Shown: positions 1 to 64,000 of the stretch, piece by piece | Position numbering within the stretch: position 1 is the first letter of the stretch | Layout: the number at the start of each line of letters is the position of its first letter | Assembly (NCBI GenBank): GCA_964344415.1 | Contig: CAYFMS010000001.1 | Span: 10,126-74,125, forward strand | From: an uncultured Gammaproteobacteria bacterium | GTDB lineage: Bacteria > Patescibacteriota > Patescibacteriia > UBA9934 | Direction: 5' to 3' | Length of the DNA: 64,000 bases | Program-made: the position numbers and the translations under genes | Notes under the pieces: model-generated | What the model saw: the letters and a program-made list of their open reading frames with translations, nothing else | Told to the model about the DNA's origin: nothing | The model's database searches: none

Positions 1-119
1 AAAGCAAGGCGTGCTATTTTGCCGCCGATGCCAAGGTCCGTTAGCCTTGTTTCAATTTGTGCAAGTTCACGCTGGAATTTCTGATCCTGCACGAACTCGT
101 CATATACATAAAAATACAT
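1..119 (-). CDS. Partial CDS (N-terminal 39 aa, MYFYVYDEFVQDQKFQRELAQIETRLTDLGIGGKIARLA...), runs off the window; unknown function
   Basis: Minus-strand reading frame with an ATG at 119..117, reading into the window edge; SD-like AAGGAGG ~19 nt upstream; lies directly downstream of the bactofilin gene. Too short for the ORF track. Confidence 0.25.
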   Translation of the reverse strand, partial: MYFYVYDEFVQDQKFQRELAQIETRLTDLGIGGKIARLA

Positions 120-161
120 GTTTTGCGGTCATAAAATTTACCGCCTCCTTGAACGAAGACT

Positions 162-587
162 CTATTCCTCGTCCATTTCAGGGTGATCCTCAACTTCTTC
201 CACCGCTTCTTCTTCAGTGAAATCCTGTACCTGTTCCACCTGCTCTGTTGTCTCGCCCATCGCTACCGAACCATTGATTTTTGATCCAGAAGCCATTGCA
301 AGTGTTTCCACAACAATATCACCAACAATATTTGCCGATGCTGCAAGCTCCATTTGATGATTCACGTGTAGATTCCCTCGAATTTCTCCACCGATAAGTG
401 CATTATCAGCTGAAACATTCGCACGGATCTTTGCTTGCTCGCCCACGCGCAAATTGCCGCCTGCATGCACATTTCCATGAACCTCCCCTTCAATATTTAT
501 ATCCCCCTCACTAACAATATCCCCCTCAACTCGCACGCCAAGTGCGATGACAGTCGTCTCTGTGTTTTTAGCCATAGATTCATTCAT
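162..587 (-). CDS. Bactofilin-like cytoskeletal protein (DUF583/CcmA-like), acidic C-terminal tail
   Basis: 141 aa; repetitive beta-helix-like pattern (GDIxxEGDINIEGEVHGNVHAGGNLRVGEQAKIRANV...) typical of bactofilins. Confidence 0.6.
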   Translation of the reverse strand: MNESMAKNTETTVIALGVRVEGDIVSEGDINIEGEVHGNVHAGGNLRVGEQAKIRANVSADNALIGGEIRGNLHVNHQMELAASANIVGDIVVETLAMASGSKINGSVAMGETTEQVEQVQDFTEEEAVEEVEDHPEMDEE

Positions 588-660
588 TATGAAGCCATCT
601 TATCCACACTACACAGAAGCTGCAAGTAATGTGGGGATAGAAAAAGAGCCTTGCCGGCCC

Positions 661-2682
661 TTATCTATTTGCTCCATGAATGTCGAGCTCTCGAATTTTC
701 TCTTCTTCCTTATACAGTTCGAGCACATCACCCACTTCAATTTTTGTTTTTCCGATGAGTTCAATTCCACATTCTGCACCTTGCTGAACTTCTTTTACAT
801 CTTGCTTTCCGCTCTGCAAACGCTTCACAAGCATTTCGCCAATCACTTCCTCACCTCGCATAATACGAGCCGTCGCATCGACTTCTGCAACTCCTTTATT
901 GATGCGTCCCCCAATAACCATTCCTTTATCCGTCTTTTGGAATGTCGCAAGAACTTCCAAACTTCCGAGCTCTGTATAGATTTTCTCACTTGGAATCAAA
1001 GCCTTCAGCTTCTCAACAACATCTTCAAATAGCTTATAAATAACAGTGTATTCACCAATCTCTACCTTTTTATCTCTTGCGAGCTGACTTGCTGTTTTTG
1101 TTGGTTTCACATTGAATGCTGCAATATATGCATTTGTTGCTTCGGCTTGAAGAATTTCTGCATCCGTTACATTTCCAAGCCCTTTCTTCACAATTTTCAC
1201 CTGAACATAGGGATTATCGATTTTCTCAATCATTCCGATAATCGCTTCGAGTGATCCTAGTACATCAGATTTAATAATGACATTGAGTTCTGCTCGATCT
1301 TCTTCGTCATCGTCTTCACGCTGAACCTTTTTTGTATTCGCAATCGTGATTTCACTTGCACCAGATTTCTTATTCGGTTGGGATTTCATTTTTTCAAGAT
1401 CTTTCGGATTCTCTGGTACTTCCAAAATATCTCCCACAGAAGGCGCATCTTTCAATCCCAAAATACGTACCGGCATTGATGGCGGTGCTTCGGTCACTGT
1501 CTGAGCATCCCAAGTTTGCATGGCTCGGACACGTCCAAAATTCACACCTCGCACACCAAGCACATCGGAATTTTTGAGTGTTCCAGATTGCACCAGCACA
1601 GTTGCAACCGGCCCTTTACCCTTGTCGATATGAGACTCAATAATTGTTCCAAGTGCATTCCCTTCCGGATTTGCGACGATATTTTCAGATTCCACTTCTG
1701 CAACAAGAAGCAAACTTTCGAGTAATTGATCAATATTCGTACCTTTCTTTGCTGAAACAGGTACACAAATAGTCTTACCGCCATAGTCTTCAGGAACCAT
1801 GTCGAATTCCATAATTTCACCCTTGATTCGATCTACATTTGCTGTTTCTTTGTCGATTTTATTAATCGCAACAATATATGGCATTCCTGATGCCTTGATG
1901 ATGTCGATTGCTTCTCGTGTTTGCGGCTGAATTCCGTCATCAGCAGCAATAACAAGAATGGCAATATCTGCCACCTTTGCTCCACGAGAACGCATCACCG
2001 TGAATGCTTCATGTCCAGGCGTGTCGATGAAGGTAATTTTCTGACCATCATGTTCTACTTGATACGCACCAATATGCTGCGTAATTCCACCCGCCTCGCC
2101 TGAAACAACATTTTCATTACGAATGGTGTCGAGAAGTAATGTCTTTCCATGGTCAACATGACCCATAACGACAACAACCGGAGGTCGCCCCTGCATATTT
2201 TCGTCACTTGAGAGCACTTCTGCTAATCGATCTGTTTGAGATTCATCCGCTTTCTTTGCTTCATCTTCGGCCTTTGCAATGAAACCAAGATCTTCCGCAA
2301 CAATAGCAGCTGTATCAAAATCAATATTTTCGTTCAAAGATGCCAGAATCCCTGCACGCATCAATTCCTGCATAACTTTCGCGATCGGCAAATTCAACTT
2401 TTCTGAGAATTCACGAACCGTCATGATCGCTGGAAGTGCAACTGCTTCCGCTTCACCAGATTCAACCGCTTTCTTCCGCTCGAGACGCGCTTTTTGCTCA
2501 GCACGCTTCTTTTCAAGGTATTGACGCTTCTTAAATTCACGCCATGCCCCCATAATACGACCGACATCTCGATCCGGTACCTTCAATGCCTTTTGACCAA
2601 TATCAAAACCGAGCTCTGGTAATCGAGCTCTTAATTCTTCCGCCGGAACACGAAGACGTCGCGCTAAATCTGTAATATTCAT
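661..2682 (-). CDS. infB: Translation initiation factor IF-2
   Basis: 673 aa; G-domain [27 protein letters not shown] motifs; IF-2 N-terminal and C-terminal beta-barrel regions. Confidence 0.95.
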
Positions 2683-2748
2683 GACCGGAGTATAGCCGCT
2701 TTAGCCCTTTCCGTCAATAAATAAAGCCTGTTTTTTGGCCTTCACAAG

Positions 2749-3216
2749 CTATATTCCGATATCAACTTCCATTTCGAGCACTTCAGCGATATCTGGCGAG
2801 CAAGCGCCCGCAACAAGCATATCGCCACGCAATTCAAGATAGTAACCCGTTTGATGCTCGGAAAATGCCCCATAAGGATCAATCGGCGCCCAGTCACCAA
2901 GCTGCAAACAAACATCGCGCATATCCGAATCCATACAATGCTCACCATAAGAATCTGGACATAGATTCTCCATTCCTATCATACTTCGACCCGCCGCAGA
3001 CTGAGCCAGAATTGCCGCATAGGCTTCTTCGTCTGTTTCCTTTAAAAATAAAACTTCTTCTAAAATATTGCGTAAATCCTCCTGACGCTCTTGATCTCGA
3101 TACTCATGCAATTTTTGATTTGGCTGCTGAGCTAATGCTATGGCAATGGATGCAAAAATTAGAACTGTAAATACAGCAAGAATCTCAGCAATACTATGTC
3201 CATGGTTTTTCAGCAT
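2749..3216 (-). CDS. Type IV pilin-like / pseudopilin protein (class III prepilin signal)
   Basis: N-terminus MLKNHG|HSIAEILAVFTVLIFASIAIALA: Gly cleavage site, Glu at +5, then a hydrophobic helix, which is the prepilin peptidase substrate signature. Confidence 0.6.
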   Translation of the reverse strand: MLKNHGHSIAEILAVFTVLIFASIAIALAQQPNQKLHEYRDQERQEDLRNILEEVLFLKETDEEAYAAILAQSAAGRSMIGMENLCPDSYGEHCMDSDMRDVCLQLGDWAPIDPYGAFSEHQTGYYLELRGDMLVAGACSPDIAEVLEMEVDIGI

Positions 3217-3582
3217 ATTTTAGTTACGGATAGATGAGAAAAGTTAGAAAAGCAAGTAAAGTTAGTAAAATCGAAGAAAGAGACAAAAGAGATTTATGAG
3301 ATTGGAGAGATTCTAGTCGCAATTTGAACAGATCCTTCGACAGGCTCAGGATTTCAAATAATGTTACCCTCTTCCTGTCATTTCGACTAAGGCCGAAGGC
3401 CGCATGGAGAAATCTACTTAATGCGTAGAAGTTAAGAGGGAGAGTAAAGTTAGTAAGGTCGGAGAAAGAGACAAAAGAGATTTAGGAGATTTATTAGCTT
3501 GTAGGTTAGACTACACCCTACACCCTACTCCCTAAAACCTATACCCTAACGCAGTATACCAATTTTCTGCTAAGATACGGGC
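3217..3582. repeat. Mosaic intergenic repeat cluster A
   Basis: Two ~48 bp direct repeats at 3256..3306 and 3444..3491 (gtaaagttagtaa..tcg.agaaagagacaaaagagattta.gagatt). It shares module M3 (gagattggagagattctagtcgcaa) with 26955..26995 and module M4 (agatccttcgacaggctcaggatttc) with 8272..8300 and 26993..27020. A poly-pyrimidine ccctacaccctactccctaaaaccctataccc tract sits at 3505..3560. Confidence 0.7.
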
Positions 3583-4302
3583 ATGAATGAACAGCAATCA
3601 TCAGGATTTCTCCTTATCGATAAACCAGCCGGAATGACATCACATGATGTTGTTGATCGACTTCGACGCATTACCGGAATACGAAAAATTGGCCATGCTG
3701 GCACACTCGACCCTTTTGCGACGGGGCTTCTTATTCTTGCCATCGGACGATCGGCCACAAAGCGTATTCAAGAATTTGTGAAGCTTGATAAAGTCTATGA
3801 AGCAACATTTGTAATTGGCGCTACGACGGAAACGCTCGATACGGAATCTGAAATTGAAATAGATGAGCATTTTAAAGCTCCCTCGCAAGAACAGGTCGAG
3901 CAAACAGTAAAGACATTCATTGGGAAGCAAAAGCAGATTCCTCCAAAATATTCCGCTATCAAGAAAAATGGAAAAAAGATGTATGAACTCGCTCGAGCCG
4001 GTAAAGAAATCGAAATTGAACCAAGAGATATAGAAATTTTTGATTTTCAGCTTATTGGTGAAATGCACAAAACAGATATCGGCCTTAAAATTCCTGTCAG
4101 TATTCATGTGTCTTCTGGCACCTATATTCGAAGTGTTGCATTCGATCTTGGAAATAAGCTCGGCACGACAGGATATGTGAATCGCTTGCGACGCATTAGC
4201 ATCGGCGACCATCATGTGAAAGATGCGTATCAACTTGATAAGCTGTCTTCAGAGAATTGGATTGATTTTGTTCTTGATGATCCAAACTTACAACATAGCT
4301 GA
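3583..4302 (+). CDS. truB: tRNA pseudouridine(55) synthase
   Basis: 239 aa; GHAGTLDPFATGLLILAIG catalytic Asp motif of the TruB family. Confidence 0.9.
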   Translation: MNEQQSSGFLLIDKPAGMTSHDVVDRLRRITGIRKIGHAGTLDPFATGLLILAIGRSATKRIQEFVKLDKVYEATFVIGATTETLDTESEIEIDEHFKAPSQEQVEQTVKTFIGKQKQIPPKYSAIKKNGKKMYELARAGKEIEIEPRDIEIFDFQLIGEMHKTDIGLKIPVSIHVSSGTYIRSVAFDLGNKLGTTGYVNRLRRISIGDHHVKDAYQLDKLSSENWIDFVLDDPNLQHS

Positions 4303-4341
4303 ACTTATGGTAGTTTTACATGTCGTGACACGGAGGGAGTA

Positions 4342-4686
4342 ATGACAAAAACAGTTCCTTTGCTTGACTGGCTAATGATGCTAAAGCGTCAATTGGGCCC
4401 ACATCTTCGACAGGAAATTCTGGAGACAATCGGAATTTCCATTACTACTGGATACAACCCGGACGGGTCGATGCATTTCACTCTCAACGCGGAAGGTGTC
4501 AAGCAGCTTCGTGAGGCCTCGGAAGTATTCGGAATTGAGGCCCCTTTGACTGGCATCAATCAAGCACTCAAGCTCTACTACGTACTCTCAGATCTCGTCA
4601 AGGAGCATGGGGACGACCTGTACGTCCGCATAGGCCGCTGGGGAGAGTTGAAGAAGCTGGTACTCACACGCCGCAAAACAAAATAA
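4342..4686 (+). CDS. Hypothetical protein, compositionally atypical (GC ~52%)
   Basis: 114 aa ORF with a strong SD (GGAGGG, 6 nt spacer), followed by a rho-independent terminator; no recognisable motif. Confidence 0.5.
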   Translation: MTKTVPLLDWLMMLKRQLGPHLRQEILETIGISITTGYNPDGSMHFTLNAEGVKQLREASEVFGIEAPLTGINQALKLYYVLSDLVKEHGDDLYVRIGRWGELKKLVLTRRKTK

Positions 4687-4693
4687 TCACCGT

Positions 4694-4717
4694 ATCGGCC
4701 ATCGGCCGATTTTTTTA
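4694..4717 (+). terminator. Rho-independent terminator
   Basis: atcggcc-atc-ggccgat hairpin followed by T7. Confidence 0.7.
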
Positions 4718-4846
4718 TTGACGCGCTCATGCAGGGCTGATACCGTGTTTATATAAGTTGTAAACGGCTGGATTTGTGCGAACCTTGGCGGATCGGTTGA
4801 TATGAAAATGACTTTAATTTTGTTCGCGCGAACAGCACTTTAGTAT

Positions 4847-6370
4847 ATGAATAGTATTATATTTGGCCTGCTTGGCCTTGTTCTCGGAGGAATTGCCGGT
4901 TTTTTTATTCGAAAAGCTTTTGCAGCAAAACGTACAGCGGAGGCTGAGCAACGAGCAGAAAAACTTCTGAGTGATGCTCGGGCGGAAGAAAAGAACATGA
5001 TCCTTGAAGCAAAGGAACAGGCGCTTAAAATATCGGAAGAAGCTCGAAAAGAAGAAGAACAAATTCGATCTGAAATCAAACAAGCACAGCAGCGCATTGA
5101 AGAAAGAGAGCAGCGATTTGAAGATCGACTTCTCTCGCTTGAAGAAGACAGAAAAACAGTTGAGCATGATAAAAAGGAGCTCGAGGATCGCATGCAAGAA
5201 GTGCGCGCCATTCGAGAAGAATCTGTTTCAAAATTACAGGAAGTAGCTGGACTATCCAAAGAACAGGCGCTCGATCATTTATTGAAAGAAATCGAGCAGG
5301 ATAAGCAGGAAGTACTTATTGGACAACTTCGAAAACTAGATCAAATGAATGAGGAAGAAATTGAAGCAAAGGCTCGCAAAATTCTATCTCTTGCTATTCA
5401 ACGATTTGCATCAAGTCATGTCGTTGACGCAACAACCACACTTGTCGAGCTCCCATCCGATGACATGAAAGGGCGCATTATCGGAAAAGAAGGCCGCAAT
5501 ATTAAAGCGCTCGAACACTTAACAGGATGTGAAGTTATTATTGATGACACGCCAGGAATTGCCACCATCAGTGGCTTCTCCCCTGTTCGAAGGCAAATTG
5601 CAAAACATGCACTCGAGAAATTGATGAAAGATGGCCGCATTCAGCCGGCGCGCATCGAGGAGGCAGTGAATGAAGCAAAAAGAGACCTTGCCAAAGAAAT
5701 GAAAAAAGCTGGTGAAGATGCTCTATTTGAACTTGGCATTCCCGTTCCATCCATTGATCCAAAACTTGTTTCTATTCTTGGAAGACTAAAATTCAGAACA
5801 AGTTATGGTCAGAATGTTTTACAGCACTCCATCGAGGTAGCACGTATTTCTGGAATGATTGCTGAGGAATTAGGAGCTGATGTGTTTAATTGTAAAAAAG
5901 GAGGATTATTCCACGATATCGGAAAAGCGGTTGATCATGACATGCAAGGTGCTCATCCTGAGATTGGATACAATATCATGAAGAAATTTGGATTCCCTGA
6001 AGAGCTTTGCTATCAGTCCATTGCACATCATGAAGATAAACCGCGCACAATTGAGGGAGTGATTGTAAAGGCTGCTGATGCCATTTCTGGAGCGCGCCCA
6101 GGAGCAAGACGCAATAGCGTTGAGGAATACTTGCAACGATTACAAGCACTTGAAGATACGGCTACTGAATTTGCCGGAGTTGAGAAAGCATATGCCATTC
6201 AGGCGGGCCGCGAAGTTCGCGTATTCGTCACACCGCAGGAAGTTGATGATTATGGCGCATATAAACTCGCAAATCAGATTGCAAAGAAGATTGAAAATGA
6301 CTTAACCTATCCGGGCGAAGTCAAGGTGACGATTATACGCGAAACTCGCATCAGTGAGGTTGCAAGATAG
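4847..6370 (+). CDS. rny: Ribonuclease Y
   Basis: 507 aa; N-terminal TM helix, coiled-coil region, KH domain, HD domain (FHDIGKA...HHED). Confidence 0.9.
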   Translation: MNSIIFGLLGLVLGGIAGFFIRKAFAAKRTAEAEQRAEKLLSDARAEEKNMILEAKEQALKISEEARKEEEQIRSEIKQAQQRIEEREQRFEDRLLSLEEDRKTVEHDKKELEDRMQEVRAIREESVSKLQEVAGLSKEQALDHLLKEIEQDKQEVLIGQLRKLDQMNEEEIEAKARKILSLAIQRFASSHVVDATTTLVELPSDDMKGRIIGKEGRNIKALEHLTGCEVIIDDTPGIATISGFSPVRRQIAKHALEKLMKDGRIQPARIEEAVNEAKRDLAKEMKKAGEDALFELGIPVPSIDPKLVSILGRLKFRTSYGQNVLQHSIEVARISGMIAEELGADVFNCKKGGLFHDIGKAVDHDMQGAHPEIGYNIMKKFGFPEELCYQSIAHHEDKPRTIEGVIVKAADAISGARPGARRNSVEEYLQRLQALEDTATEFAGVEKAYAIQAGREVRVFVTPQEVDDYGAYKLANQIAKKIENDLTYPGEVKVTIIRETRISEVAR

Positions 6371-6396
6371 AATAAATACCGCTAAGATAAGCATAT

Positions 6397-6801
6397 ATGA
6401 ATAAAGCAGCACTTGCCCTGAAAATGGCTGAGCGCATGGATATTCCGCGCAAACAGGCCGAAGAGTTTGTCGAGCTCTTTCAGGAAATTATTACCGATAC
6501 GCTTGCAAAGGATGGTTCGGTGACCATCGCCGGCTTTGGAACATTCTCATCGCGCATACGAAGTGCGCGCAAAGGTGTAAATCCACGAAAGCCAAATGAG
6601 ATTATCGACGTTCCAGCCGTAAAAGTTCCTAAATTCAAAGCTGGAAAGGCACTCAAGGATGCATTAAAGGCGAGTATGGGTGGCGCAGTGAAACAAGAAG
6701 AGGAAGAACGAGAGCTTGCTGCACCAGAAGTTCCAGAGCTGTCTACAGACGCTCAACCGGAAGAAGAGTTTAAAGCAGCCGACGGACCAGTACTTGAATA
6801 A
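6397..6801 (+). CDS. hup: HU/IHF family DNA-binding protein with extended acidic/Lys-rich C-terminal tail
   Basis: 134 aa; MNKAALALKMAE...VTIAGFGTFSSRIRSARKGVNPRKPNE matches the HU fold signature. Confidence 0.85.
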   Translation: MNKAALALKMAERMDIPRKQAEEFVELFQEIITDTLAKDGSVTIAGFGTFSSRIRSARKGVNPRKPNEIIDVPAVKVPKFKAGKALKDALKASMGGAVKQEEEERELAAPEVPELSTDAQPEEEFKAADGPVLE

Positions 6802-6810
6802 TCATTTTAA

Positions 6811-6839
6811 AACAACCGCCTGCAGGCGGTTGTTTTTTG
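6811..6839. terminator. Bidirectional rho-independent terminator (hup / proS convergent)
   Basis: aacaaccgcc-tgca-ggcggttgtt hairpin flanked by A-run and T-run. Confidence 0.75.
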
Positions 6840-8120
6840 TTATTCTTTATTCCAATTCTCTATTTCTTGTTTTATATTTTCTAGTTTAACAAGACGCATT
6901 TCTTTTTCCGATCGCTCTTTCCATTCCGCCGAATCCTCAGTAAGCGTTTTTTCAGAAATGACAATGCGCAGTGGAATTCCAAGCAGATCCGACTCGCCGA
7001 ATCGAGCTCCGGGAGAGATACCATTTCTATCATCCCATAGCACCTCAATTCCTGACTGAATCAAATTTGTATACAGTTCCTCGCTTGTATTTTCAATGCG
7101 AGCCTGAATTGTTTCATCTTTTGATTCAAGTGAGACCAAATGCACCGCAAAAGGAGCCACAGATTTTGGCCAGACAAGACCTCGCTCATCACTCAAGAGT
7201 TCAGCAATTGTTCCCATGAGCCTGCCTGGACCAATGCCGTAACTTCCCATGAAGACGAATTGAGGCTCTCCATTTTCATCAATGTATTTCAAATCAAGAG
7301 GCTCTGAAAATCGTGTTCCAAGCGTAAAAATATTTCCAACTTCAACCGCTTTCGTTTCGCGGAGTGTATCCCTAGAAAGTCCAAGCTGTTCCAGCACCTC
7401 ATCATGCATCACCTCTTCATTCACAGCGATACGCTTTTCTTCATCAATATAAATCGTGTCCTCGCCGGCATCCGTTTCCGTTTGGAATTCATGTGAATAT
7501 TTTGAAAATGCCCCGCCAGATGCAAATGTTACATAGGTTTTTTCTCCAATGCCACAGCGATCAAAGACATTTAAATATGCCTGCTTTGATTCTTCATAAA
7601 ATGCATCATGTTGATCTTTATTGAGTGAAAATGAATAAAGATCTTTCATGATAAATTCGCGCGAGCGCATAATTCCACTCTTTGCACGCAATTCATTTCG
7701 AAATTTGGTCTGAAATTGATACGCCGCCGCCGGTAAATCTCGATATGATCGGATGTGGTTTTTCATGAGATTCGTAATCGGCTCCTCATGTGTCCAACCA
7801 AGCCCGAGCTTTGTTCCATTTTTTAATTCCGTTCTAAACCAAACATCACTTGCTTCATCGCTCCATCTGTCCGTCGTCTGCCAGACATCCTGCCCTTGGA
7901 GTGCCGTTAAAAACAATTCTTGTCCGCCAATTGCATTCATTTCTTCACGAATGATTTGCATCACATTATTAAGGACGCGAAGCCCAAGCGGAAGATACGA
8001 ATAGACGCCAGCCATGTCTTTATGAACATAACCAGACCGAATAAGAAGCTGAGCATTCTTCGCTTGCTCGCCTGCTGGGATTTCTTTTGTTGCCCTTGTA
8101 AATAATTGTGACTGTTTCAT
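6840..8120 (-). CDS. proS: Prolyl-tRNA synthetase, short form lacking the bacterial INS editing domain
   Basis: 426 aa; class II aaRS motifs; N-terminus MKQSQLFTRATKEIPAGEQAKNAQLLIRSGY matches the ProRS consensus. Confidence 0.85.
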   Translation of the reverse strand: MKQSQLFTRATKEIPAGEQAKNAQLLIRSGYVHKDMAGVYSYLPLGLRVLNNVMQIIREEMNAIGGQELFLTALQGQDVWQTTDRWSDEASDVWFRTELKNGTKLGLGWTHEEPITNLMKNHIRSYRDLPAAAYQFQTKFRNELRAKSGIMRSREFIMKDLYSFSLNKDQHDAFYEESKQAYLNVFDRCGIGEKTYVTFASGGAFSKYSHEFQTETDAGEDTIYIDEEKRIAVNEEVMHDEVLEQLGLSRDTLRETKAVEVGNIFTLGTRFSEPLDLKYIDENGEPQFVFMGSYGIGPGRLMGTIAELLSDERGLVWPKSVAPFAVHLVSLESKDETIQARIENTSEELYTNLIQSGIEVLWDDRNGISPGARFGESDLLGIPLRIVISEKTLTEDSAEWKERSEKEMRLVKLENIKQEIENWNKE

Positions 8121-8354
8121 GGCTGCAGTTTAGCAGAGATTTTCAATGGGGTGTAGGGGTGGAACGCCGTTACTAATTTACGGATGGTACAGATATACGG
8201 ATTTAGGTGCGAAGGAGATAAAAGAGATTTATGAGGTTGTAGGTTTTAGGTTGTAGCTTGTAGGCGTAGAAAGATCCTTCGACAGGCTCAGGATTTCGAA
8301 TGCGGTCGCGCAGTGAGCTTGGAAAGGTTGAACCTATTGCAGGCTCACAAGCGA
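8121..8354. repeat. Mosaic intergenic repeat cluster B
   Basis: Contains M2 (tacagatatacggatttaggtgcgaaggaga), M1 (gtaggttttaggttgtagcttgtagg), M4 (agatccttcgacaggctcaggatttcgaatgcggtcgcgcagtga) and a terminal hairpin cacaagcgac + T-run also seen at 13956..13972. Confidence 0.7.
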
Positions 8355-9521
8355 CTATTTTTTATGCAATAAGGCTGCAAACCATGTCGCAATCGGTACG
8401 GTAAGTACAAGTGCAGCCGTTCCCGCAAGCGTCCGGACAATTTCTTCCGCAATAAGCTCATCGTTCACAAAACGGATAATGCCCACCTCTTGCGTCATAA
8501 GAAAGAGTAAGAAAAGAGGCATTGCAACACCTGCATAGGCAAGTACCAGTGTATTCACTGTTGATGCAATATGATGCCGACCAATACGCATGGCACTTTT
8601 GAACAACTCCTTTTGATTCAATTTTTTATTTGCACCATGCAATTCCTCCACCGTTTCACTTTGTGTTATTGCAATGTCATCAAGTACACCGACAGCACCC
8701 AGAATGAATCCCGCTAGCAAAATTCCACTCGGAACTTGAACAAGATTAGACTGGAAATAGAGCAGTATCGCCTCTTCTGATGCAAAGCCCGATAAACGAC
8801 CGATAGAAACAAAGGCATGAGAAAAGATGACTGCAAGTACTAATCCGCAAAGTGTCGCCCCATATGAAACAAATGTACGCTTATTGAATCCATGCGATAA
8901 ATGCATATTAATAGCCAAAATCACAACCGATCCAATGACGGTCGCGAGCACCGGGTCCATCCCCTTTAATATTTGCGGAAAAATAAATCCAAATAATACA
9001 AGAATGGTAAGTCCAAGACCGATAAGTGCAGAAAGACCGCGTATCCGTCCTACAGCAATGATGAGTGCGGAAAATATAGCAAGTAACCACAATAATCCCC
9101 CCGTTCTCACAACGTCAACAAGAAATACTTGCACTATTTCACCATCTTGCAAGATGACTTGGAGATATACTTGATCTCCTTCTTCGATATCGTAACGAAG
9201 TCCTTCTAGAAAAGATTGTTGGGTGTCAACGGTATATTCCTGCCCATCAGCAACCGCGGTGAAAATGACATGTCGATTTCCGTCTATTTCAATCTCACTG
9301 ACAATTTCCGTAATCTCCGCCTTTACCTCGACTGTTTCAACGACTGGCAATTCCGAATCCTGCTGAGCAGAATCAATTGAGCGTTGCAAATCCTGAATCT
9401 CATTTTGTAATTCCTGCAATTCCTCTAAATCGCTCTCAAATAAAAAGTCGCTTTCTGTTTGAGCCAATGCCGGGGTGAAAATGACAAAGCTAAGAAGAAA
9501 TAATAAAAGTATCCATCTCAT
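8355..9521 (-). CDS. Multi-pass membrane protein with N-terminal signal peptide and extracytoplasmic domain (YibE/F-like)
   Basis: 388 aa; signal peptide MRWILLLFLLSFVIFTPALAQ, ~130 aa soluble domain, then ~8 TM helices; the YibE/F-like call rests on architecture alone. Confidence 0.4.
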   Translation of the reverse strand: MRWILLLFLLSFVIFTPALAQTESDFLFESDLEELQELQNEIQDLQRSIDSAQQDSELPVVETVEVKAEITEIVSEIEIDGNRHVIFTAVADGQEYTVDTQQSFLEGLRYDIEEGDQVYLQVILQDGEIVQVFLVDVVRTGGLLWLLAIFSALIIAVGRIRGLSALIGLGLTILVLFGFIFPQILKGMDPVLATVIGSVVILAINMHLSHGFNKRTFVSYGATLCGLVLAVIFSHAFVSIGRLSGFASEEAILLYFQSNLVQVPSGILLAGFILGAVGVLDDIAITQSETVEELHGANKKLNQKELFKSAMRIGRHHIASTVNTLVLAYAGVAMPLFLLFLMTQEVGIIRFVNDELIAEEIVRTLAGTAALVLTVPIATWFAALLHKK

Positions 9522-9522
9522 A

Positions 9523-9717
9523 TTACAGGCTGTTTCCTATAAAATGAATTGCGATAAGGAGTGCGCCAAATCCCATCATACCGAGGCCAAAATAGAATAA
9601 TGCTGCCGTATCGCCGTCATCGCGCACAAAGTTTGCGAATATAATGAATGAAAGCACAACCATTGTTACCGCCGGCAATGCCATAAAGATAATTCCAAGT
9701 ATTAAGACAAAACTCAT
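9523..9717 (-). CDS. Small two-TM membrane protein
   Basis: 64 aa, two hydrophobic helices, placed immediately upstream of 8355..9521 in the same orientation (operon-like). Confidence 0.4.
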   Translation of the reverse strand: MSFVLILGIIFMALPAVTMVVLSFIIFANFVRDDGDTAALFYFGLGMMGFGALLIAIHFIGNSL

Positions 9718-9737
9718 ATGAGGGCATTATAGCGCAT

Positions 9738-9766
9738 TGACAGATTGAGCGGAATCAGCTATAGTT
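9738..9766 (+). promoter_or_regulatory. Near-consensus sigma70-type promoter for the tRNA-Arg/tRNA-Lys pair
   Basis: TTGACA-17 nt-TATAGT, ending ~12 nt before tRNA-Arg. Confidence 0.6.
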
Positions 9767-9778
9767 CCGGCACAATTT

Positions 9779-9855
9779 GCGGCGTTAGCTCAGCGGATTA
9801 GAGCATCTGTCTTCGGAACAGAGGGTCGGGGGTTCGAATCCCTCACGCCGCACCA
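9779..9855 (+). tRNA. tRNA-Arg (anticodon TCG)
   Basis: 77 nt cloverleaf: acceptor GCGGCGT/ACGCCGC, anticodon loop cuTCGga, T-arm GGTTCGAATCC, encoded CCA. Confidence 0.9.
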
Positions 9856-9901
9856 TCCCATTTCGCCTTTCGGGCTACGTTGGGGAAATATCCAAATACA
9901 A

Positions 9902-9977
9902 GCGTTGTTAGCTCAGCTGGTAGAGCAGTTGGCTCTTAACCAATTGGTCGGAGGTTCGAGTCCTCCACAACGCACCA
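9902..9977 (+). tRNA. tRNA-Lys (anticodon CTT)
   Basis: 76 nt: acceptor GCGTTGT/ACAACGC, anticodon loop ctCTTaa, T-arm GGTTCGAGTCC, encoded CCA. Confidence 0.9.
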
Positions 9978-10044
9978 AAAGATCTTCGATATTTATGTCG
10001 GAGATTTTTTGTTTGTGGAGGACGAGGAACCTCCATTAAAGAAA

Positions 10045-10074
10045 TAAAAAACAGCCTTTTCTGGCTGCTTTTTT
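10045..10074. terminator. Bidirectional terminator (tRNA pair / rnc convergent)
   Basis: cagcc-ttttct-ggctg hairpin flanked by A6 and T6. Confidence 0.6.
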
Positions 10075-10075
10075 A

Positions 10076-10768
10076 CTACCACCCCTTTGCTTCGAGTGCA
10101 TTTGCTGCGGCAGCGATCTGAGCTTCTTGTTTACTCGTCCCCTTCCCTTCCGCTACCAATTCCTTTCCAAGATAGGCTCCGACACGAAATACCTTATTAT
10201 GGTCTGGCCCTGTTTCTTCAAGAACCTTATAAGAAGGCGTGATAGATGTTTCAGCTTGCGCAGATTCCTGAAAACGACTCTTTGGGTCAATGTAAAGCTT
10301 TTTCTCAAGAATCTCTGGAAGCGTAGACAAAACATGATTATGCACAAATTTCTTTGCTTCATCCCAGCCAGAATCGATATAAATTGCACCGATAATCGCT
10401 TCCATGGTATTCGCCAAAATATATCGACGCGCCTTTGAATTGCGATCCTTTCTCTCACCTCGAGATAAATAAAGGTAATTTTCAATATCCAAACTCTCTC
10501 CGATATTTGCCAAATTTTGCCCATTTACCACAGCGGCTCGCCAATTCGTCAATTCACCCTCGGGCTCATCATAATTTTCGTATAAATGCTCTGTGACGAC
10601 CAATTCCAGAACAGCATCACCTAAAAATTCTAGCCGCTCATTATGATCAAGTGGGAAATCATGATTTTCATTTAAATAAGATCTGTGAACAAGCGCCTGC
10701 CTGAAATGACCACCTTCGATAATGGGTACATCAAGCGCATCAGCTAAACTCTGAATTTCTTTATCCAT
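10076..10768 (-). CDS. rnc: Ribonuclease III
   Basis: RNase III signature ERLEFLGDAVLELVVTEHL plus a C-terminal dsRBD; the likely start is M14 (MDKEIQSL), giving 10768, since the ORF-track start at 10807 would overlap nusB. Confidence 0.9.
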   Translation of the reverse strand: MDKEIQSLADALDVPIIEGGHFRQALVHRSYLNENHDFPLDHNERLEFLGDAVLELVVTEHLYENYDEPEGELTNWRAAVVNGQNLANIGESLDIENYLYLSRGERKDRNSKARRYILANTMEAIIGAIYIDSGWDEAKKFVHNHVLSTLPEILEKKLYIDPKSRFQESAQAETSITPSYKVLEETGPDHNKVFRVGAYLGKELVAEGKGTSKQEAQIAAAANALEAKGW

Positions 10769-10769
10769 A

Positions 10770-11237
10770 TTATTCTTCTTTTTTCTCTTCGGTTTTCTTC
10801 GTATCAATTTCTTTCAATTCTCCTTTTGCTTCCATGTCTTTGTAAATCGCACCAAGCACTCCATTGATGAATTTTCCAGAAGCCTGTCCACCAAATGCCT
10901 TACCAAGCTCAATTGCTTCATTAATGGCGACCTTTGATGGAATGGATTGATCAAATCGTAATTCATATACACCAAGTCTAAGCACATTCCGATCAGTACT
11001 TTGCATATCTTCAAGCGTCCAATCTGGTGCAAAATGCTCGATCATTTCATCAATTTCAGCACCATGTTCAATCACACCCTTCACCTGTTTCAAGGTATAT
11101 CCTTCATCATCAAAATCTGAAGCGAATTCCTGCATGATATGTTCAACGATTTCTTCAACATTAATTCCCTCCTCTCGAAAATCATATTCAAAGAGGCTTT
11201 GCATGGCCATGGTTCGGGCTAAATGACGATTCGACAT
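10770..11237 (-). CDS. nusB: Transcription antitermination factor NusB
   Basis: [20 protein letters not shown]... NusB fold; start moved to M10 of the ORF-track frame. Confidence 0.8.
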
Positions 11238-11291
11238 AAATATTCTTCCGTAACAGTATAGCAAAAAAGAAAATATCGGCCTCCACCGATA

Positions 11292-11573
11292 TTATTTTGT
11301 TTCTTTTTGTTCGTTTTTAGATGGAGCAGGAGCTGCTTTTTTCTCTTCTTTCTTAGCCTTAGTTGGAGACTTCTTCGCTGAAGTCTTCTTTACTTCTTCC
11401 TTCTTTGCCTTCGGAGCTTCTGGCTTTACACTTTCTGTAGCCTGACCCTTCATATGCGGCAAAAATGCTTCACCGGTTTCCTTATCGATCTGAACACGCA
11501 CCGGTTTTAGTGCATGATGCGACCGACGTCGACGAACTTTTGATTTTGAGTTCTTAAATGCTGGTACTGACAT
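11292..11573 (-). CDS. rpmF: 50S ribosomal protein L32 with Lys/Ala-rich C-terminal extension
   Basis: MSVPAFKNSKSKVRRRRSHHALKP matches the bL32 N-terminal consensus; start at the internal Met (11573). Confidence 0.8.
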   Translation of the reverse strand: MSVPAFKNSKSKVRRRRSHHALKPVRVQIDKETGEAFLPHMKGQATESVKPEAPKAKKEEVKKTSAKKSPTKAKKEEKKAAPAPSKNEQKETK

Positions 11574-11590
11574 AGTTATATTTCGAGAGG

Positions 11591-11619
11591 ATATTACAAG
11601 GAATAGCAAAAATTGTCAA
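11591..11619 (-). promoter_or_regulatory. Near-consensus promoter for rpmF
   Basis: Minus strand TTGACA-17-TAATAT, ~18 nt upstream of the rpmF ATG. Confidence 0.55.
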
Positions 11620-11620
11620 T

Positions 11621-11660
11621 AAAAAAGTGCTCATCACAGCCGTGGATGGCTATGATGAGC
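11621..11660 (-). terminator. Rho-independent terminator ending the candidate ncRNA
   Basis: Minus strand gctcatcatagcc-atcc-acggctgtgatgagc hairpin followed by T6. Confidence 0.75.
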
Positions 11661-11930
11661 AGAATTGTTGTTGATTCCCCGATCTAACGAGGACTTCCAG
11701 CTCCCCGAGCCCGGTGACCAGCACCCCTGCGCACCGTACGTGGAGCCTTGCGTGCCACCTTTGCATTGAGACTGCTGGGCTCTGCAGCGCTTCTCGTGCT
11801 ACTCACCTTGTCAGTGCGTGCCTGGACTTCCCACTCACCCGTTTCTGGGTTGTAGGACTTGCTTTCACCCATTTCGTCGTTCTTATTCAAAACGCTTCCC
11901 CTGCTTGTCACGCCGTTCATCGGCGAGCCG
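11625..11930 (-). ncRNA. Candidate structured ncRNA of unassigned class (~300 nt, GC ~58%)
   Basis: A GC-rich island between a near-consensus promoter (TTGACA-17-TACTAT at 11964..11936) and the terminator at 11621..11660, inside a 42% GC genome. The internal 62-codon ORF has no SD. The motif GGAAGUCC occurs three times. Confidence 0.45.
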
Positions 11931-11935
11931 GATGC

Positions 11936-11964
11936 ATAGTACATCAAATAACAGCTTTTGTCAA
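11936..11964 (-). promoter_or_regulatory. Near-consensus sigma70-type promoter driving the candidate ncRNA
   Basis: Minus strand TTGACA-17-TACTAT. Confidence 0.55.
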
Positions 11965-11965
11965 T

Positions 11966-11997
11966 CAAAAAACCGGGTTGAAACCCGATTCTTTTTT
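11966..11997. terminator. Terminator downstream of the sod gene (bidirectional hairpin)
   Basis: ccgg-ttgaaa-cccg hairpin with T-runs on both strands. Confidence 0.5.
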
Positions 11998-12598
11998 AAA
12001 TGCGACCCTCGACAATATTCCAATTTAGATTCTTGAAAAAGGCGTCAATATAGTCTCCGCGCTCGGACGGTAGATAATCAAGCAAGAATGCATGCTCCCA
12101 TACATCCATTGCAAGCAAGACTTTCTGAGAACCAAGATGTCCTAATTCATGATCATTCACCCAGATATTGAAAAGATTTCCATTCGCTTCATCCTGAACA
12201 AGCAATGTCCAGCCGGCGCCACGTAATTTCCCAATGCGCTTAAAGTCATCCTGCCATGCTTCAAAAGAACCAAATTGCTCTGCAAGTTTTTCCTTCAAAA
12301 CCGTGTTCTCACCCTCTCCTTGTTCAAATTGTTCAAAATAGTATTCATGCAAACGCATGCCATTGAATTCAAATCCAAAGCGACGTGAAAGCTCAGCAAG
12401 TTCCGGACCCCCCTGCTCTTTCAGTCCATCAATTTTTTCGATCAAGAGATTCACATTTTTAACATAGCCCGCATATAAACCAAGATGTGCATCGATCTGC
12501 TTCTTCGAAAGACCCTCAAGTTCGGGTAATTGAAATTCCTTTTGTGTATAGAGTTTTTGCATACAAACGCATGGTAGCATAAACTCCTTAGTACTCAA
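11996..12598 (-). CDS. sod: Fe/Mn-family superoxide dismutase
   Basis: C-terminal MDVWEHAFLLDY signature (Asp/His ligands) and a FNGMRLHEYYF His; the N-terminal HHxKHH motif is divergent (IDAHLGLYAGYVKN). True start may be the internal Met (MQKLYTQKEF). Confidence 0.7.
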   Translation of the reverse strand: MSTKEFMLPCVCMQKLYTQKEFQLPELEGLSKKQIDAHLGLYAGYVKNVNLLIEKIDGLKEQGGPELAELSRRFGFEFNGMRLHEYYFEQFEQGEGENTVLKEKLAEQFGSFEAWQDDFKRIGKLRGAGWTLLVQDEANGNLFNIWVNDHELGHLGSQKVLLAMDVWEHAFLLDYLPSERGDYIDAFFKNLNWNIVEGRI

Positions 12599-12619
12599 GA
12601 CTAATTTTATAGAGAATAT

Positions 12620-13303
12620 ATGACGAATTATCTGAAATCATTTTTGTTTCTTGGCGGCCTTCTTCTTATTGGTGCCGGTTGTTTTCAATCAGCGGATCAA
12701 ATCGAACCGCTTGCCAGTGGAGAAACCGAGACAGCAAATGACACCCCTGTTCTTATCCATGAATTAACTGATGGCTCATATTCCATGAATGAAGAAAGCT
12801 CTGTACGATGGACCGGATATGGAATTGGAAAATCTCATACAGGAACATTTGATATTTCAGAGGGCGCATTCACTGTTACAGATGGGATGATTTCTGATTT
12901 TTCTGTCACTATCGATACGACAAGCTTCACAAGCGACGATATACAAAATCCTAGTTTGCGCGAAGGATTCGACAATCACTTGAAGTCAGCCGATTTTCTT
13001 GATGTTGAGAGCTTTGCAACCGCTCAGGGAATTTTGTCAGGAGATATCAATAATGTGAATGATAATACATATTCATATTCCATGGACCTCACGATTAAAG
13101 GCGAAACTGAATCTGTTCAAGGTGAATTTGATGTAGAAAGCGCTGATGATAGTGCAATCACGCTCAGCAGCTCGATAGCTATTGATCGTACCGTCTGGGG
13201 AATCACATCTCGAAGCAGTAATTTCTTCGATAATTTAGGTGATGAGCTCATCGAAGACAATGTCGACCTTGAATTCTCTCTCGATCTTTCACGTGTTGAA
13301 TAG
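12620..13303 (+). CDS. Lipoprotein with YceI-like domain
   Basis: Signal plus lipobox LIGAGC; SSVRWTGYGIGKSHTGTFD resembles the start of a YceI beta-barrel. Confidence 0.45.
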   Translation: MTNYLKSFLFLGGLLLIGAGCFQSADQIEPLASGETETANDTPVLIHELTDGSYSMNEESSVRWTGYGIGKSHTGTFDISEGAFTVTDGMISDFSVTIDTTSFTSDDIQNPSLREGFDNHLKSADFLDVESFATAQGILSGDINNVNDNTYSYSMDLTIKGETESVQGEFDVESADDSAITLSSSIAIDRTVWGITSRSSNFFDNLGDELIEDNVDLEFSLDLSRVE

Positions 13304-14025
13304 TTGCTGAGTAATGCAGTTGACTCGGTATCTGTTTATGTTTCGTAAACCAGGATACCGTGTCATCCCGGACGGAGCGAAGCGGAGATCCGGCCTGCCT
13401 GCCGGCAGGCAGGGAACCATCGCCAAGTGCCATCCCGAGCCCTGCCTGCCGGTAGGCATGGATCTCTTGTTTTCATCTTACTTTTCTTTAAAGAAAAGTA
13501 AGCAAAAGAACGCCGCCAGTGCTCGCTTTGTCACATGCATAAAGCGTCATCGCTCGGGCAAAACAGAGAGTAGGAATGTCTTTATTTTTCTTAATACAGT
13601 GGTGCGTTCATTCCTATCGGCTGTTTTGCAATTCCTCGCTCTTGCCGCATGCAATGTGACAGTCTCGCAGGTGGCAGCAGTTTCGGAAATGAAGGATATA
13701 AGGTAAATATTGGTCGCTTGTGAGTTGGATGATATTTCGTTGAAGTTTGAGTAGCGGAATGAGCCGTACTGGAATGTACGGTGAATGAGCAGTAAGTAGA
13801 CGAGAGGCTCATTCGTGTGGATCCCAAATTTAATTTGGGATTTCGAACGCGGTCGCGAAGTGAATGAGATGCTATTTCGGTGAAGATCGAGCACACGCAG
13901 TAAGGCGCACTGAAAGGTGCGACGTCGAGTAGCGCAGATCTGAGCCGGAAGAGCGCTCATTCACAAGCGACTTTTTTGATTTATTTACTTTCTTTATGGT
14001 TAAATAAAACTGAAAGGAGGTCGCG
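13304..14025. repeat. Mosaic intergenic repeat cluster D
   Basis: Perfect palindromes ctgcctgccggcaggcag (13395) and cttacttttctttaaagaaaagtaag (13470). The segment 13440..13690 is an inverted copy of 27000..27250. Two degenerate ~85 bp tandem units lie at 13720..13800 and 13860..13945. An 11 bp long-range stem gtcgcttgtga (13712) pairs with tcacaagcgac (13956), followed by T6. Confidence 0.75.
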
Positions 14026-14271
14026 ATGAACGGCAATTTCTACAGCGCGTATAATCGCGCTGATCCTGATTCTATCTTCGTACTGCGTCTACGCCATGGA
14101 AATGGCATGAGACGCGTAGGGGCCGTTTTACTGAAATACGGCATCGAACCGTATGAAATGGACGCGGAAAAACATATCGTCACTCTCCTGCGCAAATCAA
14201 CCGATCGCGAAATCGGACATGGCGCAGGGCTAACAATGAACCCATTAATCAAATACTGGGAACAATTGTAA
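14026..14271 (+). CDS. Hypothetical small protein (81 aa), GC ~48%
   Basis: Strong SD AAAGGAGG 7 nt upstream; no recognisable domain. Confidence 0.5.
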   Translation: MNGNFYSAYNRADPDSIFVLRLRHGNGMRRVGAVLLKYGIEPYEMDAEKHIVTLLRKSTDREIGHGAGLTMNPLIKYWEQL

Positions 14272-14295
14272 ACACGAGACTCGAGAGGGTCTTTT

Positions 14296-16821
14296 TTATG
14301 ACTTCGACGATTTCTCTACCTCTTTTTCTACTTCAGCAACTTCTTTTGCTACATCACCAACTAATGCCAAACTTGAAACCTTATCTCCCGCTTTCTTGAA
14401 CCGCATAATACGCACACCTTGCGTTGCTCGACCGAGTTTTGAAACAGATTTGAGCGCCGTTCTAATCACCTGACCAGCTTTCGATATGATAAGCATATCT
14501 CTAGCATCACTAGACTCAACGATTCTTGCCGAAACAAGCTGACCTGTTTTTGGGGTAATCTTACCCGTACGAATTCCACTTCCGCCACGTTTTTGTACTT
14601 TATATTCTTTAACCGGTGTACGCTTTCCGTAACCATTCTCTGAAGCAACAAGAAGCAATGAATCCTTATCACCCGTCAAAACAATACCCATACCAACAAT
14701 GCGGTCATCACCTTTCATTTTTACACCACGAACACCAGCCGCAACTCGACCCATAGATCGCACATCACTTTCTTTGAATCGAATAGACATTGCATTTGCT
14801 GTCACGAGCATGACATCTGCCTCACCGTCCGTTGCTCGAACCCATTCAAGCGAATCACCGCCTTTCAATTTAATGGCAATAAGTCCACTACGCCTTACAT
14901 TCGCAAAATCTTCCATGGCCGTTTTCTTCACCGTTCCCGACACCGTGACCATCATGATGTATTTCTTCCCCTCAAGATCGCGAGAAGACATATGAGCCGT
15001 CACTTTTTCACCCGGAGCAAGCTGCAAGAAATTTACAATCGCCTGCCCTTTTGCAGTTCGTGTCGTTTCTGGAATCTCATAGACTTTCAACTTAAAGACT
15101 CGACCACGTGATGTGAAGAACATCATTTCCTGATGTGTCGATGTAGAGAAAATTGCTTCAACGGTGTCCGCCTCTTTTGTTGCAAGACCAGCAACACCCT
15201 TTCCGCCACGAGACTGAGCACGGAAGGTGTCAGGAGCAATACGCTTGATATAACCATCCTTTGTCATCATAACAATGGTTTCATTGTCAGGGATGACATC
15301 TTCAATTCGGAAATCCTTAATACCCGTTTTTACGATTTTCGTTCGACGCTCTGTTGCATATGTATCGCGCATCGTTTCAATTTCATCACGGATCACACCA
15401 AGCATTTTCTTTTCAGATTTCAAAATAGATTCCAGTTCCTTGATGAGTTTCATTTTCTCATCATATTCTTTCTCAATGCGAATACGTTCAAGATTGGCAA
15501 GATTCTGAAGGCGCATTTCAAGAATGGCAACCGCCTGCCGTTCACTCATCTTGAATTTCTTCATCAAATTGAGGCGCGCTTCCTCTTTATCTTTTGATTT
15601 CTTGATTGTTTCAATAACCTTATCAATTTTTTCAAGCGCAATCTTTAACCCTTCCAAAATATGAGCTCGGTCCTGAGCACGCTCGAGATCAAATTCCGTT
15701 CGACGGCGCACTACTTCCTGCCTATGCTTAATAAATTCTTCGAGCATTGGCTTAATACCAAGTACTCGCGGCTGAATCCCATCCACAAGCGCAACCATAT
15801 TGTAATGGAATGTCGTCTGAAGTGATGTTGTTTGATAGAGCCGATTCAGCACTTTGCGCGGGTAGGCATCTTTTTTGAGTTCAATAACCATGCGAACACC
15901 ATCCTTATTCGATTCATCACGCAAATCTCTAATACCATCGAGTTTCTTTTCCCGCACCAAGTTGGCGATTTTTTCAAGAAGCGCTGCCTTATTCACCATG
16001 TATGGAACAGATGAAATAATAATATTATGAGAACCCTTTTTCCCTTCAACAATTTCCGCATCGGCGCGAACAACAACACCACCCTTTCCAGATGCCATCG
16101 CTGCTTGAATATCCTTTTGACCATATGCCGTTGCTCCCGTCGGGAAATCAGGACCCTGCATATGCTGCATCAAATCCTCGACCGTTGCATCTTTATTATC
16201 GATGAGTTCAATTACGGCATTACAAACTTCACCCAGATTATGCGGAGGAATATTCGTTGCCATACCAACCGCAATTCCAAGCGTTCCATTCACAAGAAGA
16301 TTTGGCGTCTTAGCAGGTAAAACTGACGGTTCTTTATGCGAGCCGTCATAGTTCGGACGAAAATCTACCGTATTTTTTTCAATATCCGTCAAAAGATGCT
16401 CAGCGATTGATTCGAGCTTCGCCTCCGTATAACGCATAGCCGCAGCTCCATCGCCGTCCATCGAACCGAAGTTTCCCTGACCACGCACCAAAGGATGACG
16501 ATAAGAGAAGTCCTGAGCCATTCTCACCATGGCTTCATAAATAGACGAGTCACCATGAGGGTGATATTTCGCCATCACCTCACCAACAACATTCGCCGAC
16601 TTTCTAAATTTCGCATTGGCGCGCAGACCAATCGTCCACATCGCATATAAAATACGTCGCTGTACCGGCTTTAATCCATCACGAATATCCGGCAAAGCTC
16701 GCGAAACGATAACCGACATCGCATAATCAAGGTATGCGCGCTTCATTTCATCTGTAATGCCCTGATCGATAATTTCTCCCGCTGGCTTCCCAAGCGGCAA
16801 TTTCTGATCTTTCTTTTTCAT
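14296..16821 (-). CDS. gyrA: DNA gyrase subunit A
   Basis: 841 aa; [11 protein letters not shown] active-site Tyr region, YHPHGD motif, C-terminal beta-pinwheel repeats. Confidence 0.95.
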
Positions 16822-16823
16822 AC

Positions 16824-17462
16824 CTAGCTCTTTTTAAGGACGACGAGTTGCATATCCTCGGTCGGCAATGATGATTTCTTTATTTTGAGCTTTGCGAGCT
16901 CATCAACTGGACATGCCAATTCTTTGCAAAACGCTTTCTCATCTACAAAGTCTCCCTTCATACCGCTTACTTTGAAATGTGATGGAATAACAATGCGAGG
17001 TTCAATTTGAGAAACAACATCTGGCGCTTCTTTTGCAAGGCCATTACCAACCGGAAGAATAAGAATATGAATATCTCCCAATTTCTCGATTTCAGCATCT
17101 TTCAATTTTCGGTCAAGTGAACCCAAATATGCGATATTCATTCCCTCAACTGTAATACGGAAAATCGTGTGAGCACTACCATCTTTACGCGGCGCATGAA
17201 TGCCGGTTACAAAAATATCCTGCACCTCATACTCCCCCGCATGCGTCACAAAAAATGGAGATGAATCTCCTTGCCCCGAGATAGCCGACATATTATTTGC
17301 CAAAGCACTATCTGATGAGGAAATACCCATCACCCCCTTTAATGTTCGCGGTGTTTTTAGCCCCGCCGAGCCGTCATATGGATCCGTTACAACGCTTACC
17401 TCCCCTTTCGCCAATTTACCCGTGATTGTAAAACATCCGATTCCGTGCCAAGTAATTTGCAT
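16824..17462 (-). CDS. UPF0173-like MBL-fold protein lacking the HxHxDH metal motif
   Basis: [16 protein letters not shown]... and the overall layout parallel UPF0173 metal-dependent hydrolases, but no HxHxDH motif is present. Confidence 0.4.
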
Positions 17463-17509
17463 AGTTTTCGTGCAACTATTTTAGCACAAAAATGCATTCA
17501 ATTGAAGCT

Positions 17510-18190
17510 TCACACTTCTTCATCCGCCCCCACACTCATCCAATATTCCTTTTCTTTTTGTATTTCTTCTACGCTTGGATCTTTTTGTGTAATAGACCAA
17601 CCTTCTTCCAATCGATATACAGATGCATTGATGTCGCTTGCATGCTCTGTAAATTCATTTGCCAATGCCCGAATTTCATCTATACCTTTTTGTATGCCTT
17701 GCGCTTCCTTCTCACGATTTTCAACCAATGTTTTATATTCTTCTTGTTTGTGATTACAACGATCGTCGCATTGATGATCAAGCGTATCTTGCGCCATCGT
17801 TATTGCATTACTAACCTGATACCGTTCATCACCTGTCAACAATGTTTCAAAAAGTTCAGACTTCACAAAATCCTCGAGAAGAACATATTGCACCGTTTCT
17901 TCAATTTTCTTTTGCACTGCATCATCAATCCGATCAAATACAAGCGTCTTCAATCGCTGTTCTTCATCGCCATCACACATATCATGATATGCCTTACGAT
18001 GCGGATATTCTTTTCGACCAATTTCGACAAGAGCTTTGTGAATTTGCTCAGCATTCGTTTCTGGATTCTCAGAAAGCGATGTGTGCAATTCCTTTGCTTC
18101 GTTCACAATTTCCTCCGGTGTTGTCGGGACAAGTTCCTTGATGGCTATTTCAAGCTCATTCAAAAATGCCTGATGTGGATGTTCATTCAT
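17510..18190 (-). CDS. Hypothetical acidic protein
   Basis: 226 aa with normal composition; the overlapping plus-strand ORF is F/C/I-rich antisense junk. Confidence 0.5.
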   Translation of the reverse strand: MNEHPHQAFLNELEIAIKELVPTTPEEIVNEAKELHTSLSENPETNAEQIHKALVEIGRKEYPHRKAYHDMCDGDEEQRLKTLVFDRIDDAVQKKIEETVQYVLLEDFVKSELFETLLTGDERYQVSNAITMAQDTLDHQCDDRCNHKQEEYKTLVENREKEAQGIQKGIDEIRALANEFTEHASDINASVYRLEEGWSITQKDPSVEEIQKEKEYWMSVGADEEV

Positions 18191-18235
18191 ATGACAATAT
18201 CTTACCGCAGGCGATGAAAATAAAAAATGGGACCA

Positions 18236-18790
18236 TTAAGCCCCCGTGTCGATAATGCGATCGATAAATGCGCAAAGCTTGTTCATTGACCGCTCGAACC
18301 CCCCTTCCCCAAAGTCATTCTCGATAACAAGATCCGTATTCAGCACTTGCACTGCAGTCGCCATTTTCTGGTCTTCTTCAATACGCGCTTCATTTCCACG
18401 CGTCTCGATATCTCGACCCATTGCCAAGACCTGAATGATGACAACCTCATACCCCTTCTCTCGATACCTCTGCGCCACTGCAGGGATGAGAGCCACGGCG
18501 CCCATTCGATGAGGCAAGAGCGCCTCGAGCGTCGCAATGTGGCATCCGTAGTAATTCCCCGCATATTCGCCAGGAACGGGAATTTTGCCCCGATCAATCA
18601 TGCTGCGCATTTCTTCATGCGAGTAGAATTGATGGATTTGCCTGTCGATGCGATTATTCCGCGGTTCACGACTCGTGCAGCTTCGCAGGAAATCGACATG
18701 ATTTGGACGACGCTCAGCAAGCGCCATCAGCAAGCTGGTTTTTCCGGCCCCTGATGGACCGATGAATGCCAAAATTGGCTTCATGGGCAC
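18236..18790 (-). CDS. P-loop kinase, guanylate kinase-like
   Basis: Walker A GPSGAGKTS; SCTSREPR...YQFYS resembles the Gmk S-x-T-T-R-x-P-R...Y-x-F region. Confidence 0.5.
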   Translation of the reverse strand: MPMKPILAFIGPSGAGKTSLLMALAERRPNHVDFLRSCTSREPRNNRIDRQIHQFYSHEEMRSMIDRGKIPVPGEYAGNYYGCHIATLEALLPHRMGAVALIPAVAQRYREKGYEVVIIQVLAMGRDIETRGNEARIEEDQKMATAVQVLNTDLVIENDFGEGGFERSMNKLCAFIDRIIDTGA

Positions 18791-18842
18791 CTCCTAAGCT
18801 AATATTAGCTATAATTCAATCTCAGTCAAGGTCAATTCTCCC

Positions 18843-18871
18843 TTGACATTATATCATTTATCTCATACAAT
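18843..18871 (+). promoter_or_regulatory. Near-consensus promoter for rpsA, overlapped by an inverted repeat
   Basis: TTGACA-17-TACAAT; the inverted repeat gtcaagg(18825)...ccttgac(18847) shares its 3' arm with the -35 box. Confidence 0.55.
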
Positions 18872-18916
18872 CCGGTCACAAATTAATTATTAATACCGAT
18901 TGGCCGCATCTCCCTG

Positions 18917-20161
18917 ATGCCGCTGGCCGGAAGAAAAACTATGCAGACAGAACCAAAAACAGACTCTAAGTTACATGAACTCCTGCAAGATGGAGCTTTT
19001 TTTGTTGTCCCAAAGCTTGGAGACATTATTAAAGCAACTGTTATTTCAACAGAGGGGCGTGAAGTAAAGCTCGACGTTAATGGGTTAACGACAGGCGTTG
19101 TTCGAGGGCGTGAATTATTCCAAGAAAGTGGAATGTTCGCTGACTTGAAGGCTGGAGACGAAGTTGAAGCAACCGTTGTTGGACTCGAAAATGAAAATGG
19201 TGAAATGGAATTGTCATTCCGTTATGCCGGTAATAAGAAATCATGGGAAGAATTGCAGGCAGCATTCGAAGGTGGAACCGCTATCAAGGTTAAAGTCCTC
19301 GATGCAAATAAAGGTGGTCTTCTTGTAAAAGCGAAGCATATCACTGGATTCCTTCCTGTTTCGCAGCTTTCACCAGACAATTATCCACGCGTTTCTGGTG
19401 GAGATAAGTCAAAGATCCTCGATAAATTGCAAAGCTTCGTAGGTCAAAACATGCAGGTAAAAATCCTCGACATGAATCAGACAGATGACAAGCTTATTTT
19501 GTCAGAGAAGGAACTTTGGGAGAAAGAACAGCGTGATGTTATTGCGCAAATTGCCGTTGGAGATGTTATCGAAGGAGAAGTGACAGCACTTGCTGATTTC
19601 GGAGCATTCGTAAAATTCTCTCCAGCAGGAGACAGTTCTCAGCTCGAAGGACTTGTTCATATTTCAGAGATCGCTTGGCAGCGCATTGATCATCCAAAAG
19701 ACATTCTAAAGAGTGGTGAAACAGTAAAAGCAGAGATTATCGGTATTGAAGGAAGTAAGATTTTCCTCTCAATCAAGAAATTGATTACTGATCCTTGGAA
19801 GGATGTTGAAAAGAAATACAAAGTTGGAGAAACCGTTGAAGGAACTATTCTCAAAATCAATCCATTTGGATTCTTTGTAGAGCTTGATGCAGACATTCAT
19901 GGACTTGCTCATGTTTCAGAGCTTTCAAGTAAGGCTGGAATTGATCCAAAGAAACTTGGACAAATCGGCGAAAAGCGTGAATTCAAAATTGTTTCTATTG
20001 AGCCAGACGAGCATCGACTTGGTCTTTCGCTCAAGGCACTGAGTGAGAAAGAAGAAGAGAAAACAGAGGAAGTAGAAGAGGCAAAAACAGAAGAAGCGGC
20101 ACCCGAAGCCGAAAAGAAAGAAGACACAAAAGAAGCTGAACAAACAGAAAGTCAAGAATAA
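18917..20161 (+). CDS. rpsA: 30S ribosomal protein S1 (four S1 domains, acidic C-terminus)
   Basis: Repeated S1/OB-domain pattern (GDVIEGEV..., GETVEGTI...), 414 aa. Confidence 0.85.
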   Translation: MPLAGRKTMQTEPKTDSKLHELLQDGAFFVVPKLGDIIKATVISTEGREVKLDVNGLTTGVVRGRELFQESGMFADLKAGDEVEATVVGLENENGEMELSFRYAGNKKSWEELQAAFEGGTAIKVKVLDANKGGLLVKAKHITGFLPVSQLSPDNYPRVSGGDKSKILDKLQSFVGQNMQVKILDMNQTDDKLILSEKELWEKEQRDVIAQIAVGDVIEGEVTALADFGAFVKFSPAGDSSQLEGLVHISEIAWQRIDHPKDILKSGETVKAEIIGIEGSKIFLSIKKLITDPWKDVEKKYKVGETVEGTILKINPFGFFVELDADIHGLAHVSELSSKAGIDPKKLGQIGEKREFKIVSIEPDEHRLGLSLKALSEKEEEKTEEVEEAKTEEAAPEAEKKEDTKEAEQTESQE

Positions 20162-20183
20162 AATCTGTGTTCATGTATGAAAA

Positions 20184-20208
20184 CCGAGGCAAAGACCTCG
20201 GTTTTCTT
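20184..20208 (+). terminator. Rho-independent terminator after rpsA
   Basis: ccgagg-caaaga-cctcgg hairpin followed by TTTTCTT. Confidence 0.7.
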
Positions 20209-20249
20209 GACCGCGACGTACTTTTCAGGCAGAATTCGCCTATACATAT

Positions 20250-22091
20250 ATGAAAAATCTAGGAAAAAATCTTCTCATTCTCTTTCTAATATTGATTGCA
20301 CTTGGCTTTATTTTTTCAAGTCTGCAAATCTCTGATAAGCCTGAAATTATTGGCACGAGCGCCCTTGTCGAAAAGATTCAAAATAGTGAAGTCACTCGCA
20401 TTGAAGTGCAGGAAGACACATTAACTGTGTTTGCAAATGACATCACATATACGGTTAAAAAAGAACCGGGTGAATCTTTGTCTGATCTATTGACGAATTA
20501 CGGTATTACTTCCGAACAAATCAATGCACTCGATACAATTGTAAAAGAACCGAATGCCTTGGTGAATTTGGGACGAATGGTACTCCCCTCACTTATTTTC
20601 TTGATTGGATTTGTCATTGTCTTCATGTTCCTTGCACGTCAAATGCAAGGCGCAAATAATCGAGCCCTTTCTTTCGGACAATCTCGGGCAAAAATGGCTG
20701 ACCAAGGTAAAAATAAAGTTCAATTCAAAGATGTTGCTGGAGCTGCAGAAGCGAAGGAAGAATTGACAGAGGTTGTTGATTTCTTGAAACATCCAAAAAA
20801 ATACAGCAATGTCGGTGCGAAAATCCCTAAAGGAGTTCTTATGATCGGTCCACCAGGTACCGGAAAAACGCTCCTTGCACGCGCCGTTGCCGGAGAAGCT
20901 GGAACACCATTCTTCCATATGTCTGGTTCTGAATTTATGGAAATGTTTGTCGGTGTTGGAGCATCACGTGTGCGCGATCTCTTCAACAAAGCTAAGAAAG
21001 CAGCTCCTTGTATTATCTTTATCGATGAAATTGATGCGATTGGTCGTCAGCGTGGTGCTGGACTTGGTGGAGGGCATGATGAGCGTGAACAAACTCTTAA
21101 CCAGATCCTGGTTGAAATGGATGGATTTGAATCAAATAGTGGCGTTATTGTGATCGCTGCGACGAATCGTCCAGATATTTTGGACCCTGCCCTACTGCGT
21201 CCTGGACGTTTTGACCGGCGCATTACCCTCGATTTGCCATCACTTGATGATCGGGAGCAAATCTTAGGAATTCATGCCAAAAATAAACCATTGCATGCAA
21301 AGGTGAACATAAGACGCATTGCAGAAAGAACAATCGGATTTTCTGGAGCCGACCTTATGAATATTATGAATGAGGGAGCTATTCTTGCTGCGCGTGAGAA
21401 TGAAAAGCAGGTTCATCAGCATCATCTTCTTGAGGCTATTGAGAAAGTTATGATTGGTCCTGCACGTAAATCTCGAAAATCTACAGAAGACGAGCGTACA
21501 TTAACCGCCTATCATGAAGCAGGGCATGCCATTGTTGGCCATGTTCTCCCGCATGCTGATGAAGTACATAAAGTTTCAATTATCGCCCGCGGTATGGCTG
21601 GAGGATATACACTTAGCCTTCCAGACAAAGACAGGAAGTTGCAATTCCGTCGTGAATTCATTGACCAAATGGCGATGATGTTAGGAGGTTATGCTGCAGA
21701 GCAAGAAATCTTTGGAGACATGACAACCGGCGCAAGCAATGATTTGCAAAAAGCGACAAAGCTAGCGAAGAAATTAGTTACACGATTTGGAATGAGTGAA
21801 AAGCTTGGACCGCGCACATATGGAGAGAGTGAAGAAATGGTATTCCTCGGAAAAGAAATTCATGAAAATCGAGACTATTCAGAACATACGGCAGAACAAA
21901 TCGATAGCGAAGTTATTACATTATTGAATAATGCCCTCCAAACGGCGCGTGACATTATTAAGAAACATCGATCGGACATGGACAAGGTTGTAGATGTACT
22001 CCTTAAGAAGGAAACGATCGAAAAAGAGGAATGGGAATCCATTATTGGACCACCAAATAAGCCACCAAAACTTGCCATTCAGAATGCATAA
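20250..22091 (+). CDS. ftsH: ATP-dependent zinc metalloprotease FtsH
   Basis: N-terminal TM helices, AAA Walker [12 protein letters not shown], second region of homology, HEAGHA zinc motif. Confidence 0.95.
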
Positions 22092-22164
22092 AACTCCCTT
22101 TGGGGAGTTTTTACTTTATAGAAGATCCTTGCTGCCGTATAATGTAATCAAAAGCCATGGAGGT

Positions 22165-23160
22165 ATGAAACAAAAACTTGGAGCAAGCATCGACGTTTAT
22201 CATGATATTTTAAAAAAGTCTTTTCAGCGTGTACTTCAGTATCGCTCATTATGGCTTTTTGGATTTTTTGCCGCCTTTATCAATAGCGGTACGATCTTCT
22301 ATCATGTCATGCAATTTGCAGCGAGGGTAAAACCACTCGACCATTTTGCGCTAGATCAATTTGCAGAGAATCCAGATATTCTCACGCAAGGATCGAAGTA
22401 TCTCTACATTCTCCTTGAACAGAATACGGTTTCTGTCACTGCAATTGTATTTATTATCGCTTTCTTTGTTATGTTCATGGCCATCATAGGACTTAGTTCT
22501 CAGCAAATCCTTATCAAAGGACTTGTTAGAAAGGAGAATGTTCATCCAAAGGAAGCTGTGAGCGATGTATCGCGCATGCATGTGCTTCAACTCTTCTTCG
22601 TAAATGCATTTCTTTATCTATCCCTTGCTGCACTCTTTGGCATTGCCAGCTTGCTGCTATCGGTTCTCTTATCCCCTGCTTCAAGTGCGAATGCATTCGT
22701 TTATGTCGGCATTTACATCTTCCTGCTTCCAGTCGCTTTCTATGTAAATATGGTTGGAATGCTCGCTCTTATCGAAGTTGTTCGAACAGATTCAGATGCA
22801 ATACAGGCGATTCGCCATGCCACCCATCTTATTTCAAAGCATTGGCTTGCAGCTATTGAAATGTCTGTAGGCCTCTTTCTTGCGAATCTCCTCTTTTCCA
22901 TTATTGGAACAGCGATTGCATTCATTATTCTCCTTATCGCAGCCATTCTCGCTATTGCCGCAGGAACGGCATCTTCCGCGAGTATCATTCTAGCGAGCGC
23001 CGGCATCATTATCGGCATTCTTGTCATTGTTTACAGTGCATTTATTACAGCGTTTAGCTATCAAGCTTGGATTATTTTCTCAAAACGCATATCTCGCTTC
23101 GGTATTATTCCTGTCATCGAACGTATGTTCCGAACACTATTTTCTAAACGTGCATCATGA
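22165..23160 (+). CDS. Polytopic membrane protein, unknown function
   Basis: ~7 TM helices; start set at the Met after GGAGG (22165) rather than the 21994 ORF start, which overlaps ftsH; the stop overlaps the pilB start (ATGA). Confidence 0.5.
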   Translation: MKQKLGASIDVYHDILKKSFQRVLQYRSLWLFGFFAAFINSGTIFYHVMQFAARVKPLDHFALDQFAENPDILTQGSKYLYILLEQNTVSVTAIVFIIAFFVMFMAIIGLSSQQILIKGLVRKENVHPKEAVSDVSRMHVLQLFFVNAFLYLSLAALFGIASLLLSVLLSPASSANAFVYVGIYIFLLPVAFYVNMVGMLALIEVVRTDSDAIQAIRHATHLISKHWLAAIEMSVGLFLANLLFSIIGTAIAFIILLIAAILAIAAGTASSASIILASAGIIIGILVIVYSAFITAFSYQAWIIFSKRISRFGIIPVIERMFRTLFSKRAS

Positions 23161-25085
23161 CAAATGATCTGCCAAGCATTGAAGATCTCTTAAAGAAGAA
23201 AGACCAGGATCAGCAAGAGGCCGCTGATCCTGCTATTGATGCTGCCAAAAAAGAAACCTTCAAATCAAAGGAACAGAAAGTACCCCCGCCGAAACCTCCT
23301 ATTGCAGAAAAGAAAACAGAAGCTGTTTTAGAAAAGAAAATAAGCGAACTTACAAAGAAAGGAAAGGAGCATGAAATCGAGCAACATGCAGCCGCATCCG
23401 GTACCCCCTATATTCAATTAAAAGGCTTCCCGATCAGCCCAGATGCATTAACCGTATTAACCGAGGAAAAGGCTCGAGAGTTTTCTGCTATTCCCTTTCT
23501 TTTTAATGGTCCAGAATTGAGGCTCGGCGCCGTTCACCCAGAAGATCCGAAAATTGAAGATCTTCTCTTTGAACTCGGGGAGCGACATAAAACACATAGC
23601 GTTTTGTATCAAATATCTCAAGAGAGTTTTGATGAGGCTATTGAACTCTATAAAACGCTTCCAAAGATTAAAAAAGTAGTAAAAGGCGTTCAAATTAAAG
23701 AGGAAGAGCTGTCAAAATTTCAGGAGCAAATGCAGGACATGCAAGACATTGACGCCATTCTTGATAAGGCAAATATTACGGATGTGCTTGCTATTCTTAT
23801 CGCTGCCGCTCTGAAACTTGGGTCTTCTGACATTCATATCGAGGCCGAGGAGCAAGGAATTGCCGTTCGCTTCCGTGTTGATGGCGTTTTGCAAGATGTT
23901 GCCACACTCGAAAAAGATGATTGGAAGAAAATGATTAGCCGCATTAAGCTCATTGCGAGTCTAAAATTGAACATTACTGATGCACCGCAGGATGGGCGAT
24001 TTACTATTTTTCAGAAAAAGAAAAAAATCGATGTCCGTACAAGCACCATACCGACTGCTTGGGGCGAATCGGTTGTGATGCGTATTTTGAATCCCGAATC
24101 TATTCAGCTCGAATTTGAAGGACTCGGTTTCAGACCTGCAATCTTGAAAAAACTTATACCTGAAATCGAGAAGCCGACTGGCATGATTGTCACAACAGGA
24201 CCAACGGGAAGCGGTAAAACAACAACTCTCTATTCTATTCTTCGAAGACTCAATAAACCGGGCGTAAAAATTATTACTCTTGAGGACCCGGTTGAGTATA
24301 AATTAGAGGGCGTGAATCAATCTCAAATTGACCAGTCGAAAGATTATACATTTTCAAAAGGATTGCGATCACTTCTCCGCCAAGACCCTGACATTGTTAT
24401 GGTTGGAGAAATTCGTGACCTTGAAACGGCAGAAGCGGCAATCCAAGCAGCCCTCACCGGGCATTTACTCCTTTCAACCATTCATACCAATGATGCAGCA
24501 GGAGCGATTCCTCGTTTTCTTTCAATGGGCGTGAAGCCATTTCTACTTGCCCCTGCCCTCTCCGTTGTTATGGGACAACGGCTCGTAAGACGGCTTTGTG
24601 ATAAATGTAAGAAACCAGCTGCGATTGACGAAGCAACCATACAGCAAATCAATTCCCTCCTCGATTCCATCCCAGCGAATTCCGGGGAGCAAGTTCCGAC
24701 TGAGCGACAATTCTATGCCGGTGAAGGATGTGATCACTGTTCTGGCAGCGGATATAAAGGACGTATTGGTATTTATGAAATCTTGATTAAAAATGAAGAG
24801 GTAGAGAAATTTATTCTGTCGGCGGATGTGTCAGAATATAAAATGCGCGAAGTCGCAACCGCGCAAGGCATGCTTTCCATGGCTCAAGACGGATTACTCA
24901 AGGCACTTGATGGCCTCACTTCAGTTGAAGAGGTGAAGCGTGTAACAGGATTCAAAAGTTTGCAATTGAGCGGTGAATCCGAATCAGAGCCCACCCCAGA
25001 TGCTACACAACAAGTACCAATAAAAAGACCCGTGAACAGTCCTCAAGAGGAGAATCTGAAAGATGAAAAACAGCCGAGCGTATAA
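23157..25085 (+). CDS. pilB: Type IV pilus assembly ATPase PilB / GspE family
   Basis: Walker A GPTGSGKTTTLYS, Asp box GEIRD, His box, tetracysteine CDKCK...CDHC; Lys/Glu-rich low-complexity N-terminal extension. Confidence 0.85.
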   Translation: MTNDLPSIEDLLKKKDQDQQEAADPAIDAAKKETFKSKEQKVPPPKPPIAEKKTEAVLEKKISELTKKGKEHEIEQHAAASGTPYIQLKGFPISPDALTVLTEEKAREFSAIPFLFNGPELRLGAVHPEDPKIEDLLFELGERHKTHSVLYQISQESFDEAIELYKTLPKIKKVVKGVQIKEEELSKFQEQMQDMQDIDAILDKANITDVLAILIAAALKLGSSDIHIEAEEQGIAVRFRVDGVLQDVATLEKDDWKKMISRIKLIASLKLNITDAPQDGRFTIFQKKKKIDVRTSTIPTAWGESVVMRILNPESIQLEFEGLGFRPAILKKLIPEIEKPTGMIVTTGPTGSGKTTTLYSILRRLNKPGVKIITLEDPVEYKLEGVNQSQIDQSKDYTFSKGLRSLLRQDPDIVMVGEIRDLETAEAAIQAALTGHLLLSTIHTNDAAGAIPRFLSMGVKPFLLAPALSVVMGQRLVRRLCDKCKKPAAIDEATIQQINSLLDSIPANSGEQVPTERQFYAGEGCDHCSGSGYKGRIGIYEILIKNEEVEKFILSADVSEYKMREVATAQGMLSMAQDGLLKALDGLTSVEEVKRVTGFKSLQLSGESESEPTPDATQQVPIKRPVNSPQEENLKDEKQPSV

Positions 25086-25101
25086 TGCTCGGCTGTTTTT
25101 T
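25071..25101. terminator. Bidirectional terminator (pilB / smr convergent)
   Basis: cagccgagc-gtataat-gctcggctg hairpin plus T6. Confidence 0.7.
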
Positions 25102-25387
25102 ATCCATGCAGAACAGCGTAAATAACCGCTCCGGTTTCATGCGTTCCACCTGGGCCACCTACAAATAAAACCAATGGATGAGACGAGGTAAAATCTGGAA
25201 TGGATTTTGCAAGACGCTCCGTTCCTTTGCCATGAATAATGCGCACAACACTTGTTCCTAGCCGAAAATGCTTATCCAAAAATCGATCAATTTCTATCTC
25301 AGCCTCGTGAATCCTCATGCCATGCAAATCGAGGGTTGGCGTGTCAGGGCTTAGCTCTGCAAGCGAGATGAGCGACTGATACTTCAT
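25100..25387 (-). CDS. Smr domain protein
   Basis: LDLHGMRIHEA...IIHGKGTERL, the Smr (MutS2 C-terminal-like) signature. Confidence 0.75.
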   Translation of the reverse strand: MKYQSLISLAELSPDTPTLDLHGMRIHEAEIEIDRFLDKHFRLGTSVVRIIHGKGTERLAKSIPDFTSSHPLVLFVGGPGGTHETGAVIYAVLHG

Positions 25388-25803
25388 AATGTCACTTTGC
25401 GTGAGCCATCATCCAATATTTCAAAATGAATTTCTCGGTGAATGGGAAATGCACGCTCTTCGAACATATCTGGCCATTCGATAAATATAATATTTTTCTT
25501 ATGTTGAACATCATCAAAAGCAAGTGCTTCAAGCTCTACCGGATCCTGAAATCGATACAAGTCCATATGAATGATATTCTCAATGCCTTTTTTGTTAATT
25601 GGATATTCATTCATAACGGTAAATGTTGGACTTTTCACTCGAATATCGACACCCAATGCTTTTACAATACCTCGAACAAATGTCGTCTTCCCTGCCCCGA
25701 GATTACCAATGAGTCCAAAAATCTCACCCCCTTCCAATTTCTCCGCCAGTTCAGCCGCAAGTGAATACATTTCTTGTTCAGTTTTTATAATATATTCCTT
25801 CAT
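25384..25803 (-). CDS. tsaE: tRNA threonylcarbamoyladenosine biosynthesis protein TsaE
   Basis: P-loop GLIGNLGAGKTTFVRGI typical of YjeE/TsaE. Confidence 0.85.
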   Translation of the reverse strand: MKEYIIKTEQEMYSLAAELAEKLEGGEIFGLIGNLGAGKTTFVRGIVKALGVDIRVKSPTFTVMNEYPINKKGIENIIHMDLYRFQDPVELEALAFDDVQHKKNIIFIEWPDMFEERAFPIHREIHFEILDDGSRKVTL

Positions 25804-25806
25804 AAT

Positions 25807-26844
25807 CTAAAAACCTAAATTTGGATTCGCCTTTAATGAAAGTGGGTCTGTAAAATGATGTTGACGCGCTCTAAAATATCCAGCTGCCGCAATCATTGCT
25901 GCATTATCAAGCGTATAGGCAAAATCCGGCTGAGCGAATTTCACATCAAGAGATTTCATCTGCTTTTTCATCCGATTGCGCAATTCAATATTCGCGGAAA
26001 CACCTCCAGCAATAACAACCGTTTTTGCATTATACGTTTTCAGAGCACGCATTGTTTTTCGTACAAGAACATCTACAACAGCTTCTTGAAATGATGCTGC
26101 AATATCGGATCGAAATGACGGATCGTCCATTTGATCCTCATGCTTGCGAAGTGTGTAGAGTACCGAGGTTTTTAAGCCAGAAAAACTAAAATCAAGATTC
26201 GGGCGATCAAGTAAACCTCGTGGAAAATCAAAAGCCTGCGCATCGCCGCTTTTTGCTAGCTTTGCTATTTCGGGACCACCCGGATAAGGCAGTCCAAGCA
26301 TTTTTGCAACTTTATCGAATGCCTCGCCTGCGGCATCGTCGAGTGTTTCTCCGATCCGTTCAAATACACCATGATCCTTCATGAGAACTAATTCTGTATG
26401 TCCGCCCGACACCAAAAGTGCAAGCAGTGGAAGCTCTGGCGGTTTTGAATCCAACCAATTGGCATAAATATGCCCTTCAAGATGCGAAACGGGAATGAGA
26501 GGCTTTTCCCATGACCATGCAAGCGTTTTCGCGACCTCTACACCCGTTCGAAGTGCCGGCGACAGTCCGGGACCCGCTGTAACCGCAATGGCATCTATGC
26601 CCCTTCCCTTTGGATTCACATGCTTTTGCAAAAGTGGAAATATTTTTTCGAGATGCTGTCTTGCCGCGATTTCAGGTACAACACCTCCATGCTCGGCATG
26701 AATGTCGGCCTGCGAAAAAATAACCGATTTTTTCACCTTTAATCGGTCACTTTTTGCGCGGATAATGGCAATTGCCGTTTCATCGCAACTTGTTTCAATT
26801 CCTAATATATTCACGCGCTTATTCTGCCTTAAAGTGATGGACAC
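25807..26844 (-). CDS. tsaD: tRNA N6-adenosine threonylcarbamoyltransferase TsaD (Kae1/YgjD family)
   Basis: ILGIETSCDETAIAI N-terminal motif and HLEGH metal site. Confidence 0.9.
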   Translation of the reverse strand: MSITLRQNKRVNILGIETSCDETAIAIIRAKSDRLKVKKSVIFSQADIHAEHGGVVPEIAARQHLEKIFPLLQKHVNPKGRGIDAIAVTAGPGLSPALRTGVEVAKTLAWSWEKPLIPVSHLEGHIYANWLDSKPPELPLLALLVSGGHTELVLMKDHGVFERIGETLDDAAGEAFDKVAKMLGLPYPGGPEIAKLAKSGDAQAFDFPRGLLDRPNLDFSFSGLKTSVLYTLRKHEDQMDDPSFRSDIAASFQEAVVDVLVRKTMRALKTYNAKTVVIAGGVSANIELRNRMKKQMKSLDVKFAQPDFAYTLDNAAMIAAAGYFRARQHHFTDPLSLKANPNLGF

Positions 26845-27310
26845 AGCAAGTCATATGCCGAGTGCAAAGTAAGTAGCTGGTAGGTTTTAGGTTGTAGCTT
26901 GTAGGGTTGCCGTTACAGATTTATGAATAGTACAGATATACGGATTTAGGTGCGAAGGAGATTTAGGAGATTGGAGAGATTCTAGTCGCAAAAAGATCCT
27001 TCGACAGGCTCAGGATTTCGATGTCCGAAACTGCCGCCACCTGTGAGACTGTCACACTGCATGCGGCAAGAGCGAGGAATTGCAAAACAGCCGATAGGAA
27101 TGAACGCATCATTGCATTAAGAAAAATAAAGACATTTCTACTCTCTGTTTTGCCTGAGCGATGACGCTTATGCATGTGACAAAGCGAGCACTGGCGGCGT
27201 TCTTTTGCTTACTTTTCTTTAAAGAAAAGTAAGAAGAAAAAACAAGAGATCTTTCCCGACTTCGCTCTGTGAGCTACGGCGGACAGGCGTATTCACTCGA
27301 GATGACGGAA
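26845..27310. repeat. Mosaic intergenic repeat cluster C
   Basis: Modules M1, M2, M3, M4 in the same order as cluster B, followed by the ~250 bp segment (27000..27250) that is the reverse complement of 13440..13690 at ~90% identity, including the aaagaaaagtaag palindrome. Confidence 0.75.
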
Positions 27311-27378
27311 TGAAGAACCACAATCGTGAGGTGAGAATGTTGACTTTTCTTGTGGCACACCTTAATGTTTCGACAGTT

Positions 27379-28494
27379 ATGAAAGTAGCACTTACACATG
27401 ATCATATGATCCAAAACGGGGGTGCTGAGCGTGTCCTCGAAGTCTTGCAGGACATGTGGCCCTCTGCCCCAACCTATACGCTGCTTTATGATAAGAAAAA
27501 AATGGATTCAACCTTCGGTCACAGAGATATTCGCACCTCATTTCTTCAATCCATTCCTTTTTCCCTAAAAAAATACCGCTGGCTGCTTCCCTTCATGCCA
27601 ACGGCGACAGAGCAATATAATCTTTCCGAATTCGAAGTCATCGTATCGAGCTCAAGCGCTCTGTCAAAAGGCATTATCCCCCCTGAATTTGGCTTACATA
27701 TTTGTTACTGTCATACGCCCCCACGATATTTATGGACAGATACATATGATTACATTCAATCCATGCGTGCGCCACGGCTCGCAAAACTTGCCCTTCCGCT
27801 GCTCATGAACTATTTACGTATGTGGGATCGAGCATCTGCCGATCGCGTTGATTTTTTTATAGCAAACTCAGAAACGGTCAGACATCGAATTAAACGTTTT
27901 TACGGAAGAGATTCCGTCGTCATTCACCCTCCGGTAAGTATTGAAAAGTTTAAGATATCGAAAGAACCGAAGCGATATTTCCTCATCGGCGGACGGCTTG
28001 TCCCCTATAAGCGCTATGACATTGTTATAGAAGCATTCAACAAACTCGGACGTCCTCTGAAGATTTTTGGAGATGGACCCCAGATGAAGGAATTACAAAA
28101 GCTTGCTAAACCAAATATTGAATTCCTTGGCAGAGTTTCAGACGAAAAGCGAAGCGAATTATTTGAAAATGCTATTGGCTTCATTCATCCGCAAGAAGAA
28201 GATTTCGGCATTACACCCGTGGAATCAATGGCGGCAGGCACGCCTGTTATCGCTTATGCAAAGGGTGGCGCAACAGAAACGGTGATCGACGGAAAGACAG
28301 GAATTCTTTTCGATAAACAATGCTGGGAAGAAATCGCTGACACAGTTTTTCATTTTGACGCACATGCTTTTGACCCCGTAGAAATTCGTAAACATGCCGA
28401 GCAATTCAGTGTGCAGAATTTTAGAAAAAAGATCCTCGATTTCACAAAAGACAAATGGCGCCATCACCGCCGAAACGTTTTAAATAGAATATAA
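27379..28494 (+). CDS. Glycosyltransferase family 4 (GT4)
   Basis: EDFGITPVESMAAGTPVIA GT4 C-terminal motif; start taken at MKVALTHDH. Confidence 0.75.
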   Translation: MKVALTHDHMIQNGGAERVLEVLQDMWPSAPTYTLLYDKKKMDSTFGHRDIRTSFLQSIPFSLKKYRWLLPFMPTATEQYNLSEFEVIVSSSSALSKGIIPPEFGLHICYCHTPPRYLWTDTYDYIQSMRAPRLAKLALPLLMNYLRMWDRASADRVDFFIANSETVRHRIKRFYGRDSVVIHPPVSIEKFKISKEPKRYFLIGGRLVPYKRYDIVIEAFNKLGRPLKIFGDGPQMKELQKLAKPNIEFLGRVSDEKRSELFENAIGFIHPQEEDFGITPVESMAAGTPVIAYAKGGATETVIDGKTGILFDKQCWEEIADTVFHFDAHAFDPVEIRKHAEQFSVQNFRKKILDFTKDKWRHHRRNVLNRI

Positions 28495-29591
28495 TGCGGC
28501 TTGCCATTGACATCAGACATCTCGCATCGCCCAATCCATCAGGAATTGGCAGATATACGATTGAATTATTGAAACGTATTCCAAGTATGATGCCTGATGT
28601 TGATTTTCTTCTTTTTGCATCGGGAACAGCGGAAACCCTTCGACATTTGCCTGTATTTGAATCAGACAATGTCACCGTTCAAAAACATGAAATGCCGAAT
28701 CGCATTCTTTCAGCCAGAATGCGCTACGGAAAGCTAAAAATCGAGGATTTGCTTGCTAGTGAAGTCGATGCTTGGTGGTTTCCGAATACCAATATTATTC
28801 GTACAGAACTTCCCTATGCATTAACCGTGCATGATATAAGTTTTTTCTTCTTTCCTGAATTCTTCTCGTCAAAAACACGGCTATGGCATCGTTTATGCAA
28901 AATACCGGATTTGATTCAGTCTGCTGACACACTTTTGTCCGTTTCGAATCACACTGCATTTGATCTTGTGAGCTTCTTTGCCATTGAAGAATCCAAAATT
29001 CGTACAACACATCTCGGTGCATCTGAAGAATATCAACCAAGGCAAAGGCCGGAAGATCATTCCATTCTTAGACAATATGGAATAAAACAGCCCTATTTTT
29101 TATCTCTTTCAACCATTGAACCTCGAAAAAACATTGAATCAATTATAGACGGATTTATTGCGTGGAAAAGTAGTGAAGCATCGAACACAAAACTTATTCT
29201 TGCCGGAAAGAGAGGTTTTCAATCAAAGCGCATTCTTTCGAAGATATGGAATCGCGATGATATTATTTTTCTTCATTATGTAAAAGAATCCCATAAACCA
29301 GCCCTGTACCGGCATGCGGACCTCTTCTTTTTTCCATCGTATTATGAAGGGTTTGGCCTTCCCGTTTTGGAAGCAATGCAGTCAGGGGTGCGCACGATTT
29401 GTTCCTATACATCATCATTGCCAGAGATTACTCGAGGCCAAGCACTCCTTGTAAATCCATATGATGTAACCGATGTCACGCGAGGAATTGACGCTGCACT
29501 TGAAATGCCCGCACCAAAACGATTGCCATTCAATTGGGATAGTACCGCAAAGAAAACCACAAAAGCGCTTTATAAATTATTGCAAGTTTAA
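28494..29591 (+). CDS. Glycosyltransferase family 4 (GT4)
   Basis: EGFGLPVLEAMQSGVRTICS motif. Confidence 0.75.
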   Translation: MRLAIDIRHLASPNPSGIGRYTIELLKRIPSMMPDVDFLLFASGTAETLRHLPVFESDNVTVQKHEMPNRILSARMRYGKLKIEDLLASEVDAWWFPNTNIIRTELPYALTVHDISFFFFPEFFSSKTRLWHRLCKIPDLIQSADTLLSVSNHTAFDLVSFFAIEESKIRTTHLGASEEYQPRQRPEDHSILRQYGIKQPYFLSLSTIEPRKNIESIIDGFIAWKSSEASNTKLILAGKRGFQSKRILSKIWNRDDIIFLHYVKESHKPALYRHADLFFFPSYYEGFGLPVLEAMQSGVRTICSYTSSLPEITRGQALLVNPYDVTDVTRGIDAALEMPAPKRLPFNWDSTAKKTTKALYKLLQV

Positions 29592-29612
29592 TGACTGCGC
29601 TATAATGCATGC

Positions 29613-30737
29613 ATGCGCATTGGAATTGATGCAAGATTTTATGGACCGCGTGTCGGTGGAGGAGGTATTGGGCGATATACCCAGCAACTCGTCGATCATT
29701 TGCAGACCATTGATCAAGAACATGATTATGTCCTCTTTCTAAAAAAGGACAATTTTCATGAATGTAAAATCACCAATCCTCGCTTTGAAAAAGTCATGGC
29801 CGATGTTCACTGGTATGGATTGAAGGAACAAATAGTCATGCCGCGACTGATTCGCCGATCGCGCGTCGACTTTATTCATATTCCCCATTGGAATGTCCCG
29901 CTTTTTTGTCCCGTTCCATTTTTAACAACGATTCATGATCTTATTTTGATTGAAGATCGGCATAGTGCGCGTTCAAGTACAAGAAATCCTCTACTACATG
30001 GATTTAAATATGCCGGATTCCGCACCATTCTCGAAACGGCCATTCATGCGAGTAAACATATTTTTACTGTTTCACAGTTTAGTAAGCAGGCAATCCTGAA
30101 ACACTTTGGGATTAAGACGGATAAAATCACCGTTACATATAATGGAATTCTTCCCCTGCCTGCCAGTCGATCGGTCCGCCTGCGCGATATGGGTGTATAT
30201 GAACCGTATTATTTATATGTCGGTAATGCGTATCCGCATAAGAATTTAGAAATGATGATCGAGGCATTTTCCGTTTTTGCTCTCGCGCATCCGCATACGC
30301 AACTCGTGATTGCAGGAAGAAGAGATGTTTTCTCAAGAAAACTTGAAATGCATGCTCAAAAATTAGGCATCGATCCACATCGTATTATTTTTGTTGATCT
30401 CCCAAGTGATGAACAGATTAGCGCGCTCTATAAACATGCAGAATTGTTCATTTTTCCATCTCGACTTGAAGGTTTTGGCATGCCTCCGCTTGAAGCTTTG
30501 CAATGCGGGACACCGGCTGCTATTTCAAGCGCCGGACCACTTCCTGAAATTGTTGGCGACCTTGCAGAATATTTCGACCCAGATGACATGCGAAGACTTG
30601 CTGAAATTATGCTACTACGAGCCAAAAAACCAGATCTTTTTGCTGTTGATAGCCACAAGGTAAAGAATAAGCTTTCATTGTATAATTGGAAGGACATGGC
30701 CGCAAAGACCCTCGAGGTCTATAAGACATTTCGTTAG
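29613..30737 (+). CDS. Glycosyltransferase family 4 (GT4), leaderless start
   Basis: EGFGMPPLEALQCGTPAAIS motif; TATAAT lies 6 nt upstream of the ATG. Confidence 0.75.
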   Translation: MRIGIDARFYGPRVGGGGIGRYTQQLVDHLQTIDQEHDYVLFLKKDNFHECKITNPRFEKVMADVHWYGLKEQIVMPRLIRRSRVDFIHIPHWNVPLFCPVPFLTTIHDLILIEDRHSARSSTRNPLLHGFKYAGFRTILETAIHASKHIFTVSQFSKQAILKHFGIKTDKITVTYNGILPLPASRSVRLRDMGVYEPYYLYVGNAYPHKNLEMMIEAFSVFALAHPHTQLVIAGRRDVFSRKLEMHAQKLGIDPHRIIFVDLPSDEQISALYKHAELFIFPSRLEGFGMPPLEALQCGTPAAISSAGPLPEIVGDLAEYFDPDDMRRLAEIMLLRAKKPDLFAVDSHKVKNKLSLYNWKDMAAKTLEVYKTFR

Positions 30738-30754
30738 AAATAGGTCATTCCCCC

Positions 30755-33310
30755 ATGCGAAATAACAGCGAACAATCTTCGCCACGTATTTTTCGGACAG
30801 AGAATGTGTCTCTTCTTTTTGACTCTGCCCTTCCAGAATCGCTCATTCATACCGGTATTGCTAAAAAAACATCGGCATCACCCCGTATACATATTGGTGC
30901 AGAAAACCCGTCCCCATATGTCATTCATCTTGGTCATGAGCGAGAAGAAAACGCGATCAGTCAGGACCCAATTGCACAACTTGAATCAGATTTATTGAAT
31001 CAGTCTGAATTTTTTGTAGAAGAAGATGAAGTGGAGGATAATTTAGAAATTAGTATTGATGCTCTTCATCATCAACTAAGCGAGCTCGATCGCAATCAAC
31101 ATACTTCCCCTATTCACGTCGAAGTCGCAGCGTCAAAGGAAACCGTTCCTGAACCTTCAGCATCTCCTCTTCCTGCCTTTCAAGACAAGTCTGTGATTCA
31201 AGAGATCTTTCATACGGATGAGCTGCAATATCAAGCAGATGAGCCGGAATCTGCCAAAGCGACGAAAACAAGAATATTTCCTAAACCCCAATTGCGACTG
31301 CAGCTTTTTACGACAATGCGCGCAAAGGCACTTGCAAGCTTTATTGGTCTTTCCATGCTTATTGTCGGCCCAATTCATGCCATGCAAGGTTTTTCTAGCC
31401 TTCCTACAACCGCAGAAAAAACCACATCTCACGGGCTTTCAGCACTTTCAGAGCTAGATGCAGCTAAAACGGCTCTCGCAGACCAAGAATTCGAACTTGC
31501 TGCATCAAATTTCTCACGGGCAGAATCTGCTTTTTCGGATGCTGAAAAATCTGTGAATGAACTTGGCGCGGGTATTGCATTTGTCGCTAGCCTCATTCCT
31601 CGCACGAATAAAACATATGACTCTGTTGTAAACCTCATCGATGCGGGCCGATCTCTTTCAAATGCGGCAAAGCTCTTTTCAGAGGCAGCAGCTGAATTGA
31701 ATGTCGAAACAGAGGCCCCTGTCCCTGTCACGGAAAAATTACAAAGACTTGAATATTATTTTGCACAAATTCTTCCACAATTAGAACAGGCTGCGAATGC
31801 ACTTGATCATGTTGATGCAGGCATTGTTCCTGAAGAACATCAGCAAACAATTGCCGAGCTCAAATCATCCGTTCCAGCAGCTAAAAAGAGCGCTGAAGAA
31901 TTTCTCGCATTCTCAGAGACGCTTCGCACCATGCTCGGGGATGAAATGGACATGCGTTACTTACTCGCCTTCCAAAACAATACAGAGCTTCGAGCAACCG
32001 GTGGATTCATTGGTAGCTTTGCACAATTAGATTTCTCTCAAGGCAAAATCAAAAAGCTACATATTCCAGAAGGCGGAACGTATGATGTCCAAGGGCAACT
32101 TCAATCATTCGTAGAAGCGCCTGAGCCACTCACGCTTATTAACCCTCGATGGGAATTTCATGATGCAAATTGGTTCCCTGACTTCCCACTTTCAGCGCGT
32201 AAAATGCTCGATTTCTACGAGGAATCTGGCGGGCCAAGTGTTGACGGACTCATCGCCATCAATGCGAGTATTCTCCCAGAAATCTTAGCGATCACCGGAC
32301 CAATTGACTTACCGAAGTATGATCGTGTCATCACCAGCGAGAATGTTCTTTTCGAAACACAAAAAATCGTTGAATTTGAATACACGGAATACGAAAATGA
32401 AAATGATGAGCGAATCGAAGAAGCTCCGAAGGCATTTATCGGGGAGCTTGCCCCCCTTCTCCTTGAACGTATTGGTGAGCTTGAAATGAATGAATTATTG
32501 CAAGTTGCTGATCTCTTTGCCGGACAATTAAATCAAAGTGAAATACAGCTTTATTTTGCGAATAATGATTTACAAAAGACCATTGATCATCTTGGCTGGT
32601 CCGGAAAACAGCTCCATTCAACTGGTGACTATTTACAAATCATCAATTCAAATATTGGCGGAGGTAAAACGGATGGCATCATTGATCAGACCGTTCATAT
32701 GCAAGTTGAATTGCAACAAGATGGAAGTATTGTAAATACGCTTCACATCACAAAGACACATCGCGGTATAAAATCAGCGCTCTTCGAGGGGCAAAATAAT
32801 GTTGATTATATGCGTGTCTATGTGCCTGAAGGGTCCGAACTTCTATATGCGGATGGTTTTGAAATCCCAGATGAATCTCTCTTCGAGCAAAGCGCTATCC
32901 CTTTGAATACTGATGAAGACTTGGCATTTATTACATCTGACGCTTCTGAACATGAAGAAAGTCAAACGGATATTTGGCATGAAAATGGTAAAACTGTCTT
33001 TGGAAATTGGGTGCAAACAAAACCAGGCGAAACGCAGATTGTTACCATTAGCTATGAGCTTCCATTCAAAATTGATGCCGAAAAGCCAGATACATTCGCG
33101 CAAAAAATCAAAGATCAGATCGGCCTTCGAACACTTGATAATTATTCACTCTTGATTCAAAAGCAATCCGGCGTTGAGCATCGCGAAACAAGCGTTCAAT
33201 TCATTCTCCCTTCTGACAAAACTGTTCTTTGGAGCAGTCATGATGAATCGCCCGTCACCGTTCAGAATGAAAATAATGCGCTCATTCATTATCTCATTGA
33301 GTCATTTTAA
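30755..33310 (+). CDS. Large membrane-anchored DUF4012-like protein
   Basis: 851 aa with a TM at ~190; YLLAFQNNTELRATGGFIGSFAQLDF matches the conserved DUF4012 core found in polysaccharide loci. Confidence 0.5.
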   Translation: MRNNSEQSSPRIFRTENVSLLFDSALPESLIHTGIAKKTSASPRIHIGAENPSPYVIHLGHEREENAISQDPIAQLESDLLNQSEFFVEEDEVEDNLEISIDALHHQLSELDRNQHTSPIHVEVAASKETVPEPSASPLPAFQDKSVIQEIFHTDELQYQADEPESAKATKTRIFPKPQLRLQLFTTMRAKALASFIGLSMLIVGPIHAMQGFSSLPTTAEKTTSHGLSALSELDAAKTALADQEFELAASNFSRAESAFSDAEKSVNELGAGIAFVASLIPRTNKTYDSVVNLIDAGRSLSNAAKLFSEAAAELNVETEAPVPVTEKLQRLEYYFAQILPQLEQAANALDHVDAGIVPEEHQQTIAELKSSVPAAKKSAEEFLAFSETLRTMLGDEMDMRYLLAFQNNTELRATGGFIGSFAQLDFSQGKIKKLHIPEGGTYDVQGQLQSFVEAPEPLTLINPRWEFHDANWFPDFPLSARKMLDFYEESGGPSVDGLIAINASILPEILAITGPIDLPKYDRVITSENVLFETQKIVEFEYTEYENENDERIEEAPKAFIGELAPLLLERIGELEMNELLQVADLFAGQLNQSEIQLYFANNDLQKTIDHLGWSGKQLHSTGDYLQIINSNIGGGKTDGIIDQTVHMQVELQQDGSIVNTLHITKTHRGIKSALFEGQNNVDYMRVYVPEGSELLYADGFEIPDESLFEQSAIPLNTDEDLAFITSDASEHEESQTDIWHENGKTVFGNWVQTKPGETQIVTISYELPFKIDAEKPDTFAQKIKDQIGLRTLDNYSLLIQKQSGVEHRETSVQFILPSDKTVLWSSHDESPVTVQNENNALIHYLIESF

Positions 33311-33312
33311 TT

Positions 33313-35139
33313 ATGTCCAAAAAGAAAAAGCCCTCAAAGGCTCAGCATAAAAAAGAAAATGTGAAGCAGATTCAAGATGGATTGAAGGCTATTTATGGTG
33401 ATGAAAAAGTAGATTTTTCTAAGATCGACAGAAAAAAGGCTGACACAACGACATGGCTTTTAAGAATTATCTTTATCCTTGCAGGTATTGCAGCGGCGGC
33501 ATGGGGTAGTTTTTTTGTCTATCAAAATTACTTCGCACAAAAAGGTGAAACGGGATTTGAACTCGATATTTTGCATGAAAAGGACATTACAAGTGGGACA
33601 GAAACGAGTTTGAGCATTCATTATCGTAATCGCAGTAATGCGCCGCTGGCCGCGCTTGATATCGATTTAAATATCCCAGACGGTTTTATTATTACATCGA
33701 CAAGCGAAGAAATGGACGATACAGATGAACTCATTTGGCAACTCGGTTCCTTGCCGGCTCGCAGCGATGGCATTATTGATATTGAAGGAATCTGGGTTTC
33801 TGACATACCAGACACACAAGTGGTGCAGGTACTCGCTGAATATAAACCGAGTAATTTTAATGCAGATTTCCAGAAAATAGAGACGCTTCAAATCAATACG
33901 ATTCATAGCATTATCGACACAGAACTCACTGGACCCGAGGAATTAACACCTGGTGATATTGGTGAATACGAACTCATGATTTCAAATCCAAGCGCCTTTG
34001 ACAGCCCGCCGCTGCGAATCACTATCGATGCACCAGACGGTTTTTTCTTGGAAGATAGTGATCCAGAAATTGAACCCGGATCTGCGCTCATATTCGATAT
34101 CCCTGCCCTTGAAAAAGAATCTGAAACATCTATTTCCTTCTCCGGATCTTTTTCATCCGATACGGAAGGGTTTGAATATGTAACCGCTATCACATCTTTC
34201 AAGCATAATGATCAGGTATTCGAACAAACAAATTCACAAATGTTCACCGATGTACTTGCAAGTGACCTCTCTGTACAGCTCGTCATCAATGGGTCGGGCA
34301 ATTCGGCGAGTGGTGCTCTTGGAGAAGATTCAAGAATTACGGTAGCCATCGAAAATACAGGTTCGAGCACCGTTGATGACGCTTCACTCCTACTCGATTT
34401 CCAGGTTGAAGAAGGAAAAAGGATGCCAATTCTGTGGTCAAGCGCTGATTATGATGGCGGGACGCTGACATCGGATGGTGTTCGGTGGAATAGCTCAGAT
34501 ATTGGCAGTATTGCACCGGGTGAAAAAAAGCTCTTCAATTTACGATTCCCTATTAAATCTACCCTTGCGGGCGATGATGCGGATGCCTTAACCGTTATCG
34601 CACATGTTGAACGATCGAGTGGAACAGTGCGGTCAAAGACCATACCAATTATTATTTCAGCTTCAACCGATTTTAATGCATGGCTTCGATACTTTGATGC
34701 GGACGGTGTCGTTATTGGATCTGGCCCCTTGCCCCCAGTATCAAGTGAAAAAACCACATATCAACTTGTATTTGAAATTGGGAATTCCATTCACCCGCTT
34801 CAGGATATTCGCGTCGAATCTACACTTGCGCCCGCTGCAGCATTCGAAGGTGGCACTTCATCGGATTCGGGAAGTATTTTCTACGATGCCGATACAAGAA
34901 AAATCATTTGGGACATGAATGACTTGGCAGAGCATGCGGGAAATATACAGGCTACTGTATTTATTTCCATCACGCCGGACGCTCAGGACATTGGAAATTT
35001 TGTTCAGCTTTTATCAGCACCGACTCTCATTGCAACCGATGCTGAAACATCTGACTTCATTCAAGAGTCAGAATCAAAATTAACAACCGAACTCGTGGAC
35101 GACTCTTTCAATACCGCCAGCGGAGTGGTTTCGGAGTAA
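33313..35139 (+). CDS. Large N-terminally anchored extracellular protein, unknown function
   Basis: 608 aa; basic cytoplasmic N-terminus, one TM, then a D/S/T-rich beta-rich ectodomain. Confidence 0.5.
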   Translation: MSKKKKPSKAQHKKENVKQIQDGLKAIYGDEKVDFSKIDRKKADTTTWLLRIIFILAGIAAAAWGSFFVYQNYFAQKGETGFELDILHEKDITSGTETSLSIHYRNRSNAPLAALDIDLNIPDGFIITSTSEEMDDTDELIWQLGSLPARSDGIIDIEGIWVSDIPDTQVVQVLAEYKPSNFNADFQKIETLQINTIHSIIDTELTGPEELTPGDIGEYELMISNPSAFDSPPLRITIDAPDGFFLEDSDPEIEPGSALIFDIPALEKESETSISFSGSFSSDTEGFEYVTAITSFKHNDQVFEQTNSQMFTDVLASDLSVQLVINGSGNSASGALGEDSRITVAIENTGSSTVDDASLLLDFQVEEGKRMPILWSSADYDGGTLTSDGVRWNSSDIGSIAPGEKKLFNLRFPIKSTLAGDDADALTVIAHVERSSGTVRSKTIPIIISASTDFNAWLRYFDADGVVIGSGPLPPVSSEKTTYQLVFEIGNSIHPLQDIRVESTLAPAAAFEGGTSSDSGSIFYDADTRKIIWDMNDLAEHAGNIQATVFISITPDAQDIGNFVQLLSAPTLIATDAETSDFIQESESKLTTELVDDSFNTASGVVSE

Positions 35140-35141
35140 TA

Positions 35142-36095
35142 TTAGCGCCCTCGCAATTTCTTGCTCAAGCGATACATGCCATACCATAATTGCTTCATGG
35201 CAAGGTCATATGTTCCGGGCATTTCAATATAATTTCCCCCAAAGCTCATTTTGTATCTTGTGATACCCGACCAAGACGATTTTTCATTTCCACCCTCCGG
35301 TGCCACACCCCAAAAATCAAATTTGTTCATACCACGAGCGCGAGCATCTTCAATAAGAAAATGATGTAAAACATATTGCGCCATAACATTGCGATGCAAA
35401 TTACTTGTTGCACCATGCAAATATGTTCGCGTCCCCGCAAAATCAAGAATGATATTCATGGCAATAGGTCGATCTTCAAAAAATGCGCCAACAAGCTTTG
35501 CATCAAGAGATGAATCAAGCAATGCTTTATAATAATTTGCCGCATGCGCACTGAATCCATCGCGTACTCGCGTTTGATCCATCAGCCTTAGGAAATCTTC
35601 AATATATTCCTCCGTGTCTAGAAATCTTGTTTCCACCCCTTTACGCGCACCAAGCCGAATATTATAACGAGTTTTTGACTTCATGCTTGCCAAGATTTCA
35701 TCACTCTCTCGATTTAAATCAATCTGAACCGTAGCCCGCGGCTGAACACTACTAACCAATTTTAAACTACAAGACTGATCTGGTTCCATTCGTAAAAACA
35801 TGGCATCACCCAGTTTTTCACGTAAAAGTGGGAGTATGTCATTCATTTCAAATGATCCAATTGGCCCTTTTGGCATATACCAATAGTATTGACCAAGAGG
35901 CAAATCCATTTGAATTGCGCTTGCTGCCATACCCGCTTCATGAATCCGCTCGATACGTCTTCCAAGGGCTGACTGAAATTCACCCCATTCCCATGACTGT
36001 AAGAAGCCACCAAAGGGTGGTTTATGCTCGACAACAAATTGATTCCATTCTTCTCTCGTCATGTTATTTTGAACCTCCCGCCATGCGTAAGGCAT
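35142..36095 (-). CDS. FemAB-family peptidoglycan bridge-forming (aminoacyl)transferase-like protein
   Basis: 317 aa; overall similarity to FemX/FemAB GNAT-like (RYNIRLGARKGVETRFLD...); start may be the internal Met at 36062, immediately after the ruvA stop. Confidence 0.5.
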   Translation of the reverse strand: MPYAWREVQNNMTREEWNQFVVEHKPPFGGFLQSWEWGEFQSALGRRIERIHEAGMAASAIQMDLPLGQYYWYMPKGPIGSFEMNDILPLLREKLGDAMFLRMEPDQSCSLKLVSSVQPRATVQIDLNRESDEILASMKSKTRYNIRLGARKGVETRFLDTEEYIEDFLRLMDQTRVRDGFSAHAANYYKALLDSSLDAKLVGAFFEDRPIAMNIILDFAGTRTYLHGATSNLHRNVMAQYVLHHFLIEDARARGMNKFDFWGVAPEGGNEKSSWSGITRYKMSFGGNYIEMPGTYDLAMKQLWYGMYRLSKKLRGR

Positions 36096-36618
36096 TTTTT
36101 ATTTTCTCTTCCATCGTATCTCCATCAAGGTCCGCAGCCATAGCTGCTGCTTCCTTCGATGGATAGCCAAGACTCACAAGGGCATCGATGACATCTTTAT
36201 CGCCCGTCTCTGTTTTCGACTCATCATCAAGCGCCAATACTCCCTTTAATTCGAGTACGATTTTTTGAGCTGTCTTCTTCCCCACTCCCGGTAAACTCGT
36301 TAGAAAATGAACATCCCCCTCAACTATTTTCTGAGTAATTTCATCCGGTTTGAATGCATTCAAAATCTTCTGCGCCATTTTATGACCTATTCCGGGTACA
36401 TCAATAAGCTTTTCAAATACTTCCATTACATCCCTCCCCTGAAATCCATATAGTTCACGACGATCCTCGCGGACTAAATCATGAATCCAAAACTCAACCC
36501 TAGATCCATTCAGCGGATTGCATCCCACAGGTGCGACAAGATACCCAATTGCATTTGCCTTAACAATGACCCCCTCTAGACCAACATCCATAACCTCCCC
36601 TTCAATATAACGAATCAT
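36064..36618 (-). CDS. ruvA: Holliday junction branch migration protein RuvA
   Basis: HhH motifs LTSLPGVGKKTAQKIVLELKG, N-terminal OB fold; start at MIRYIEGEV (36618). Confidence 0.8.
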   Translation of the reverse strand: MIRYIEGEVMDVGLEGVIVKANAIGYLVAPVGCNPLNGSRVEFWIHDLVREDRRELYGFQGRDVMEVFEKLIDVPGIGHKMAQKILNAFKPDEITQKIVEGDVHFLTSLPGVGKKTAQKIVLELKGVLALDDESKTETGDKDVIDALVSLGYPSKEAAAMAADLDGDTMEEKIKNALRMAGGSK

Positions 36619-36719
36619 ATACTCAATATTATAATGCAGGTTCGTCCTCTTAGCGAATATACCAACTTTCAATATGGCGCGCGCTCCCTACTTACTATTT
36701 ACTACTAGCTACTTACCGG

Positions 36720-37910
36720 TTATGCATGCCACTCCTTCCTTGCATGATGTATTCTCGATTCGAGTGCAGACAAATCAGGATCTATAGCTTTATGAGGGCC
36801 TCGAATCAACGAATGCACCCTTTCAATGAATGACGCGCGCTCTGGACCGAATGGAATCTGTAATTCCTGAAATATTTCATCAGAGCTGAGATTATGTTTA
36901 TGTAAAATGTCTTTAAACGCTGCCTGTTCCTGCTGTTGAATACGATCCTTTCTCACCTGTCTATGCTTTGCCATCAATAAATCTTCACTGCGCAAGAAAC
37001 TCAAAAACACATGATAGTCGCTCGAATGCTCACCATGTTCATAATGAACACTGCCGCAAACAACATCAAGGAAAAGTACGCATGCCATCAAATCCATTGC
37101 ATCGCCCGCATCAAATCCTGCGCGGTGAGCCCTGTCAATCATGACCTGCATTTTTGTAGCTGATGGATTTTGGAAGAACTCAATTGCGTCGACATGATAT
37201 TTGATCAGAAAATTCACCAATTCAATATCTCGCTCAGACAATCGAAGCCACTCACCCACTCCCCTCCTCAAATCTGCAGATTCTCTGGAACTAGAAATAG
37301 CAGCATGATTTGGGTAATGCACCTCGATTTCATATTTATCATAAAAAGCACCCATCACTTCATGTACAGCCGCATGCGGATACTTTGCATGCATTCCCCG
37401 AAATAATTTCAGAAAAAGATCACGCTCACCTGAACTCATTTTTTCATGCTTTCGATGCTTATGCTGAAAAAGGGACAATCCCGCCCCCTCACTATGACGA
37501 TGAGCTTCAAATGTGGCTGTCTCGACCTTGCCGATATCGTGCAAAAGACAAAAAGCATAAAGACTTGCTGCTTTTTCCTTCATAATGAGCTGAAGATGCA
37601 AAATGTCGTCGGCGAAATTCTTCTCTCTTTTCAATTCCTCGATTTCAAGTAGCGATACATTGTCAGAAAGGGCAAAAAGCGTCGCAAGCATCCGCTTTAC
37701 ATGATCTGAAACAATTGCCCCTTCACTATGCCAAGGAGGTGACTGAGGTACAGAATTCAATCCCTTGAGATCCGGAAATTTCTGCGCTGCAGAAAGCCAT
37801 GCATCATCCGCAGATAGAATATTCTTTTCCGTCAACACACGTTCATTCATCCAATCCAAAATAGAATATGTGAATGGAACAGATGTTTTTTTGGTTAATA
37901 ACCTGAGCAT
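36720..37910 (-). CDS. HD-domain phosphohydrolase family protein
   Basis: LLHDIGKVE with upstream His; 396 aa. Confidence 0.55.
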   Translation of the reverse strand: MLRLLTKKTSVPFTYSILDWMNERVLTEKNILSADDAWLSAAQKFPDLKGLNSVPQSPPWHSEGAIVSDHVKRMLATLFALSDNVSLLEIEELKREKNFADDILHLQLIMKEKAASLYAFCLLHDIGKVETATFEAHRHSEGAGLSLFQHKHRKHEKMSSGERDLFLKLFRGMHAKYPHAAVHEVMGAFYDKYEIEVHYPNHAAISSSRESADLRRGVGEWLRLSERDIELVNFLIKYHVDAIEFFQNPSATKMQVMIDRAHRAGFDAGDAMDLMACVLFLDVVCGSVHYEHGEHSSDYHVFLSFLRSEDLLMAKHRQVRKDRIQQQEQAAFKDILHKHNLSSDEIFQELQIPFGPERASFIERVHSLIRGPHKAIDPDLSALESRIHHARKEWHA

Positions 37911-37934
37911 GATTTGTATTATAGCGCAGTTGAG

Positions 37935-38765
37935 CTATTCAATTTCGAGCATGCGCATCACATCATCCACAATATCCTCCCCCTCTTTCTGCCATATTCC
38001 CCAACAAGTGTCTCCGCCATATGTAAATCCCCCGAAGCGCTTCAGTAAATCAAGCGCCTTGTCTGTTTCCTGCACATATAAAATATGCCCCTGCTTCAAA
38101 AGCAGAGTTGTTGGCTTGCCAAAATGATGCGCCATTTCAAATGAAAGAGCATCGCGAATTCCAATCTCTGGATTTGCATTCTCGACAAAGACAAAATTGC
38201 CCCTCCCCTCTCTTTCGGCAAATGCTTTTTTCGCCTGCGCCTCTTCCTCTTTTCTCTTATCTCCCCCAAGCTCGAGCAGTAATGCATGATAATAATCCAG
38301 CCCCCGTTTTTCATCTTCTGGATTCAAATTCATTTCCTTTACCGCCCAGACAAATCCTCTGTCCATTGCTGCCACTATTTGAATCATGAGAGAATCAAAT
38401 CCATGTTTTTCAAGTTCTTCATTTGAGATTTCGAAATAAGCAAGAAATTGCTCAAGAGAACTTATGTCATTTGTTCGGTCGAGCTCACCGTATCGGTGAT
38501 GGTCAATGATGACCACTTTTAATCCTTGATCTTCGAGCTCTTTTTCTGTTTTTGGATCTGGGATTTCGATAATGACAATTCTGTCAGCATCTGGATTTAC
38601 TTCTTTTGCGCGAGCAATGAGATTCTCTTCCTTGTCGAGCTTCGCTCCATGCGGCTGATTTGAAATAAGCGTCGGGATTTTTAATTTCTCGGCGATTGCC
38701 CTAATCGTAAGCGATTCAGGATCATTAATAGGTATCAGAAGTACAATTGTATCGGTAGAAATCAT
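37935..38765 (-). CDS. DHH-family phosphoesterase-like protein
   Basis: VIIDHH motif; start moved to MISTDT (38765) because the upstream extension runs into a terminator. Confidence 0.4.
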   Translation of the reverse strand: MISTDTIVLLIPINDPESLTIRAIAEKLKIPTLISNQPHGAKLDKEENLIARAKEVNPDADRIVIIEIPDPKTEKELEDQGLKVVIIDHHRYGELDRTNDISSLEQFLAYFEISNEELEKHGFDSLMIQIVAAMDRGFVWAVKEMNLNPEDEKRGLDYYHALLLELGGDKRKEEEAQAKKAFAEREGRGNFVFVENANPEIGIRDALSFEMAHHFGKPTTLLLKQGHILYVQETDKALDLLKRFGGFTYGGDTCWGIWQKEGEDIVDDVMRMLEIE

Positions 38766-38796
38766 ATACGCTATTGTACCCGAGGATGATATTTGC

Positions 38797-38833
38797 AAAA
38801 AGAAAAAGCCCCGCCGCATTGCAGCGACAGGGC
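38797..38833 (-). terminator. Strong rho-independent terminator closing the GC-rich cassette
   Basis: Minus strand gccctgtcgc-tgcaat-gcggcggggc (10 bp stem) followed by TTTTTCTTTTT. Confidence 0.8.
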
Positions 38834-39206
38834 TTGACGTGATCGTTTGGCGCGACCCTAACGAGGTGATCGACCCCCGACAGCCATTATGTATCCACGC
38901 GCCCTAGGCTATATGAGGCGCGCTTCTAAACTACATCATTTCATCTCACTTCTGAGTTTCAATCTGCTCCGTACCCTGATTCCTTCCCGAGGGAACGTGG
39001 AAGGGGGCTGCATTATCTGTTTGCGATTTAAGTTCTTGGATGTTCAGATGGCACACCCAGAACCGAGGATTTCTTTTTGGCGCGTGATACCTACGCATTG
39101 GTTTCGAGCATTTCTACTCCTTTTTCTCTCAGCAAGTTTGATTAATCAAACTCGCAGTTGAGTGGCCGACCCGTGGATTTCTCCAGGGTCGGCCCGTTGG
39201 TACGGA
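38834..39206 (-). other. GC-rich structured non-coding tail (~370 nt) of the 39207..39773 transcript
   Basis: No plausible ORF on either strand; several strong hairpins (ggccgaccc...gggtcggcc, gcgcgcc...ggcgcgu); GC well above the genome background. Confidence 0.5.
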
Positions 39207-39773
39207 TCACTGACCAGGATCGAAGTTGAACTCGTACTCGTACAAGACGTCCCCGATTCGATCCCATGCATCGCCCTGCCTGACACAGCAGTGCAAGAGA
39301 GCGGCGATCTTTTTGCCAAGACCAGGGACTTCAGGGTTGTACCCGCCATGCATCTTGGCATCACGATCCTCGAGAAGCTCCTCGATGCGCTCGTAGCGCT
39401 CGTCGGAGGTCATGCCGTTCCAGTTCTCACGCCTCTTGGGCTGAGAGCAGGAATTGACATGCCTCATTACCTTCTCGATCTCAGCAGGATTCATCCCCCC
39501 GCGGTACCCGATTTCCTGCTGGAAGGCGGAGGCGGCTTCCCTCGCAACAACGAAAGCTCTCAGTGCCTTCAGACGATCTTCCAAGGTCTTGATGAACTTT
39601 TCGACAGCCTCTGCTCTGAATTTCCCTCGCCAATCTGCCGCCCGCTTCAGGCGGCGACTCTCGTTCACGAGCTCGAGCAGTCGCTCCAGGTCTTCGACGC
39701 GGCGATTCTTCGCCCCGTGGAACCCGCCACCGATCACCTTATCGCGCACTAGTCGCAAATTCTGCTTTCCCAT
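39207..39773 (-). CDS. Orphan hypothetical protein in a GC-rich cassette (188 aa)
   Basis: SD GGAGG 5 nt upstream; helical charged protein, no recognised motif; preferred over the antisense ORF 39162..39752 on composition and RBS grounds. Confidence 0.5.
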   Translation of the reverse strand: MGKQNLRLVRDKVIGGGFHGAKNRRVEDLERLLELVNESRRLKRAADWRGKFRAEAVEKFIKTLEDRLKALRAFVVAREAASAFQQEIGYRGGMNPAEIEKVMRHVNSCSQPKRRENWNGMTSDERYERIEELLEDRDAKMHGGYNPEVPGLGKKIAALLHCCVRQGDAWDRIGDVLYEYEFNFDPGQ

Positions 39774-39833
39774 CTCTTCCTCCAGCGCCGGATAGGCGCA
39801 AAATGTTCATGTCGCCAAAAATGAACGACGTAT

Positions 39834-39863
39834 AAATATAGCAAAAAAACAGCCTTTTGTCAA
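39834..39863 (-). promoter_or_regulatory. Near-consensus promoter of the GC-rich cassette, overlapping the ileS terminator
   Basis: Minus strand TTGACA-17-TATATT; hairpin gcctt...aaggc plus T7 at 39851..39882 serves as the ileS terminator. Confidence 0.5.
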
Positions 39864-39955
39864 GATATAAGGCCGTTTTTTGGGCTAATCTTAGTGTAAT
39901 AACCATTCAAGTGTCGATCGACACTTATATGAATAAAAGAGAATTTAATACTCCC

Positions 39956-42835
39956 CTAAAATGCTATTTCTACTTGGAATTCTGCGACTTTGAATGATGT
40001 TTTTTGACTACCTTCCGCTGCTTCAAATGACACATTATCAGCCAAAACTGCTTCTTTCAATGCATCTGCATGTTCTTCAAACATCTTTTTCACATCATCC
40101 GATTCAGACCAAATCTTCAAATCAATACGATCTTCAATCGTTAGTCCTGCCTCTTTCCGCAGTCCATTTACGCGACGCGAAATTTCCCTAAGCATTCCTT
40201 CGCGAATTAATTCCGGCGTTAATTCAAAATCAACCGTAACAGCTAATTCACCCTTTTCCACCTTCATTTCTTTTATATTAACTTCATCCAGAATCACCTG
40301 CTGCAGCTGCGCATCGATTTCACCAGATGGAGTTATAACTACGACCGAACCAAGTACTTGCTTCACAGGAATACCTGCCTGCTCTCGCGCTTCGAGAATC
40401 CTACTCACAATTGCGCGCGCTTCACCCATTGCTTCAATGATCTCTTCATCAACTTCTTCGGCATTAGGCCATAATTCCAAATGCACAGAACTTCGATCAC
40501 CCTCCCCTTTCCAATTTCCGTCTAATTCTTGATACATCATTTCAGCAAGGAAAGGCATAAATGGCGCAAGACAGCGAGAGAATACCTCGAATACTGTGCG
40601 CATAGTTGCAAGCGCCTCTTTCTGATCATTACCCTCAACTTTCACGCGATCACGACTTCGGCGTACATACCATGTTGAGAAATCCGTCACGAAAGATTGA
40701 AGCGGCCTGCTCGCACCTTGCAAGTCATATTCGTCCATATGATCTGTAACCTCTACGAGCGTCTGATTCAGACGAGCCAAAATCCATGCATCGAGCGCCG
40801 AATCACCCGATGGACTGCGCCCATCATCATGCTGACGATACAGGGTGTAGAATGTGAAGCTATTGCGCAAAATACTGATAAATTTCTTCGCAATTTCATC
40901 AACATCCGTCTCCTTGAATCGTAAATTCTCTGCATGCACAACATTACTTGAAGCCAAATAATAACGAAGTGCATCCGCGCCATATTCATCAACAATATGA
41001 TTCGGATCAGGATAATTTTGCAATCGCTTACTCATTTTCTTTCCGTCTTCCGCGAGAATGATCCCATGTACAATCACATTCTTGAATGCCGGCATGTCAA
41101 ATAAAGCATTTGCAAGAACATGCAATGTATAAAACCAACCGCGTGTTTGATCTTGCCCTTCAGCAATAAACTCAGCTGGAAAACCATGTTCAAATAATTC
41201 CTTATTTTCAAAAGGATAATGGATTTTTGCATAAGGAACAGATCCGGAATCGAACCAGCAATCAAAGACCTCTGAAATACGTGTGTACGTCTTACCATCC
41301 TTTTCAATCGTCAATTCATCAACGACATGCTTATGCAAATCATCAACTCGAGTTCCTGTTAACTCGTGCAGCTCATCTACACTTCCGACAACAAGAATAT
41401 CTCGATCTTCACTACGCCAAATTGGAATAGGCGTTCCCCAATACCTCGAACGAGAAATCGACCAGTCCGGAGCCGTTTCAAGCCCCTTCCCAAATCGCCC
41501 CGCGCCAATATGATCTGGCATCCAATTGATTTCTTTATTCGACCGAATCATCTTTTCTTTAATATCCTCGACCTTCACAAACCAAGATGTCGTTGCATAA
41601 TTAATGAGCGGACAGTCTGTGCGCCAACAAAGCGGATAGCTATGTTTATACTTTTTCTTCGAGAAAAGCTTTCCATGATGCGCAAGCCATTTCACCATTT
41701 CAATATCAATGGACATATTGTCGTCCGGCGTCTTGATAGGTTTTGCGACATCGTACCCTTCATCAACAAGCGCCTGTTCAACTTCGGGGACAAAGCGACC
41801 ATTCATCAGTACATGCACAATAGGGTCCACCCCCTCTTTTTGTCCAAGTTCTAAGTCATCCTGACCAAATCCGGGAGCAATATGTACAATTCCCGTTCCC
41901 TCATCCGTCGTCACAAAATCAGCATGAACAATACGGAAAGCATTTTCATGATCCGTAAAGTATGGGAAAAGTGGTTCATATGAAGCATCTATCAAATCCT
42001 CTGTTTTCACATCATCTGCAACTTCATATGTCTTGCCCTCGAAAACATCTTTAACCAAATCCTTAGCGACGATATATGTATCGCCCTCATGAGAAACGGT
42101 TACATATGTAATTGCACTGTGAATGGCAAGAAGCGTATTCCCCGGAAGTGTCCAAGGTGTTGTCGTCCATGCAAGAATGAATGCACCTTCATGCTCCCCG
42201 CTTGTGATCTTGAATTTCGCCGTAGCAGAAAGATCAGTTAATTCCTGATAATTCTGACTTACTTCAAAATTCGAAAGTACCGTTTCAAGAGCCGGAGAAA
42301 TATGCATGCTCTTATAACCTTCATACACCAATCCCTTTTTGTAGAGCTCAGAAAAGACCCACCAAACGGATTCCATAAATGACAAATCTTTCGTCATATA
42401 TGGCCGGTCCATATCTACCCATCGACCAATACGTCGAATTGTTTTCTTCCAATCATCAGCATAGGTCATTATCTCGGCTTCGCAACAAGCATTGAATTTT
42501 GCAATGCCCATATTTTCAATCGCTTCTCTATCATTCAAACCGTATTTTTTCTCAACAATGGCTTCAATCGGTAATCCATGACAATCCCAGCCCCATGTTC
42601 GATCAACACGGTACCCCTTCATAGTGAAATAGCGCGGAACAATATCTTTTTCCGTACTTGCAAGTAAATGACCATAATGAGGCTTCCCCGTTGCAAATGG
42701 AGGCCCATCATAAAAAACATACGGATTTCCTTCGCTGCGTTCACTTACACTGCGCTCAAAAATCTTATGCTCATCCCAAAATGCTAAAATCTTCTCTTCT
42801 TCAGCGCTATGCTTTGATTGTTTTTTTCCTTCCAT
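39956..42835 (-). CDS. ileS: Isoleucyl-tRNA synthetase
   Basis: 959 aa; HIGH-type PHYGHLL, KMSKRL, editing CP1 domain, C-terminal zinc-binding region. Confidence 0.95.
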   Translation of the reverse strand: MEGKKQSKHSAEEEKILAFWDEHKIFERSVSERSEGNPYVFYDGPPFATGKPHYGHLLASTEKDIVPRYFTMKGYRVDRTWGWDCHGLPIEAIVEKKYGLNDREAIENMGIAKFNACCEAEIMTYADDWKKTIRRIGRWVDMDRPYMTKDLSFMESVWWVFSELYKKGLVYEGYKSMHISPALETVLSNFEVSQNYQELTDLSATAKFKITSGEHEGAFILAWTTTPWTLPGNTLLAIHSAITYVTVSHEGDTYIVAKDLVKDVFEGKTYEVADDVKTEDLIDASYEPLFPYFTDHENAFRIVHADFVTTDEGTGIVHIAPGFGQDDLELGQKEGVDPIVHVLMNGRFVPEVEQALVDEGYDVAKPIKTPDDNMSIDIEMVKWLAHHGKLFSKKKYKHSYPLCWRTDCPLINYATTSWFVKVEDIKEKMIRSNKEINWMPDHIGAGRFGKGLETAPDWSISRSRYWGTPIPIWRSEDRDILVVGSVDELHELTGTRVDDLHKHVVDELTIEKDGKTYTRISEVFDCWFDSGSVPYAKIHYPFENKELFEHGFPAEFIAEGQDQTRGWFYTLHVLANALFDMPAFKNVIVHGIILAEDGKKMSKRLQNYPDPNHIVDEYGADALRYYLASSNVVHAENLRFKETDVDEIAKKFISILRNSFTFYTLYRQHDDGRSPSGDSALDAWILARLNQTLVEVTDHMDEYDLQGASRPLQSFVTDFSTWYVRRSRDRVKVEGNDQKEALATMRTVFEVFSRCLAPFMPFLAEMMYQELDGNWKGEGDRSSVHLELWPNAEEVDEEIIEAMGEARAIVSRILEAREQAGIPVKQVLGSVVVITPSGEIDAQLQQVILDEVNIKEMKVEKGELAVTVDFELTPELIREGMLREISRRVNGLRKEAGLTIEDRIDLKIWSESDDVKKMFEEHADALKEAVLADNVSFEAAEGSQKTSFKVAEFQVEIAF

Positions 42836-42901
42836 ACGTCGCTAAGATTACCAGTCAAGTCATTGTATTACAAGAAAAAACCACTACACGAAGTGAAGTG
42901 G

Positions 42902-43390
42902 TCAGCGATTCTTCAATTTGTCTGGATAGCAGACGGCATGCAGGTAACCGTCCCCGATTCTGATGCTGCGATCGGACTTACGTGAGCCGTAAGCATATCC
43001 GAGATCTCGAAAACGAATTCCACATCCCCAGTGCACCCACTGACCTCCACGAGGACTATGTGCGGGTATCACCGTGCAGTATTTTCGTTCGGCGATATAC
43101 TCGCCTATTTCCGCTACAACCCCCTGCAATCTCTTGATGACATTCTCGAATTTCATCATTCCGTCCAAGCCGTAGATGCTCTCATCCCAAATGAAAGCAT
43201 GAATGACCTTTGCGTATGGGTCCTCAGGAGCCAGCTCTCCCGAAACGATATCTTCCGGCCAGACGTCGCGCCGATGCTGATTTTGACTCAATCGAATCAC
43301 ACGTCCATATCCATCGAGAAAAAACTGAATATGATCCCCGGTGCGCGAGACCCTCAATGCACCCATAACATTTCGAATTGACATGCTCAC
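42902..43390 (-). CDS. Hypothetical protein, GC ~52%
   Basis: 162 aa; no motif recognised with confidence. Confidence 0.4.
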   Translation of the reverse strand: MSMSIRNVMGALRVSRTGDHIQFFLDGYGRVIRLSQNQHRRDVWPEDIVSGELAPEDPYAKVIHAFIWDESIYGLDGMMKFENVIKRLQGVVAEIGEYIAERKYCTVIPAHSPRGGQWVHWGCGIRFRDLGYAYGSRKSDRSIRIGDGYLHAVCYPDKLKNR

Positions 43391-43450
43391 CTCCTAAAAA
43401 GAAATTAACAGACTACCAACACTCTCGCAAGCTGATGCTATAATACAATC

Positions 43451-43903
43451 ATGAAAACAGTATTCCTTGGTGCCGATCATGCCGGTTTCCATATTAAAAA
43501 TAGTATTAAAGAGCATTTAGAACATGCCGGGTATCATATTGAGGATCTTGGCGCGCATGAACTCGATCCGCATGACGATTATCCGCAATACGCTCAAGCC
43601 GTCGCTGAAGCTGTACTATCTCACCCAAATTCTCTTGGCATACTCAGCTGTGGAAATGCAGAAGGCATTATGATCGCTGCAAATAAATTTGATGGAATAC
43701 GCGCCGGGCTTGGATATTCAATCGAATCTGCAAAAACAATGCGTCAAGATGATAATGCAAATATCATTTCTATACCGGGAAGAATAGAAACCGATGATGA
43801 CCCTCTATCAATCGTCGATGCATTCATTCGTACATCATTCAGCGGCGACGAGCGCCACGCAAGGCGTTTAAAACAAGTCGAGAATATTGAAGAACACAAT
43901 TAA
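43451..43903 (+). CDS. rpiB: Ribose-5-phosphate isomerase B (RpiB/LacAB family), leaderless
   Basis: MKTVFLGADHAGFHIK...LSCGNAEG; extended -10 TGcTATAAT 6 nt before the ATG. Confidence 0.85.
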   Translation: MKTVFLGADHAGFHIKNSIKEHLEHAGYHIEDLGAHELDPHDDYPQYAQAVAEAVLSHPNSLGILSCGNAEGIMIAANKFDGIRAGLGYSIESAKTMRQDDNANIISIPGRIETDDDPLSIVDAFIRTSFSGDERHARRLKQVENIEEHN

Positions 43904-43904
43904 T

Positions 43905-44546
43905 ATGACATTGATCGTCCCAGCAATACTCGAAAAAACAGAAAAAGACTTCAAAGAAAAAATTCAGAATGCAGAAATGAGGTCTCTTGCGAACATATGG
44001 CAAATTGATGTACTTGATGGAAGTATGTTCAATGCAGATTCTTGGGCTGATGCATCCAAACTCCAAGAACTTGACCTACCCCATATCGAATTGCATCTTA
44101 TGATCGACGATCCATTGCCGGTTATTGAAGAGTGGACCAGTCATGTCCCGAATGTCATTCGAGCTATTATCCATGCAGAAATCCCGCAAGACCTACGCTC
44201 TACAATAGATACAATTCATGCAATGGGTATCGATGCCGGCCTCGCTATCAATCCCGACACTCCACTTGATGCCGTATATGAACTTCACGAATCCATTGAC
44301 ATGCTGCTCATTATGGGAGTGCAGCCCGGATTTTCTGGGCAAAGATTCCTGGGAGATCAAATTCTTGAGAAGATTAAAGAAGCAAAAAATTCCTTCCTTG
44401 CTATTCAAGTCGCCGTCGATGGAGGCGTGAAAGAAACCAATGCAGAAAGGATTATTGACGCTGGAGCAGATCAGCTCTGTATCGCTTCTGGCATCTGGGA
44501 TTCAATATCTCCTGCAAAGGCATATAAAATGTATTCAAATCTTTAA
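43905..44546 (+). CDS. rpe: Ribulose-phosphate 3-epimerase
   Basis: HLMIDDP, GVQPGFSGQRF, AVDGGV motifs; start at MTLIVPAIL. Confidence 0.85.
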   Translation: MTLIVPAILEKTEKDFKEKIQNAEMRSLANIWQIDVLDGSMFNADSWADASKLQELDLPHIELHLMIDDPLPVIEEWTSHVPNVIRAIIHAEIPQDLRSTIDTIHAMGIDAGLAINPDTPLDAVYELHESIDMLLIMGVQPGFSGQRFLGDQILEKIKEAKNSFLAIQVAVDGGVKETNAERIIDAGADQLCIASGIWDSISPAKAYKMYSNL

Positions 44547-44591
44547 ACAGAGTTATATTTGCACACCTTTTTTATAATGTTATAATCACGA

Positions 44592-45431
44592 TTGACTAAT
44601 TCCCCATTATTTATGACAAAAACAATCACATTGAAGCAGGTTTCGCTCGTCTTTATCGCAGCGACAATCGCACTTGCCGGATACTTCACGGCATCTATTC
44701 CTCAAGCGCGCGCACTCGTAAGCATCGAAAGCGTGCAGGCGGGAGATTTATTCCGCGGCGAAACTCTTTCAGCCGTTTACTATATGGGAGCTGATGGTTT
44801 CCGCTATGTTTTCCCAACAAGTGGCACTTATTTCACTTGGTATGACGATTTCAATGATGTGAAATTCGTGGCAGACTCTGACTTGCCAAAAGTACAAATC
44901 GGCGGAAATATTTCATATAAGCCAGGTGTTCGCATGATTAAGATCGACAGTGACCCTAAGACATATGCCATCGACGCAGGCGGAACACTTCGTCATGTTG
45001 CGTCAGAAGCGGTAGCGACAGATCTTTATGGATCAGCATGGAATACCATGATTGACGACATGCCAGATGCCTATTTCGCAAATACATATGCAATGGGATC
45101 TGAAATTTCTTCATCTTCGCAGTTTGATAAGTCTGCTATCACAGCAGCTGCAGCAAGCATTGACGATGATATGGGACTTATCGCACCAGCAAATATCTCA
45201 ATCACCGATAGCGGATTCAGCCCAATCGATGTAACGATTGAACCTGGGCAAGGTGTACGATTCACCAATAATGGAACAACAACGCATAATGCAACGGCAG
45301 ATGACCTAAAATGGGGTACGGGAACATTGCAGCCGGGAGCATCAAAGATTCGAAAGTTTGAAGAGTCTGGAACCTACACATTCTTCGACGGACTCAATTC
45401 ATCAAGTACCGGAGCAATCTTCGTTGAGTAA
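44592..45431 (+). CDS. Secreted/anchored hypothetical protein with C-terminal cupredoxin-like beta-sandwich lacking Cu ligands
   Basis: N-terminal TM/signal; C-terminus ITDSGFSP..VTIEPGQGVRFTNNGTTTHNA..GTYTFFD. Confidence 0.4.
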   Translation: MTNSPLFMTKTITLKQVSLVFIAATIALAGYFTASIPQARALVSIESVQAGDLFRGETLSAVYYMGADGFRYVFPTSGTYFTWYDDFNDVKFVADSDLPKVQIGGNISYKPGVRMIKIDSDPKTYAIDAGGTLRHVASEAVATDLYGSAWNTMIDDMPDAYFANTYAMGSEISSSSQFDKSAITAAAASIDDDMGLIAPANISITDSGFSPIDVTIEPGQGVRFTNNGTTTHNATADDLKWGTGTLQPGASKIRKFEESGTYTFFDGLNSSSTGAIFVE

Positions 45432-45487
45432 GAATTGCCTACAAAAAGAATCCCACAAGGGATTCTTTTTTATTTGCGCTATAATGC

Positions 45488-46399
45488 ATGCATATGCCCG
45501 AGATTCGCGCCATACCTACCCTGACACAAGAGAAGCTTCTTAAACTTGAAAGCCGTGCAAATGATATTCGCAAGGATCTTATTGAGATGCTGACGAAGGC
45601 GAAAAGTGGCCATACCGCCGGTCCTCTTGGCCTTGCGGATATTTTTACTGCCCTCTACTTTCATGTGCTTGAATATGATGCGAAAAAGCCTGATTGGGAT
45701 ATGCGGGACAGACTTCTTCTTTCATGCGGACATGTCGTCCCCATTCAATATGTTTTGATGGCACATGCGGGGTACTTTCCAAAAAAAGAACTCGATACCC
45801 TGCGGAAACTTGGATCGCGACTGCAAGGTCACCCAGAAATAACGCATCTTCCCGGTATTGAAAATACATCTGGACCACTTGGTGATGGCTCACCCCAATC
45901 TGCCGGCCTCGCATATATCGCTAAAAAAGAAGACCTGCCTTGGCATACCTATTGCATTATGTCCGACGGCGAATTAGAGGCAGGTATTACATGGGAAGCG
46001 GCAATGTTTGCGGGGAAAAATAAGCTTCATAACCTCACATGGATTATTGATCGCAATAATATTCAAATCGATGGATACACAGAAGACATCATGCCGCTTG
46101 AACCACTTCATGATAAATTTGCAGGTTTTAATTTTGAAGTTGTTGAAATCAATGGTCACAATATCCGAGAATTTGTCGATGCATGCAGTTATGCGAAAAG
46201 TGTTTGGGATAAGCCGGTTGTAATTATTGCACATACCATTCCAGGAAAAGGAGTGGATTTCATGGAAGGAGATTTTAAATGGCATGGATCCCCTCCTGGA
46301 AAAGGCCCTGAAGACAAAGTGAAAAAAGAAGAGCAAATGAAAGAAGCTCTCAAAGAATTACGAACACTGGGCGGCTGCATAACATCTGAATGTGAATAA
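45488..46399 (+). CDS. Transketolase, N-terminal (TPP-binding) subunit
   Basis: GHTAGPLGLADIFTALYF...LSCGHVV; leaderless, likely translated from the second ATG (45494). Confidence 0.85.
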   Translation: MHMPEIRAIPTLTQEKLLKLESRANDIRKDLIEMLTKAKSGHTAGPLGLADIFTALYFHVLEYDAKKPDWDMRDRLLLSCGHVVPIQYVLMAHAGYFPKKELDTLRKLGSRLQGHPEITHLPGIENTSGPLGDGSPQSAGLAYIAKKEDLPWHTYCIMSDGELEAGITWEAAMFAGKNKLHNLTWIIDRNNIQIDGYTEDIMPLEPLHDKFAGFNFEVVEINGHNIREFVDACSYAKSVWDKPVVIIAHTIPGKGVDFMEGDFKWHGSPPGKGPEDKVKKEEQMKEALKELRTLGGCITSECE

Positions 46400-47390
46400 T
46401 ATGGCCAAAAATCGAGATCCAAAATTGAATCGAAGCTGGAAAAAGCGAGATACACTCAAACAAATCCCGACCAGAGATGGATATGGCGAAGGTATTGTTA
46501 TGGCCGGAAAGGAAGATTCAAATGTCTATGTTATCTGCGCAGATTTAACTGATTCCACAAGAAATACTGAATTCAAAAAGCAATTCCCAGACCGCTTTGT
46601 TCAATTTGGCGTCGCTGAGCAAGGAATGGCTGCCGTCGGTGCCGGCATGGCTCTTGCTGGAAAAACAGTTTTTATTGCTAGCTATGCCTGCTTCTCTCCG
46701 GGAAGAAATTGGGAACAAATTCGTACGACTGGATGTTTACAAAATACCAATTTAAAAATCGTTGGCGCTCATGCAGGTGTGTCAGTAGGTCCAGATGGAG
46801 CAACGCATCAGATGCTTGAAGACATCGCCCTCATGCGTGTTTTACCGAATATGACCGTCCTAGCGCCATGCGACGCTATTGAAACAAGAAAGGCCACCAT
46901 TGCTGCTGCTAACATTGATGGGCCCGTTTATATTCGTTTTGCAAGAGAGAAAAGCCCTGTATTCACAACGGAAGCAACACCATTTGAAGTAGGAAAAGCG
47001 CAGATTTTTCGAAAAGGAAATGACATTGCCATTATCGGTTGCGGCCCCCTGCTCTATGAAGCAATGCTTGCAGCGGAAGAATTAGCAAAAGAAGGGATTG
47101 AAGCGCGCGTCATCAATAATGCAAGTATTAAACCAATGGATGAAGCAACGATTCTTGCGGCGGCAAAAGAATGCGGTGCTATCGTGACCGTGGAAGAAGC
47201 ACAGGTCGCGGCTGGCATGGGTAGCGCCATTTGCGAATTTACAAGCGAACACTTCCCTGTCCCTGTTGAACGCATAGGAATGCAAGATCGATTCGGAGAA
47301 TCAGGCTCTCCGCAAGAACTGATTGAGCATTTTAAATTAACTGCGCCACACATTGTAAAGGTTGCAAAAAGAATTATAAAAAAGAAATAG
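46392..47390 (+). CDS. Transketolase, C-terminal (pyrimidine-binding / C-terminal domain) subunit
   Basis: Overlaps the N-subunit stop by 8 nt; the split-gene arrangement is typical. Confidence 0.85.
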   Translation: MNNMAKNRDPKLNRSWKKRDTLKQIPTRDGYGEGIVMAGKEDSNVYVICADLTDSTRNTEFKKQFPDRFVQFGVAEQGMAAVGAGMALAGKTVFIASYACFSPGRNWEQIRTTGCLQNTNLKIVGAHAGVSVGPDGATHQMLEDIALMRVLPNMTVLAPCDAIETRKATIAAANIDGPVYIRFAREKSPVFTTEATPFEVGKAQIFRKGNDIAIIGCGPLLYEAMLAAEELAKEGIEARVINNASIKPMDEATILAAAKECGAIVTVEEAQVAAGMGSAICEFTSEHFPVPVERIGMQDRFGESGSPQELIEHFKLTAPHIVKVAKRIIKKK

Positions 47391-47419
47391 GGACGAGTTC
47401 AGCTCGTCCCTTCGTTTTC
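47390..47419. terminator. Terminator after the transketolase pair
   Basis: gggacgag-ttcag-ctcgtccc hairpin plus T-rich tail. Confidence 0.7.
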
Positions 47420-47599
47420 ATTGTTGGTGTAGAGAATTTCGAGAGACCATTCGGAATCATCATTCTGACGTGCGATGACAGTAGCATCATCACGAATACG
47501 CTTCCCCACAATCCCATTATCGCATGGGGCCAACATTCGAATGGCGACACTTTCGCCACTTGCGAGAATGAGCTCCACAATCTCACCTACACATTTCAC
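47399..47599 (-). CDS. Small protein (~65 aa), possible OB-fold (IF-1/S1-like), non-ATG start
   Basis: SD GGAGGTG followed by GTG (6 nt) or ATG (11 nt); the ORF-track start is TTG; weak IF-1-like pattern GEIVELIL..ESVAIRM..DNGIVGKRIR. Confidence 0.35.
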   Translation of the reverse strand: MKCVGEIVELILASGESVAIRMLAPCDNGIVGKRIRDDATVIARQNDDSEWSLEILYTNNENEGTS

Positions 47600-47637
47600 C
47601 AAACACACCTCCAAAACGTTTCCGCATATTATCAGAT

Positions 47638-48582
47638 TTATTCAATTGATACGAGTTTTTGAAGTGTTTCGAGGTCGCCGCGGCGCTTTTCAATTTTTGT
47701 TTTAAGCCCTCCGAAAATTCGTTCCAATTCTTTTGCATATTTTTCTTTTAGCATACCATTACCGCCAGCCAAAAATGATGCTCGCAATTTATATACATCT
47801 CTTATTTCTTCTTCAGATAAATCAAGTGCCTCCGTTAATATATCGATACTGATTCCATGGCTAGACATTAATTCTTCAATACTCGTCACCTCGGTGCGAT
47901 AGCCTGAATCGAAGAAAAACCTCTCCAATTCTCGAACAGATGCATCAATTCTCTTTTCTAGATTTAGATTCTTCGCATACTGAATCTTTAGACCCTCCGG
48001 TGTTAATACATTCATACCTGAAATTCTGTGACGGTATCGATTTTCCTTTGGAACCATCACAGAGTCCTGAAATATCTCAAATGGATATTCATAAAGCTGT
48101 CCCTCATGATCAAGCATGACGGATCCTCGTAAAATAGCAGCTCCATCAAGAGATGAAATAAAAAACATACCATCTCTCATATCATCATCCGACGGCGCGT
48201 CAAAGACGACACTCTTATTGTCAGATAAGCGCGATGCAATTTCACGGAATGACTGTTTTGAATCAATGGAAATATCTAAATCTCCTGGGGATTTTTGTAA
48301 CTCGGCCTCATCAAATTTTTCTCCGTGAAGAAACATGGCAGTACTAGCAAAAACAGTGTAATCATCAATCCCTGTAAATACATCGCGGAAGAAATCGATT
48401 CCTTTTCGAACGATTTCATTTCGCCTATCTTCTGGTAGACTTTCATCTTCAATGTTAATAGCGCGGAGCTCGCGCTGCCCATCTTGTGGCCCTTGGGCGT
48501 CTTCAGCCTCGGTCGCCTCTTCATGCTCTTCTTCTATTTCATGATCATGAACGAGCTCTGCAAGATTTCTTTCATTCTCCAT
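47638..48582 (-). CDS. Pol-beta-superfamily nucleotidyltransferase-fold protein, AbiEii/DUF1814-like
   Basis: Acidic N-terminus, then ASTAMFLHGE-x12-SPGDLDISID, matching hG[GS]-x9-13-D-x-D. Confidence 0.35.
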   Translation of the reverse strand: MENERNLAELVHDHEIEEEHEEATEAEDAQGPQDGQRELRAINIEDESLPEDRRNEIVRKGIDFFRDVFTGIDDYTVFASTAMFLHGEKFDEAELQKSPGDLDISIDSKQSFREIASRLSDNKSVVFDAPSDDDMRDGMFFISSLDGAAILRGSVMLDHEGQLYEYPFEIFQDSVMVPKENRYRHRISGMNVLTPEGLKIQYAKNLNLEKRIDASVRELERFFFDSGYRTEVTSIEELMSSHGISIDILTEALDLSEEEIRDVYKLRASFLAGGNGMLKEKYAKELERIFGGLKTKIEKRRGDLETLQKLVSIE

Positions 48583-48631
48583 ATAAAAATATTGTAGCAG
48601 TTCTGACTATCTCATGCTAAACTCCGTTTGT

Positions 48632-49321
48632 ATGAGAATCAATAAATTCCTTGCAAGCAGCGGTTTTTGCTCGAGACGCAAGGCGGACACATTAATTGCA
48701 GATGGTCATGTAACCATCAATGGAAATATTGCAAAACTTGGCGACGATGTTAAAGATCATGACATCGTGAAGGTTGATGAAAAGCAAATTATTTTAAAAG
48801 AACAACGCATATATTTGGCCTTCCATAAACCAGTTGGCGTTATTTCTACTGCAGATCCAAATGCTGATAATACGATTTTTGATTACGTTGATGTGCCAGA
48901 AAGAGTCTTTTATATTGGAAGGCTCGATGTTGCGTCTTCGGGACTTATGATTTTAACCGATGACGGCGATCTAGCACAGAAAGTAGCGCGACCAGAATTT
49001 GGTCATGAAAAAGAATATATTGTCACCGTGAATGAAGCATATAATCGCAAATTCATCGACGGCATGAAGTCAGGAGTCGTTTTGGACGATGGAACAAAGA
49101 CGAAGCCGGCTCATTTTAAGCGTGAAGGCAAACGACGATTCCGACTCATTATTACCGAAGGAAAAAATCGGCAAATTCGCCGTATGTGCGAAGCGCTTGG
49201 ATACGAGGTAACGAATTTAAAGCGCGTTCGTGTTATGAATGTGCGACTTGGTGATTTAGGTCCAGGAAATTGGCGTCAACTTACCAAGAAAGAGCGAAGA
49301 GGACTCCTTGAATCTATATGA
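48632..49321 (+). CDS. rRNA pseudouridine synthase, RsuA/RluB family
   Basis: S4 domain N-terminus, catalytic YIGRLDVASSGLMILTDDG. Confidence 0.8.
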   Translation: MRINKFLASSGFCSRRKADTLIADGHVTINGNIAKLGDDVKDHDIVKVDEKQIILKEQRIYLAFHKPVGVISTADPNADNTIFDYVDVPERVFYIGRLDVASSGLMILTDDGDLAQKVARPEFGHEKEYIVTVNEAYNRKFIDGMKSGVVLDDGTKTKPAHFKREGKRRFRLIITEGKNRQIRRMCEALGYEVTNLKRVRVMNVRLGDLGPGNWRQLTKKERRGLLESI

Positions 49322-49833
49322 TGATTGTTTTCTGGGTGCTATTTTTTACTATTGTCGGATCGGCTGCGATCGCGGGTCTGTCTGCCGCACCATGGCTTCC
49401 AACACGCAAGGGGGAAATTGAATTGTTAAAGGAAGCACTGGGAGATATTGATGGGAAAACTGTGTATGATCTCGGCTGTGGCGATGGACGTATTCTCTTT
49501 TCGCTCGCAAATGATTTTCCAGATGCAACACTCATTGGAATTGAACTTTCCATAGCTCCTTTTTTATATGCTGTGACCCGTAAATATCTTGGCCGATACA
49601 AAAATGTCAGCATACGATACGGAAATTTCTTCCGTCATGACCTGTCTAATGCAGATATCATCATTACATTTCTCCTTGAAAAAGCATATCCAAAATTATT
49701 AAAGAAATTCGACACTGAATTAAAATCAGGGGCGCAAATTTTTGTTGAAGCTTGGCCATATCAAGACCGCAAGCCAAATCATGTCTTTGAGAAACCGGGA
49801 CGACTGAAAATTTTTGAGTATCGCATTGATTGA
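49318..49833 (+). CDS. Class I SAM-dependent methyltransferase with N-terminal TM
   Basis: VYDLGCGDGRILFSL (motif I). Confidence 0.6.
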   Translation: MMIVFWVLFFTIVGSAAIAGLSAAPWLPTRKGEIELLKEALGDIDGKTVYDLGCGDGRILFSLANDFPDATLIGIELSIAPFLYAVTRKYLGRYKNVSIRYGNFFRHDLSNADIIITFLLEKAYPKLLKKFDTELKSGAQIFVEAWPYQDRKPNHVFEKPGRLKIFEYRID

Positions 49834-49884
49834 CGATATTCGTATTTTCTGCTACGGTTTCTCCTCGTTCTTTTAGGAGGAATC

Positions 49885-50451
49885 ATGAACGAAAAACTGA
49901 CAATTTCCGCGATTCGCGAGCGTTTCATGGAGCTCAAACCGGATGACTATTCGCTTGACGATGACATCTACGAGAATCTATGGCCCTGGATGGTCGAGAA
50001 CGGATGCTCACCCGTCATTGTGAGTACCCTTCGTGTTCTGGCGAAAACGATCCGGGTGGATCTCTGCAATAACCACATTGACGATGAGCATATTCCCCAG
50101 GCCATACTGACTATTCTCGATAATAATGAAATCGACTGGGACGAGGCAAATCCACTTCTCGAGAGCCTACTTCGCGAAGAAATTCAGTGCAATGGAATAC
50201 CTGACTGGCCAGGCTTGTCAGTGTGGATCAAAAAGGTGGTCATTGTTCCCGATGAAGCGATGAAGCTGATCGAGGGACAGTCCATCACGCCCCATCGGCA
50301 CACAGGTGTAGACTGGAGCTCGGAAGTCGTTCTGTTCCCAATGAAACTTGTTCTCATCCAATACGGAGGAGACTGGTACTTTCAAGGGCATCAAGAAAAC
50401 GAGGGTCAGCTGACTCTCTACCCTGCATCCTGCATTAACATCGATGATTGA
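49885..50451 (+). CDS. Hypothetical protein, GC ~50%
   Basis: Strong SD AGGAGG; terminator at 50478..50504; no known motif. Confidence 0.5.
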   Translation: MNEKLTISAIRERFMELKPDDYSLDDDIYENLWPWMVENGCSPVIVSTLRVLAKTIRVDLCNNHIDDEHIPQAILTILDNNEIDWDEANPLLESLLREEIQCNGIPDWPGLSVWIKKVVIVPDEAMKLIEGQSITPHRHTGVDWSSEVVLFPMKLVLIQYGGDWYFQGHQENEGQLTLYPASCINIDD

Positions 50452-50477
50452 TGCTGAGGGGTCCGCGCCGACGCCAA

Positions 50478-50504
50478 CCACGGACAATGTCCGTGGTTTT
50501 TTTT
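50478..50504 (+). terminator. Rho-independent terminator
   Basis: ccacggac...gtccgtgg hairpin plus T8. Confidence 0.75.
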
Positions 50505-50560
50505 AATTTACACCCCCAAACGCTACCCCCTACCCCCTAGCTACGTTATAATGCAATCAT

Positions 50561-51529
50561 ATGCTTGATGTTCTTACGATTGGTGATATTAAAATGGACG
50601 CTTTTATTCAGGTGCCGAAAGCGCATGTCATTTGCAGAGTTGATGCCCTTTCTTGCGAAATGTGCATCTCTCATGGAAAGAAAATACCTATTGAATGTGC
50701 CTTGGAAATGCAAATTGCTGGTAGTGCGCCCAATGTTGCCGTTGGCCTTGCTAAATCAAAGAAGAAAACAGCAGTCCTAAGCGCTATGGGAGATGATGCA
50801 ACATACAAAGAAGCTCTTTCATTTCTGAAGTCCAAATCCGTTTCAACAAGATACATTTATTCATATCCTAAACAGCAAAGCAGCTTTTCGGCTGTACTCA
50901 ATTATCAAGGAGAATCAACACAGCTTGTTTCTCATATGGATCGGGAGATGAAAATACCTGCGAAACTTCCAAAATGTAAATGGATTCAAATTTCTGAGTT
51001 TGGAAAGGGATATGAAAAAGCATTTCGACGTCTCGCGACATTGAAAAATGTGAAGATTTGCTTTAATCCAGGAGCTCTTCAGATCAATGAAAAGAAAAAA
51101 GAGTTGTATGATTTGATCGAGAATACATCTGTGCTAATTGTGAATCGCGTTGAAGCTCATCTACTGCTCCATAAAGAAAAAAATGGAAGCCTCTCGCGCC
51201 TTGTGAAGGAATTGCGAGAACTTGGAAGTGACATTGTTGTCATAACGGATGGAAAAAAGGGTGCCTGCAGCTATGACGGCAAAGAAGTGGCATATGCGCC
51301 TATGTTTCCTGGTAAGCGAAAGGAAGCGACTGGCGCTGGTGATTCATTCATGACTGGTTTTCTTAGCGCTATCATGTCTGGAAAGGATCATAAAACTGGC
51401 CTCGCCTGGGGCAGTGTGAATGCCGCAGAAGTTGTTCAGCATGTCGGGCCTACAAAAGGACTCCTTTCTGTGAATCAAATCCAGAAACGCCTTCGAGAGA
51501 ATAAGAAATACAAAGTGACCGTAAAATAA
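50561..51529 (+). CDS. PfkB-family carbohydrate kinase
   Basis: C-terminal TGAGDSFMTGFL (DTxGAGD-like). Confidence 0.7.
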   Translation: MLDVLTIGDIKMDAFIQVPKAHVICRVDALSCEMCISHGKKIPIECALEMQIAGSAPNVAVGLAKSKKKTAVLSAMGDDATYKEALSFLKSKSVSTRYIYSYPKQQSSFSAVLNYQGESTQLVSHMDREMKIPAKLPKCKWIQISEFGKGYEKAFRRLATLKNVKICFNPGALQINEKKKELYDLIENTSVLIVNRVEAHLLLHKEKNGSLSRLVKELRELGSDIVVITDGKKGACSYDGKEVAYAPMFPGKRKEATGAGDSFMTGFLSAIMSGKDHKTGLAWGSVNAAEVVQHVGPTKGLLSVNQIQKRLRENKKYKVTVK

Positions 51530-51530
51530 T

Positions 51531-52454
51531 ATGCTCGTAAATCTCAAAAAGATCCTGTCAGGAGCCCAAAAAGGAAAATATGCCGTAGGGGCATTCAATA
51601 TCAATAATCTCGAAATTACACATGCCATTGTTGACGCGGCGCTCGCAGAGGATTCTCCAGTTATTTTGCAAACAAGCGAAGGTGCAGTGGAGTATGCCGG
51701 CATGATGGAGCTTGCTTCCCTCGCCCATATTGCGGCGAAGAAGCATTATATTCCAATCTGTTTTCATTTAGATCATGGGGCAAATTATGATTTCGTTGTC
51801 GAAGCTGTGAAATCTGGGCTCTATACAAGTGTTATGTATGATGGGTCCCACCTTCCCTATTCTGAAAATGTAAAAAATACAAAACGTATTGTTCAAATGG
51901 CCCATAAGCGCGGGATTTCCGTCGAAGCAGAGCTTGGAAGAATTGCTGGGACGGAAGATAAAGTAAGTGTTAAAGATCGTGAAGCGAGTTTTACCGATCC
52001 AGATGAAGCAACCGACTTTGTAAAAAAGACCGGATGCGATGCTCTTGCCGTTTCAGTTGGGACAAGTCATGGTGCATATAAATTCTCATCCGATTCAAAG
52101 CTTGATCAGAAACGATTGCAGGCCATTGCAAAAAAGGTCCGCATACCGCTTGTTCTTCACGGGGCTTCTGGGGTGCCGGCCAATATCAAAAAACTCTGCA
52201 TGTCTTATGGTTGTAAAATTGCTGATGCAAAAGGCGTTTCAGATGCTTCTATCAAGAAAGCTGTCCAAAATGGAATACGAAAAGTAAACATCGATACCGA
52301 TTTACGCATTGCATTTGACGCGGGAGTACGTAAATTCCTCAAGGAAAATCCAGAAGTAATTGATCCACGAAAAATCCTTGGACCGGCACAAGAATTGATG
52401 ACAAAAGTTGTTAGACAAAAAATCCGCATGCTTGGAAGCAGCGGAAAAGCCTAG
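51531..52454 (+). CDS. fba: Fructose-bisphosphate aldolase, class II
   Basis: HLDHG, GTSHGAYKF, LVLHGASG motifs. Confidence 0.85.
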   Translation: MLVNLKKILSGAQKGKYAVGAFNINNLEITHAIVDAALAEDSPVILQTSEGAVEYAGMMELASLAHIAAKKHYIPICFHLDHGANYDFVVEAVKSGLYTSVMYDGSHLPYSENVKNTKRIVQMAHKRGISVEAELGRIAGTEDKVSVKDREASFTDPDEATDFVKKTGCDALAVSVGTSHGAYKFSSDSKLDQKRLQAIAKKVRIPLVLHGASGVPANIKKLCMSYGCKIADAKGVSDASIKKAVQNGIRKVNIDTDLRIAFDAGVRKFLKENPEVIDPRKILGPAQELMTKVVRQKIRMLGSSGKA

Positions 52455-52885
52455 CGAGCAATTTTGATTTCGACTTCCTCCCCCGCGAGGATTTGAGGAA
52501 GCCACTCTCTGTCCGACGCCCTCATGCGGTCCCATGGGAGATCGTGAATCGAATACCAATTGTAGTCACCCATTTCATGGGTGTCTTTTGGTTTGCCAAG
52601 AAATTGAGAGCAAGTGAATACGTGGATGACCACATGATCCATATCTCCACCATTCCCCGTGATTTCAACCCGCCCACTCGCGCAAAGCTCGAGAGCGCGA
52701 AGCCCTGATTCTTCATACAGCTCCCTCACCGCGCAGTCATGAATCGATTCACCGTTTTCGGGCTTACCTCCAGGGCCGGTCAATAGCCCTGAAAGAATCT
52801 TTTTCCGCTTTACGCCAAGTAGAACTTTATTCCCTCGCATCGGGAAAATAAGCGTGCAAATATTCATAATCATCCCCTCAATCAC
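52451..52885 (-). CDS. NUDIX hydrolase
   Basis: Nudix box GGKPENGESIHDCAVRELYEESGL. Confidence 0.8.
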   Translation of the reverse strand: MIEGMIMNICTLIFPMRGNKVLLGVKRKKILSGLLTGPGGKPENGESIHDCAVRELYEESGLRALELCASGRVEITGNGGDMDHVVIHVFTCSQFLGKPKDTHEMGDYNWYSIHDLPWDRMRASDREWLPQILAGEEVEIKIAR

Positions 52886-52965
52886 AGCCTACCACAAAAC
52901 CCATCTCCGAGATAAAACCCCCGTTTTAAATCGGAGATAGAATTAGAATGTTATACTAGATCTAT

Positions 52966-53637
52966 ATGAAACGATATTTTCTCTTTCTTGCTCTGCCCCT
53001 TCTTGGAATGGGCTGCACCGTTGGAACATCCGATGTGACATATACCGATATTGAGACAGATGAGTCGACGGAAGTAACTGAACAAATTCGTGATGCACAG
53101 GTTTTTGAATATTCCCTTCTATCAGACTGGGATAATGCCTATCAAGCAACGCGATCAATTCGTGAATTAACACCGAATCAAATTATCGCATTTGGAATTA
53201 TTGATTCGCCGTATGAAGAACATATTTCTTATTTCGCTGCGAATGCCGTGACCGACCAGGACAGTATTCTTGCTAGCGTATACCGATACGATAATAGTAA
53301 TTACAATTTTGAACGAATATACAGGGAGGAATTTGAAAAAGGAGAGCAGGCCTACACGACAAGCACTGACCCAGCAGCACTCGAGGAATTTCATGTAATT
53401 GGAATTGATGGCGAAAAACTGATTGTATTAGTTACACAAAAAGATAAGCAGCTTGACCAATGTGAATCAGCGCTTGTTTATGCGAGTACATTCCAAATAG
53501 AAGACGATCAGGGGCAACTCATTTCAATGGAACTCGATGACCCTTATGGAACAGTAGAGAAATATCACCCATCCGGTTCCATATTGCAGATTGGCTGGGA
53601 TTGGCAAGAAGAATGTGAAAGTCTTCTCGATAGATAA
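52966..53637 (+). CDS. Lipoprotein, unknown function
   Basis: Signal plus lipobox LLGMGC. Confidence 0.5.
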   Translation: MKRYFLFLALPLLGMGCTVGTSDVTYTDIETDESTEVTEQIRDAQVFEYSLLSDWDNAYQATRSIRELTPNQIIAFGIIDSPYEEHISYFAANAVTDQDSILASVYRYDNSNYNFERIYREEFEKGEQAYTTSTDPAALEEFHVIGIDGEKLIVLVTQKDKQLDQCESALVYASTFQIEDDQGQLISMELDDPYGTVEKYHPSGSILQIGWDWQEECESLLDR

Positions 53638-54610
53638 TATGTTTGATGTTATTACAATTGGTAGTGCGGTGCTTGATACCTTTCTTGTATCGGACGAGTT
53701 CCAAATTATAAAATCTGATGCTTTTGCTGGAGGATATGGTGAATGCATTAATCTTGGCGATAAAGTCGACGTTTCTCATCTCGCCATTTCAACCGGCGGA
53801 GGTGCAACAAATTCAGCTGCGACATTTTCATCGCTTGGATTGTCATCTGCGGCTATTTGTAAAATCGGTAACGACACATCTGGACAAGCAATACTTGATG
53901 ATTTGCACGCATTCGATGTGAATACGAGCCTTGTAAAGCAAGTGAAGAAAGGACAAACCGGACAAAGCACGCTTCTTACAACAACCGACGGTGAGCGATC
54001 AATTCTTGTATTCAGAGGCGTGAGTCGTGAATTCAAAAAATCAGATATTGTCCGTTCACAGTTAAAAACACGCTTCCTTTATATTTCCTCACTTGGCGGA
54101 GATTACGACGTTCTTGAATATATTCTGACATTTGCCCAGCGACAAAAAATAAAAGTGGCATGGAATCCTGGCAATACAGAATTGACTGGGCCAAGAACAA
54201 AATTGAAAGCCGCTCTGAAATTGATAGATATTCTTATTGTCAACAAACAAGAGGCAGAGCTCATTACCAAAAAAGAGCTCGACCACCTTCCCCTACTTAC
54301 AGAATTAGCTGCATATGCTCCAACCGTAGTGCTAACAGACGGGCTACGAGGATCTTTTGTTAAATCTGATGATGGAACAATCCATGCACGTCCAACGGGT
54401 GTTAAAGCAGTGTCACGTGCTGGTGCCGGAGATGCATTTGGATCTGGATTTGTGGCCGGAATTGCGCTGGGTCATGATATTGGAATCGCGGCGCAGATCG
54501 GAACGCTAAATGCCGAATCTGTCATTCAGTCCTTTGGAGCAAAGCAAGGAATACTCAAAAAAATACCAAACAAAAAACAATTAGACACGATTAAAGTACG
54601 CTCGCTATGA
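53638..54610 (+). CDS. PfkB-family carbohydrate kinase (second copy)
   Basis: AGAGDAFGSGFVAGI; start at MFDVITIGS. Confidence 0.7.
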
Positions 54611-55590
54611 AGATATTTATCACAAGAAATATTCCAGACGAAGGAATAAAGATGCTTAAGCGCAGAAAAAGCATTAAGCTTGATATTTGGAAAGAAGATC
54701 GCCCCATCCCTAGAAAAGAACTGCTAAAACGTGTCAAAGGTGCTGATATTATTTTATCTATTTTGACCGAGCAAATGGATGCAAAAGTCATGGATGCCGC
54801 TGGACCTCAACTAAAAATGATCGCAAATTATGCCGTTGGATTTAATAATGTAGATATAGCAGCGGCAAAAGAACGAAAGATCATTGTGACGAATGCTCCC
54901 GCAAAAGAGGTTGGTGAATCGGTTGCCGAACATGCCATTGCCATGATTTTTGCTCTTGCTCACCGCATCGTTGAGACGGATGATTTTACTCGCGCGGGAA
55001 AATATAAAAGCTGGGGGCCAGAATTATTGCTTGGAACAGACATAAAAGGAAAAATACTTGGGATTATTGGCACTGGACGCATTGGCGAAGCGCTTGCAAA
55101 ACGCATGTACGACGGATTTGGCGTAAAAATTCTCTACAACGATATTGAGCGCAAACCAAAACTCGAAAAGAAATACAAAGCAAAATACCGAAGCAAAATG
55201 CAATTACTGAAAGAGGCTGATTTCGTGAGTTTGCATGTTCCCCTTCTTGATTCAACGCGCCACTTGATTAGTACGAAGGAATTAAAGGCGATGAAAAAGA
55301 CGGCATTCCTTATCAATACAGCACGCGGACCCGTCGTTGATGAACTTGCCCTCGTGAAGGCGCTGACACGCGGCGATATAGCAGGAGCTGGGCTTGATGT
55401 ATATGAATGCGAACCAATGATTGATTGTAATCCAAGGGATAATTATGAACTTCGCAAGTTAAAAAATGTCGTCCTTACTCCGCATACCGCTTCGGCAACA
55501 ATTGAAACCAGGCAGGCAATGAGCAGAGTCGTAGCAAAGAATATTCTCGCCTTCATTGACGGAAAGCGAGTCCCAAATAAAGTTAAATAA
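54607..55590 (+). CDS. D-isomer-specific 2-hydroxyacid dehydrogenase (glycerate DH / hydroxypyruvate reductase-like)
   Basis: NAD-binding GIIGTGRIGEAL; catalytic R/E/H triad region. Confidence 0.8.
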   Translation: MKIFITRNIPDEGIKMLKRRKSIKLDIWKEDRPIPRKELLKRVKGADIILSILTEQMDAKVMDAAGPQLKMIANYAVGFNNVDIAAAKERKIIVTNAPAKEVGESVAEHAIAMIFALAHRIVETDDFTRAGKYKSWGPELLLGTDIKGKILGIIGTGRIGEALAKRMYDGFGVKILYNDIERKPKLEKKYKAKYRSKMQLLKEADFVSLHVPLLDSTRHLISTKELKAMKKTAFLINTARGPVVDELALVKALTRGDIAGAGLDVYECEPMIDCNPRDNYELRKLKNVVLTPHTASATIETRQAMSRVVAKNILAFIDGKRVPNKVK

Positions 55591-56100
55591 TCACAACTCA
55601 ACTACATCGCAATTCGCAATATTCAAACTCCCCTTGAAGAGAACTTGCGGGAGTGGATGTAGAATATCGACATCTTCAGCAGATGCATAACGCGTATAGT
55701 AATCAATAATCGCAGGTGAGAGCTTGCGATATTGTTTTATTACTTCCGAATCAAAGGCAGTGAAATTTGCCGGATGATACCAATTATCACCCTTTTTACC
55801 ATGAAAAATAATTGCCTTACTCTGACGAATGGACCCAGGATGAATCTTCCAAAATGCTACGCTTTTCTTTATGCCTATTTTATTTAAGACGCTGCGAATT
55901 TCTTCAGGATGCGCCATAATAAAGTGTAGCGTATCACTCCATCTTGCATTCACATATGGAATAATTTCCCTATCTCTGTATCGCTTATCTTCCCTCTTCT
56001 GCCGCTTATGTCGGTATAATTCAGGAAAATGAAACTTGAGCCTGCTAACCGGATGTAGAATATCTCCCTTCATTTCTTTTGGAATAATATGATACAGCAT
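55591..56100 (-). CDS. Hypothetical protein
   Basis: 169 aa, no motif recognised. Confidence 0.4.
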   Translation of the reverse strand: MLYHIIPKEMKGDILHPVSRLKFHFPELYRHKRQKREDKRYRDREIIPYVNARWSDTLHFIMAHPEEIRSVLNKIGIKKSVAFWKIHPGSIRQSKAIIFHGKKGDNWYHPANFTAFDSEVIKQYRKLSPAIIDYYTRYASAEDVDILHPLPQVLFKGSLNIANCDVVEL

Positions 56101-56192
56101 ATCTACATCTTATCCATAAACAAAAAACCACCGCAAGTAGCGATGGTGAGTGCGGGCATTACTGCCAGAAAGTTCGCGAGGGCGATTCAGGT

Positions 56193-56420
56193 TCACTCCT
56201 TCGGCGTGACTCGTTCAGCAAGAAGTCTTTTCCTCCTTTTTGGTGCCGCGTCTTGTGGCAATTCGTTGCGTTTGCGGTCGACTGCAACGAAATACCGTTG
56301 GACGGAGGCTGGCAACTTCACTCCTTTCCAGAATTCCTCAACGGCCTTCTCTGCACGCTTGGCAGCCTCAGCGTCCAGCGACCCAGTCAGTTTCTCCGAA
56401 CGTACGCCACGGTTGAACAT
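56193..56420 (-). CDS. Small basic protein (~75 aa) within the tRNA-Ala-linked islet
   Basis: Strong SD GGAGGAG 4 nt before ATG (MFNRGVRSEKL...); the ORF-track N-terminal extension was rejected. Confidence 0.45.
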   Translation of the reverse strand: MFNRGVRSEKLTGSLDAEAAKRAEKAVEEFWKGVKLPASVQRYFVAVDRKRNELPQDAAPKRRKRLLAERVTPKE

Positions 56421-56465
56421 AGCTCTCCTCCTTTTTCTTGGTGTGGACACTCTGAGCTCATCGTA

Positions 56466-56693
56466 TCAGACGTCAACCCCCTTGTCATCTTCAGAAATCT
56501 TGCGACAATCGAACAGACTTGTGCCTAAAACAGTCCAAGCAAAAATCTGTACGACAATTATGAAAACGATCATCTGTATGACGGCGCTGATAAGCCCCAT
56601 GAAGACTACGAGGCAAAATTTTAGTATCATTAGCTCCCCCACATCAATCCAGAAGCAATAACCGATGTGGAGATCCAATAATTGGCTGTACAA
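56466..56693 (-). CDS. Small two-TM membrane protein in the islet
   Basis: 75 aa hydrophobic protein. Confidence 0.35.
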   Translation of the reverse strand: MYSQLLDLHIGYCFWIDVGELMILKFCLVVFMGLISAVIQMIVFIIVVQIFAWTVLGTSLFDCRKISEDDKGVDV

Positions 56694-56736
56694 GTTAGCC
56701 AGAAGGTTACGAACGCAGTCACGTCGGCTCGCTGAT

Positions 56737-57396
56737 CTATAATCTACTTTCCCACGAAGAAAAATCTTCGCTTACCGTTACTAGGTGATCTGCTATTTTG
56801 GTTGCATTTGCAATCTCGGCAGCGTCCTGCACGACCCATCCCCCTTGAATTAGACCTGTCTCGTCATAGTCATGCACCAACATACCATAGTCGTCGAACA
56901 GCAAAAAGTCGCGAGGCGGAACTGCACTTAGCCCCCAAGGAGCTTCCGACCCGTCAAGGATACGAACCTCTTCGCCCATCTGAATGGTTGCCCTATACGC
57001 CTCGAATTCATATTTCAAATAGTCAGATATCGGCCGATTTACTGGGCGAACTCGAACAATTTGCACGCCACGCGCCGTTGCTGTATTGAGAAGTTCAGCT
57101 TGCGTCAGGACCCGCTCGCGCAGTAAGCGAGAAGCTTCGTCGAAGTCCCCCTGCACTAATGCTTCGTAGCTAGGATCACCTGGCTCACGGTACGACTGCC
57201 AAGATTCCCACTTGAAGAAACGCGATCGCAAATCATGCCAAAGCTCCCTAAAATGGGTAAAGAAAGCATCGACATCATGGTAAGTGCCGTTCGGTGGTTG
57301 TGCAATCATAGAGTGATCTACTGTTACTCGGTAGGGATCGGTTCCAATGCGGCGTTTGAACATGATTTTCATGATTTCTCCAGGACCTACTTGCAA
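56737..57396 (-). CDS. Hypothetical protein in the islet (GC ~52%)
   Basis: 219 aa with normal composition. Confidence 0.45.
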   Translation of the reverse strand: MQVGPGEIMKIMFKRRIGTDPYRVTVDHSMIAQPPNGTYHDVDAFFTHFRELWHDLRSRFFKWESWQSYREPGDPSYEALVQGDFDEASRLLRERVLTQAELLNTATARGVQIVRVRPVNRPISDYLKYEFEAYRATIQMGEEVRILDGSEAPWGLSAVPPRDFLLFDDYGMLVHDYDETGLIQGGWVVQDAAEIANATKIADHLVTVSEDFSSWESRL

Positions 57397-57522
57397 TGTG
57401 ACTTATTAACATCAACCTGTCAAACTCATCATTCAGTACGTTGATAACCAACCACCAACAGTGAGTCTCTTATCCGTGCGCAAAAAACACCGTTTGAAAT
57501 GCAAAACAAAACCACCACCCAT

Positions 57523-57756
57523 TTAATGATGAGTGGTGAGATAACGGCTCACATATTCAAGCTTGCGTATCGCCGCTCGTACAAGTGCATCGACTCTGCG
57601 GCTGAGCGACTTGTTGGACATGGTCCTTACCGGAGCGTGCATAGGTACGAAGACACTGCGATCTCGAAAATGCAACACTCCTGCATATATCTCATCAAGC
57701 TCCGAGAGCATCCTGATGCACTCTTCCGATTCATTCTCCTGACTCAACGTTGACAT
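57523..57756 (-). CDS. Small hypothetical protein in the islet
   Basis: 77 aa. Confidence 0.35.
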   Translation of the reverse strand: MSTLSQENESEECIRMLSELDEIYAGVLHFRDRSVFVPMHAPVRTMSNKSLSRRVDALVRAAIRKLEYVSRYLTTHH

Positions 57757-57850
57757 GGATCTACTCCTCCATTCATGTGATTAACCGTCTAATCACTCAA
57801 CCTAAAATAATACTAACATAAGCGCAACAAAAAACCACCGCAAGTAGCGA

Positions 57851-57927
57851 TGGATTTTTGGTGGACCCTACCGGAGTCGAACCGGTGACCTCCTCGGTGC
57901 AAACGAGGCGCTCTAGCCAGCTGAGCT
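57851..57927 (-). tRNA. tRNA-Ala (anticodon TGC)
   Basis: 77 nt: acceptor GGGCCCT/AGGGTCC with the G3:U70 Ala identity pair, anticodon loop ttTGCac, T-arm GGTTCGACTCC, encoded CCA. Confidence 0.9.
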
Positions 57928-58112
57928 AAGGGCCCATGCGACACTCACATATCTTTTTTCTCCACCTACTTTGTCGATCATCTCCGCTGCTCAATGAATC
58001 TCCTCGTATGTGACGAAAAATCTTATGTTCATGAATCTCGTCAAACAAGATGGTGGCGAAATAGTACCTTTTTGATCCCCATATGTCAAGACGAGTATGA
58101 TAATATAAATCT

Positions 58113-59498
58113 ATGAAGTGGGGGATTTTTTTACTTCTCTTTTTGCTGACAATGCCAGCAACCGCTCTTGCAGCCGACTCGACACATGTACCGGTTGAAT
58201 TTAGGATTCACACAAATACTGGAAAAACACTTTCAAGCTTTTACCCATTCGGAAAGTCCTATGCTGGCCGCGTCGATTTCGATATCCAAGACATGAATCA
58301 AGACGGCATTGATGAAATTATTATCGGTGGCGGGATGAACCTTGAACCCTCTGTTAAAATCTTGAATCAAAATGGGGATATTCTTTCTGAATTTATCGCC
58401 TATCACCCGCTTTACCGGTCGGGAGTCAATGTAACAACATGCGATATCGACAATGACGGCGATCAAGACATTGTTACTGGAACATTTCCCGGCGGAGGGC
58501 CACATGTACAGACCTTCTCGCAATCGGGAGAACCACTTTATGGAGGATTCTTCGCATATGGCGAGAACTTTCGTGGCGGTGTCGATGTAACATGCGCTGA
58601 CATTGATAGAGATGGTCGCGCAGATATTGTGACGGCACCTGGCATTAGTGGAGGGCCTCACATTAAAGTCTTTTCTCCAGAGGGAGAGCTGAAATACGAA
58701 GTTTTTGCTGGCGAAATTTATGATAATGCCGGCGCAACCGTCATGACAGAAGACATAGACAATGACGGACGTATTGAAATCATCACCGGAAGTATGGGCG
58801 GAAGTAATTCCCTAATACGCATATTTGAATTCGATACGTATACACAGCGCATTGCGCCTCAATCTGAATTTGATTCTGGAATTATTACCACCGACGGTAT
58901 TGAACTCGGGATCACAGAAGCAAAGAATAATGCTCTTCTGCTCACCGTATCCCCTTCGAATGCCCCCTCCCCTGAAATACATTTATATGACATCTCGGGC
59001 AAGAAGGTGACTCAATTCGACCTCTTCAAAACAGAAAATCACGGAGCTAAAACAACACGAATTAGAACAGAAAATGGCATTCATCAAATATCTGCATCGA
59101 ATTCAGGCATTCATCGTAATCGCGTCGGAAAAAACATTATTGTCGATGTCGGTGAACAGGCACTCTATACATTTGAACATGGAGCTTTCGTGAATTCATT
59201 CCTAGTGTCGACTGGCTTGCAGGAATTTGAGACTCCGCGGGGTGAATTTTCCGTAACACATAAGCTTCCAAAACATGATTACAGATGGGTATATGGTGAA
59301 AATGATCCCCGTAATTATGACCTTCCAAATGTAAAATGGAATTTGCGATTTAAGAAATACTTTTATATTCATTCAGCACCTTGGCATAATAATTTTGGCC
59401 GGCGCATGAGCCATGGCTGCGTTAATGTGCGAGAAGATAATGCTGAATGGATTTTCCATTGGGCTGACGTGGACACGCCCGTTGAGATTATCGATTGA
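58113..59498 (+). CDS. Secreted FG-GAP/VCBS-repeat protein with C-terminal L,D-transpeptidase (YkuD) domain
   Basis: Signal peptide; repeats CDIDNDGDQDIVTG, CADIDRDGRADIVTA, TEDIDNDGRIEIITG; catalytic HSAPWHNNFGRRMSHGCVNV. Confidence 0.75.
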   Translation: MKWGIFLLLFLLTMPATALAADSTHVPVEFRIHTNTGKTLSSFYPFGKSYAGRVDFDIQDMNQDGIDEIIIGGGMNLEPSVKILNQNGDILSEFIAYHPLYRSGVNVTTCDIDNDGDQDIVTGTFPGGGPHVQTFSQSGEPLYGGFFAYGENFRGGVDVTCADIDRDGRADIVTAPGISGGPHIKVFSPEGELKYEVFAGEIYDNAGATVMTEDIDNDGRIEIITGSMGGSNSLIRIFEFDTYTQRIAPQSEFDSGIITTDGIELGITEAKNNALLLTVSPSNAPSPEIHLYDISGKKVTQFDLFKTENHGAKTTRIRTENGIHQISASNSGIHRNRVGKNIIVDVGEQALYTFEHGAFVNSFLVSTGLQEFETPRGEFSVTHKLPKHDYRWVYGENDPRNYDLPNVKWNLRFKKYFYIHSAPWHNNFGRRMSHGCVNVREDNAEWIFHWADVDTPVEIID

Positions 59499-60051
59499 TG
59501 GATACTTGAACAATTGGAATAAATAGACCAAGAAGGACAATGAGCCGCCTCGCTGTATCAAAATCATTATTCACGAGAGAAATGGCATTTAAAAGAGCAA
59601 AGCCAGCAAAAATGATAAAAAGAATACGTACCGCAATGCGTATTTTTTCTTTAGTTATTCGGATAAACCACGATGCGGTAAATAGAATAAGTACGCTCAT
59701 CGCAAAGGCTGGCAAGGCAAAAATTGATGCGATAACACGGACAATATCGCCCACACCTCGCAATTTTTTATGCTTTTTCCTTTCCGTAAGGAAGATAAGG
59801 GCTGTGAATGAGATCAGAAAAATCCAAAGTGATGCCTTTAAATCTGAACTAAGAATGCTGAATTTTGACGATGTCATGGCATGCTGCACTATGCCTCCAG
59901 CAGAAGCAATTGCTGCGATTTGTGCTATAGCTTCAAGTACTTCTATTGCGATCAAATATCCAGCTGCCAATTTATATTTTTGTACGAATACAAAAAACTC
60001 CGTCCAATATTCTTGAACCGAGTCCTTTATATTCAGAGCAAAATCAATCAT
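59488..60051 (-). CDS. Polytopic membrane protein, unknown
   Basis: 187 aa, ~5 TM helices. Confidence 0.4.
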   Translation of the reverse strand: MIDFALNIKDSVQEYWTEFFVFVQKYKLAAGYLIAIEVLEAIAQIAAIASAGGIVQHAMTSSKFSILSSDLKASLWIFLISFTALIFLTERKKHKKLRGVGDIVRVIASIFALPAFAMSVLILFTASWFIRITKEKIRIAVRILFIIFAGFALLNAISLVNNDFDTARRLIVLLGLFIPIVQVSINR

Positions 60052-60052
60052 A

Positions 60053-60802
60053 TTAACCCATGATTCGTTCAGCGCGCTTTAATTCCTCCGGAGTATTAAT
60101 ACCCATCACTTCAAATGGATTATCTACCGTAGCTGTAACAATTTCTTCGCCCTCATCGATTGCCATTTCCATGAGTTCTGTCAGATAGTACTCTCCGCTC
60201 GCATTTTCATTACCAAGTTCGGAGAGATGGCTCCAGAGCCACTCTGTATTAAACATGTAAATTCCAGGATTCACTTCTGTGATCTTGCGTTCTTCTTCAG
60301 ATGCTTCCTTATACTCTCTTGTCGCCTTAACAGAGCCAACACTGTCTCTAATAATGCGTCCCCAATGTAAGAAATTCTCATAATCGCCATCAAAATTTGG
60401 AAGCTTCGCCGTTAACATTGAAATAACAGCTTCATTTTCCGCATGTAGACTTTGTAATTTACTCAAAACTTCAGCCGATATAAATGGATGATCACCATAA
60501 AGGACAATAACTGATTCAGCGCCATTTGCAGCTGCCTCGGCAGACATGACCGCATGTCCAGTTCCAAGCTGTTCTTCTTGAACCGTATATTCGCATCCTT
60601 TATGCGAACAGAGATTGTCATATGTCTCCACATGTTCGGGAGCGACAACTAAAATAGGCTTGTCATCGATTTCTGATTCATGAATTGAATCAAGTAAATG
60701 AACAATCATCGGTCGTCCGGAGACCTCGACAAGTGGCTTTGGAACATCAGCATTCATGCGTGTACCCTTTCCCGCTGCAAGAACAATAACTCGTGTATTC
60801 AT
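60053..60802 (-). CDS. Sugar-phosphate nucleotidyltransferase (GlmU N-terminal-like / MobA-like NTP transferase)
   Basis: VIVLAAGKGTRM N-terminal motif, 249 aa with no acetyltransferase domain. Confidence 0.7.
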   Translation of the reverse strand: MNTRVIVLAAGKGTRMNADVPKPLVEVSGRPMIVHLLDSIHESEIDDKPILVVAPEHVETYDNLCSHKGCEYTVQEEQLGTGHAVMSAEAAANGAESVIVLYGDHPFISAEVLSKLQSLHAENEAVISMLTAKLPNFDGDYENFLHWGRIIRDSVGSVKATREYKEASEEERKITEVNPGIYMFNTEWLWSHLSELGNENASGEYYLTELMEMAIDEGEEIVTATVDNPFEVMGINTPEELKRAERIMG

Positions 60803-60865
60803 AGGCTATTTCTTGCAAAACAGTAGCGTATTTACCCTTTTTGGTCAATCAAAAAATCAGCAATG

Positions 60866-60975
60866 TTCCGGCGCCCACCTACTCTCGCCATTCTTGACTA
60901 CCATCGGCCCTTAAGGCTTAACTGCCGTGTTCGGGATGGGAACGGGTGTGACCCTCAAGGAAATGGCACCGAAAC
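60866..60975 (-). rRNA. rrf: 5S rRNA
   Basis: Minus strand GGTCACACCCGTTCCCATCCCGAACACGGCAGTTAAGCC...GCCGATGGTAGT core of 5S. Confidence 0.85.
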
Positions 60976-61169
60976 ATTACTGACTTTTTTCTGATCTACT
61001 AAATATCAATTATACGAGGCAAATATTCCTCTTCTCATTTATCGAGAAAAGTGAGTGGAGAGCTGGACAATTAGTACTACTCAGCTGAACACGTTACCGT
61101 GCTTACACTTGTAGCCTATCAACCAGATAGTCTCTCTGGAGTCTCATAACGAAGATTAATCTTGGAATC

Positions 61170-61202
<33 letters not shown>

Positions 61203-61325
61203 GAACCGAATGTCGCTACCCAGCAATGCCCTTGGCAGGACAACTGGTACACGAGAGATTCGTTCACCCCGGTCCTCTCGTACTAGGGGCGAGTTTCCTC
61301 AATCTTCAACGCGCGCAGCGGATAG

Positions 61326-61444
<119 letters not shown>

Positions 61445-61983
61445 GAACCTCCCCGTCGCTGTGGACGCTTGGGGGAGACCAGCCTGTTATCCCCGGAGTA
61501 GCTTTTATCCGTTGAGCTTCCGCCGTCCTATATCGAACGGTCGGATCACTAGCTTCTGCTTTCGCAACTGCTCGACATGTCAGTCTTGCAGTAAAGCTGG
61601 CTTATGCGCTTGCACGTCCAGCCCGATTTCCATCCGGGCTAAGCCAACCTTTGTAAACGCCTCCGTTACTTTTTGGGAGGCTACCGCCCCAGTCAAACTA
61701 CCCATCAGATACTGTTCCCGCTGCCGGATTCACGGCTGCAGGTTAGGATTCACATAGTACAAGGGTGGTATCTCACTGATGCCAAGGCTCCCACCTATAC
61801 TGAACATGTAAAACATGAACCCAATATCAAACTGTAGTAAAGCTTCACGGGGTCTTTTCGTCCGGCTGCGCGTAATGAGCATCTTCACTCATATCGCAAT
61901 TTCGCCGAGTACATCGTTGGGACAGTTTGGAAATCGTTATGCCATTCGTGCAGGTCGGAACTCACCCGACAAGGAATTTCGCT

Positions 61984-62710
61984 CATTCTGTTACTTTGTT
62001 ACCTTATTGAGCTGGTAACGGACCAAGCTGAGCTTGGCGGTTCGTCGCGAAACGAACTCTACATGTCGCCATGCAGGTCGGACTATATCTTCATCATAAT
62101 GATGTTTGGCATATAGTCTCTGAGGATTCCAGAAATCTAGATGGAACTTTACGATTCATTCTTTGGATGATTTTCGCGATTTTTATCATTCCAGTCTTTT
62201 CAAGATGCATTCCTTCTTCCATTAAATGGAGGATAGAAACAAAGTTCTCGTAATCAGCTTTTTTGGCTGTCTTTAGAGAATATCTTTCAAAAAAGGGTAT
62301 GATTTTCTGAATAAGATCTTTTCGAGATCTTACACAGTATCGCAACAAATTTTCCTTATGATTATCACGACGGCGATTTTGATAAATCGATCCACACTTG
62401 AAATAATCCTTGATTATTTCGAGTGATTCACGACTCTTTTCACCTTGCGTGACAACAAATTCAGGAAAAATTTGCCATCCGGAACTCGTCGTTTTATTGC
62501 GGATAATACTGACCGAGAAGCAACCTTCTCCGTCAACGAATCCACAAATCCATCCAGCTAATTCTGGCCTTTCCTGCTGATTGTCTGGCTTCCTTTCGGA
62601 AACACCTCGTGGATTTTTACTGGGCATACTATGTGTATAGTTTACCCTAGTACCCGAGGATACTCCAGATGTTCCAGCATATAGCCAAATTTTACTAAGG
62701 CAGCTATTCC
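61984..62710 (-). mobile_element. Group I intron in 23S rRNA (inserted after ...CCTAAGGT, E. coli ~1917 region) carrying a LAGLIDADG homing endonuclease
   Basis: Exon continuity ...GGTCCTAAGGT | intron | AGCGAAATTCCTTGTCGGGT...; the intron ends in G. Confidence 0.8.
62094..62627 (-). CDS. LAGLIDADG homing endonuclease (intron-encoded)
   Basis: LAGWICGFVDGEGCFSV motif; 177 aa, single-motif (homodimeric) type. Confidence 0.8.
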   Translation of the reverse strand: MPSKNPRGVSERKPDNQQERPELAGWICGFVDGEGCFSVSIIRNKTTSSGWQIFPEFVVTQGEKSRESLEIIKDYFKCGSIYQNRRRDNHKENLLRYCVRSRKDLIQKIIPFFERYSLKTAKKADYENFVSILHLMEEGMHLEKTGMIKIAKIIQRMNRKVPSRFLESSETICQTSL

Positions 62711-64000
62711 ACCTTAGGACCGTTATAGTTACGGCCGGCGTTCATCCGCGCTTCGGTCGCAAGCTTCTCTACCGAAGTAGATAACCCGCTTCCTTAACGT
62801 TCGGACACTGGCCAGGCATCAGCCCCTATACATCACCTTACGGTTTAGCAGGGACCTGTGTTTTTGATAAACAGTCGCTTCCAATCCTTAGCTGTGGGTC
62901 TTCTTCTCCCGAAGAAAACCAGGCCTTATCCCGAAGTTACGGCCGCTGTTTTGCCGAGTTCCCTAACGATGTTTCTCTCGTACGCCTTAGTGCTTTAACA
63001 CCCACCTACCTGTGTTGGATTTGGTACGGGCACATAATATCTAATCTTAGAGGCTTTTCTTGGCCCACTTTCCTTTCCTCTCCCTGCACAAAGTGCAAGT
63101 CGCGCTGACCCAGAGTCTGATGACCGGCGGATTTGCCTACCAGTCGACCCCAAGCCCCCAATGTCATAGCCATAGGACACAGGAAATTCAAGCAAGCGTC
63201 CCCTCATCGAAATATTACGTGGTGCAGGAATATTAACCTGCTGTGCATCGGCTACGCCTTTCGGCCTCGTCTTAGCTCCCGACTAACCCACAGACGATTT
63301 ACGTTGCTGTGGAAACCTTAGGTTTTCGGCGGACAGGGTTCTCACCTGTCTTTTTGCTACTCATGCCAACATTCTCTCTTCCCATCGCTCCACCATGCCT
63401 CACGACATGACTTCAGCGCCATGGAAATGCTCTCCTACCGCCCAAAGATTCCGGAGAATCAATGGACCCATAGCTTCGGTGTACTACTTAGCCCCGGTAC
63501 ATTTTCGGTACAAGAAAACTTGACCAGTGAGCTGTTACGCTTTCTTTAAAGGATGGCTGCTTCCAAGCCAACCTCCTGGTTGTATGAGTCTTCTCACCAC
63601 CTTTTACACTTAGTAGTAACTTTGGGACCTTAGCTTATGATCTGGGCTGTTTCCCTTTCGACTAATGGAGCTTCGCCCCCATAGTCTGACTGCCAGGAAC
63701 ACATTGTAGTATTCGGAGTTTGGCTCGGTAGGCTACCCGAAGGCGCCGAACCGAATCAGTGCTCTACCCCCACAATGCTATTAACTGACGCTATGCCTAA
63801 ACATATCTCGGAGAGAACCAGCTATTACCGAACTCGATTGGAATTTCTCCGCTAACCACAGCTCATCCAAGCGTTTTGCACCACGCGGTGGTTCGGGCCT
63901 CCACATGCTTTTACACATGCTTCACCCTGGCCATGGTTAGGTCGTCCGGTTTCGGGTCCTATATGAGCGACAAACGCCCGTTAAGGCTCGCTTTCACTCT

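Follow-up and report, generated by a model that had tools for sequence, protein, structure and literature searches.

The closest described counterparts of the repeats considered here are the palindromic elements of the CGTC-tagged REP superfamily, which includes dRS3 of Neisseria and RPE-4 and RPE-6 of Rickettsia (Di Nocera, De Gregorio & Rocco, 2013, BMC Genomics 14:522; PMC3733652). As characterized in the sections of that survey cited here, these REPs have an unpaired end tag CGTC (or TGTC or CCTC), a stem of 8-9 bp that starts with A-T and T-A pairs, a loop of 4-5 nt, and an unpaired 3-nt tail with the consensus CCA; they are mostly intergenic, often form head-to-head dimers, and have no known dedicated transposase (PMC3733652). 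The same sections distinguish families CGTC-1 to CGTC-4 and list such REPs in five phyla, Patescibacteria not among them. The Neisseria intergenic mosaics termed NIME are large and alternate dRS3 hairpins with longer repeats of other families (PMC3733652).

Four intergenic regions of the 64-kb window, the whole stretch of DNA analyzed here, lie among housekeeping genes and are probably a REP-based intergenic mosaic of the NIME or BIME kind, consisting of non-coding repeated DNA; the probability of this reading is put at roughly 60%. A sequence-only reading of the window had already compared the regions to BIME/REP structures, and this modular, intergenic organization holds, with the Neisseria NIME, as far as described in the cited sections, as the closest analogue. 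The accompanying statement that the sequence is unrelated to BIME/REP elements was wrong for one module, M4, whose core is identical to REP-type hairpins, mostly tagged with TGTC, CGTC or CCTC, in other genomes.

Modular repeats in four intergenic regions

The proposed mosaic of short modules is real: M1, M2 and M4 recur exactly, as 26- to 31-mers and in intergenic DNA only, whereas dinucleotide-preserving shuffles gave a chance expectation of 0.00-0.04 matches per module pattern. M1, a heptamer microsatellite of the type CTACNNN/GTAGNNN, occurs as an exact 26-mer at 8239-8264 and 26880-26905 and as a degenerate inverted copy at 3511-3548; M2 is an exact 31-mer at 8188-8218 and 26931-26961, within a match that widens to 54 nt at 91% identity (8166-8219 vs. 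26909-26962, self-BLAST). The M3 core GAGATTTAKGAGATT is found at 3289, 3477, 8224 and 26958, and M4 is an exact 26-mer at 3330-3355, 8272-8297 and 26994-27019. M2, M3 and M4 together make up a composite unit of about 115 nt, with two copies of the type found in the second and fourth regions and two of the type found in the first. Copies in different gaps are 90-100% identical, and the order of the pieces differs between them. Self-BLAST of the 64 kb located the modules nowhere outside the intergenic regions listed in Table 1.

Of the four regions thought to share modules, the first, second and fourth do so; the third (13304-14025) contains no M1, M2 or M3 and no intact M4, and has in common with the second only the 26-nt tail GGATTTCGAAYGCGGTCGCGMAGTGA (13838-13863 vs. 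8291-8316, 92% identity). Likewise, the succession of M1 and M2 followed by M3 and M4, originally attributed to the second and third regions, is present in the second, and the other region of this build is the fourth. An inverted element of 230 nt that is common to the third and fourth regions had been overlooked.

Within the four regions, Tandem Repeats Finder (TRF) detected no tandem repeats beyond microsatellites of 7 and 9 nt and, in particular, none regularly spaced with variable spacers, which rules out guide arrays of the CRISPR or TIGR (TIGR-Tas) type. Open reading frames of 137 and 70 amino acids are predicted across the repeats and are likely to be spurious gene calls.

Table 1. Repeat features of the four intergenic regions (window coordinates).
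Region	Feature	Position	Strand	Basis
First	Unit A1, C-poor left part and M3 (GAGACAAAAGAGATTTATGAGATTGGAGAGATTCTAGTCGCAA)	3241-3322	+	Direct-repeat family D1; four-copy alignment
First	M4 copy 1, REP hairpin TGAA-ATCCTGAG-CCTGT-CGAAGGAT-CTG	3330-3355	-	Exact 26-mer; strict hairpin scan
First	TGTC-tagged REP-like hairpin (TGTC ATTTCGAC ... GGAGAAAT CTA)	3376-3416	+	Hairpin scan; fold -10.6 kcal/mol
First	Unit A2, second A-type left part and M3 head, cut short, then M1 tail AGCTTGTAGG	3429-3505	+	Repeat search; self-BLAST; four-copy alignment
First	Heptamer array CTACACC x5.4, M1-like, reversed	3511-3548	+	TRF; inverted repeats I3 and I6 vs. M1; motif-cluster scan
Second	M2 with 5' extension GCCGTTAC...	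8166-8218	+	Exact 31-mer; 54 nt, 91% vs. 26909-26962
Second	M3 head (GAGATAAAAGAGATTTATGAGGTT), broken off at M1 start	8215-8238	+	Self-BLAST; four-copy alignment; pattern match
Second	M1 heptamer array, AGGTTGT x4.4 (GTAGGTT-type)	8234-8264	+	TRF; exact 26-mer
Second	M4 copy 2, REP hairpin CGAA-ATCCTGAG-CCTGT-CGAAGGAT-CTT	8272-8297	-	Exact 26-mer; hairpin scan
Second	Tail module: GGATTTCGAATGCGGTCGCGCAGTGA, hairpin GTCGCGCAGTGAGC...GCTCACAAGCGAC, then TATTTTTT	8291-8362	+	Self-BLAST; fold
Third	Degenerate REP-like hairpins: TGTC ATCCCGGAC... (13361-13393); GCC ATCCCGAG...ATGGAT CTC (13429-13466)	13361-13466	+	Sequence; self-BLAST palindromes
Third	230-nt unit, copy 1	13461-13690	+	95% identity to reverse complement of 27021-27251
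Third	GAAGGAT, right arm of M4-type REP	13691-13697	+	Alignment of third vs. fourth region, columns 254-286
Third	Highly structured stretch	13712-13977	+	Fold -107.8 kcal/mol, z-score -6.5 (13690-13980)
Fourth	M1 heptamer array, GTAGGTT x3.7	26880-26905	+	TRF; exact 26-mer
Fourth	M2, with M3 directly after	26909-26991	+	Self-BLAST; four-copy alignment; pattern matches
Fourth	M4 copy 3, REP hairpin, adjoins 230-nt unit	26994-27019	-	Exact 26-mer; hairpin scan; alignment
Fourth	230-nt unit, copy 2, inverted	27021-27251	-	95% identity to 13461-13690
Fourth	Degenerate REP-like remnant (GAGATCTTTCCCGACTTCGCTCTGTGAGC), other flank of 230-nt unit	27246-27274	+	Sequence; alignment

Arrangement within the regions

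In the first region (3217-3582), upstream of truB, unit A1 contains 49 nt that are 92% identical to 3443-3491 and 67 nt that are 90% identical to 26958-27019 (self-BLAST). Its M4 copy forms a hairpin with 8-nt arms, a tandem G.A at positions 6-7 and a 5-nt loop; the neighboring TGTC-tagged hairpin has an 18-nt loop, enlarged by the nested palindrome GGCCGAAGGCC. The tag ends of the two (3332-3352 and 3376-3416) face each other across 23 nt, in the manner of a head-to-head heterodimer. The reversed heptamer array ends the series at 35-72 nt upstream of the truB ATG. In the second region (8121-8354), the gap between the YibE/F-like gene and proS, the tail module reaches with its 3' end into the stop codon of the YibE/F-like gene, which lies on the - strand. 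Both here and in the third region, the tail GGATTTCGAAYGCGGTCGCGMAGTGA is followed by a long hairpin of variable sequence, by TCACAAGCGAC, and by a run of T.

Degenerate REP-like hairpins come first in the third region; the palindrome CCTGCCTGCCGGCAGGCAGG (13394-13413) and an imperfect second copy lie between or within them. The adjacent 230-nt unit consists of a perfect 26-nt palindrome (CTTACTTTTCTTTAAAGAAAAGTAAG) followed by an imperfect hairpin about 170 nt long, and the unit folds with z-scores of -3.1 and -4.8. The heptamer GAAGGAT after it occupies the place of the complete M4 of the fourth region, and is therefore best understood as the remnant of an 18-nt deletion. The structured stretch that follows starts with GGTCGCTTGTGA (13712-13723), an exact inverted repeat of 13961-13971, carries the variant hairpin GGATCCCAAATTTAATTTGGGATT (within 13819-13847) and the tail GGATTTCGAACGCGGTCGCGAAGTGA (13838-13863) in its middle, and ends with a long hairpin closed by TCACAAGCGAC (13961-13971) and TTTTTT; 13712-13977 had no match in Rfam.

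The M1 array of the fourth region (26845-27310) precedes the longest tsaD ORF start by 36-61 nt. Relative to the second region, its M3 lacks about 10 nt between GAGAT direct repeats; its M4 copy has CGAA in the tag position and the tail CTT. REP-type sequences flank the 230-nt unit on either side in each of its copies, the third region retaining only the half-REP GAAGGAT on one side. The remnant on the far flank of the inverted copy has a loop of the TCGACTTCGCTC type, a variant that is also present in other genomes.

Comparison with relatives and origin of the copies

The gap between the YibE/F-like gene and proS measures 234 nt here, about 160 nt in a relative whose ProRS is 85% identical, and 12 nt where this identity is about 70%; the gap between truB and its neighbor measures 366 nt here vs. 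48 nt in the 85% relative, and the M1-M4 sequences are absent from the gaps of these syntenic relatives. Since gene order is conserved while the same gaps are much shorter, the sequence comparison indicates lineage-specific insertion of the patches, at sites where relatives have short gaps. In the same gap, the 85% relative has a hairpin of its own from the M4 subfamily (AGTC ATTTCGAG..CGAGAAAT CTT).

Whether the modules are confined to the four places has different answers for different modules. M4 is very widespread, whereas exact scans returned zero matches for M1 in IMG/VR, and for M2 and a 21-mer of the 230-nt unit in both the JGI metagenomes and IMG/VR; M1, M2 and the 230-nt unit were also not found in the loci of relatives or in a further 8.6 kb of the contig. 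These three could thus stem from a few local duplications. It would be a further step to regard the regions as no family at all, formed by chance local duplication and microsatellite growth in slack intergenic DNA and sharing M4 by coincidence. The low copy number (2-4 known copies of each lineage-specific module, 3-4 per module overall, within about 72 kb of a 768-kb contig) and the confinement of the lineage-specific modules to this contig, among the collections scanned, agree with such a view; it is nevertheless very improbable, as M4 has at least 119 loci where about 0.07 are expected for a 22-mer, the layout of tag and hairpin is held in common, and the copies lie 5-19 kb apart in four gaps with their order rearranged.

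The repeats had also been suggested to be MITE-like. Like the MITEs Correia/NEMIS, RUP and Nezha, they are small non-coding repeats near genes, some of which fold as long hairpins; near-identical copies occupy several unrelated intergenic sites, the 230-nt unit, itself a long hairpin, occurs in both orientations, and the insertions are missing in relatives. Classical MITEs, moved by a DDE transposase via terminal inverted repeats with target-site duplications, nevertheless appear quite improbable for the ~115-nt and 230-nt units. In contrast to MITEs, neither unit has terminal inverted repeats or target-site duplications; the two ends of the 230-nt unit (GATCTCTTG... and ...GTTTCGGAAAT) show no inverted-repeat relationship, and its flanks differ without any duplication. 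No transposase was found among the Pfam-annotated genes of about 72 kb, and the 21-mer of the 230-nt unit is unmatched in the collections named above. The similarity of the third and fourth regions does not stop at the unit but continues on either side into REP remnants, a pattern to be expected from segmental copying.

M4 and the CGTC-tagged REP superfamily

The 21-nt M4 hairpin is probably a variant of the CGTC-tagged REP superfamily, as delimited in the cited sections (PMC3733652), without the usual tag. It shares with the described elements its intergenic position, its palindromic form, 8-nt arms beginning with AT (ATCCTGAG/CGAAGGAT) and a 5-nt loop (CCTGT, the closing G-C pair being counted as stem); two other hairpins of the window (3376-3416 and 13361-13393) carry the tag TGTC, and the head-to-head dimer of the first region, the lack of a linked transposase, the occurrence in several phyla and occasional copies inside genes are further points of agreement. 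It differs in having CGAA, CGAA and TGAA in place of the tag in its three copies, and tails of CTT, CTT and CTG instead of CCA. The arms contain a tandem G.A mismatch (G.A and A.G at positions 6-7, leaving six Watson-Crick pairs) where the described stems are fully paired, and some loops in the window are expanded by nested palindromes, unlike those described. Alone, the M4 hairpin is weak (-4 to -5 kcal/mol).

The 22-nt core of M4, GATCCTTCGACAGGCTCAGGAT, is present exactly in at least 119 loci of GTDB genomes, although by calculation any given 22-mer is expected about 0.07 times in 596 Gb; 8 viral contigs of IMG/VR carry it as well. Among the matches listed, the loci span about 12 phyla, Patescibacteria included. 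In other genomes, TGTC, CGTC or CCTC precedes 86 of the 136 listed copies and GCTC 15 more, and the commonest 3-nt tails are CTC and CCC. Only 18% of the listed copies lie in ORFs vs. 76% of random positions; convergent gene contexts (25) outnumber divergent ones (10). The divergent context, the rarest for REPs, is that of two of the three M4 copies in the window. The loop frame GAGC-N-GTCGA, with its tandem G.A, is conserved while the stems covary: the same frame occurs with ATGGT/ACCAT, ATGCT/AGCAT, GTCCT/AGGAC and other stems, which keep exactly five complementary flanking positions (Watson-Crick pairing 45-59% vs. 11-47% in a shifted control), covariation being confined to these outer five positions. 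M4-type hairpins in 18 other loci had no Rfam match.

M4 resembles the 5' end of 16S rRNA (GATCCT[TCGACA]GGCTCAGGATGA vs. the primer region 27F); there is no 16S sequence in the loci examined, and the 23S gene here is unlinked to a 16S gene. Mimicry was rejected as an explanation; the resemblance is probably coincidental, since other family members have other stems. Literature searches with sequence strings and with peptide translations of the hairpin (PEPVEG, FDKLR and others) returned only primer coincidences. In Methylorubrum subtropicum, the coding sequence of an IS630-like transposase ORF appears to be interrupted by exactly 22 nt of an M4-type hairpin. An intact copy of this ORF was sought in plasmids and none was found; in the single close copy, an IS110-family element breaks the sequence at this very position, and it therefore provides no empty site for comparison.

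With NIMEs, as described in part (PMC3733652), the window shares the bracketing of the 230-nt unit by REP-type sequences in both copies and the position of M2-M3 ahead of a REP; unlike in NIMEs, there is no dRS3 sequence (ATTCCC-N8-GGGAAT, absent from the window at up to one mismatch), the other units have different sequences and sizes, and far fewer copies are known. The resemblance to enterobacterial BIMEs lies in the combination of a REP hairpin with several short motifs in variable order in intergenic DNA, whereas the REPs of BIMEs are GTAG-tagged palindromes without sequence similarity to those found here. M1 was considered as a GTAG REP and rejected; GTAG words are plentiful in it but form no palindrome. 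About nine distinct GTAG-tagged palindromes occur in the window (16 overlapping rows vs. 3-12 rows in shuffles), which is no enrichment over shuffled sequence, and none of them lies in the M1 of the second or fourth region. NIMEs are associated with phage integration and with neighboring surface-protein genes; nothing here points to either.

Transcription and regulation

A small-RNA family was among the earlier proposals. That the + strand of these regions encodes small or structured RNAs, with M2-M3-M4 as the body and a GTCGCG...CGAC hairpin plus T-run as intrinsic terminator, is unlikely. The copies of M1-M4 are all on the + strand, and GGA and GGAG words abound in the C-poor modules; the second and third regions finish on this strand in a long hairpin and T-run, the M4 stem and its third-region variant (which preserves the outer stem while the interior is altered) are each lengthened by a G.U pair on it, and 13690-13980 folds with the z-score of -6.5 given in Table 1. 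Yet the fold of 8150-8362 is no better than that of shuffled sequence (z-score -1.8), and the T-run of the second region falls within the last part of the YibE/F-like coding sequence. None of the four regions matched an Rfam family at the gathering threshold, and permissive E-values yielded nothing credible (best match Clostridiales-2, 19.9 bits vs. a cut-off of 58.6); no sigma-70-like promoter site was found in the repeats. The order of modules varies among copies, the sequences are missing in syntenic relatives, and in other genomes the M4 22-mer has no strand bias relative to flanking genes (24 vs. 23 in tandem contexts). A conserved RNA family is thus unsupported.

The position of the repeats relative to genes would accord with a regulatory role. 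The first and fourth regions lie between divergent genes and the second upstream of proS; the genes appear to be of the leaderless type, a TGnTAnnnT box preceding the ATG by 6-8 nt, so that the repeats begin just upstream of the promoters. Ahead of truB, proS, tsaD, a PfkB-family gene and a Mur ligase gene, arrays of the CTAC type have the reading CCTAC on the coding strand, and a CTAC-rich stretch occupies the corresponding position upstream of proS in the 85% relative. It is even so distinctly unlikely that the regions are promoter-proximal arrays of binding sites through which a transcription factor or nucleoid protein co-regulates truB, proS, tsaD and a glycosyltransferase operon: distances to the start codons range from 35 to 145 nt, the flanking genes have no common pathway, no candidate binding protein was identified, and the modules are not conserved in relatives, those of 70% identity having only 12 nt upstream of proS. 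The array at 36688-36716 is oriented opposite to its downstream gene, and contradicts a general rule that CTAC arrays read CCTAC on the coding strand of the gene downstream.

Formation of the mosaic and its significance

For the REP-based mosaic, the composite units may have been copied between gaps by ectopic recombination or gene conversion, or alternatively by a trans-acting enzyme that acts at REP hairpins. Replication slippage would then have reshaped the copies, through expansion of the heptamers, deletion between GAGAT repeats and the 18-nt REP deletion. The mosaics are presumably selfish or neutral DNA in the main; as side effects, they could increase the distance between the leaderless-type promoters of truB, proS and tsaD and the DNA upstream, and could provide + strand terminators of the hairpin/T-run type.

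CPR/Patescibacteria genomes are small and regarded as repeat-poor. Three of the gaps in this one have been enlarged to 234-722 nt and the fourth to 466-522 nt (366, 234, 722 and 466-522 nt in order, the last depending on gene calls), and the first two are demonstrably far shorter in relatives; with intergenic gaps enlarged by a REP-based mosaic, the REP phenomenon reaches this lineage. The mosaic represents a new instance of a known repeat class, and spurious ORFs called over such repeats are a practical point for annotation. The CGTC-type subfamily with tandem G.A extends to many more phyla than the five listed in the cited sections of the 2013 survey (PMC3733652). A doubtful but more far-reaching possibility is that the M4-type hairpin is a unit of about 22-25 nt that still moves within and between phyla by a novel mechanism, or that is recognized by a universal host factor, the CPR mosaic being a landing place where it seeded longer, lineage-specific repeats; a moving unit or a host factor would fit the unchanged 22-mer across about 12 listed phyla and viral contigs, the conserved loop frame and the Methylorubrum interruption. 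Identical 22-mers across phyla make the spread of REPs without a transposase a more tractable question.

Modular Composition of the Four Intergenic Regions

Direct reading of the four intergenic regions, together with repeat finding and a short-word self-BLAST across the whole window, bears out the sequence-only reading that shared short modules recur in them: M1, M2, and M4 are present as exact 26- to 31-mers, the M3 core occurs four times, and shuffling predicts only 0.00–0.04 matches to the module patterns. No modules M1–M4 were found outside these regions by self-BLAST of the 64-kb window, and no additional ones in the adjoining 8.6 kb; ~72 kb of the 768-kb contig was covered in all. M1 and M2 had also been placed in the third region, but both lie in the second and fourth and neither in the third. 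What the second and third regions have in common is a 26-nt tail (GGATTTCGAAYGCGGTCGCGMAGTGA), a T-run, and a long, variable hairpin that the 11-mer TCACAAGCGAC closes; the third and fourth share an inverted 230-nt element of 95% identity that had escaped the earlier reading. A third exact copy of TCACAAGCGAC lies within YceI-like coding sequence, ~0.8 kb upstream of the structured part of the third region.

TRF identifies M1 of the second and fourth regions as a microsatellite of heptamers (AGGTTGT/GTAGGTT); the first region carries an M1-like array (CTACACC, 5.4 copies) in reverse orientation. When the four copies are aligned, M2, M3, and M4 prove to be parts of a single composite unit of ~115 nt, represented by two diverged A-type copies in the first region (the second truncated) and by one B/D-type copy each in the second and fourth. 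The M3 tail is replaced by M1 in the second region, and M3 in the fourth lacks ~10 nt between GAGAT direct repeats. REP-type sequences flank the 230-nt unit in both copies, with a complete M4 beside it in the fourth region and only the right arm GAAGGAT left in the third; neither terminal inverted repeats nor a target duplication were found for this unit.

Further intergenic CTACNNN heptamer arrays occur outside the four regions, so that M1-like microsatellites have a wider distribution than the mosaic; the arrays are not oriented in a fully consistent way with respect to the downstream gene. Outside the window, a CCCTAC-rich stretch lies upstream of a Mur ligase gene (L138, 19518–19574). An identical 28-mer, AACAAAAAACCACCGCAAGTAGCGATGG, is found twice, one copy adjoining tRNA-Ala; its minus-strand sequence gives a hairpin and then a T-run, hence a duplicated terminator-like element.

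Positions of repeats and associated features in the window
Feature	Position(s)	Remark
First to fourth regions	3217–3582; 8121–8354; 13304–14025; 26845–27310	
M1 26-mer	8239–8264; 26880–26905	exact
M2 31-mer	8188–8218; 26931–26961	exact
M4 26-mer	3330–3355; 8272–8297; 26994–27019	exact
Hairpin in the frame of M4	3376–3416	nested palindrome in loop
Third copy of TCACAAGCGAC	12927–12937	exact
CTACTTA array	36688–36716	4.1 copies
CTACCCC array	50523–50539	2.4 copies
28-mer	56119–56146; 57826–57853	identical
TGCGCTATAATGCATGCAT(G) motif	29596–29614; 45475–45493; 50542–50560	
Called ORF, 137 aa	13547–13960 (−)	no Pfam match
Called ORF, 70 aa	26963–27175 (−)	no Pfam match
23S rRNA gene	61051–64000 (−)	2950 nt
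LAGLIDADG ORF	62094–62627 (−)	within 23S insertion
5S rRNA gene	60866–60973	next after 23S

The M4 Hairpin and Its Assignment

On the minus strand, M4 forms the hairpin ATCCTGAG-CCTGT-CGAAGGAT, with a stem of five outer Watson-Crick pairs, tandem G.A/A.G, and a G-C pair around a 5-nt loop. A hairpin in the same frame, TGTC ATTTCGAC...GGAGAAAT CTA, stands head-to-head with M4 at a distance of 23 nt, and the third region also contains degenerate M4-type hairpins, one with a TGTC tag, with nested CCTGCCTGCCGGCAGGCAGG palindromes. Prokaryotic REPs have been split into GTAG-tagged and CGTC-tagged superfamilies; CGTC REPs have loops of 4–5 nt and a 3-nt tail, occur mostly as head-to-head dimers, and are without a dedicated transposase (Di Nocera et al., 2013; PMC3733652). 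Among the matches listed, the M4 22-mer occurs 136 times in other genomes, 42 of these copies being preceded by TGTC, 24 by CGTC, 20 by CCTC, and 15 by GCTC; judged by these tags, M4 is a CGTC-type REP at the superfamily level, whereas its copies in the window are atypical, with CGAA or TGAA in place of the tag and CTT or CTG as the tail. One other Patescibacteria locus (L021) likewise has a CGAA-preceded hairpin of M4 type; locus L080 carries canonical CGTC tags. The suggestion of a BIME/REP-like mosaic was right in kind; the view that its sequence is unrelated to those elements does not hold for M4, the core hairpin being part of a REP superfamily already described.

Distribution of the M4 Core

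An exact scan of GTDB, with each species represented by one genome, recovered the 22-nt core GATCCTTCGACAGGCTCAGGAT in at least 119 stretches, against a chance expectation that we estimate at ~0.07. The matches listed (80 titles) include cultured isolates and span Pseudomonadota (alpha, beta, gamma), Bacteroidota, Chloroflexota, Acidobacteriota, Verrucomicrobiota, Nitrospirota, Eremiobacterota, Bacillota, Planctomycetota, Gemmatimonadota, Zixibacteria, and Patescibacteria; the core is also present in 8 IMG/VR contigs. Exact-match scans gave no match to M1 in IMG/VR, nor to M2 and a 21-mer of the 230-nt unit in JGI metagenomes or IMG/VR. Likeness between the window and the loci carrying the core is limited to 22–29 nt, and nothing in those loci corresponds to M1–M3 or to the third region. 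Among the matches listed, the cores are largely intergenic (18% in ORFs vs. 76% for random positions), lie more often between convergent than divergent gene pairs (25 vs. 10), and have no strand bias relative to tandem genes (24 vs. 23). The same loop frame with different stems is ~25 times commoner than in shuffles, and among instances gathered solely by their loop motif, complementarity with covariation extends over exactly five flanking positions.

The core at 8273–8294 can be read as GATCCT(TCGACA)GGCTCAGGATGA, which would correspond to the 5' terminus of the 16S rRNA of many bacteria (GATCCTGGCTCAGGATGA, the 27F primer region) with six nucleotides inserted into the terminal hairpin's loop; the likeness is probably a coincidence, because other family members have different stems.

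In Methylorubrum subtropicum (L067, 4454–4475) and in L071, L078, L081, and L116, the core lies within apparently coding sequence, flanked in every case by ...TC and GAGG.... The copy in L067 interrupts the conserved ...YSPDFNLI / EEVFAKLK... motif of an IS630-like transposase, causing a frameshift, a pattern that would fit insertion of a ~22-nt unit, possibly with GA duplication; a search for an intact allele of this gene as a comparison found none. A Gemmatimonadales MAG (L051, ~3700–5740) carries a tandem array of ~97-nt units, each with an M4-type hairpin, comprising 6 exact copies and 12 with one mismatch, in both orientations.

Genomic Context and Comparison With Relatives

The window corresponds, in reverse complement, to a stretch of a 768-kb contig in the ENA metagenome assembly ERZ930061; ProRS homologs place it in the Patescibacteria, the named matches being Paceibacteria-like groups. 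The repeats neighbor housekeeping genes (truB, proS, YibE/F-like, YceI-like, tsaD, and GT4 glycosyltransferase genes), and no transposase or integrase domains occur among the Pfam-annotated genes (~72 kb). Many genes have a TGnTAnnnT box 6–8 nt upstream of ATG and no Shine-Dalgarno sequence, so that the repeats start just upstream of apparent leaderless promoters. The TGCGCTATAATGCATGCAT(G) motif recurs in the window and upstream of many genes; with the TGnTAnnnT box, it suggests that leaderless mRNAs with extended −10 promoters are widespread in this genome. Public gene calls place two ORFs wholly within repeats, probably spurious predictions. They also put the starts of tsaD and the glycosyltransferase gene at 26814 and 27337, respectively; the fourth gap would then measure 522 nt.

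Gene order near proS is conserved in relatives. The YibE/F-proS gap measures 234 nt here, ~160 nt in a relative with 85% ProRS identity, and 12 nt in ~70% relatives; the gap between truB and its neighbor measures 366 nt here and 48 nt in the 85% relative, the ~70% relatives not being comparable owing to an extra gene within the gap. A check for the modules in other CPR genomes found M1–M4 in none of the syntenic relatives compared. Gap sizes and this absence show the mosaics to be insertions of this lineage rather than conserved functional sequence. Upstream of proS, the 85% relative has its own same-subfamily hairpin and a CTAC-rich stretch. Its 700-nt gap after the RNase III gene (L122, 1942–2641) contains tRNA genes and the repeated words AGGTTCAACCT and AAAAAACTACCGCTTTCACGATAGTCTTTTGGTGCGGCGTGAGGGATTCG (twice); this relative therefore has its own repeat families, unlike those of the window.

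The 23S rRNA gene exceeds the 2258 model positions and therefore contains an insertion of ~700 nt, which carries a LAGLIDADG homing-endonuclease ORF and suggests an intron. Beyond the 23S gene there is no 16S gene and a SPOUT methyltransferase gene instead; the rRNA genes are thus unlinked.

Function and Origin

Of the folds, only that of the third region's 3' half is strong (z-score −6.5); the second region's is unremarkable (−1.8). That the regions act as RNA is improbable, as Rfam families gave no match at the repeats and no promoter-like sites occur within them; that they serve as protein-binding sites is about as improbable. Among the readings considered, repeated DNA of the REP/NIME/BIME kind has the best support. 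Composite units would have been copied from gap to gap, either through recombination or through an enzyme acting in trans on the hairpins, and the copies may then have been reshaped by slippage, with possible side effects on promoter surroundings and termination. Within the literature searched, the core hairpin had not been reported before in this lineage. Its most interesting aspect is that, with no known transposase, an identical hairpin is spread over many phyla.

Follow-up and report, generated by a model that had tools for sequence, protein, structure and literature searches.

The self-contained unit that lies between sod and rpmF, on the minus strand of the 64,000-nt stretch of DNA analysed here (the window), is real, but it is an orphan that falls outside any known RNA family. 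It is most likely a young small RNA (sRNA) gene, with a tiny protein gene and an inert insert as less probable alternatives. We give roughly an even chance to the view that the element is a stand-alone, lineage-specific sRNA gene of ~310 nt in a Uhrbacteria-like CPR genome; a functional structured RNA of ~310 nt, belonging to no described family and recent in a single Uhrbacteria-like lineage whose genome measures ~0.77 Mb, is proposed tentatively.

The unit opens with promoter P1 (TTGACA-17-TACTAT, 11936..11964, minus strand, a match at 10 of 12 positions), and the transcript predicted from it (11622..11930, minus strand, ~309 nt, 56% GC), with its start inferred 6-7 nt past the -10 box, would end at an intrinsic terminator (11621..11661, minus strand) lying ~300 nt from P1 on the same strand. 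The terminator consists of a 14-bp stem that includes 7 G-C pairs (11661-11628), a 6-nt loop and a U6 run, read in the DNA as CTTTTTT, and its pair probability is 0.98. On the upstream side, the sod terminator, a hairpin CGGGUUUCAACCCG followed by a U-run (11966..11995, minus strand, with the stem listed at 11974-11987), comes directly after the sod stop codon (sod ends at 11996) and touches the -35 box of P1. On the downstream side, rpmF has a promoter of its own, P2 (TTGACA-17-TAATAT, 11591..11619, minus strand), which marks the downstream edge of the insert and is followed by the rpmF start ATG at 11573. The unit is thus intergenic, with its own promoter and intrinsic terminator, and apart from the neighbouring mRNAs, as expected of a stand-alone sRNA gene. 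Its body is GC-rich, at 0.545-0.585 over 11600-11899 (measured in 200-nt windows), while the flanks lie at ~0.38-0.43 and the window as a whole at 0.436; the enclosed DNA, at 56-60% GC, is comparable to the tRNA and rRNA genes in the window. All of these elements, namely the promoter, the strong terminator ~300 nt downstream, the GC-rich body in lower-GC DNA and the separate consensus promoter of rpmF, had been described in the initial annotation, and all were confirmed.

Promoter-like sites matching at 10 or more of 12 positions are not enriched in the window (17 found versus 21 +/- 5 in shuffles). The TTGACA-17-TAnnnT sites, on the other hand, stand at unit starts in six of six cases: besides P1, the class is found upstream of tRNA-Arg, rpmF, the S1 gene, a gene for a 188-aa protein and tRNA-Ala, and the hexamers of P1 are identical to both hexamers of the tRNA-Ala promoter. 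The confinement of this promoter class to unit starts, together with the very strong terminator, argues that transcription of the unit from P1 is likely. The arrangement as a whole, with P1 placed just past the sod terminator, a GC island behind it and a very strong terminator at its end, is beyond chance.

These signals bear on a reading that we regard as unlikely, in which the element is an inert remnant of foreign DNA inserted between sod and rpmF, maybe transcribed but with no function of its own, and in which the bracketing signals serve the neighbours or stem from a partial duplication of the rpmF promoter region. The P1 and P2 regions do form a direct repeat of 36 nt with 72% identity that flanks the 345-nt unit, as this reading would have it. 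The repeat contains the two promoters plus the T-runs ahead of them, and may reflect a duplication at insertion or just shared function; in our assessment it is mostly consensus hexamers and T-runs, which weakens the argument. Against an inert remnant stand also the promoter, which is of the class serving real genes in the window, and the 14-bp terminator, which is unusually strong for an accident. A MITE or other mobile element was considered and rejected, as the window holds no second copy (an absence of paralogs that an inert remnant would share), the ORF within the element occurs on only 2 contigs and the flanking repeat amounts to two promoters.

The predicted fold of the RNA is well defined. 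The transcript has a minimum free energy of -120.2 kcal/mol (z -3.49, terminator included), compared with -100 kcal/mol (z -2.03) for the antisense strand. Without the terminator, the core reaches z -2.07, and its centroid is nearly identical to the minimum free energy structure. The core has an ensemble diversity of 27.9; shuffles give 59 +/- 18 and only 4% of them are as low, so that 96% of the shuffles have a less well-defined fold, which also speaks against an inert remnant; a protein-coding comparator from the metagenomic locus L084 lacks such a signal of low ensemble diversity. Helix pair probabilities range from 0.78 to 0.98. In this single-sequence prediction, a closed core (11698..11930, minus strand) is joined by an interrupted closing helix of 22 bp (11930-11902 with 11723-11698) and contains two short hairpins (11894-11878 and 11857-11829) followed by a long branched arm (11826-11724) with sub-hairpins at 11802-11784 and 11782-11743. 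A predicted 3' tail (11662..11693, minus strand) comprises a 6-bp hairpin (11693-11676), whose loop would hold the UAG stop codon of the sense ORF, and a CA-rich linker AUCAACAACAAUUC (11675-11662) with an unpaired probability of 0.93; within the core, a purine-rich stretch (11877-11858) is predicted to be persistently unpaired. These fold data are single-sequence statistics for one genome, and for the core they stand at the 2-4% level.

A short repeat of the AAGUCC type had been reported to recur three times within the element. The string GGAAGUCC occurs exactly twice and the third site reads GCAAGUCC, so the threefold recurrence was overstated, and by our own estimate the repetition of GGAAGUCC/GCAAGUCC within 310 nt is within chance. 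Because the copies fall in three different reading frames, the repeat is one of nucleotides and not of peptides. A CsrB-like sponge was rejected: GGA is not enriched and, in our assessment, the copies of the repeat occupy structural contexts that do not correspond to one another.

The element also contains a sense ORF of 78 codons (11684..11920, minus strand) that opens at ATG 11920. The gene caller annotated this ORF in the source assembly, and its product includes the peptides MNGVTSRGSVLNK... and MGESKSYNPETGEWEVQAR. The initial annotation had described a 62-codon frame without an RBS as the only ORF. That frame is the one opened by the internal ATG 11872, and it extends to 78 codons from ATG 11920 and to 94 codons from TTG 11968; the plus strand of the element is open as well, with ORFs of 104 and 72 codons. 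Neither does the missing RBS argue against coding, since an SD-like motif precedes only 8 of the 57 long ORFs of the window, rpmF itself lacks one, and many ORFs of the window are leaderless, with TATAAT 6-9 nt ahead of the ATG. In a genome so poor in SD motifs, SD-less initiation is normal and the missing RBS is therefore uninformative; in SD-poor, leaderless genomes generally, it is no ground for calling a unit non-coding. This keeps in play a reading that we consider rather unlikely, in which the unit is a small orphan protein gene of foreign GC-rich origin, expressed from a short-leader SD-less mRNA and encoding a basic, largely disordered protein of 78 (or 62) aa.

The placement of the ORF agrees with this small-protein reading. 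Its ATG lies 10 nt into the transcript and 15 nt past the -10 box, much as in rpmF (17 nt), its end lies 22 nt ahead of the terminator, and an ATG-opened sense ORF spanning the transcript arises in only 4.2% of dinucleotide shuffles. The ORF has a purine as the first base of 77% of its codons and a period-3 power of z 2.5, and both point the same way, although this periodicity is far below that of rpmF (z 8.9), a gene of similar length. The base composition of the codons tells against it: GC is flat over the codon positions (0.58/0.60/0.57), with no GC3 excess, and at position 2 it reaches 0.59-0.60, compared with 0.27-0.44 in 11 of 11 real genes measured, GC-rich ones included. The length of the ORF is unremarkable and also counts against a protein: 36% of shuffles contain an open frame at least as long as the longest one here, and the antisense ORF of 104 codons is equally long, which shows that the T-poor composition alone generates long ORFs.

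Initiation would depend on which start codon is used. The 22-bp closing helix buries ATG 11920, whose unpaired probability is 0.34-0.41, and only 5 of 56 genes have a start as closed; this counts against the small protein. ATG 11872, which lies in an open A-rich stretch with an unpaired probability of 0.81, is accessible and therefore compatible with SD-less initiation, and this counts for it.

Two very large protein searches speak against a protein product. A word-index search of 5.8 billion clustered proteins found no homolog, only the ORF itself, present on only 2 contigs, and Pfam gave no domain match. Searched exhaustively with phmmer, a set of 1.84 billion representatives yielded five weak matches to Big_6, DUF285 and Kelch-like repeat proteins, which were rejected as repeat amplification (the 48.6 bits of P0020 are spread over 7 repeat units at ~7 bits each); kinship with these proteins was dismissed, as the families are unrelated to one another and the Pfam Big_6 model does not match the ORF. 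The AlphaFold2 model of the product is mostly disordered (pLDDT 63.5, pTM 0.22), and its single confident feature, a beta-hairpin at residues 19-34, is a point in favour of the protein. Signals for RNA and for coding each stand at about the few-percent level, and the weakness of both is what an inert remnant would show. On balance, the observations support the view that the sequence resembles a folded RNA more than a native gene.

The genomic neighbourhood in relatives places the element in a variable slot. The window itself corresponds to part of a metagenomic contig of 768 kb (ENA ERZ930061, k127_100043). The 80 GTDB genomes retrieved through NusB (best identity 65%) are mostly Candidatus Uhrbacteria and other Patescibacteria; for the Uhrbacteria-like relatives overall, NusB is 64-68% identical to that of the source genome. 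The order nusB-rnc is invariant across the NusB-retrieved genomes, and where gyrA shares the contig stretch the arrangement is gyrA-(rpmF)-nusB-rnc, with gaps down to ~270-420 nt. In other genomes the gyrA-rpmF interval is enlarged by unrelated, often GC-rich cargo, which identifies it as an insertion hotspot; in the source genome it holds two ORFs without a Pfam match, yceI, sod and the element. That the contents of this hotspot are unrelated between genomes fits an inert remnant. Two metagenomic relatives found through SOD, L084 and L085, retain sod in the slot. In L085, whose L32, NusB and RNase III are 74%, 68% and 77% identical to those of the source, the rpmF promoter comes right after the sod stop codon and the element is absent, again as an inert insert would allow. 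In L084, another GC-rich unit, of ~420 nt, and a further ORF come after sod. This unit was rejected as a homolog: it stands where the element does in the source genome, but no similarity links the two, and its coding statistics are clear. In L084, L004 and L171 the slot is filled by GC-rich protein genes, and one more such gene lies elsewhere in the window, which counts for the small-protein reading. In relatives reached through L32, gaps of 123-221 nt lie upstream of rpmF and the element is absent.

P2 aligns with the rpmF promoter of L085 and is conserved in L171, L175 and L178. The conservation of this rpmF-proximal promoter among relatives indicates that P2 is ancestral and that the element lies upstream of it. 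An rpmF leader or attenuator was rejected on the same ground, as the conserved rpmF promoter lies 3' of the element's terminator. Sequence comparison thus presents the element as a lineage-specific insert between sod and rpmF, found in one CPR bacterium only.

Direct searches for the element agree with this picture. Searches with nhmmer found no homolog in the loci of the 80 GTDB relatives reached through NusB, in 80 metagenome loci reached through SOD or in 9 further loci reached through L32, and neither did blastn and tblastx against the sequences that fill the gyrA-rpmF slots. A single-sequence covariance model of the closed core matched nothing in 1.43 + 0.30 Mb of relatives' DNA. Beyond cellular relatives, blastn in distant mode found no homolog among phages and plasmids, back-translated peptides found none on viral contigs, and a search of viral contigs by AAGUCC spacing returned 7 chance matches with no further similarity. 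The protein collection contains no closer relative of the source species, and at the distances sampled (conserved proteins ~56-77% identical, the N-terminal part of L32 up to 85%) the unit, judged by sequence, is not conserved. The initial annotation had held that absence of conservation in related genomes would argue against a structured RNA, and that is the outcome; it is also counted for an inert remnant.

The tests against known RNA families were negative throughout. At gathering thresholds, the Rfam 15 matches in the whole window are limited to 23S, 5S and three tRNAs, with nothing at the element, so the Rfam check proposed earlier gave no family to which the unit could be demoted. Permissive Rfam scans of 501 nt and of the 251-nt core detected no RNase P, tmRNA, SRP or 6S RNA at E<=10, and their only matches were noise, to terminators or on the wrong strand. 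ARAGORN found no tmRNA in the window and three tRNAs only, all away from the element.

The initial annotation had suggested that the element may be a divergent housekeeping RNA; of these the likeliest would be a reduced CPR-type RNase P RNA, with tmRNA, SRP and 6S RNA as alternatives, and we now consider the idea very improbable. RNase P RNAs in 10 of 35 circular CPR genomes escape default thresholds and are without several helices (Lui et al., PMC8172020), and in CPR forms P12-P14, P18 or most of P15 may be missing (PMC8172020), which leaves some room for such an RNA. Because CPR forms can escape default thresholds (PMC8172020), the core features of RNase P were tested explicitly, in addition to scans with the covariance models RF00010, RF00011 and related ones. 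The P4 helix was defined as CR-I GAGGAAAGUCC paired with CR-V ACAGAAnnCGGCUUA, plus the J2/4 adenosines. The element contains a CR-I-like string, GUGGGAAGUCC, that fits the consensus at 9 of 11 positions, with 2 mismatches, which is a point in favour of RNase P; CR-V, in contrast, is absent, whether sought as ACAGAAnnCGGCUUA at <=3 mismatches, as GGCUUA at <=1 mismatch or as ACAGAA/GGCUUA, and the CR-II-like string sits 5' of the CR-I-like string, the wrong order for RNase P.

It had been claimed that a P4 helix cannot be formed. A weak P4-like pairing can in fact be drawn by eye between AGUCCAGG and ACCGGGCU (CCGGGCU), with ~6 pairs and a bulged U, so this part of the claim was too strong; the exclusion itself holds on the other core elements of RNase P that are missing. 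The string ACCGGGCU, which sits just ahead of the 3' strand of the closing helix, resembles the E. coli sequence ACCCGGCU. The pairing leaves a J2/4 of about 1 nt with no J2/4 adenosines, and it competes with the closing helix, which is far stronger. Past the CR-I-like string, the arm of the predicted fold goes directly back into the closing helix without J5/15 or P15. No RNase P threading has room for J2/4, J5/15 or P15, and both the P7-P10 cruciform and the P11/P12 module are absent from the element. RNase P RNA of type A or B was rejected, as the Rfam scores and the P4, J5/15-P15 and specificity-domain features all fail to appear; an extremely reduced RNase P-like RNA without P15 and J2/4 has, in our view, only the slightest probability. 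Short resemblances to the conserved regions of RNase P are no evidence of membership.

The other housekeeping RNAs fare no better. For tmRNA, ARAGORN and Rfam were negative, the element has no T-arm GGUUCGAAUCC and no T-loop, even as UUCRA, and the frames after AACGACGAAA encode no tag-like peptide; this agrees with the earlier remark that a tRNA-like end is missing. SRP RNA was rejected because Rfam was negative and the helix-8 motif is absent at <=5 mismatches. 6S RNA was rejected because Rfam was negative and the RNA is predicted to form a closed core with several branches instead of a rod; a typical 6S RNA is moreover ~180-200 nt long, compared with ~310 nt for the element. A lineage-specific insert that has no counterpart in ~1.7 Mb of relatives' DNA is not what a housekeeping RNA would be. 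The 1.8 Mb of relatives' loci also contain no ordinary RNase P or tmRNA, a result that says nothing about the element. With no model scoring, the defining motifs absent and the unit missing at the same site in every relative compared, the housekeeping proposal is not supported, and the element, as far as its sequence tells, is outside the RNase P, tmRNA, SRP and 6S families.

The orphan sRNA gene accounts best for these data. In its favour we count its own promoter and terminator, the GC island, the sense-strand fold, the flat codon-position GC, the lack of protein homologs, the burial of ATG 11920 in the closing helix, the unremarkable longest frame and the mostly disordered AlphaFold2 model. 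Against it we count the lack of homologs anywhere searched, the absence of the element at the same site in the closest relatives, the transcript-spanning ATG-ORF with its period-3 z of 2.5 and accessible ATG 11872, and the fact that the other GC-rich inserts in the clade and in the window are protein genes. The standalone structured RNA of the initial annotation is therefore upheld in part: the self-contained unit, the well-defined fold, the flat codon-position GC and the lack of protein homologs agree with it, and the absence from relatives does not.

We propose a model whereby an sRNA gene was acquired or born inside the insertion-prone gyrA-rpmF interval. A strong sigma-70-type promoter placed after the sod terminator would drive the GC-rich body, and transcription would end at the terminator upstream of the rpmF promoter. 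The RNA would fold into a closed core, in which the predicted 22-bp helix joins the 5' end to position ~233, followed downstream by the small hairpin, the unpaired CA-rich linker and the terminator hairpin. It may then act in trans, as a regulatory or protein-binding sRNA whose likeliest contact sites would be the purine-rich stretch at 11877-11858 or the CA-rich linker at 11675-11662, and it would probably not be an essential housekeeping RNA.

CPR bacteria have tiny genomes and, to our knowledge, RNA-based regulation in them is almost unknown. If it is a real sRNA, the element would be among very few candidate regulatory RNAs in these bacteria and an example of a new RNA gene arising in an insertion hotspot. 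Coming from a single genome, it is a candidate worth following up by metatranscriptomics and falls short of a discovery.

The element was also compared with known systems. It resembles RNase P RNAs of type A and the CPR forms in the helix that closes its 5' and 3' ends, in the GGGAAGUCC string akin to CR-I, in the position of ACCGGGCU ahead of the 3' strand of the closing helix, with a possible short P4-like pseudoknot, and in a size comparable to that of the most reduced forms; it differs from them in gaining no covariance-model score, in missing the core modules and in not being conserved in relatives. It resembles retron msr-msd RNA in its terminal inverted repeats, in two short hairpins followed by a long arm and in a length of a few hundred nt. 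A retron was rejected, as what lies downstream is a terminator and rpmF, no reverse transcriptase gene occurs there or within ~6 kb to the left or right, and the Rfam retron families do not match the element.

With the orphan genes that fill the same slot in relatives (ORF117 of L084 and the GGDEF gene of L004 and L171), the element shares its location and, with these and the 188-aa gene of the window (39207-39773), a raised GC content and promoter- and terminator-like signals of its own. The element, ORF117 and the 188-aa gene also have no Pfam domain, the GGDEF genes being the exception. The protein genes have a position-2 GC of 0.38-0.44 and period-3 z of 3.9-28.7, against the flat GC and z 2.5 of the element, an SD is present in ORF117 and the 188-aa gene and missing from the element, and no sequence similarity connects the element to any of these genes.

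From typical stand-alone, trans-acting sRNA genes the element differs in its length, which at ~310 nt is at the long end of the range, in its transcript-spanning ORF and in its occurrence in one genome only. It resembles them in being an intergenic promoter-to-terminator unit of a size within their range and of narrow distribution, with more structure and a higher GC content than its surroundings and with unpaired stretches upstream of the terminator hairpin.

In Uhrbacteria-like genomes, the stretch between gyrA and rpmF is a hotspot for insertions. In its smallest arrangement among the genomes compared, the gene order is gyrA-rpmF-nusB-rnc, while the expanded intervals carry cargo that is mutually unrelated and frequently GC-rich. 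The interval spans positions 11238-14295 of the window and, in three loci of Uhrbacteria-like relatives, positions 7672-9700 (L004), 3256-5854 (L084) and 2789-4000 (L171). The cargo is a GGDEF gene in L004 and in loci L171-L174 and sod with orphan ORFs in L084; in the window it comprises yceI, sod and the element, the GC-rich promoter-to-terminator unit that is a candidate orphan small RNA.

A 36-nt direct repeat, 72% identical and with a spacing of 345 nt, lies on both sides of the element (window 11591-11626 and 11936-11971), each copy consisting of a T-run followed by TTGACA-17-TAnTAT. This repeat could be a duplication produced at insertion, or the copies could be two promoters that are alike through doing the same job. 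Elsewhere in the interval, a 22-nt self-complementary palindrome, CCTGCCTGCCGGCAGGCAGGGA, occurs twice (window 13394-13462), in copies that are 91% identical and 47 nt apart; both lie in the DNA bounded by yceI and a 137-codon ORF that matches no Pfam family. The palindrome looks like a REP-like element, and its presence is the reason that 'PAGRQ' peptides recur in several spurious ORFs.

Only 8 of the 57 long ORFs in the whole window have GGAG, GAGG or AGGA 5' of the start, indicating a genome poor in Shine-Dalgarno (SD) motifs. Many of these ORFs have a TATAAT box 6-9 nt ahead of the ATG, an arrangement implying that leaderless mRNAs are widespread in the source genome. The 188-codon ORF at window 39207-39773 on the minus strand (~60% GC, versus 43.6% for the window) has GGAGG as its SD motif, a TTGACA-17-TATATT promoter at 39863 and strong coding periodicity (z 12.4); judged from its sequence, this ORF resembles a GC-rich protein gene of foreign origin.

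The 23S rRNA segment (window 61051-64000, minus strand) is 2950 nt long and covers model positions 668-2925, or 2258 positions, and therefore contains ~690 extra nucleotides. Together with a GC peak inside the segment at 61126-61800, this excess suggests that the 23S gene carries at least one insertion; an Rfam scan of the window returned no group I intron family at gathering score in this segment. The 23S gene adjoins 5S (window 60866-64000), tRNA-Ala (57859-57935), which has a TTGACA-17-TACTAT promoter of its own, lies ~3 kb from this pair with long ORFs intervening, and no 16S rRNA gene is found within the 64-kb window. The 23S/5S pair, distant tRNA-Ala and missing 16S are consistent with the published report that CPR genomes often do not carry their rRNA genes as operons (PMC8172020).

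What the first reader, a model, noticed from the sequence alone, without database searches (positions are those of the whole stretch)
13440..13690. ~250 bp segment duplicated in inverted orientation 13.5 kb away (13440..13690 vs 27000..27250)
The two copies are ~90% identical at the nucleotide level and carry the perfect palindrome cttacttttctttaaagaaaagtaag. Both lie in repeat-rich intergenic regions next to module M4.

Substitutions between the copies are not biased toward synonymous positions of the 70-130 codon ORFs that span them (13314..13706, 26963..27175). The element is therefore probably non-coding, for example a larger non-autonomous mobile element or a structured RNA gene family.

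Inverted copies this close together could also mediate inversion of the intervening 13.5 kb.
Basis: seen in the sequence. Interest (0 to 1): 0.55.

Follow-up and report, generated by a model that had tools for sequence, protein, structure and literature searches.

The report
Dispersed hairpin repeat, not a gene
The "inverted duplicate" is two of at least four copies of a ~225-bp non-coding repeat in an uncultivated Patescibacteria genome; it combines a long hairpin with a small palindromic hairpin that also follows the orphan TwoAYGGAY RNA in distant bacteria, which is a modest curiosity.

Summary
Window 13463-13687 and 27024-27249 are inverted copies, about 93-95% identical, and each carries the perfect palindrome CTTACTTTTCTTTAAAGAAAAGTAAG.

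It is not a special pair. The same 768-kb metagenome contig holds at least two more copies about 480 kb away, one of them 100% identical to copy 2 over 227 bp. The genome is Patescibacteria/CPR, near Uhrbacteria. The ~57 kb of gyrA-region DNA fetched from four contigs of its nearest relatives lacks the element, and the 13.3 kb between the copies keeps the ancestral gene order.

It is not coding. Variable columns fall 5/5/5 on codon positions, a 1-bp indel shifts the long ORFs, and the stop codons lie outside the repeat.

The unit is a ~167-nt imperfect hairpin, then a U-tract (UUCUUUUG), then the 26-nt palindromic hairpin. That U-tract-plus-hairpin block is the typical 3' flank of TwoAYGGAY RNAs (Rfam RF01731) in Psychromonas and in JGI metagenome contigs. 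The window's long hairpin lacks the AYGGAY loops and fails the Rfam model.

This is a new variant of a known kind, of modest interest.

The parts
13463..13476 (-). Copy 1: A-rich 3' tail on the proposed RNA strand (TCTCTTGTTTTCAT on +). This is the outer end of the repeated unit.
   Evidence: The four-copy alignment fixes the boundary. The short-read contigs L003 and L002 end at 13462 and 13499.
13477..13502 (-). Copy 1: perfect 26-nt palindrome, a 13-bp (11 bp plus UUAA loop) hairpin.
   Evidence: It is invariant in all 4 copies. The hairpin is shared and covaries with the 3' flanks of TwoAYGGAY RNAs.
13503..13511 (-). Copy 1: U-tract on the RNA strand (GUUCUUUUG; CAAAAGAAC on +), between the long hairpin and the palindrome.
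   Evidence: Invariant in the window copies, in JGI loci L009-L013 and nearly so in Psychromonas.
13512..13678 (-). Copy 1: long imperfect hairpin (~167 nt) with a GC-rich base GCUGCCACC.../...GGCGGC.
   Evidence: Fold z-score is -4.8 on the minus strand and -2.7 on the plus strand. The four-copy consensus has 74 pairs, and single-sided changes are kept as G-U on the minus strand (vs 70).
13679..13687 (-). Copy 1: inner end of the unit (UCCGAAACU on the RNA strand).
   Evidence: Similarity among the copies stops here.
27024..27032 (+). Copy 2: inner (5') end of the unit, TCCGAAACT.
27033..27198 (+). Copy 2: long imperfect hairpin.
27199..27207 (+). Copy 2: U-tract GTTCTTTTG.
27208..27233 (+). 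Copy 2: perfect 26-nt palindromic hairpin.
27234..27249 (+). Copy 2: A-rich tail AAGAAAAAACAAGAGA, the outer end of the unit.
   Evidence: The stretch 100% identical to copy 3 (L007 9926-10152) ends here.
27251..27297 (.). Neighbouring 'GTCATCTCGAG...GGGAAAGA' short-repeat module. It is shared only with copy 4, and a module of this type abuts every copy.
   Evidence: Copies 2 and 4 are similar over 308 bp; alignment A3.
26991..27023 (.). Neighbouring module, the reverse complement of AGATCCTTCGACAGGCTCAGGATTTCG. It is a separate repeat family, also at 3329-3355 and 8272-8299.

Best explanation
The segment is one copy of a lineage-specific, non-coding, dispersed intergenic repeat of about 225 bp. 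There are at least 4 copies on one 768-kb contig of a Patescibacteria genome, and the copy number extrapolates to roughly 10-30 per genome.

The first is a ~167-nt imperfect hairpin with a GC-rich base. It is followed directly by a U-tract (UUCUUUUG) and by a 13-bp A/U-rich palindromic hairpin. The U-tract-plus-hairpin block is the same module that follows TwoAYGGAY RNAs (RF01731) in gamma-proteobacteria. The window element therefore pairs that 3' module (and perhaps weakly similar 5' ends) with a different interior.

Shown: it is a multi-copy family with sharp ends; it was copied recently; it is not coding; the hairpins are conserved; the 3' module is shared across phyla; it is absent from the relatives' loci sampled.

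Inferred: it spreads by an unidentified copy-and-paste process. Once inserted, it is transcribed with its neighbours and acts at the RNA level as a strong hairpin plus U-tract. That would make it an intrinsic-terminator, insulator or 3'-end-protecting module, usable from both directions because the palindrome offers a U-rich half on either strand.
For: Family and mobility:
- Copies 3 and 4 were found in L007.
- Copy 3 is 100% identical to copy 2 over 227 bp, with unrelated flanks.
- Short-read contigs break at the element's edge.
- No copy occurs in the ~57 kb of relatives' gyrA loci, where gyrA ends with ordinary short terminators.

Not coding:
- Variable columns fall 5/5/5 on codon positions, and syn:nonsyn is 4:4, 3:6 and 1:5.
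- Copy 4 changes the 'signal peptide' R->C, L->P and V->D.
- The stop codons lie outside the unit.
- Exhaustive protein searches return only ORFs drawn across the element's own copies.

Structure and strand:
- z = -4.8 on the minus strand against -2.7 on the plus strand.
- The consensus has 74 pairs at -71.8 kcal/mol with six single-sided changes kept as G-U, against 66 pairs at -67.0 kcal/mol with three broken pairs on the other strand.
- This is the same strand on which RF01731 matches next to the block in L009.

Shared module:
- A 34-nt block is identical in L009-L013.
- Psychromonas seed flanks read UCUUUUG-GUUACUUUUCUUU-loop-AAAGAAAAGUAAC, and the authors mark it as a predicted terminator in one copy.
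- 13 pairs are 96% paired, 4 pairs show double changes, and 0/500 shuffles reach the observed score.

Context:
- On the RNA strand, copies 1, 3 and 4 lie downstream of co-directional genes (gyrA, pilD, DDAH).
- Copy 1 lies between convergent genes.
- In JGI loci L009, L012 and L013 the block lies ~50-95 bp past the 3' end of a convergent gene; in L010 the upstream flank is homologous to L012's.
Against: - No transcription data exist, so the RNA role and the strand are inferred.
- The strand evidence is thin: there are only three distinct sequences and no compensatory double changes within the window family.
- A 167-nt hairpin is atypical for an intrinsic terminator, and the simple terminator scan finds nothing at either copy.
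- Copy 2 has no co-directional gene upstream to terminate.
- No mobilising enzyme, terminal inverted repeats or target-site duplication were identified.
- The invariance of the 26-mer in the JGI loci is partly by construction, because they were retrieved with that exact 26-mer. Only the ~9 flanking bases, L009's second copy and Psychromonas are independent evidence.
Confidence: 0.55

Rival explanations
1. It is a DNA-level selfish element only, of MITE, REPIN or PATE type. On this view the perfect palindrome and the long inverted repeat are recognition sites for a transposase or recombinase (for example a Y1/RAYT-like or other enzyme) encoded elsewhere in the genome, and there is no RNA function. 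The similarity to TwoAYGGAY flanks would then reflect a shared mobilisation machinery.
For: - The unit has sharp ends, and one copy is 100% identical at an unrelated locus.
- It is absent from the relatives sampled.
- Every copy abuts the ...R(A/T)CTC end of a 'GTCAT...' hairpin module, which could be a preferred target.
- The termini are conserved while the interior differs between the window type and the TwoAYGGAY type.
- A perfect palindrome suits a dimeric DNA-binding protein.
Against: - The ends of the unit are not inverted repeats, and no target duplication is visible.
- No transposase is present in the ~104 kb of this genome inspected.
- The hairpin tolerates compensatory changes and G-U pairs, which fits RNA or single-strand folding better than duplex recognition.
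- The substitution pattern favours one strand.
Confidence: 0.25
2. It is a family of independent small-RNA genes, a divergent relative of TwoAYGGAY. The sRNA would end at its own stem-plus-U-tract terminator and act in trans, for example as a protein sponge, as proposed for TwoAYGGAY and CsrA.
For: - It has the same layout and strand as TwoAYGGAY: a long closing stem, then UUCUUUUG, then the hairpin.
- TwoAYGGAY is rated 'probably RNA' by its discoverers and has been proposed as a CsrA binder.
- The window RNA strand has two AGGAAU motifs (sequence).
Against: - There is no hit to RF01731 even at E<=10.
- The two AYGGAY loops that define the family, and that would bind CsrA, are absent, and the GGA motifs are buried in the stem.
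- The repeated unit starts only ~9 nt before the hairpin, so no promoter travels with it.
- No csrA was found in the 104 kb held, which is weak evidence.
Confidence: 0.13
3. It is a duplicated small gene, either a ~35-50-aa lipoprotein-like peptide or a type I toxin-like peptide (M-RSFLSAVLQFLALAAC...), with a folded 5' leader.
For: - The 3' arm of the hairpin reads as a hydrophobic peptide with a lipobox-like LAAC.
- Copies 1 and 2 differ there by ATG<->GTG, two synonymous changes and two conservative changes.
- The genome encodes Lgt.
- Type I toxin loci are multi-copy and highly folded (general knowledge).
Against: - Copy 4 has R->C, L->P in the 'lipobox' and V->D.
- Codon positions are hit 5/5/5.
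- The C-termini and stop codons lie outside the repeat and differ in every copy.
- There is no Shine-Dalgarno sequence.
- There are no homologues in 1.8 billion representative proteins other than ORFs across the element's own copies.
Confidence: 0.03
4. The two inverted copies are the switch arms of an invertible 13.3-kb segment.
For: They are in inverted orientation, with exact blocks of 65 and 51 bp that are long enough for homologous recombination.
Against: - The segment holds housekeeping genes such as gyrA, the S1 protein gene, ftsH and tsaD/E.
- The window's order gyrA -> L32-nusB-rnc equals that of relatives.
- Three long assemblies agree with this arrangement.
- Other copies occur in direct orientation elsewhere.
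Confidence: 0.03

Closest known systems
TwoAYGGAY RNA motif (Rfam RF01731; Weinberg et al. 2010, PMC2864571) together with its 3'-flanking hairpin
   Same: - Both are multi-copy, intergenic and not tied to particular genes.
- Both have a very long closing stem.
- Both are followed on the same strand by UUCUUUUG and then the 13-bp hairpin [C/G]UUACUUUUCUUU...AAAGAAAAGUAA[G/C].
- A 34-nt block is identical to that in JGI loci carrying RF01731.
   Different: - The interior has no pair of hairpins with AYGGAY loops.
- There is no Rfam hit at E<=10.
- There is no detectable sequence similarity outside the block.
- The loop of the small hairpin is reduced to UUAA, which makes a perfect palindrome.
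- The small GC hairpin that follows in gamma-proteobacteria is missing.
- The host is a Patescibacteria genome, not gamma-proteobacteria, Clostridiales or gut metagenomes.
Mosaic palindromic intergenic repeats (REP/BIME of enterobacteria, REPINs, ERIC, Correia elements); from general knowledge
   Same: - It is a short non-coding repeat that folds into hairpins.
- It lies between genes and is combined with other short modules in mosaics.
- Such repeats are reported to act as terminators, insulators or mRNA 3'-end stabilisers.
- There is evidence of recent copying.
   Different: - It is much longer than a REP.
- It has no GTAG head.
- It has no terminal inverted repeats or TA/TSD as in Correia elements.
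- The copy density is low (~1 per 30-40 kb).
- No RAYT gene or other mobilising gene has been identified.
Bidirectional intrinsic (Rho-independent) terminators; general knowledge
   Same: A GC-rich stem base is followed directly by a U-rich tract on the RNA strand. The palindrome supplies a U-rich half on both strands. The element lies downstream of genes or between convergent genes.
   Different: The hairpin is ~167 nt instead of 10-40 nt. The element is not found by the consensus scan, and its activity is untested.

Membership tests
TwoAYGGAY RNA (RF01731) | Two adjacent hairpins whose terminal loops carry AYGGAY | tested here: not met
   The window hairpin has a single ~30-nt apical region with no A[CU]GGA[CU] in either strand's loops. 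By contrast, L009 shows ACAGGACG/CAGGGACG and CACGGAUG/CAAGGAUG loops.
TwoAYGGAY RNA (RF01731) | Covariance-model score at or above the gathering score (43 bits) | tested here: not met
   No RF01731 match in window 13200-14300 at E<=10, nor in the whole window at gathering. L009 scores 46 and 53.8 bits.
TwoAYGGAY RNA (RF01731) | Long closing stem P1 (described by the authors as often very large) | tested here: met
   The consensus of four copies has 60 pairs in the long hairpin.
TwoAYGGAY RNA (RF01731) | 3' flank of U-tract plus [C/G]UUACUUUUCUUU/AAAGAAAAGUAA[G/C] hairpin. This is seen in seed flanks but is not part of the Rfam model. | tested here: met
MITE (non-autonomous DDE transposon) | Terminal inverted repeats at both ends of the unit | tested here: not met
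   The unit ends TCTCTTG... and ...AGTTTCGGA are not complementary. The long inverted repeat is internal and stops 50 nt short of one end.
MITE (non-autonomous DDE transposon) | Target-site duplication flanking each copy | tested here: inconclusive
   Only copy 3 shows a possible CGGAA/CGGAA. Copies 1, 2 and 4 do not, and the bases involved belong to the conserved unit end and to the neighbouring module.
MITE (non-autonomous DDE transposon) | A related autonomous element with a transposase in the genome | not testable with these tools
   Only ~104 kb of the 768-kb contig could be read, and no transposase was found in it.
REP / BIME / REPIN | 20-40-nt imperfect palindrome with a conserved head, present in tens to hundreds of copies, with an associated RAYT gene | tested here: inconclusive
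   The mosaic arrangement with other modules is met. The unit's size and head motif do not fit. The copy number (2 per 73 kb unbiased) and the presence of a RAYT gene could not be established.
Small protein / type I toxin gene | A conserved complete ORF with purifying selection | tested here: not met
   Codon positions are hit 5/5/5, syn:nonsyn is 4:4, 3:6 and 1:5, the stops lie outside the repeat, an indel shifts the frame, and there are no homologues.
Intrinsic terminator | A GC-rich stem immediately followed by a U-tract, located after a gene on the same strand | tested here: inconclusive
   The sequence shows ...GGCGGCG-UUCUUUUG on the RNA strand, and 3 of 4 copies follow a co-directional gene. 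However, the hairpin is far longer than the consensus and the scan finds no site. Activity was not tested.

The most novel reading that the evidence does not exclude
The U-tract-plus-palindromic-hairpin block, together with the long closing stem, is the conserved 'chassis' of a previously unrecognised mobile RNA/DNA element family that crosses phyla from gamma-proteobacteria to Patescibacteria. On this reading TwoAYGGAY RNAs are one cargo or interior of that chassis and not free-standing CsrA-sponge sRNAs. The window element would be a new gene-less lineage of it in a CPR genome, moved by an enzyme still to be found.
Probability: 0.15. Interest if true: 0.65.

Novelty: new variant of a known kind. 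Interest (0 to 1): 0.35.

Why it matters
It turns an apparent one-off inverted duplication into a defined repeat family in a Patescibacteria (CPR) genome. Little about repeats and non-coding elements in this group turned up in the literature searched here.

It also links that family to TwoAYGGAY, an orphan RNA motif known since 2010 whose function is still unknown. The conserved 3' hairpin and U-tract appear to be a portable module that can be attached to different long hairpins. If that is right, it suggests TwoAYGGAY-type RNAs belong to repetitive or mobile elements or terminator modules, and it gives a concrete sequence to test for termination or protein binding.

For annotation, it explains spurious ORF calls (137-aa, 59-aa and 130-aa 'proteins') and assembly breaks at these sites.

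Tried and rejected
- **Rfam on the window and on copy 1.** At gathering score and at E<=10 there was no family match.
- **Collection scans with element 22-mers.** JGI metagenomes gave 0 hits. GTDB genomes gave one hit in a Hyphomonadaceae MAG with no extended similarity, so it is a chance match.
- **Viral contigs, phage records and plasmid records.** Nothing was found.
- **Coding hypothesis (small lipoprotein or type I toxin).** I raised it from the LAAC lipobox-like peptide and rejected it after seeing copy 4 and running the codon-position test.
- **Protein searches with element ORFs.** These returned only P0001 and P0003, which are ORFs drawn over the element's own copies, and P0002, a translated tandem repeat judged spurious.
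- **'ORF133 of L009 is the mobilising gene flanked by TwoAYGGAY ends'.** ORF133 has no Pfam or PHROG family. Its two homologues sit in unrelated contexts with no TwoAYGGAY or hairpin. Rejected.
- **Homology of the long hairpin to TwoAYGGAY P1.** nhmmer and BLAST find nothing outside the 34-nt block. A weak 'UUUCC' resemblance at the 5' end is seen only by eye.
- **Walking the contig.** Proteins from fetched loci may not be looked up, so a full copy count was impossible.
- **CsrA.** tblastn against the 104 kb held found no hit. This is uninformative for the whole genome.
- **Literature.** A search for PRJEB17505 and for the palindrome sequence found nothing.

Full report
**1. Observation.** The two segments are real inverted copies.
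- The repeat finder reports arms 13542-13690/27021-27169 (149 nt, 94%) and 13463-13542/27168-27247 (80 nt, 95%), separated by a 1-bp indel.
- BLAST joins them as 13452-13690 vs 27260-27021, at 92.9% over 241 columns and E about 4e-79.
- The perfect palindrome CTTACTTTTCTTTAAAGAAAAGTAAG is at 13477-13502 and 27208-27233, with 0 matches expected in shuffles.
- Copy 1 lies between the convergent genes yceI (12620-13303, +) and gyrA (14296-16821, -).
- Copy 2 lies between the divergent genes tsaD (to 26844, -) and a glycosyltransferase gene (from 27310 or about 27380, +).
- The 13.3 kb in between holds housekeeping genes: gyrA, an MBL-fold protein, a guanylate-kinase-like protein, a ribosomal protein S1-like gene, ftsH, a type II/IV secretion ATPase, smr, tsaE and tsaD.

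**2. Source and taxonomy.** The window is part of a 768,188-bp MEGAHIT contig from ENA assembly ERZ930061 (run ERR2281801, PRJEB17505). GyrA's nearest named relatives are Candidatus Uhrbacteria, Parcubacteria and 'Patescibacteria group' MAGs at 74-78% identity; one partial, unnamed protein reaches 87%. The 23S rRNA is only 70-74% identical to that of E. coli. The host is therefore a CPR/Patescibacteria bacterium.

**3. It is a family, not a pair.**
- An exhaustive search with the 70-aa ORF of copy 2 found a 59-aa ORF (P0001) that matches for 50 residues and then diverges exactly at the repeat's end.
- Its contig is the same 768-kb record, about 480 kb away (L007).
- L007 holds two copies. Copy 3 (9926-10152) is 100% identical to copy 2 over 227 bp, with unrelated flanks. 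Copy 4 (about 1222-1450, with flanks 1175-1481) is 91.6% identical to copy 2 over 308 bp.
- The four-way alignment fixes the shared unit at window 13463-13687 and 27024-27249.
- Short-read contigs from two samples end at 13462 and 13499, at the edge of the unit and inside the palindrome, which is what assemblers do at a repeat.
- An extra 9.3 kb beyond the window start holds no copy. The unbiased density is therefore 2 per 73 kb, and extrapolating to roughly 10-30 per genome is inference.
- None of four loci from the closest relatives (~57 kb) has the element or the hairpin. There gyrA ends with ordinary short terminators. The element is a lineage-specific gain.

**4. Not coding.**
They have no homologues except ORFs over the element's own copies.
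- I did consider a small lipoprotein-like ORF (M-RSFLSAVLQFLALAAC...) in the 3' arm of the hairpin, because copies 1 and 2 differ there conservatively.
- Copy 4 breaks it, with R->C, L->P in the 'lipobox' and V->D.
- The 15 variable columns fall 5/5/5 on codon positions, and syn:nonsyn codon differences are 4:4, 3:6 and 1:5.
- A 1-bp indel shifts the upstream frame, and every copy takes its stop codon from a different flank.

**5. Anatomy.**
- UCCGAAACU;
- a ~167-nt imperfect hairpin with a GC-rich base (GCYGCCACC.../...GGCGGC);
- GUUCUUUUG;
- the 13-bp A/U-rich palindromic hairpin;
- an A-rich tail.

This strand folds better relative to shuffles (z = -4.8 against -2.7). In the four-copy consensus it has 74 pairs at -71.8 kcal/mol, with six single-sided changes all kept as G-U and one broken pair. 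The other strand has 66 pairs at -67.0 kcal/mol with three broken pairs. The copies are too alike for compensatory double changes, so this strand evidence is suggestive only. No sigma-70-like promoter or consensus terminator is detected. The repeated unit begins only ~9 nt before the hairpin, so no promoter travels with it.

**6. The link to a known RNA.**
- A scan of JGI metagenomes with the palindrome plus GC returned five loci (L009-L013).
- Beyond the 26-mer used as bait, all five share the preceding C and the following AAAAGAA, giving an invariant 34-nt block CTTACTTTTCTTTAAAGAAAAGTAAGCAAAAGAA.
- These contigs have ~40% GC and carry secretin, purB, lysA, transketolase and aminotransferase genes. 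These are biosynthetic and outer-membrane functions not expected in CPR.
- In L009-L012 the block adjoins a different long multi-hairpin with compensatory changes.
- In L009 that hairpin matches Rfam RF01731 (TwoAYGGAY RNA) on the opposite strand, at 46 bits against a gathering score of 43.
- A second TwoAYGGAY copy in L009 (53.8 bits) is followed by a degenerate version of the block, GAUUUUUUG-GUUACUUUUUC-AUCC-GAAAAAGUGAC.
- The original Stockholm alignment of Weinberg et al. 2010 (PMC2864571, supplementary file 99) shows the same in Psychromonas ingrahamii. Each of many dispersed TwoAYGGAY copies is followed by UCUUUUG-[G/C]UUACUUUUCUUU-UGCUGUUG-AAAGAAAAGUAA[C]- and a small GC hairpin. In one copy the authors' SS_TT line marks the hairpin as a predicted transcription terminator.
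- Across window, JGI and Psychromonas sequences the 13 pairs are 96.4% paired. Four pairs change on both sides (10 cells), and 0 of 500 shuffles reach the observed covariation score.
- Caveat: invariance of the 26-mer in the JGI loci is by construction. The independent evidence is the flanking bases, L009's second copy and Psychromonas.

**7. Member of TwoAYGGAY?** No. The window hairpin lacks the two AYGGAY loops, gets no RF01731 hit even at E<=10, and has no detectable similarity to the JGI or Psychromonas interiors. It shares the long closing stem, the strand, and the U-tract-plus-hairpin 3' module. I therefore call it a new variant that uses the same 3' module with a different interior. 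In L013 the block follows yet another, short, hairpin. That suggests the block is a portable unit.

**8. How it most likely works.**

Shown:
- It is a dispersed, recently copied, non-coding repeat with conserved hairpins.

Inferred:
- On the RNA strand the GC-rich base of the long hairpin is followed at once by UUCUUUUG and then by the U-rich half of the palindrome. This is the layout of an intrinsic terminator.
- The palindrome presents a U-rich half on either strand.
- In the gamma-proteobacteria-like loci a small covarying GC hairpin followed by CCUUACUUUUCUUU faces the other way, ~50-95 bp downstream of a convergent gene in L009, L012 and L013. L010's upstream flank is homologous to L012's.
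- In the window genome copies 1, 3 and 4 lie downstream of co-directional genes (gyrA, pilD, a DDAH-family gene). Copy 1 is between convergent genes. Copies 2-4 sit ~55-130 nt upstream of the next gene's start, where a separate repeat module carrying a TATAAT-like box precedes the ATG.

I therefore favour an intergenic terminator, insulator or 3'-end-protecting hairpin module that spreads by an unknown copy-and-paste process.

Against this reading:
- There are no expression data.
- The hairpin is very long for a terminator.
- Copy 2 has nothing upstream to terminate.
- No mobilising enzyme, terminal inverted repeats or target duplication were found.

**9. Rivals.**
- **A purely DNA-level selfish element.** The palindrome would be a protein site. 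Every copy abuts the ...RWCTC end of a 'GTCAT...' hairpin module, a possible target.
- **A trans-acting sRNA related to TwoAYGGAY.** A CsrA-sponge role has been proposed for that family (Gardner and Eldai 2014, PMC4333381). The GGA loops are missing here.
- **A small peptide gene.** Largely refuted (section 4).
- **An invertible segment.** The window's order gyrA -> (yceI, sodB) -> L32-nusB-rnc matches that of relatives and of three long assemblies, so no inversion is fixed. Minority variants need reads.

**10. Dead ends.**
- L009's 133-aa ORF sits between two outward-facing TwoAYGGAY units and looked like a candidate cargo or mobilising gene. It has no family, and its homologues elsewhere are not flanked by such units.
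- The first metagenome scan, the genome scan, and the viral, phage and plasmid searches were empty or gave a chance hit.

**11. Verdict.** The thing is a lineage-specific dispersed hairpin repeat in a Patescibacteria genome. It shares its 3' hairpin and U-tract module with TwoAYGGAY-type repeats of gamma-proteobacteria. It is a new variant of a known kind, and interest is modest (0.35). The cross-phylum sharing of the module and the unknown function of TwoAYGGAY leave a small chance (about 0.15) of something more general, namely a portable or mobile RNA/DNA chassis.

Noticed in passing
window 26845-26965 (-), 8121-8262 (-), 3465-3582 (+); L007 9822-9925 (-): A second repeat family lies immediately upstream of gene starts (tsaD, the gene at 6840-8120, the gene at 3583-4302, and ligA). 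It reads ...ATCTCCTTCGCACCTAAATCCGTATATCTGTACCATCCGTAAATTnGTAACGGCA-ACCCTAC..CCTAC.., then ~20 nt (CTATAAT in the ligA copy), then ATG. It looks like a shared promoter or leader module, and it abuts copy 2 of the element.
   Followed up: partly
window 13366-13462 and 27251-27297; L007 9897-9925 and ~1160-1222; L009 3031-3054; L013 ~3465-3490: Short hairpin modules of the form GTCATYYCG...loop...GGAWCTC sit directly next to every copy of the element. They also occur ~55 nt from the block in two gamma-proteobacteria-like JGI loci. They could be a preferred insertion target or a co-travelling module.
   Followed up: partly
window 13393-13412; L007 copy 4 flank: A GC-rich perfect palindrome, CCTGCCTGCCGGCAGGCAGG, is nested inside the GTCAT modules at two loci. 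This is a further REP-like mini-repeat.
   Followed up: no
window 61051-64000 (-): The partial 23S rRNA spans 2950 nt for Rfam model positions 668-2925 (2258 nt). That implies ~690 nt of insertion sequence with no group I intron hit at gathering score. Insertions in rRNA are typical of CPR bacteria (general knowledge).
   Followed up: no
L009 3110-4060; Psychromonas NC_008709 4227504-4230471 (from PMC2864571 supplement): TwoAYGGAY RNAs occur as outward-facing inverted pairs with the hairpin block at the outer ends. In L009 they flank a 133-aa ORF of unknown family, and in Psychromonas the pair is ~2 kb apart. In RNA orientation the window copies 1 and 2 have the same outward-facing geometry, but around 13.3 kb of housekeeping genes. 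ORF133 homologues elsewhere lack the RNAs.
   Followed up: partly
window 13547-13960 (-), 13314-13706 (+), 26963-27175 (-); L007 10001-10180: ORFs drawn across the repeat are present in public protein collections as predicted proteins (P0003 137 aa, P0001 59 aa). They are almost certainly annotation artefacts.
   Followed up: yes
window 26827-26844 and 27310-27380: Start codons given by the mechanical ORF list are probably too far upstream. tsaD likely starts at the ATG near 26831, and the glycosyltransferase gene near 27380 (MKVALTHDH...). Exact-sequence look-ups with the longer versions failed.
   Followed up: partly
window 13712-13814 vs 13851-13962; 14026-14271 (+): The spacer between copy 1 and gyrA holds a diverged tandem-like duplicate (67% identity). 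It also holds a called 81-aa ORF with no Pfam match. Short-read contig L005 breaks at 13942.
   Followed up: no
P0002: A 565-aa 'protein' made of ~9 tandem repeats matched the hydrophobic ORF at 37% identity (E = 7e-17). It looks like a translated satellite and a compositional artefact, unrelated to the element.
   Followed up: partly

Follow-up and report, generated by a model that had tools for sequence, protein, structure and literature searches.

A short GC-rich cassette in the chromosome of a Patescibacteria (CPR) bacterium carries a single 188-aa open reading frame (ORF188) and, behind it, ~370 nt of non-coding DNA. This arrangement raises the question whether the protein and its tail RNA work together, as in RNA-guided or RNA-regulated mobile or defence modules, or whether one gene was acquired horizontally with an unusually long 3′ region. 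A sequence-only reading of the locus had put forward both possibilities. The analysis below favours the second: the cassette is probably a moron-like islet with a single gene, acquired horizontally along with 3′ flanking DNA of the donor and located in a core chromosome spacer. It would be an islet of an ordinary kind, in which an orphan gene was gained by horizontal transfer, and nothing in it points to a new mechanism.

A GC-rich islet among housekeeping genes

The islet covers ~1.0 kb on the minus strand (roughly 38806-39812 of the window, i.e. the whole 64-kb stretch of DNA that was analysed), and lies between ileS and the conserved p276-p396-ruvA-femAB block. Its GC content of 51-60% (0.54-0.615 over 38800-39800) stands against ~0.42 in the flanks and in nearly all 600-nt bins of the window, in which the 23S rRNA is the sole other GC-rich stretch. 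The composition break is sharp: the ileS stop codon at 39956 is followed by ~145 nt of AT-rich sequence (GC 0.33), and the GC content then steps up at ~39812. The AT-rich sequence also holds a small palindrome (39904-39931). Out to 10 kb, the named neighbours all have housekeeping roles (ileS, ruvA, femAB, transketolase, rpiB and rpe).

The homologues of p276 bear the names Candidatus Uhrbacteria or Patescibacteria group, the closest being 63% identical, and solely on the basis of these names the host was considered Uhrbacteria-like (Patescibacteria/CPR). Of the 18 genes called near the locus, seven show a leaderless layout, with TATAAT or TACAAT placed 5-9 nt ahead of the start codon, and only three, ORF188 among them, have an SD-like motif.

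ORF188, an orphan gene with foreign codon usage

39207-39773, minus strand: ORF188, 188 aa, with ATG at 39773 and TGA stop at 39207, supported by the ORF list, 3-base periodicity and codon usage

The 3-base periodicity of ORF188 reached z 12.6, compared to 17.3 for ileS and 10.1 for p276. Its GC content at the three codon positions was 0.63/0.39/0.70, versus 0.56/0.37/0.36 in 27 long host ORFs (0.57 versus 0.42 overall), and its synonymous preferences were flipped, with GAG used at 0.70 (host 0.27) and AAG at 0.85 (host 0.37). ORF188 is a genuine protein gene with foreign codon usage. The 196-aa ORF antisense to it was rejected as a gene: it has neither an SD nor a homologue at E ≤ 1, and is the kind of shadow ORF that usually accompanies a gene with high GC3.

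The encoded protein (21.7 kDa, pI 9.0, 35% charged residues, GRAVY –0.77) has no hydrophobic segment and was called soluble. An AF2 model built without an alignment was all-helical at low confidence (pLDDT 48), and comparing this poor model to the PDB with Foldseek gave the null result that would be expected of it (best E 1.2). Searches of ORF188 against Pfam, PHROGs, PADLOC and NCBIfam returned sub-threshold matches alone (E ≥ 0.012), with none at the curated threshold, and phmmer against the PDB gave E ≥ 0.59. Following both a search of 5.8 G clusters and an exhaustive HMMER search over 1.84 G representatives (~15 billion proteins), ORF188 matched only itself. One apparent relative (P0002, E 1.8e-5) was set aside as a case of compositional similarity, being a 2726-aa protein whose 75-aa coiled-coil repeats were matched 12 times. 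No housekeeping family was matched either, and across these searches ORF188 is a true orphan. From its size, charge and helicity, and nothing else, our guess is that it could come from a phage or mobile element and act by binding proteins or nucleic acids, without being an enzyme.

Predicted promoter, leader and terminator of the islet

39844-39881, minus strand: ileS intrinsic terminator hairpin (A-run, stem, T-run), an inverted repeat of –15.3 kcal/mol, z –4.2
39835-39863, minus strand: putative sigma-70-type promoter (TTGACA-17-TATATT, TG-extended –10), matching at 11/12 positions
39774-39828, minus strand: predicted 5′ leader of ~55 nt from an inferred TSS, with the SD GGAGG at 39783-39779
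38797-38835, minus strand: strong intrinsic terminator TTTTTCTTTTT, with a 12-bp stem (8 G-C) and a 6-nt loop, –23.1 kcal/mol, z –5.2
38763-38778, minus strand: native –10 box TACAAT (38778-38773), 7 nt before the p276 ATG (38765), in the host-gene pattern

The –35 hexamer TTGACA of the predicted cassette promoter is part of the ileS terminator hairpin, where it occupies loop and 3′ arm, and its 17-nt spacer takes in the T-run of that terminator. In the entire 64-kb window, only three promoter sites match at 11/12 or better, and each is located just upstream of a gene, the other two being found directly upstream of tRNA-Arg and upstream of a 414-aa gene. Since all three adjoin gene starts, the cassette promoter is a credible call at the sequence level. 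The promoter itself sits in AT-rich, host-like sequence. Transcription would start at about 39828, and the GGAGG sequence is separated from the ORF188 ATG by 5 nt. The leader showed no significant structure when its fold was compared to shuffles (z –1.1). Such a ~55-nt leader with a canonical SD would be unusual for a mostly leaderless host.

At the other side, the terminator stem-loop (38835-38806) and the T-run following it form the downstream edge of the island, 40 nt away from p276. The TACAAT box behind it marks the point where host sequence resumes, and this leaderless-type p276 promoter is conserved in the relative L003.

These results bear out most of what the sequence-only reading had described, namely a compositionally foreign unit (GC 0.54-0.615 versus ~0.42) with a good SD, an ORF without recognisable domain and a TTGACA-17-TATATT promoter embedded in the ileS terminator. 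Its account of the downstream terminator needs correction in one respect: the strong stem and T-run are present, while the stem is not one of 10 G/C pairs, but has 12 pairs of which 8 are G-C.

A non-coding tail with structure at three elements

39164-39194, minus strand: hairpin 1, G/C-rich, with a single bulge in its 13-bp stem and capped by a GAAA loop, –26.7 kcal/mol, z –6.4
39132-39155, minus strand: hairpin 2, the near-perfect palindrome GCGAGTTTGATTAATCAAACTTGC, –12.4 kcal/mol, z –5.4
39091-39122, minus strand: AAGGAG, 5 nt and an ATG with a 6-codon mini-ORF (MLETNA-stop), from the sequence and the ORF list
38836-39127, minus strand: ~290 nt of non-coding DNA with GC ~50%, folding at shuffle level (z +0.6, –0.1 and –1.3; periodicity z 1.1)

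The tail behind ORF188 extends over ~370 nt with a GC content of about 50-51%. As a whole it folds more stably than its shuffles (z –4.5), and sliding windows together with per-element folds traced this value to three elements, i.e. hairpin 1, hairpin 2 and the terminator. The earlier picture of 370 nt of structured RNA was thus overstated, as these three elements are real enough but the ~290 nt between them fold no better than shuffled sequence.

Hairpin 1 begins 12 nt 3′ of the ORF188 TGA and has no T-run behind it. As a stable G/C stem after a stop codon, it might be likened to the U-tract-less (‘I-shaped’) terminators of GC-rich bacteria or to mRNA-stabilising 3′ stem-loops. A canonical terminator lies 330 nt further on, so that in this host transcription need not end at hairpin 1. 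Hairpin 2, the palindrome of which is centred on TTGATTAATCAA, may represent a hairpin in the RNA or an operator-like site in the DNA. Just 3′ of hairpin 2, the mini-ORF overlaps the ATG of a 50-aa ORF (38946-39098) without homologues. Since the host rarely uses SD sites, this mini-ORF may derive from the beginning of an adjacent gene in the donor, carried along in truncated form.

That the tail lacks coding potential, as had been claimed, was confirmed by its 3-base periodicity (z 0.3, versus 12.6 for ORF188) and by the absence of homologues in any frame: all tail segments of ≥ 25 aa that contain no stop were searched together with the antisense ORF, and none had a homologue at E ≤ 1. A type-I-like antisense peptide is also among the less likely explanations of this region. 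The tail matched no known RNA either, with no covariance-model match at E ≤ 1 in Rfam 15 on the cassette strand of 38300-40300, and a gathering-threshold Rfam scan of the window revealed rRNA and tRNA only. ARAGORN found no tRNA or tmRNA at the cassette, and TRF no tandem repeats within 38500-40200. Two short matches were dropped, the first being a 10-mer (TGGAGAAATC) shared between hairpin 1 and an L003 repeat, for which we estimate ~1 occurrence by chance, and the second an L006 match to the 18-nt palindrome, which occurs at chance frequency inside an AT-rich phage coding region. The GC content of the tail (~0.51) is well above that of host intergenic DNA, suggesting that the tail probably arrived together with ORF188.

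The ileS-p276 spacer in relatives

The gene order ileS-p276-p396-ruvA-femAB is kept in four relatives (L003, L004, L005 and the P0011 contig), and the cassette is found in none of them. Their ileS-p276 gaps differ widely: 1 bp in L004, 480 bp in the P0011 contig, 310 bp of palindromic REP-like GAGGTTGAACCTCG-type repeats in L003 (which are present upstream of its ileS as well), and a DUF218 gene filling the gap in L005. None of the four gaps shows similarity to the cassette, and the possibility that the cassette is a remnant of the L005 DUF218 gene was rejected (tblastn best E 1.7). The ileS-p276 spacer is hypervariable, and insertions downstream of ileS are evidently tolerated in this clade.

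The window contains no target-site duplication, terminal inverted repeats or second copy of the cassette, and no RT, TnpB/IscB or integrase was present among the annotated genes within 10 kb (precomputed Pfam annotation, in which several genes are unannotated). Likewise, blastn against phage and plasmid collections gave no match, scanning IMG/VR with the ORF188 protein gave no match, and two tail segments scanned for exact matches in JGI metagenomes, as well as two in IMG/VR, gave none. No second occurrence of ORF and tail was seen in these searches or in the four syntenic relatives.

A probable horizontally acquired single-gene islet

Horizontal acquisition is argued for by the foreign composition and codon usage and by the absence of the cassette from four syntenic relatives. 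The searches returned neither a donor nor a homologue, and the case for transfer is built on these two lines. The islet reading is further supported by a promoter, an SD and a terminator that stand out statistically, by a leader and SD that contrast with the mostly leaderless host genes, and by an orphan protein followed by a tail that is non-coding and structured solely at three hairpins. Of the two possibilities first raised for this locus, it is the horizontally acquired gene with a long 3′ UTR that agrees with the composition, the absence in the relatives, the unit’s own promoter and terminator, and its leader and SD layout.

In this scenario, RNA polymerase would initiate at the extended –10 promoter, which is close to consensus and shares sequence with the ileS terminator, and the ~55-nt leader with GGAGG would drive ORF188 translation. 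Hairpin 1 might then end or stabilise the mRNA, and any read-through would be halted by the canonical terminator 400 nt downstream, which would insulate the leaderless p276 promoter from it. The tail would represent the donor 3′ flank, consisting of a terminator-like hairpin, an operator-like palindrome, the truncated SD and ATG of a next gene, and spacer. Most simply, the tail is donor-derived 3′ flanking DNA and not a dedicated guide or regulatory RNA.

Some observations sit less well with this explanation. The nearest relative is only 63% identical in p276, and the promoter, together with the ~15 nt at the start of the leader, is AT-rich and could be host-derived instead of imported. Moreover, a streamlined genome of 768 kb might be expected to delete a tail of junk flanking DNA, and some function of the tail would be compatible with its overall fold (z –4.5) and with the good placement of SD and ATG in the mini-ORF.

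Morons are inserted units with a different GC content and their own promoter and terminator (PMC3594210), as known from phages, e.g. HK97 gene 15 (PMC3594210). Like these, the islet is an extra gene between genes that are adjacent in relatives, differs in GC content (0.57, GC3 0.70, versus 0.42, GC3 0.36), and appears from its sequence to be an autonomous unit with its own promoter and terminator. Unlike phage morons, it is located in a core chromosomal spacer, with no phage DNA or PHROG match, and the non-coding region 3′ of its gene is unusually long (370 nt). With ORFan genes and horizontally transferred islets it shares the lack of a homologue, an atypical composition, a lineage-restricted occurrence and a variable spacer. 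Orphan genes are usually AT-richer than the host genome. ORF188, however, is much GC-richer (GC3 0.70 versus 0.36). Its promoter is close to consensus, and its SD is canonical although the host is mostly leaderless.

The islet offers a clean example of gene gain by a streamlined CPR genome, in the form of a complete and strongly promoted foreign unit, in a spacer that collects other insertions (REP-like repeats, a DUF218 gene) in relatives. ORF188 is a reasonable target for structural and functional work on orphan genes, and its donor, if identified, could point to a physical partner, host or phage of the Uhrbacteria-like lineage.

Alternative explanations

An unlikely alternative is that the tail yields an independent or 3′UTR-derived sRNA of ~130 nt (roughly 38930 to 38806), or serves as a cis-acting attenuator leader for p276. 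A weak promoter-like sequence (TTGAAA-16-AATGAT at 38962-38935), the strong terminator only 40 nt upstream of p276, and a GC content of the segment exceeding host intergenic levels would be compatible with this. However, a 9/12 promoter match is at shuffle level (3 found versus 2.2 expected), and the 100 nt before the terminator fold at shuffle level too (z +0.6). Relatives have no equivalent leader, their gaps of 1-480 bp being without similarity, and p276 has a conserved leaderless –10 box of its own downstream of the terminator.

We consider it very unlikely that the cassette is a protein-plus-ncRNA module, in which ORF188 would use the tail RNA as guide, antitoxin or scaffold in a new mobile or defence unit. 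ORF188 and the tail do lie in one transcription unit, the protein is basic (pI 9) and helical, the whole tail folds at z –4.5, and two very stable hairpins follow from 12 nt past the stop codon. Against this, ~290 of the 370 nt of tail have shuffle-level structure, no Rfam match at E ≤ 1 and no tandem or terminal repeats were found, ORF188 has no PADLOC, PHROG or Pfam match, and RT, TnpB, IscB and integrase were not found among the annotated genes within 10 kb. Protein, phage, plasmid, IMG/VR and JGI metagenome searches moreover revealed no second instance.

With TnpB/IscB omega-RNA, retron msr-msd and ToxIN, the cassette shares solely its gross layout, in which one transcription unit joins a protein gene to a non-coding stretch. 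Unlike in retrons, there is no RT in ORF188 or in the Pfam-annotated genes within 10 kb, and there are no msr/msd-type flanking inverted repeats. In contrast to TnpB/IscB OMEGA systems, it has no RuvC-type nuclease in ORF188 or the annotated neighbours, no IS200/605-type ends, TIRs or target duplications, and no Rfam match. Type III TA systems (ToxIN) differ in having tandem RNA repeats, absent here from 38500-40200, and a ToxN-like domain, for which ORF188 shows no PADLOC or Pfam match. An integron cassette would have RYYYAAC ... GTTRRRY core sites, which were not found near hairpin 1, and there is no integrase within 10 kb, while the islet has its own promoter. Finally, the islet is unlike an Obelisk, as it is DNA-encoded in the chromosome, has no protein homologue, and its 1029-nt transcript has an MFE fold with a median pair span of 25 nt and 14% of pairs spanning >300 nt. 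The idea of an RNA-guided or RNA-regulated mobile or defence module thus gained no positive support, as RT, TnpB/IscB, repeats, ends and RNA families were all negative, and the cassette does not, on present evidence, count as a new class of RNA-guided system.

Very unlikely, too, is a novel protein-plus-RNA unit in which a basic, helical and RNA-binding ORF188 would, for example, work with the two post-stop hairpins or the tail transcript and move as one promoter-to-terminator cassette between distant lineages. Separately, the islet might have been captured from a GC-richer host organism of the CPR cell. If the latter were true, the donor would identify that host.

Recoding of the ORF188 UGA, by selenocysteine or read-through with hairpin 1 as a SECIS-like element, would add 26 residues up to the TGA at 39131-39129, and was judged extremely improbable. 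The frame is indeed open across both hairpins (segment SVPTGRPWRNPRVGHSTASLINQTC), and the spacing between UGA and stable hairpin resembles bacterial SECIS geometry. There is, however, no Cys or redox motif around the UGA, TGA is an ordinary stop of the host (10 of 47 long ORFs), neither SECIS nor another Rfam family was matched, and no homologue of the extension was found. The window shows no selenocysteine machinery, and we know of none in CPR.

Nor is there a realistic chance that chimeric assembly or contamination wrongly placed DNA of some GC-rich organism in the CPR contig, despite the sharp composition break and the start of L002 (a short contig from a second sample) at 39826, near the upstream island edge, because the assembly from that second sample contains an identical cassette and the ORF188 protein occurs on five contigs, three of which measure 0.2-1 Mb. 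L002 independently crosses the cassette-p276 junction with identical sequence, and the island is bounded exactly by the host terminator/promoter on one side and the p276 promoter on the other.

Start-proximal –10-like boxes and near-consensus promoters

Across the 18 genes located at about 29600–49300 of the window (locus L001), a TATAAT or TACAAT box lies 5–9 nt 5′ of the ATG in 7, frequently in the form GCGCTATAAT, and an SD is present in 3. Such boxes are found, for example, at 38773–38778 and at the starts of p396 and ruvA, two genes downstream of the GC-rich island. The occurrence of these start-proximal –10-like boxes without an SD suggests that the organism relies mostly on leaderless mRNAs. 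Besides the promoter of the cassette that forms the island, the only sigma-70 sites matching 11 of the 12 consensus positions in the 64 kb were the following two:

9737–9765, plus strand: near-consensus promoter (11/12) just 5′ of tRNA-Arg (9779)
18843–18871, plus strand: near-consensus promoter (11/12) 5′ of a gene encoding 414 aa (18917)

The upstream edge of the island

Two features lie near this edge:

39739–39906, minus strand: 55-aa gene called in the public assembly
39904–39931: palindrome, perfect over its central 18 nt (AAGTGTCGATCGACACTT), located 3′ of the ileS stop codon and 5′ of the terminator of that gene

The 55-aa call is probably spurious, since it crosses the ileS terminator and overlaps both the promoter and leader of the cassette and the beginning of the 188-aa orphan gene (ORF188). 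The palindrome lacks a T-run. In a second sample, the same cassette is carried by a contig of 1230 bp (L002) whose position 1 corresponds to about 39826 of the window, within a few bases of both the predicted transcription start and the island's upstream edge. A presence/absence polymorphism between strains may have broken the assembly graph here, or the match may be coincidental.

Genes and repeats around ileS

The genes considered on either side of ileS and the island were:

42902–43384, minus strand: 160-aa gene upstream of ileS
37935–38765, minus strand: p276
36720–37910, minus strand: p396

The 160-aa gene, to which no family could be assigned, has a raised GC content (about 0.50) and a strong SD (AGGAGG). 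Despite these traits it is native, since it is conserved in relatives, with a homologue of 34% identity (E 2e-40) in the nearest relative (L003). In that relative, copies of a REP/MITE-like element, consisting of GAGTGGAGAAATCTCCTGTAG followed by tandem palindromes CTCGAGGTTGAACCTCGG, flank ileS on both sides (6612–6742 and 9779–9948); this element was not found within the window.

The p276 and p396 genes form a pair that is kept beside ileS and ruvA across Uhrbacteria-like genomes. Neither received a family assignment, with only sub-threshold hints of DHH (E 0.021) and HD/HDIG (E 0.037–0.05) domains, and they may constitute a phosphoesterase pair.

An interrupted 23S rRNA gene at the window end

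The end of the window holds rRNA genes:

60866–60973: 5S rRNA
61051–64000, minus strand: 23S rRNA gene, extending past the window end
62094–62627, minus strand: LAGLIDADG homing endonuclease ORF (Pfam PF00961, E 1e-24)

The 23S rRNA gene is interrupted by an insertion of ~0.7 kb, which, as judged from the LAGLIDADG ORF encoded in it, is of the intron type.
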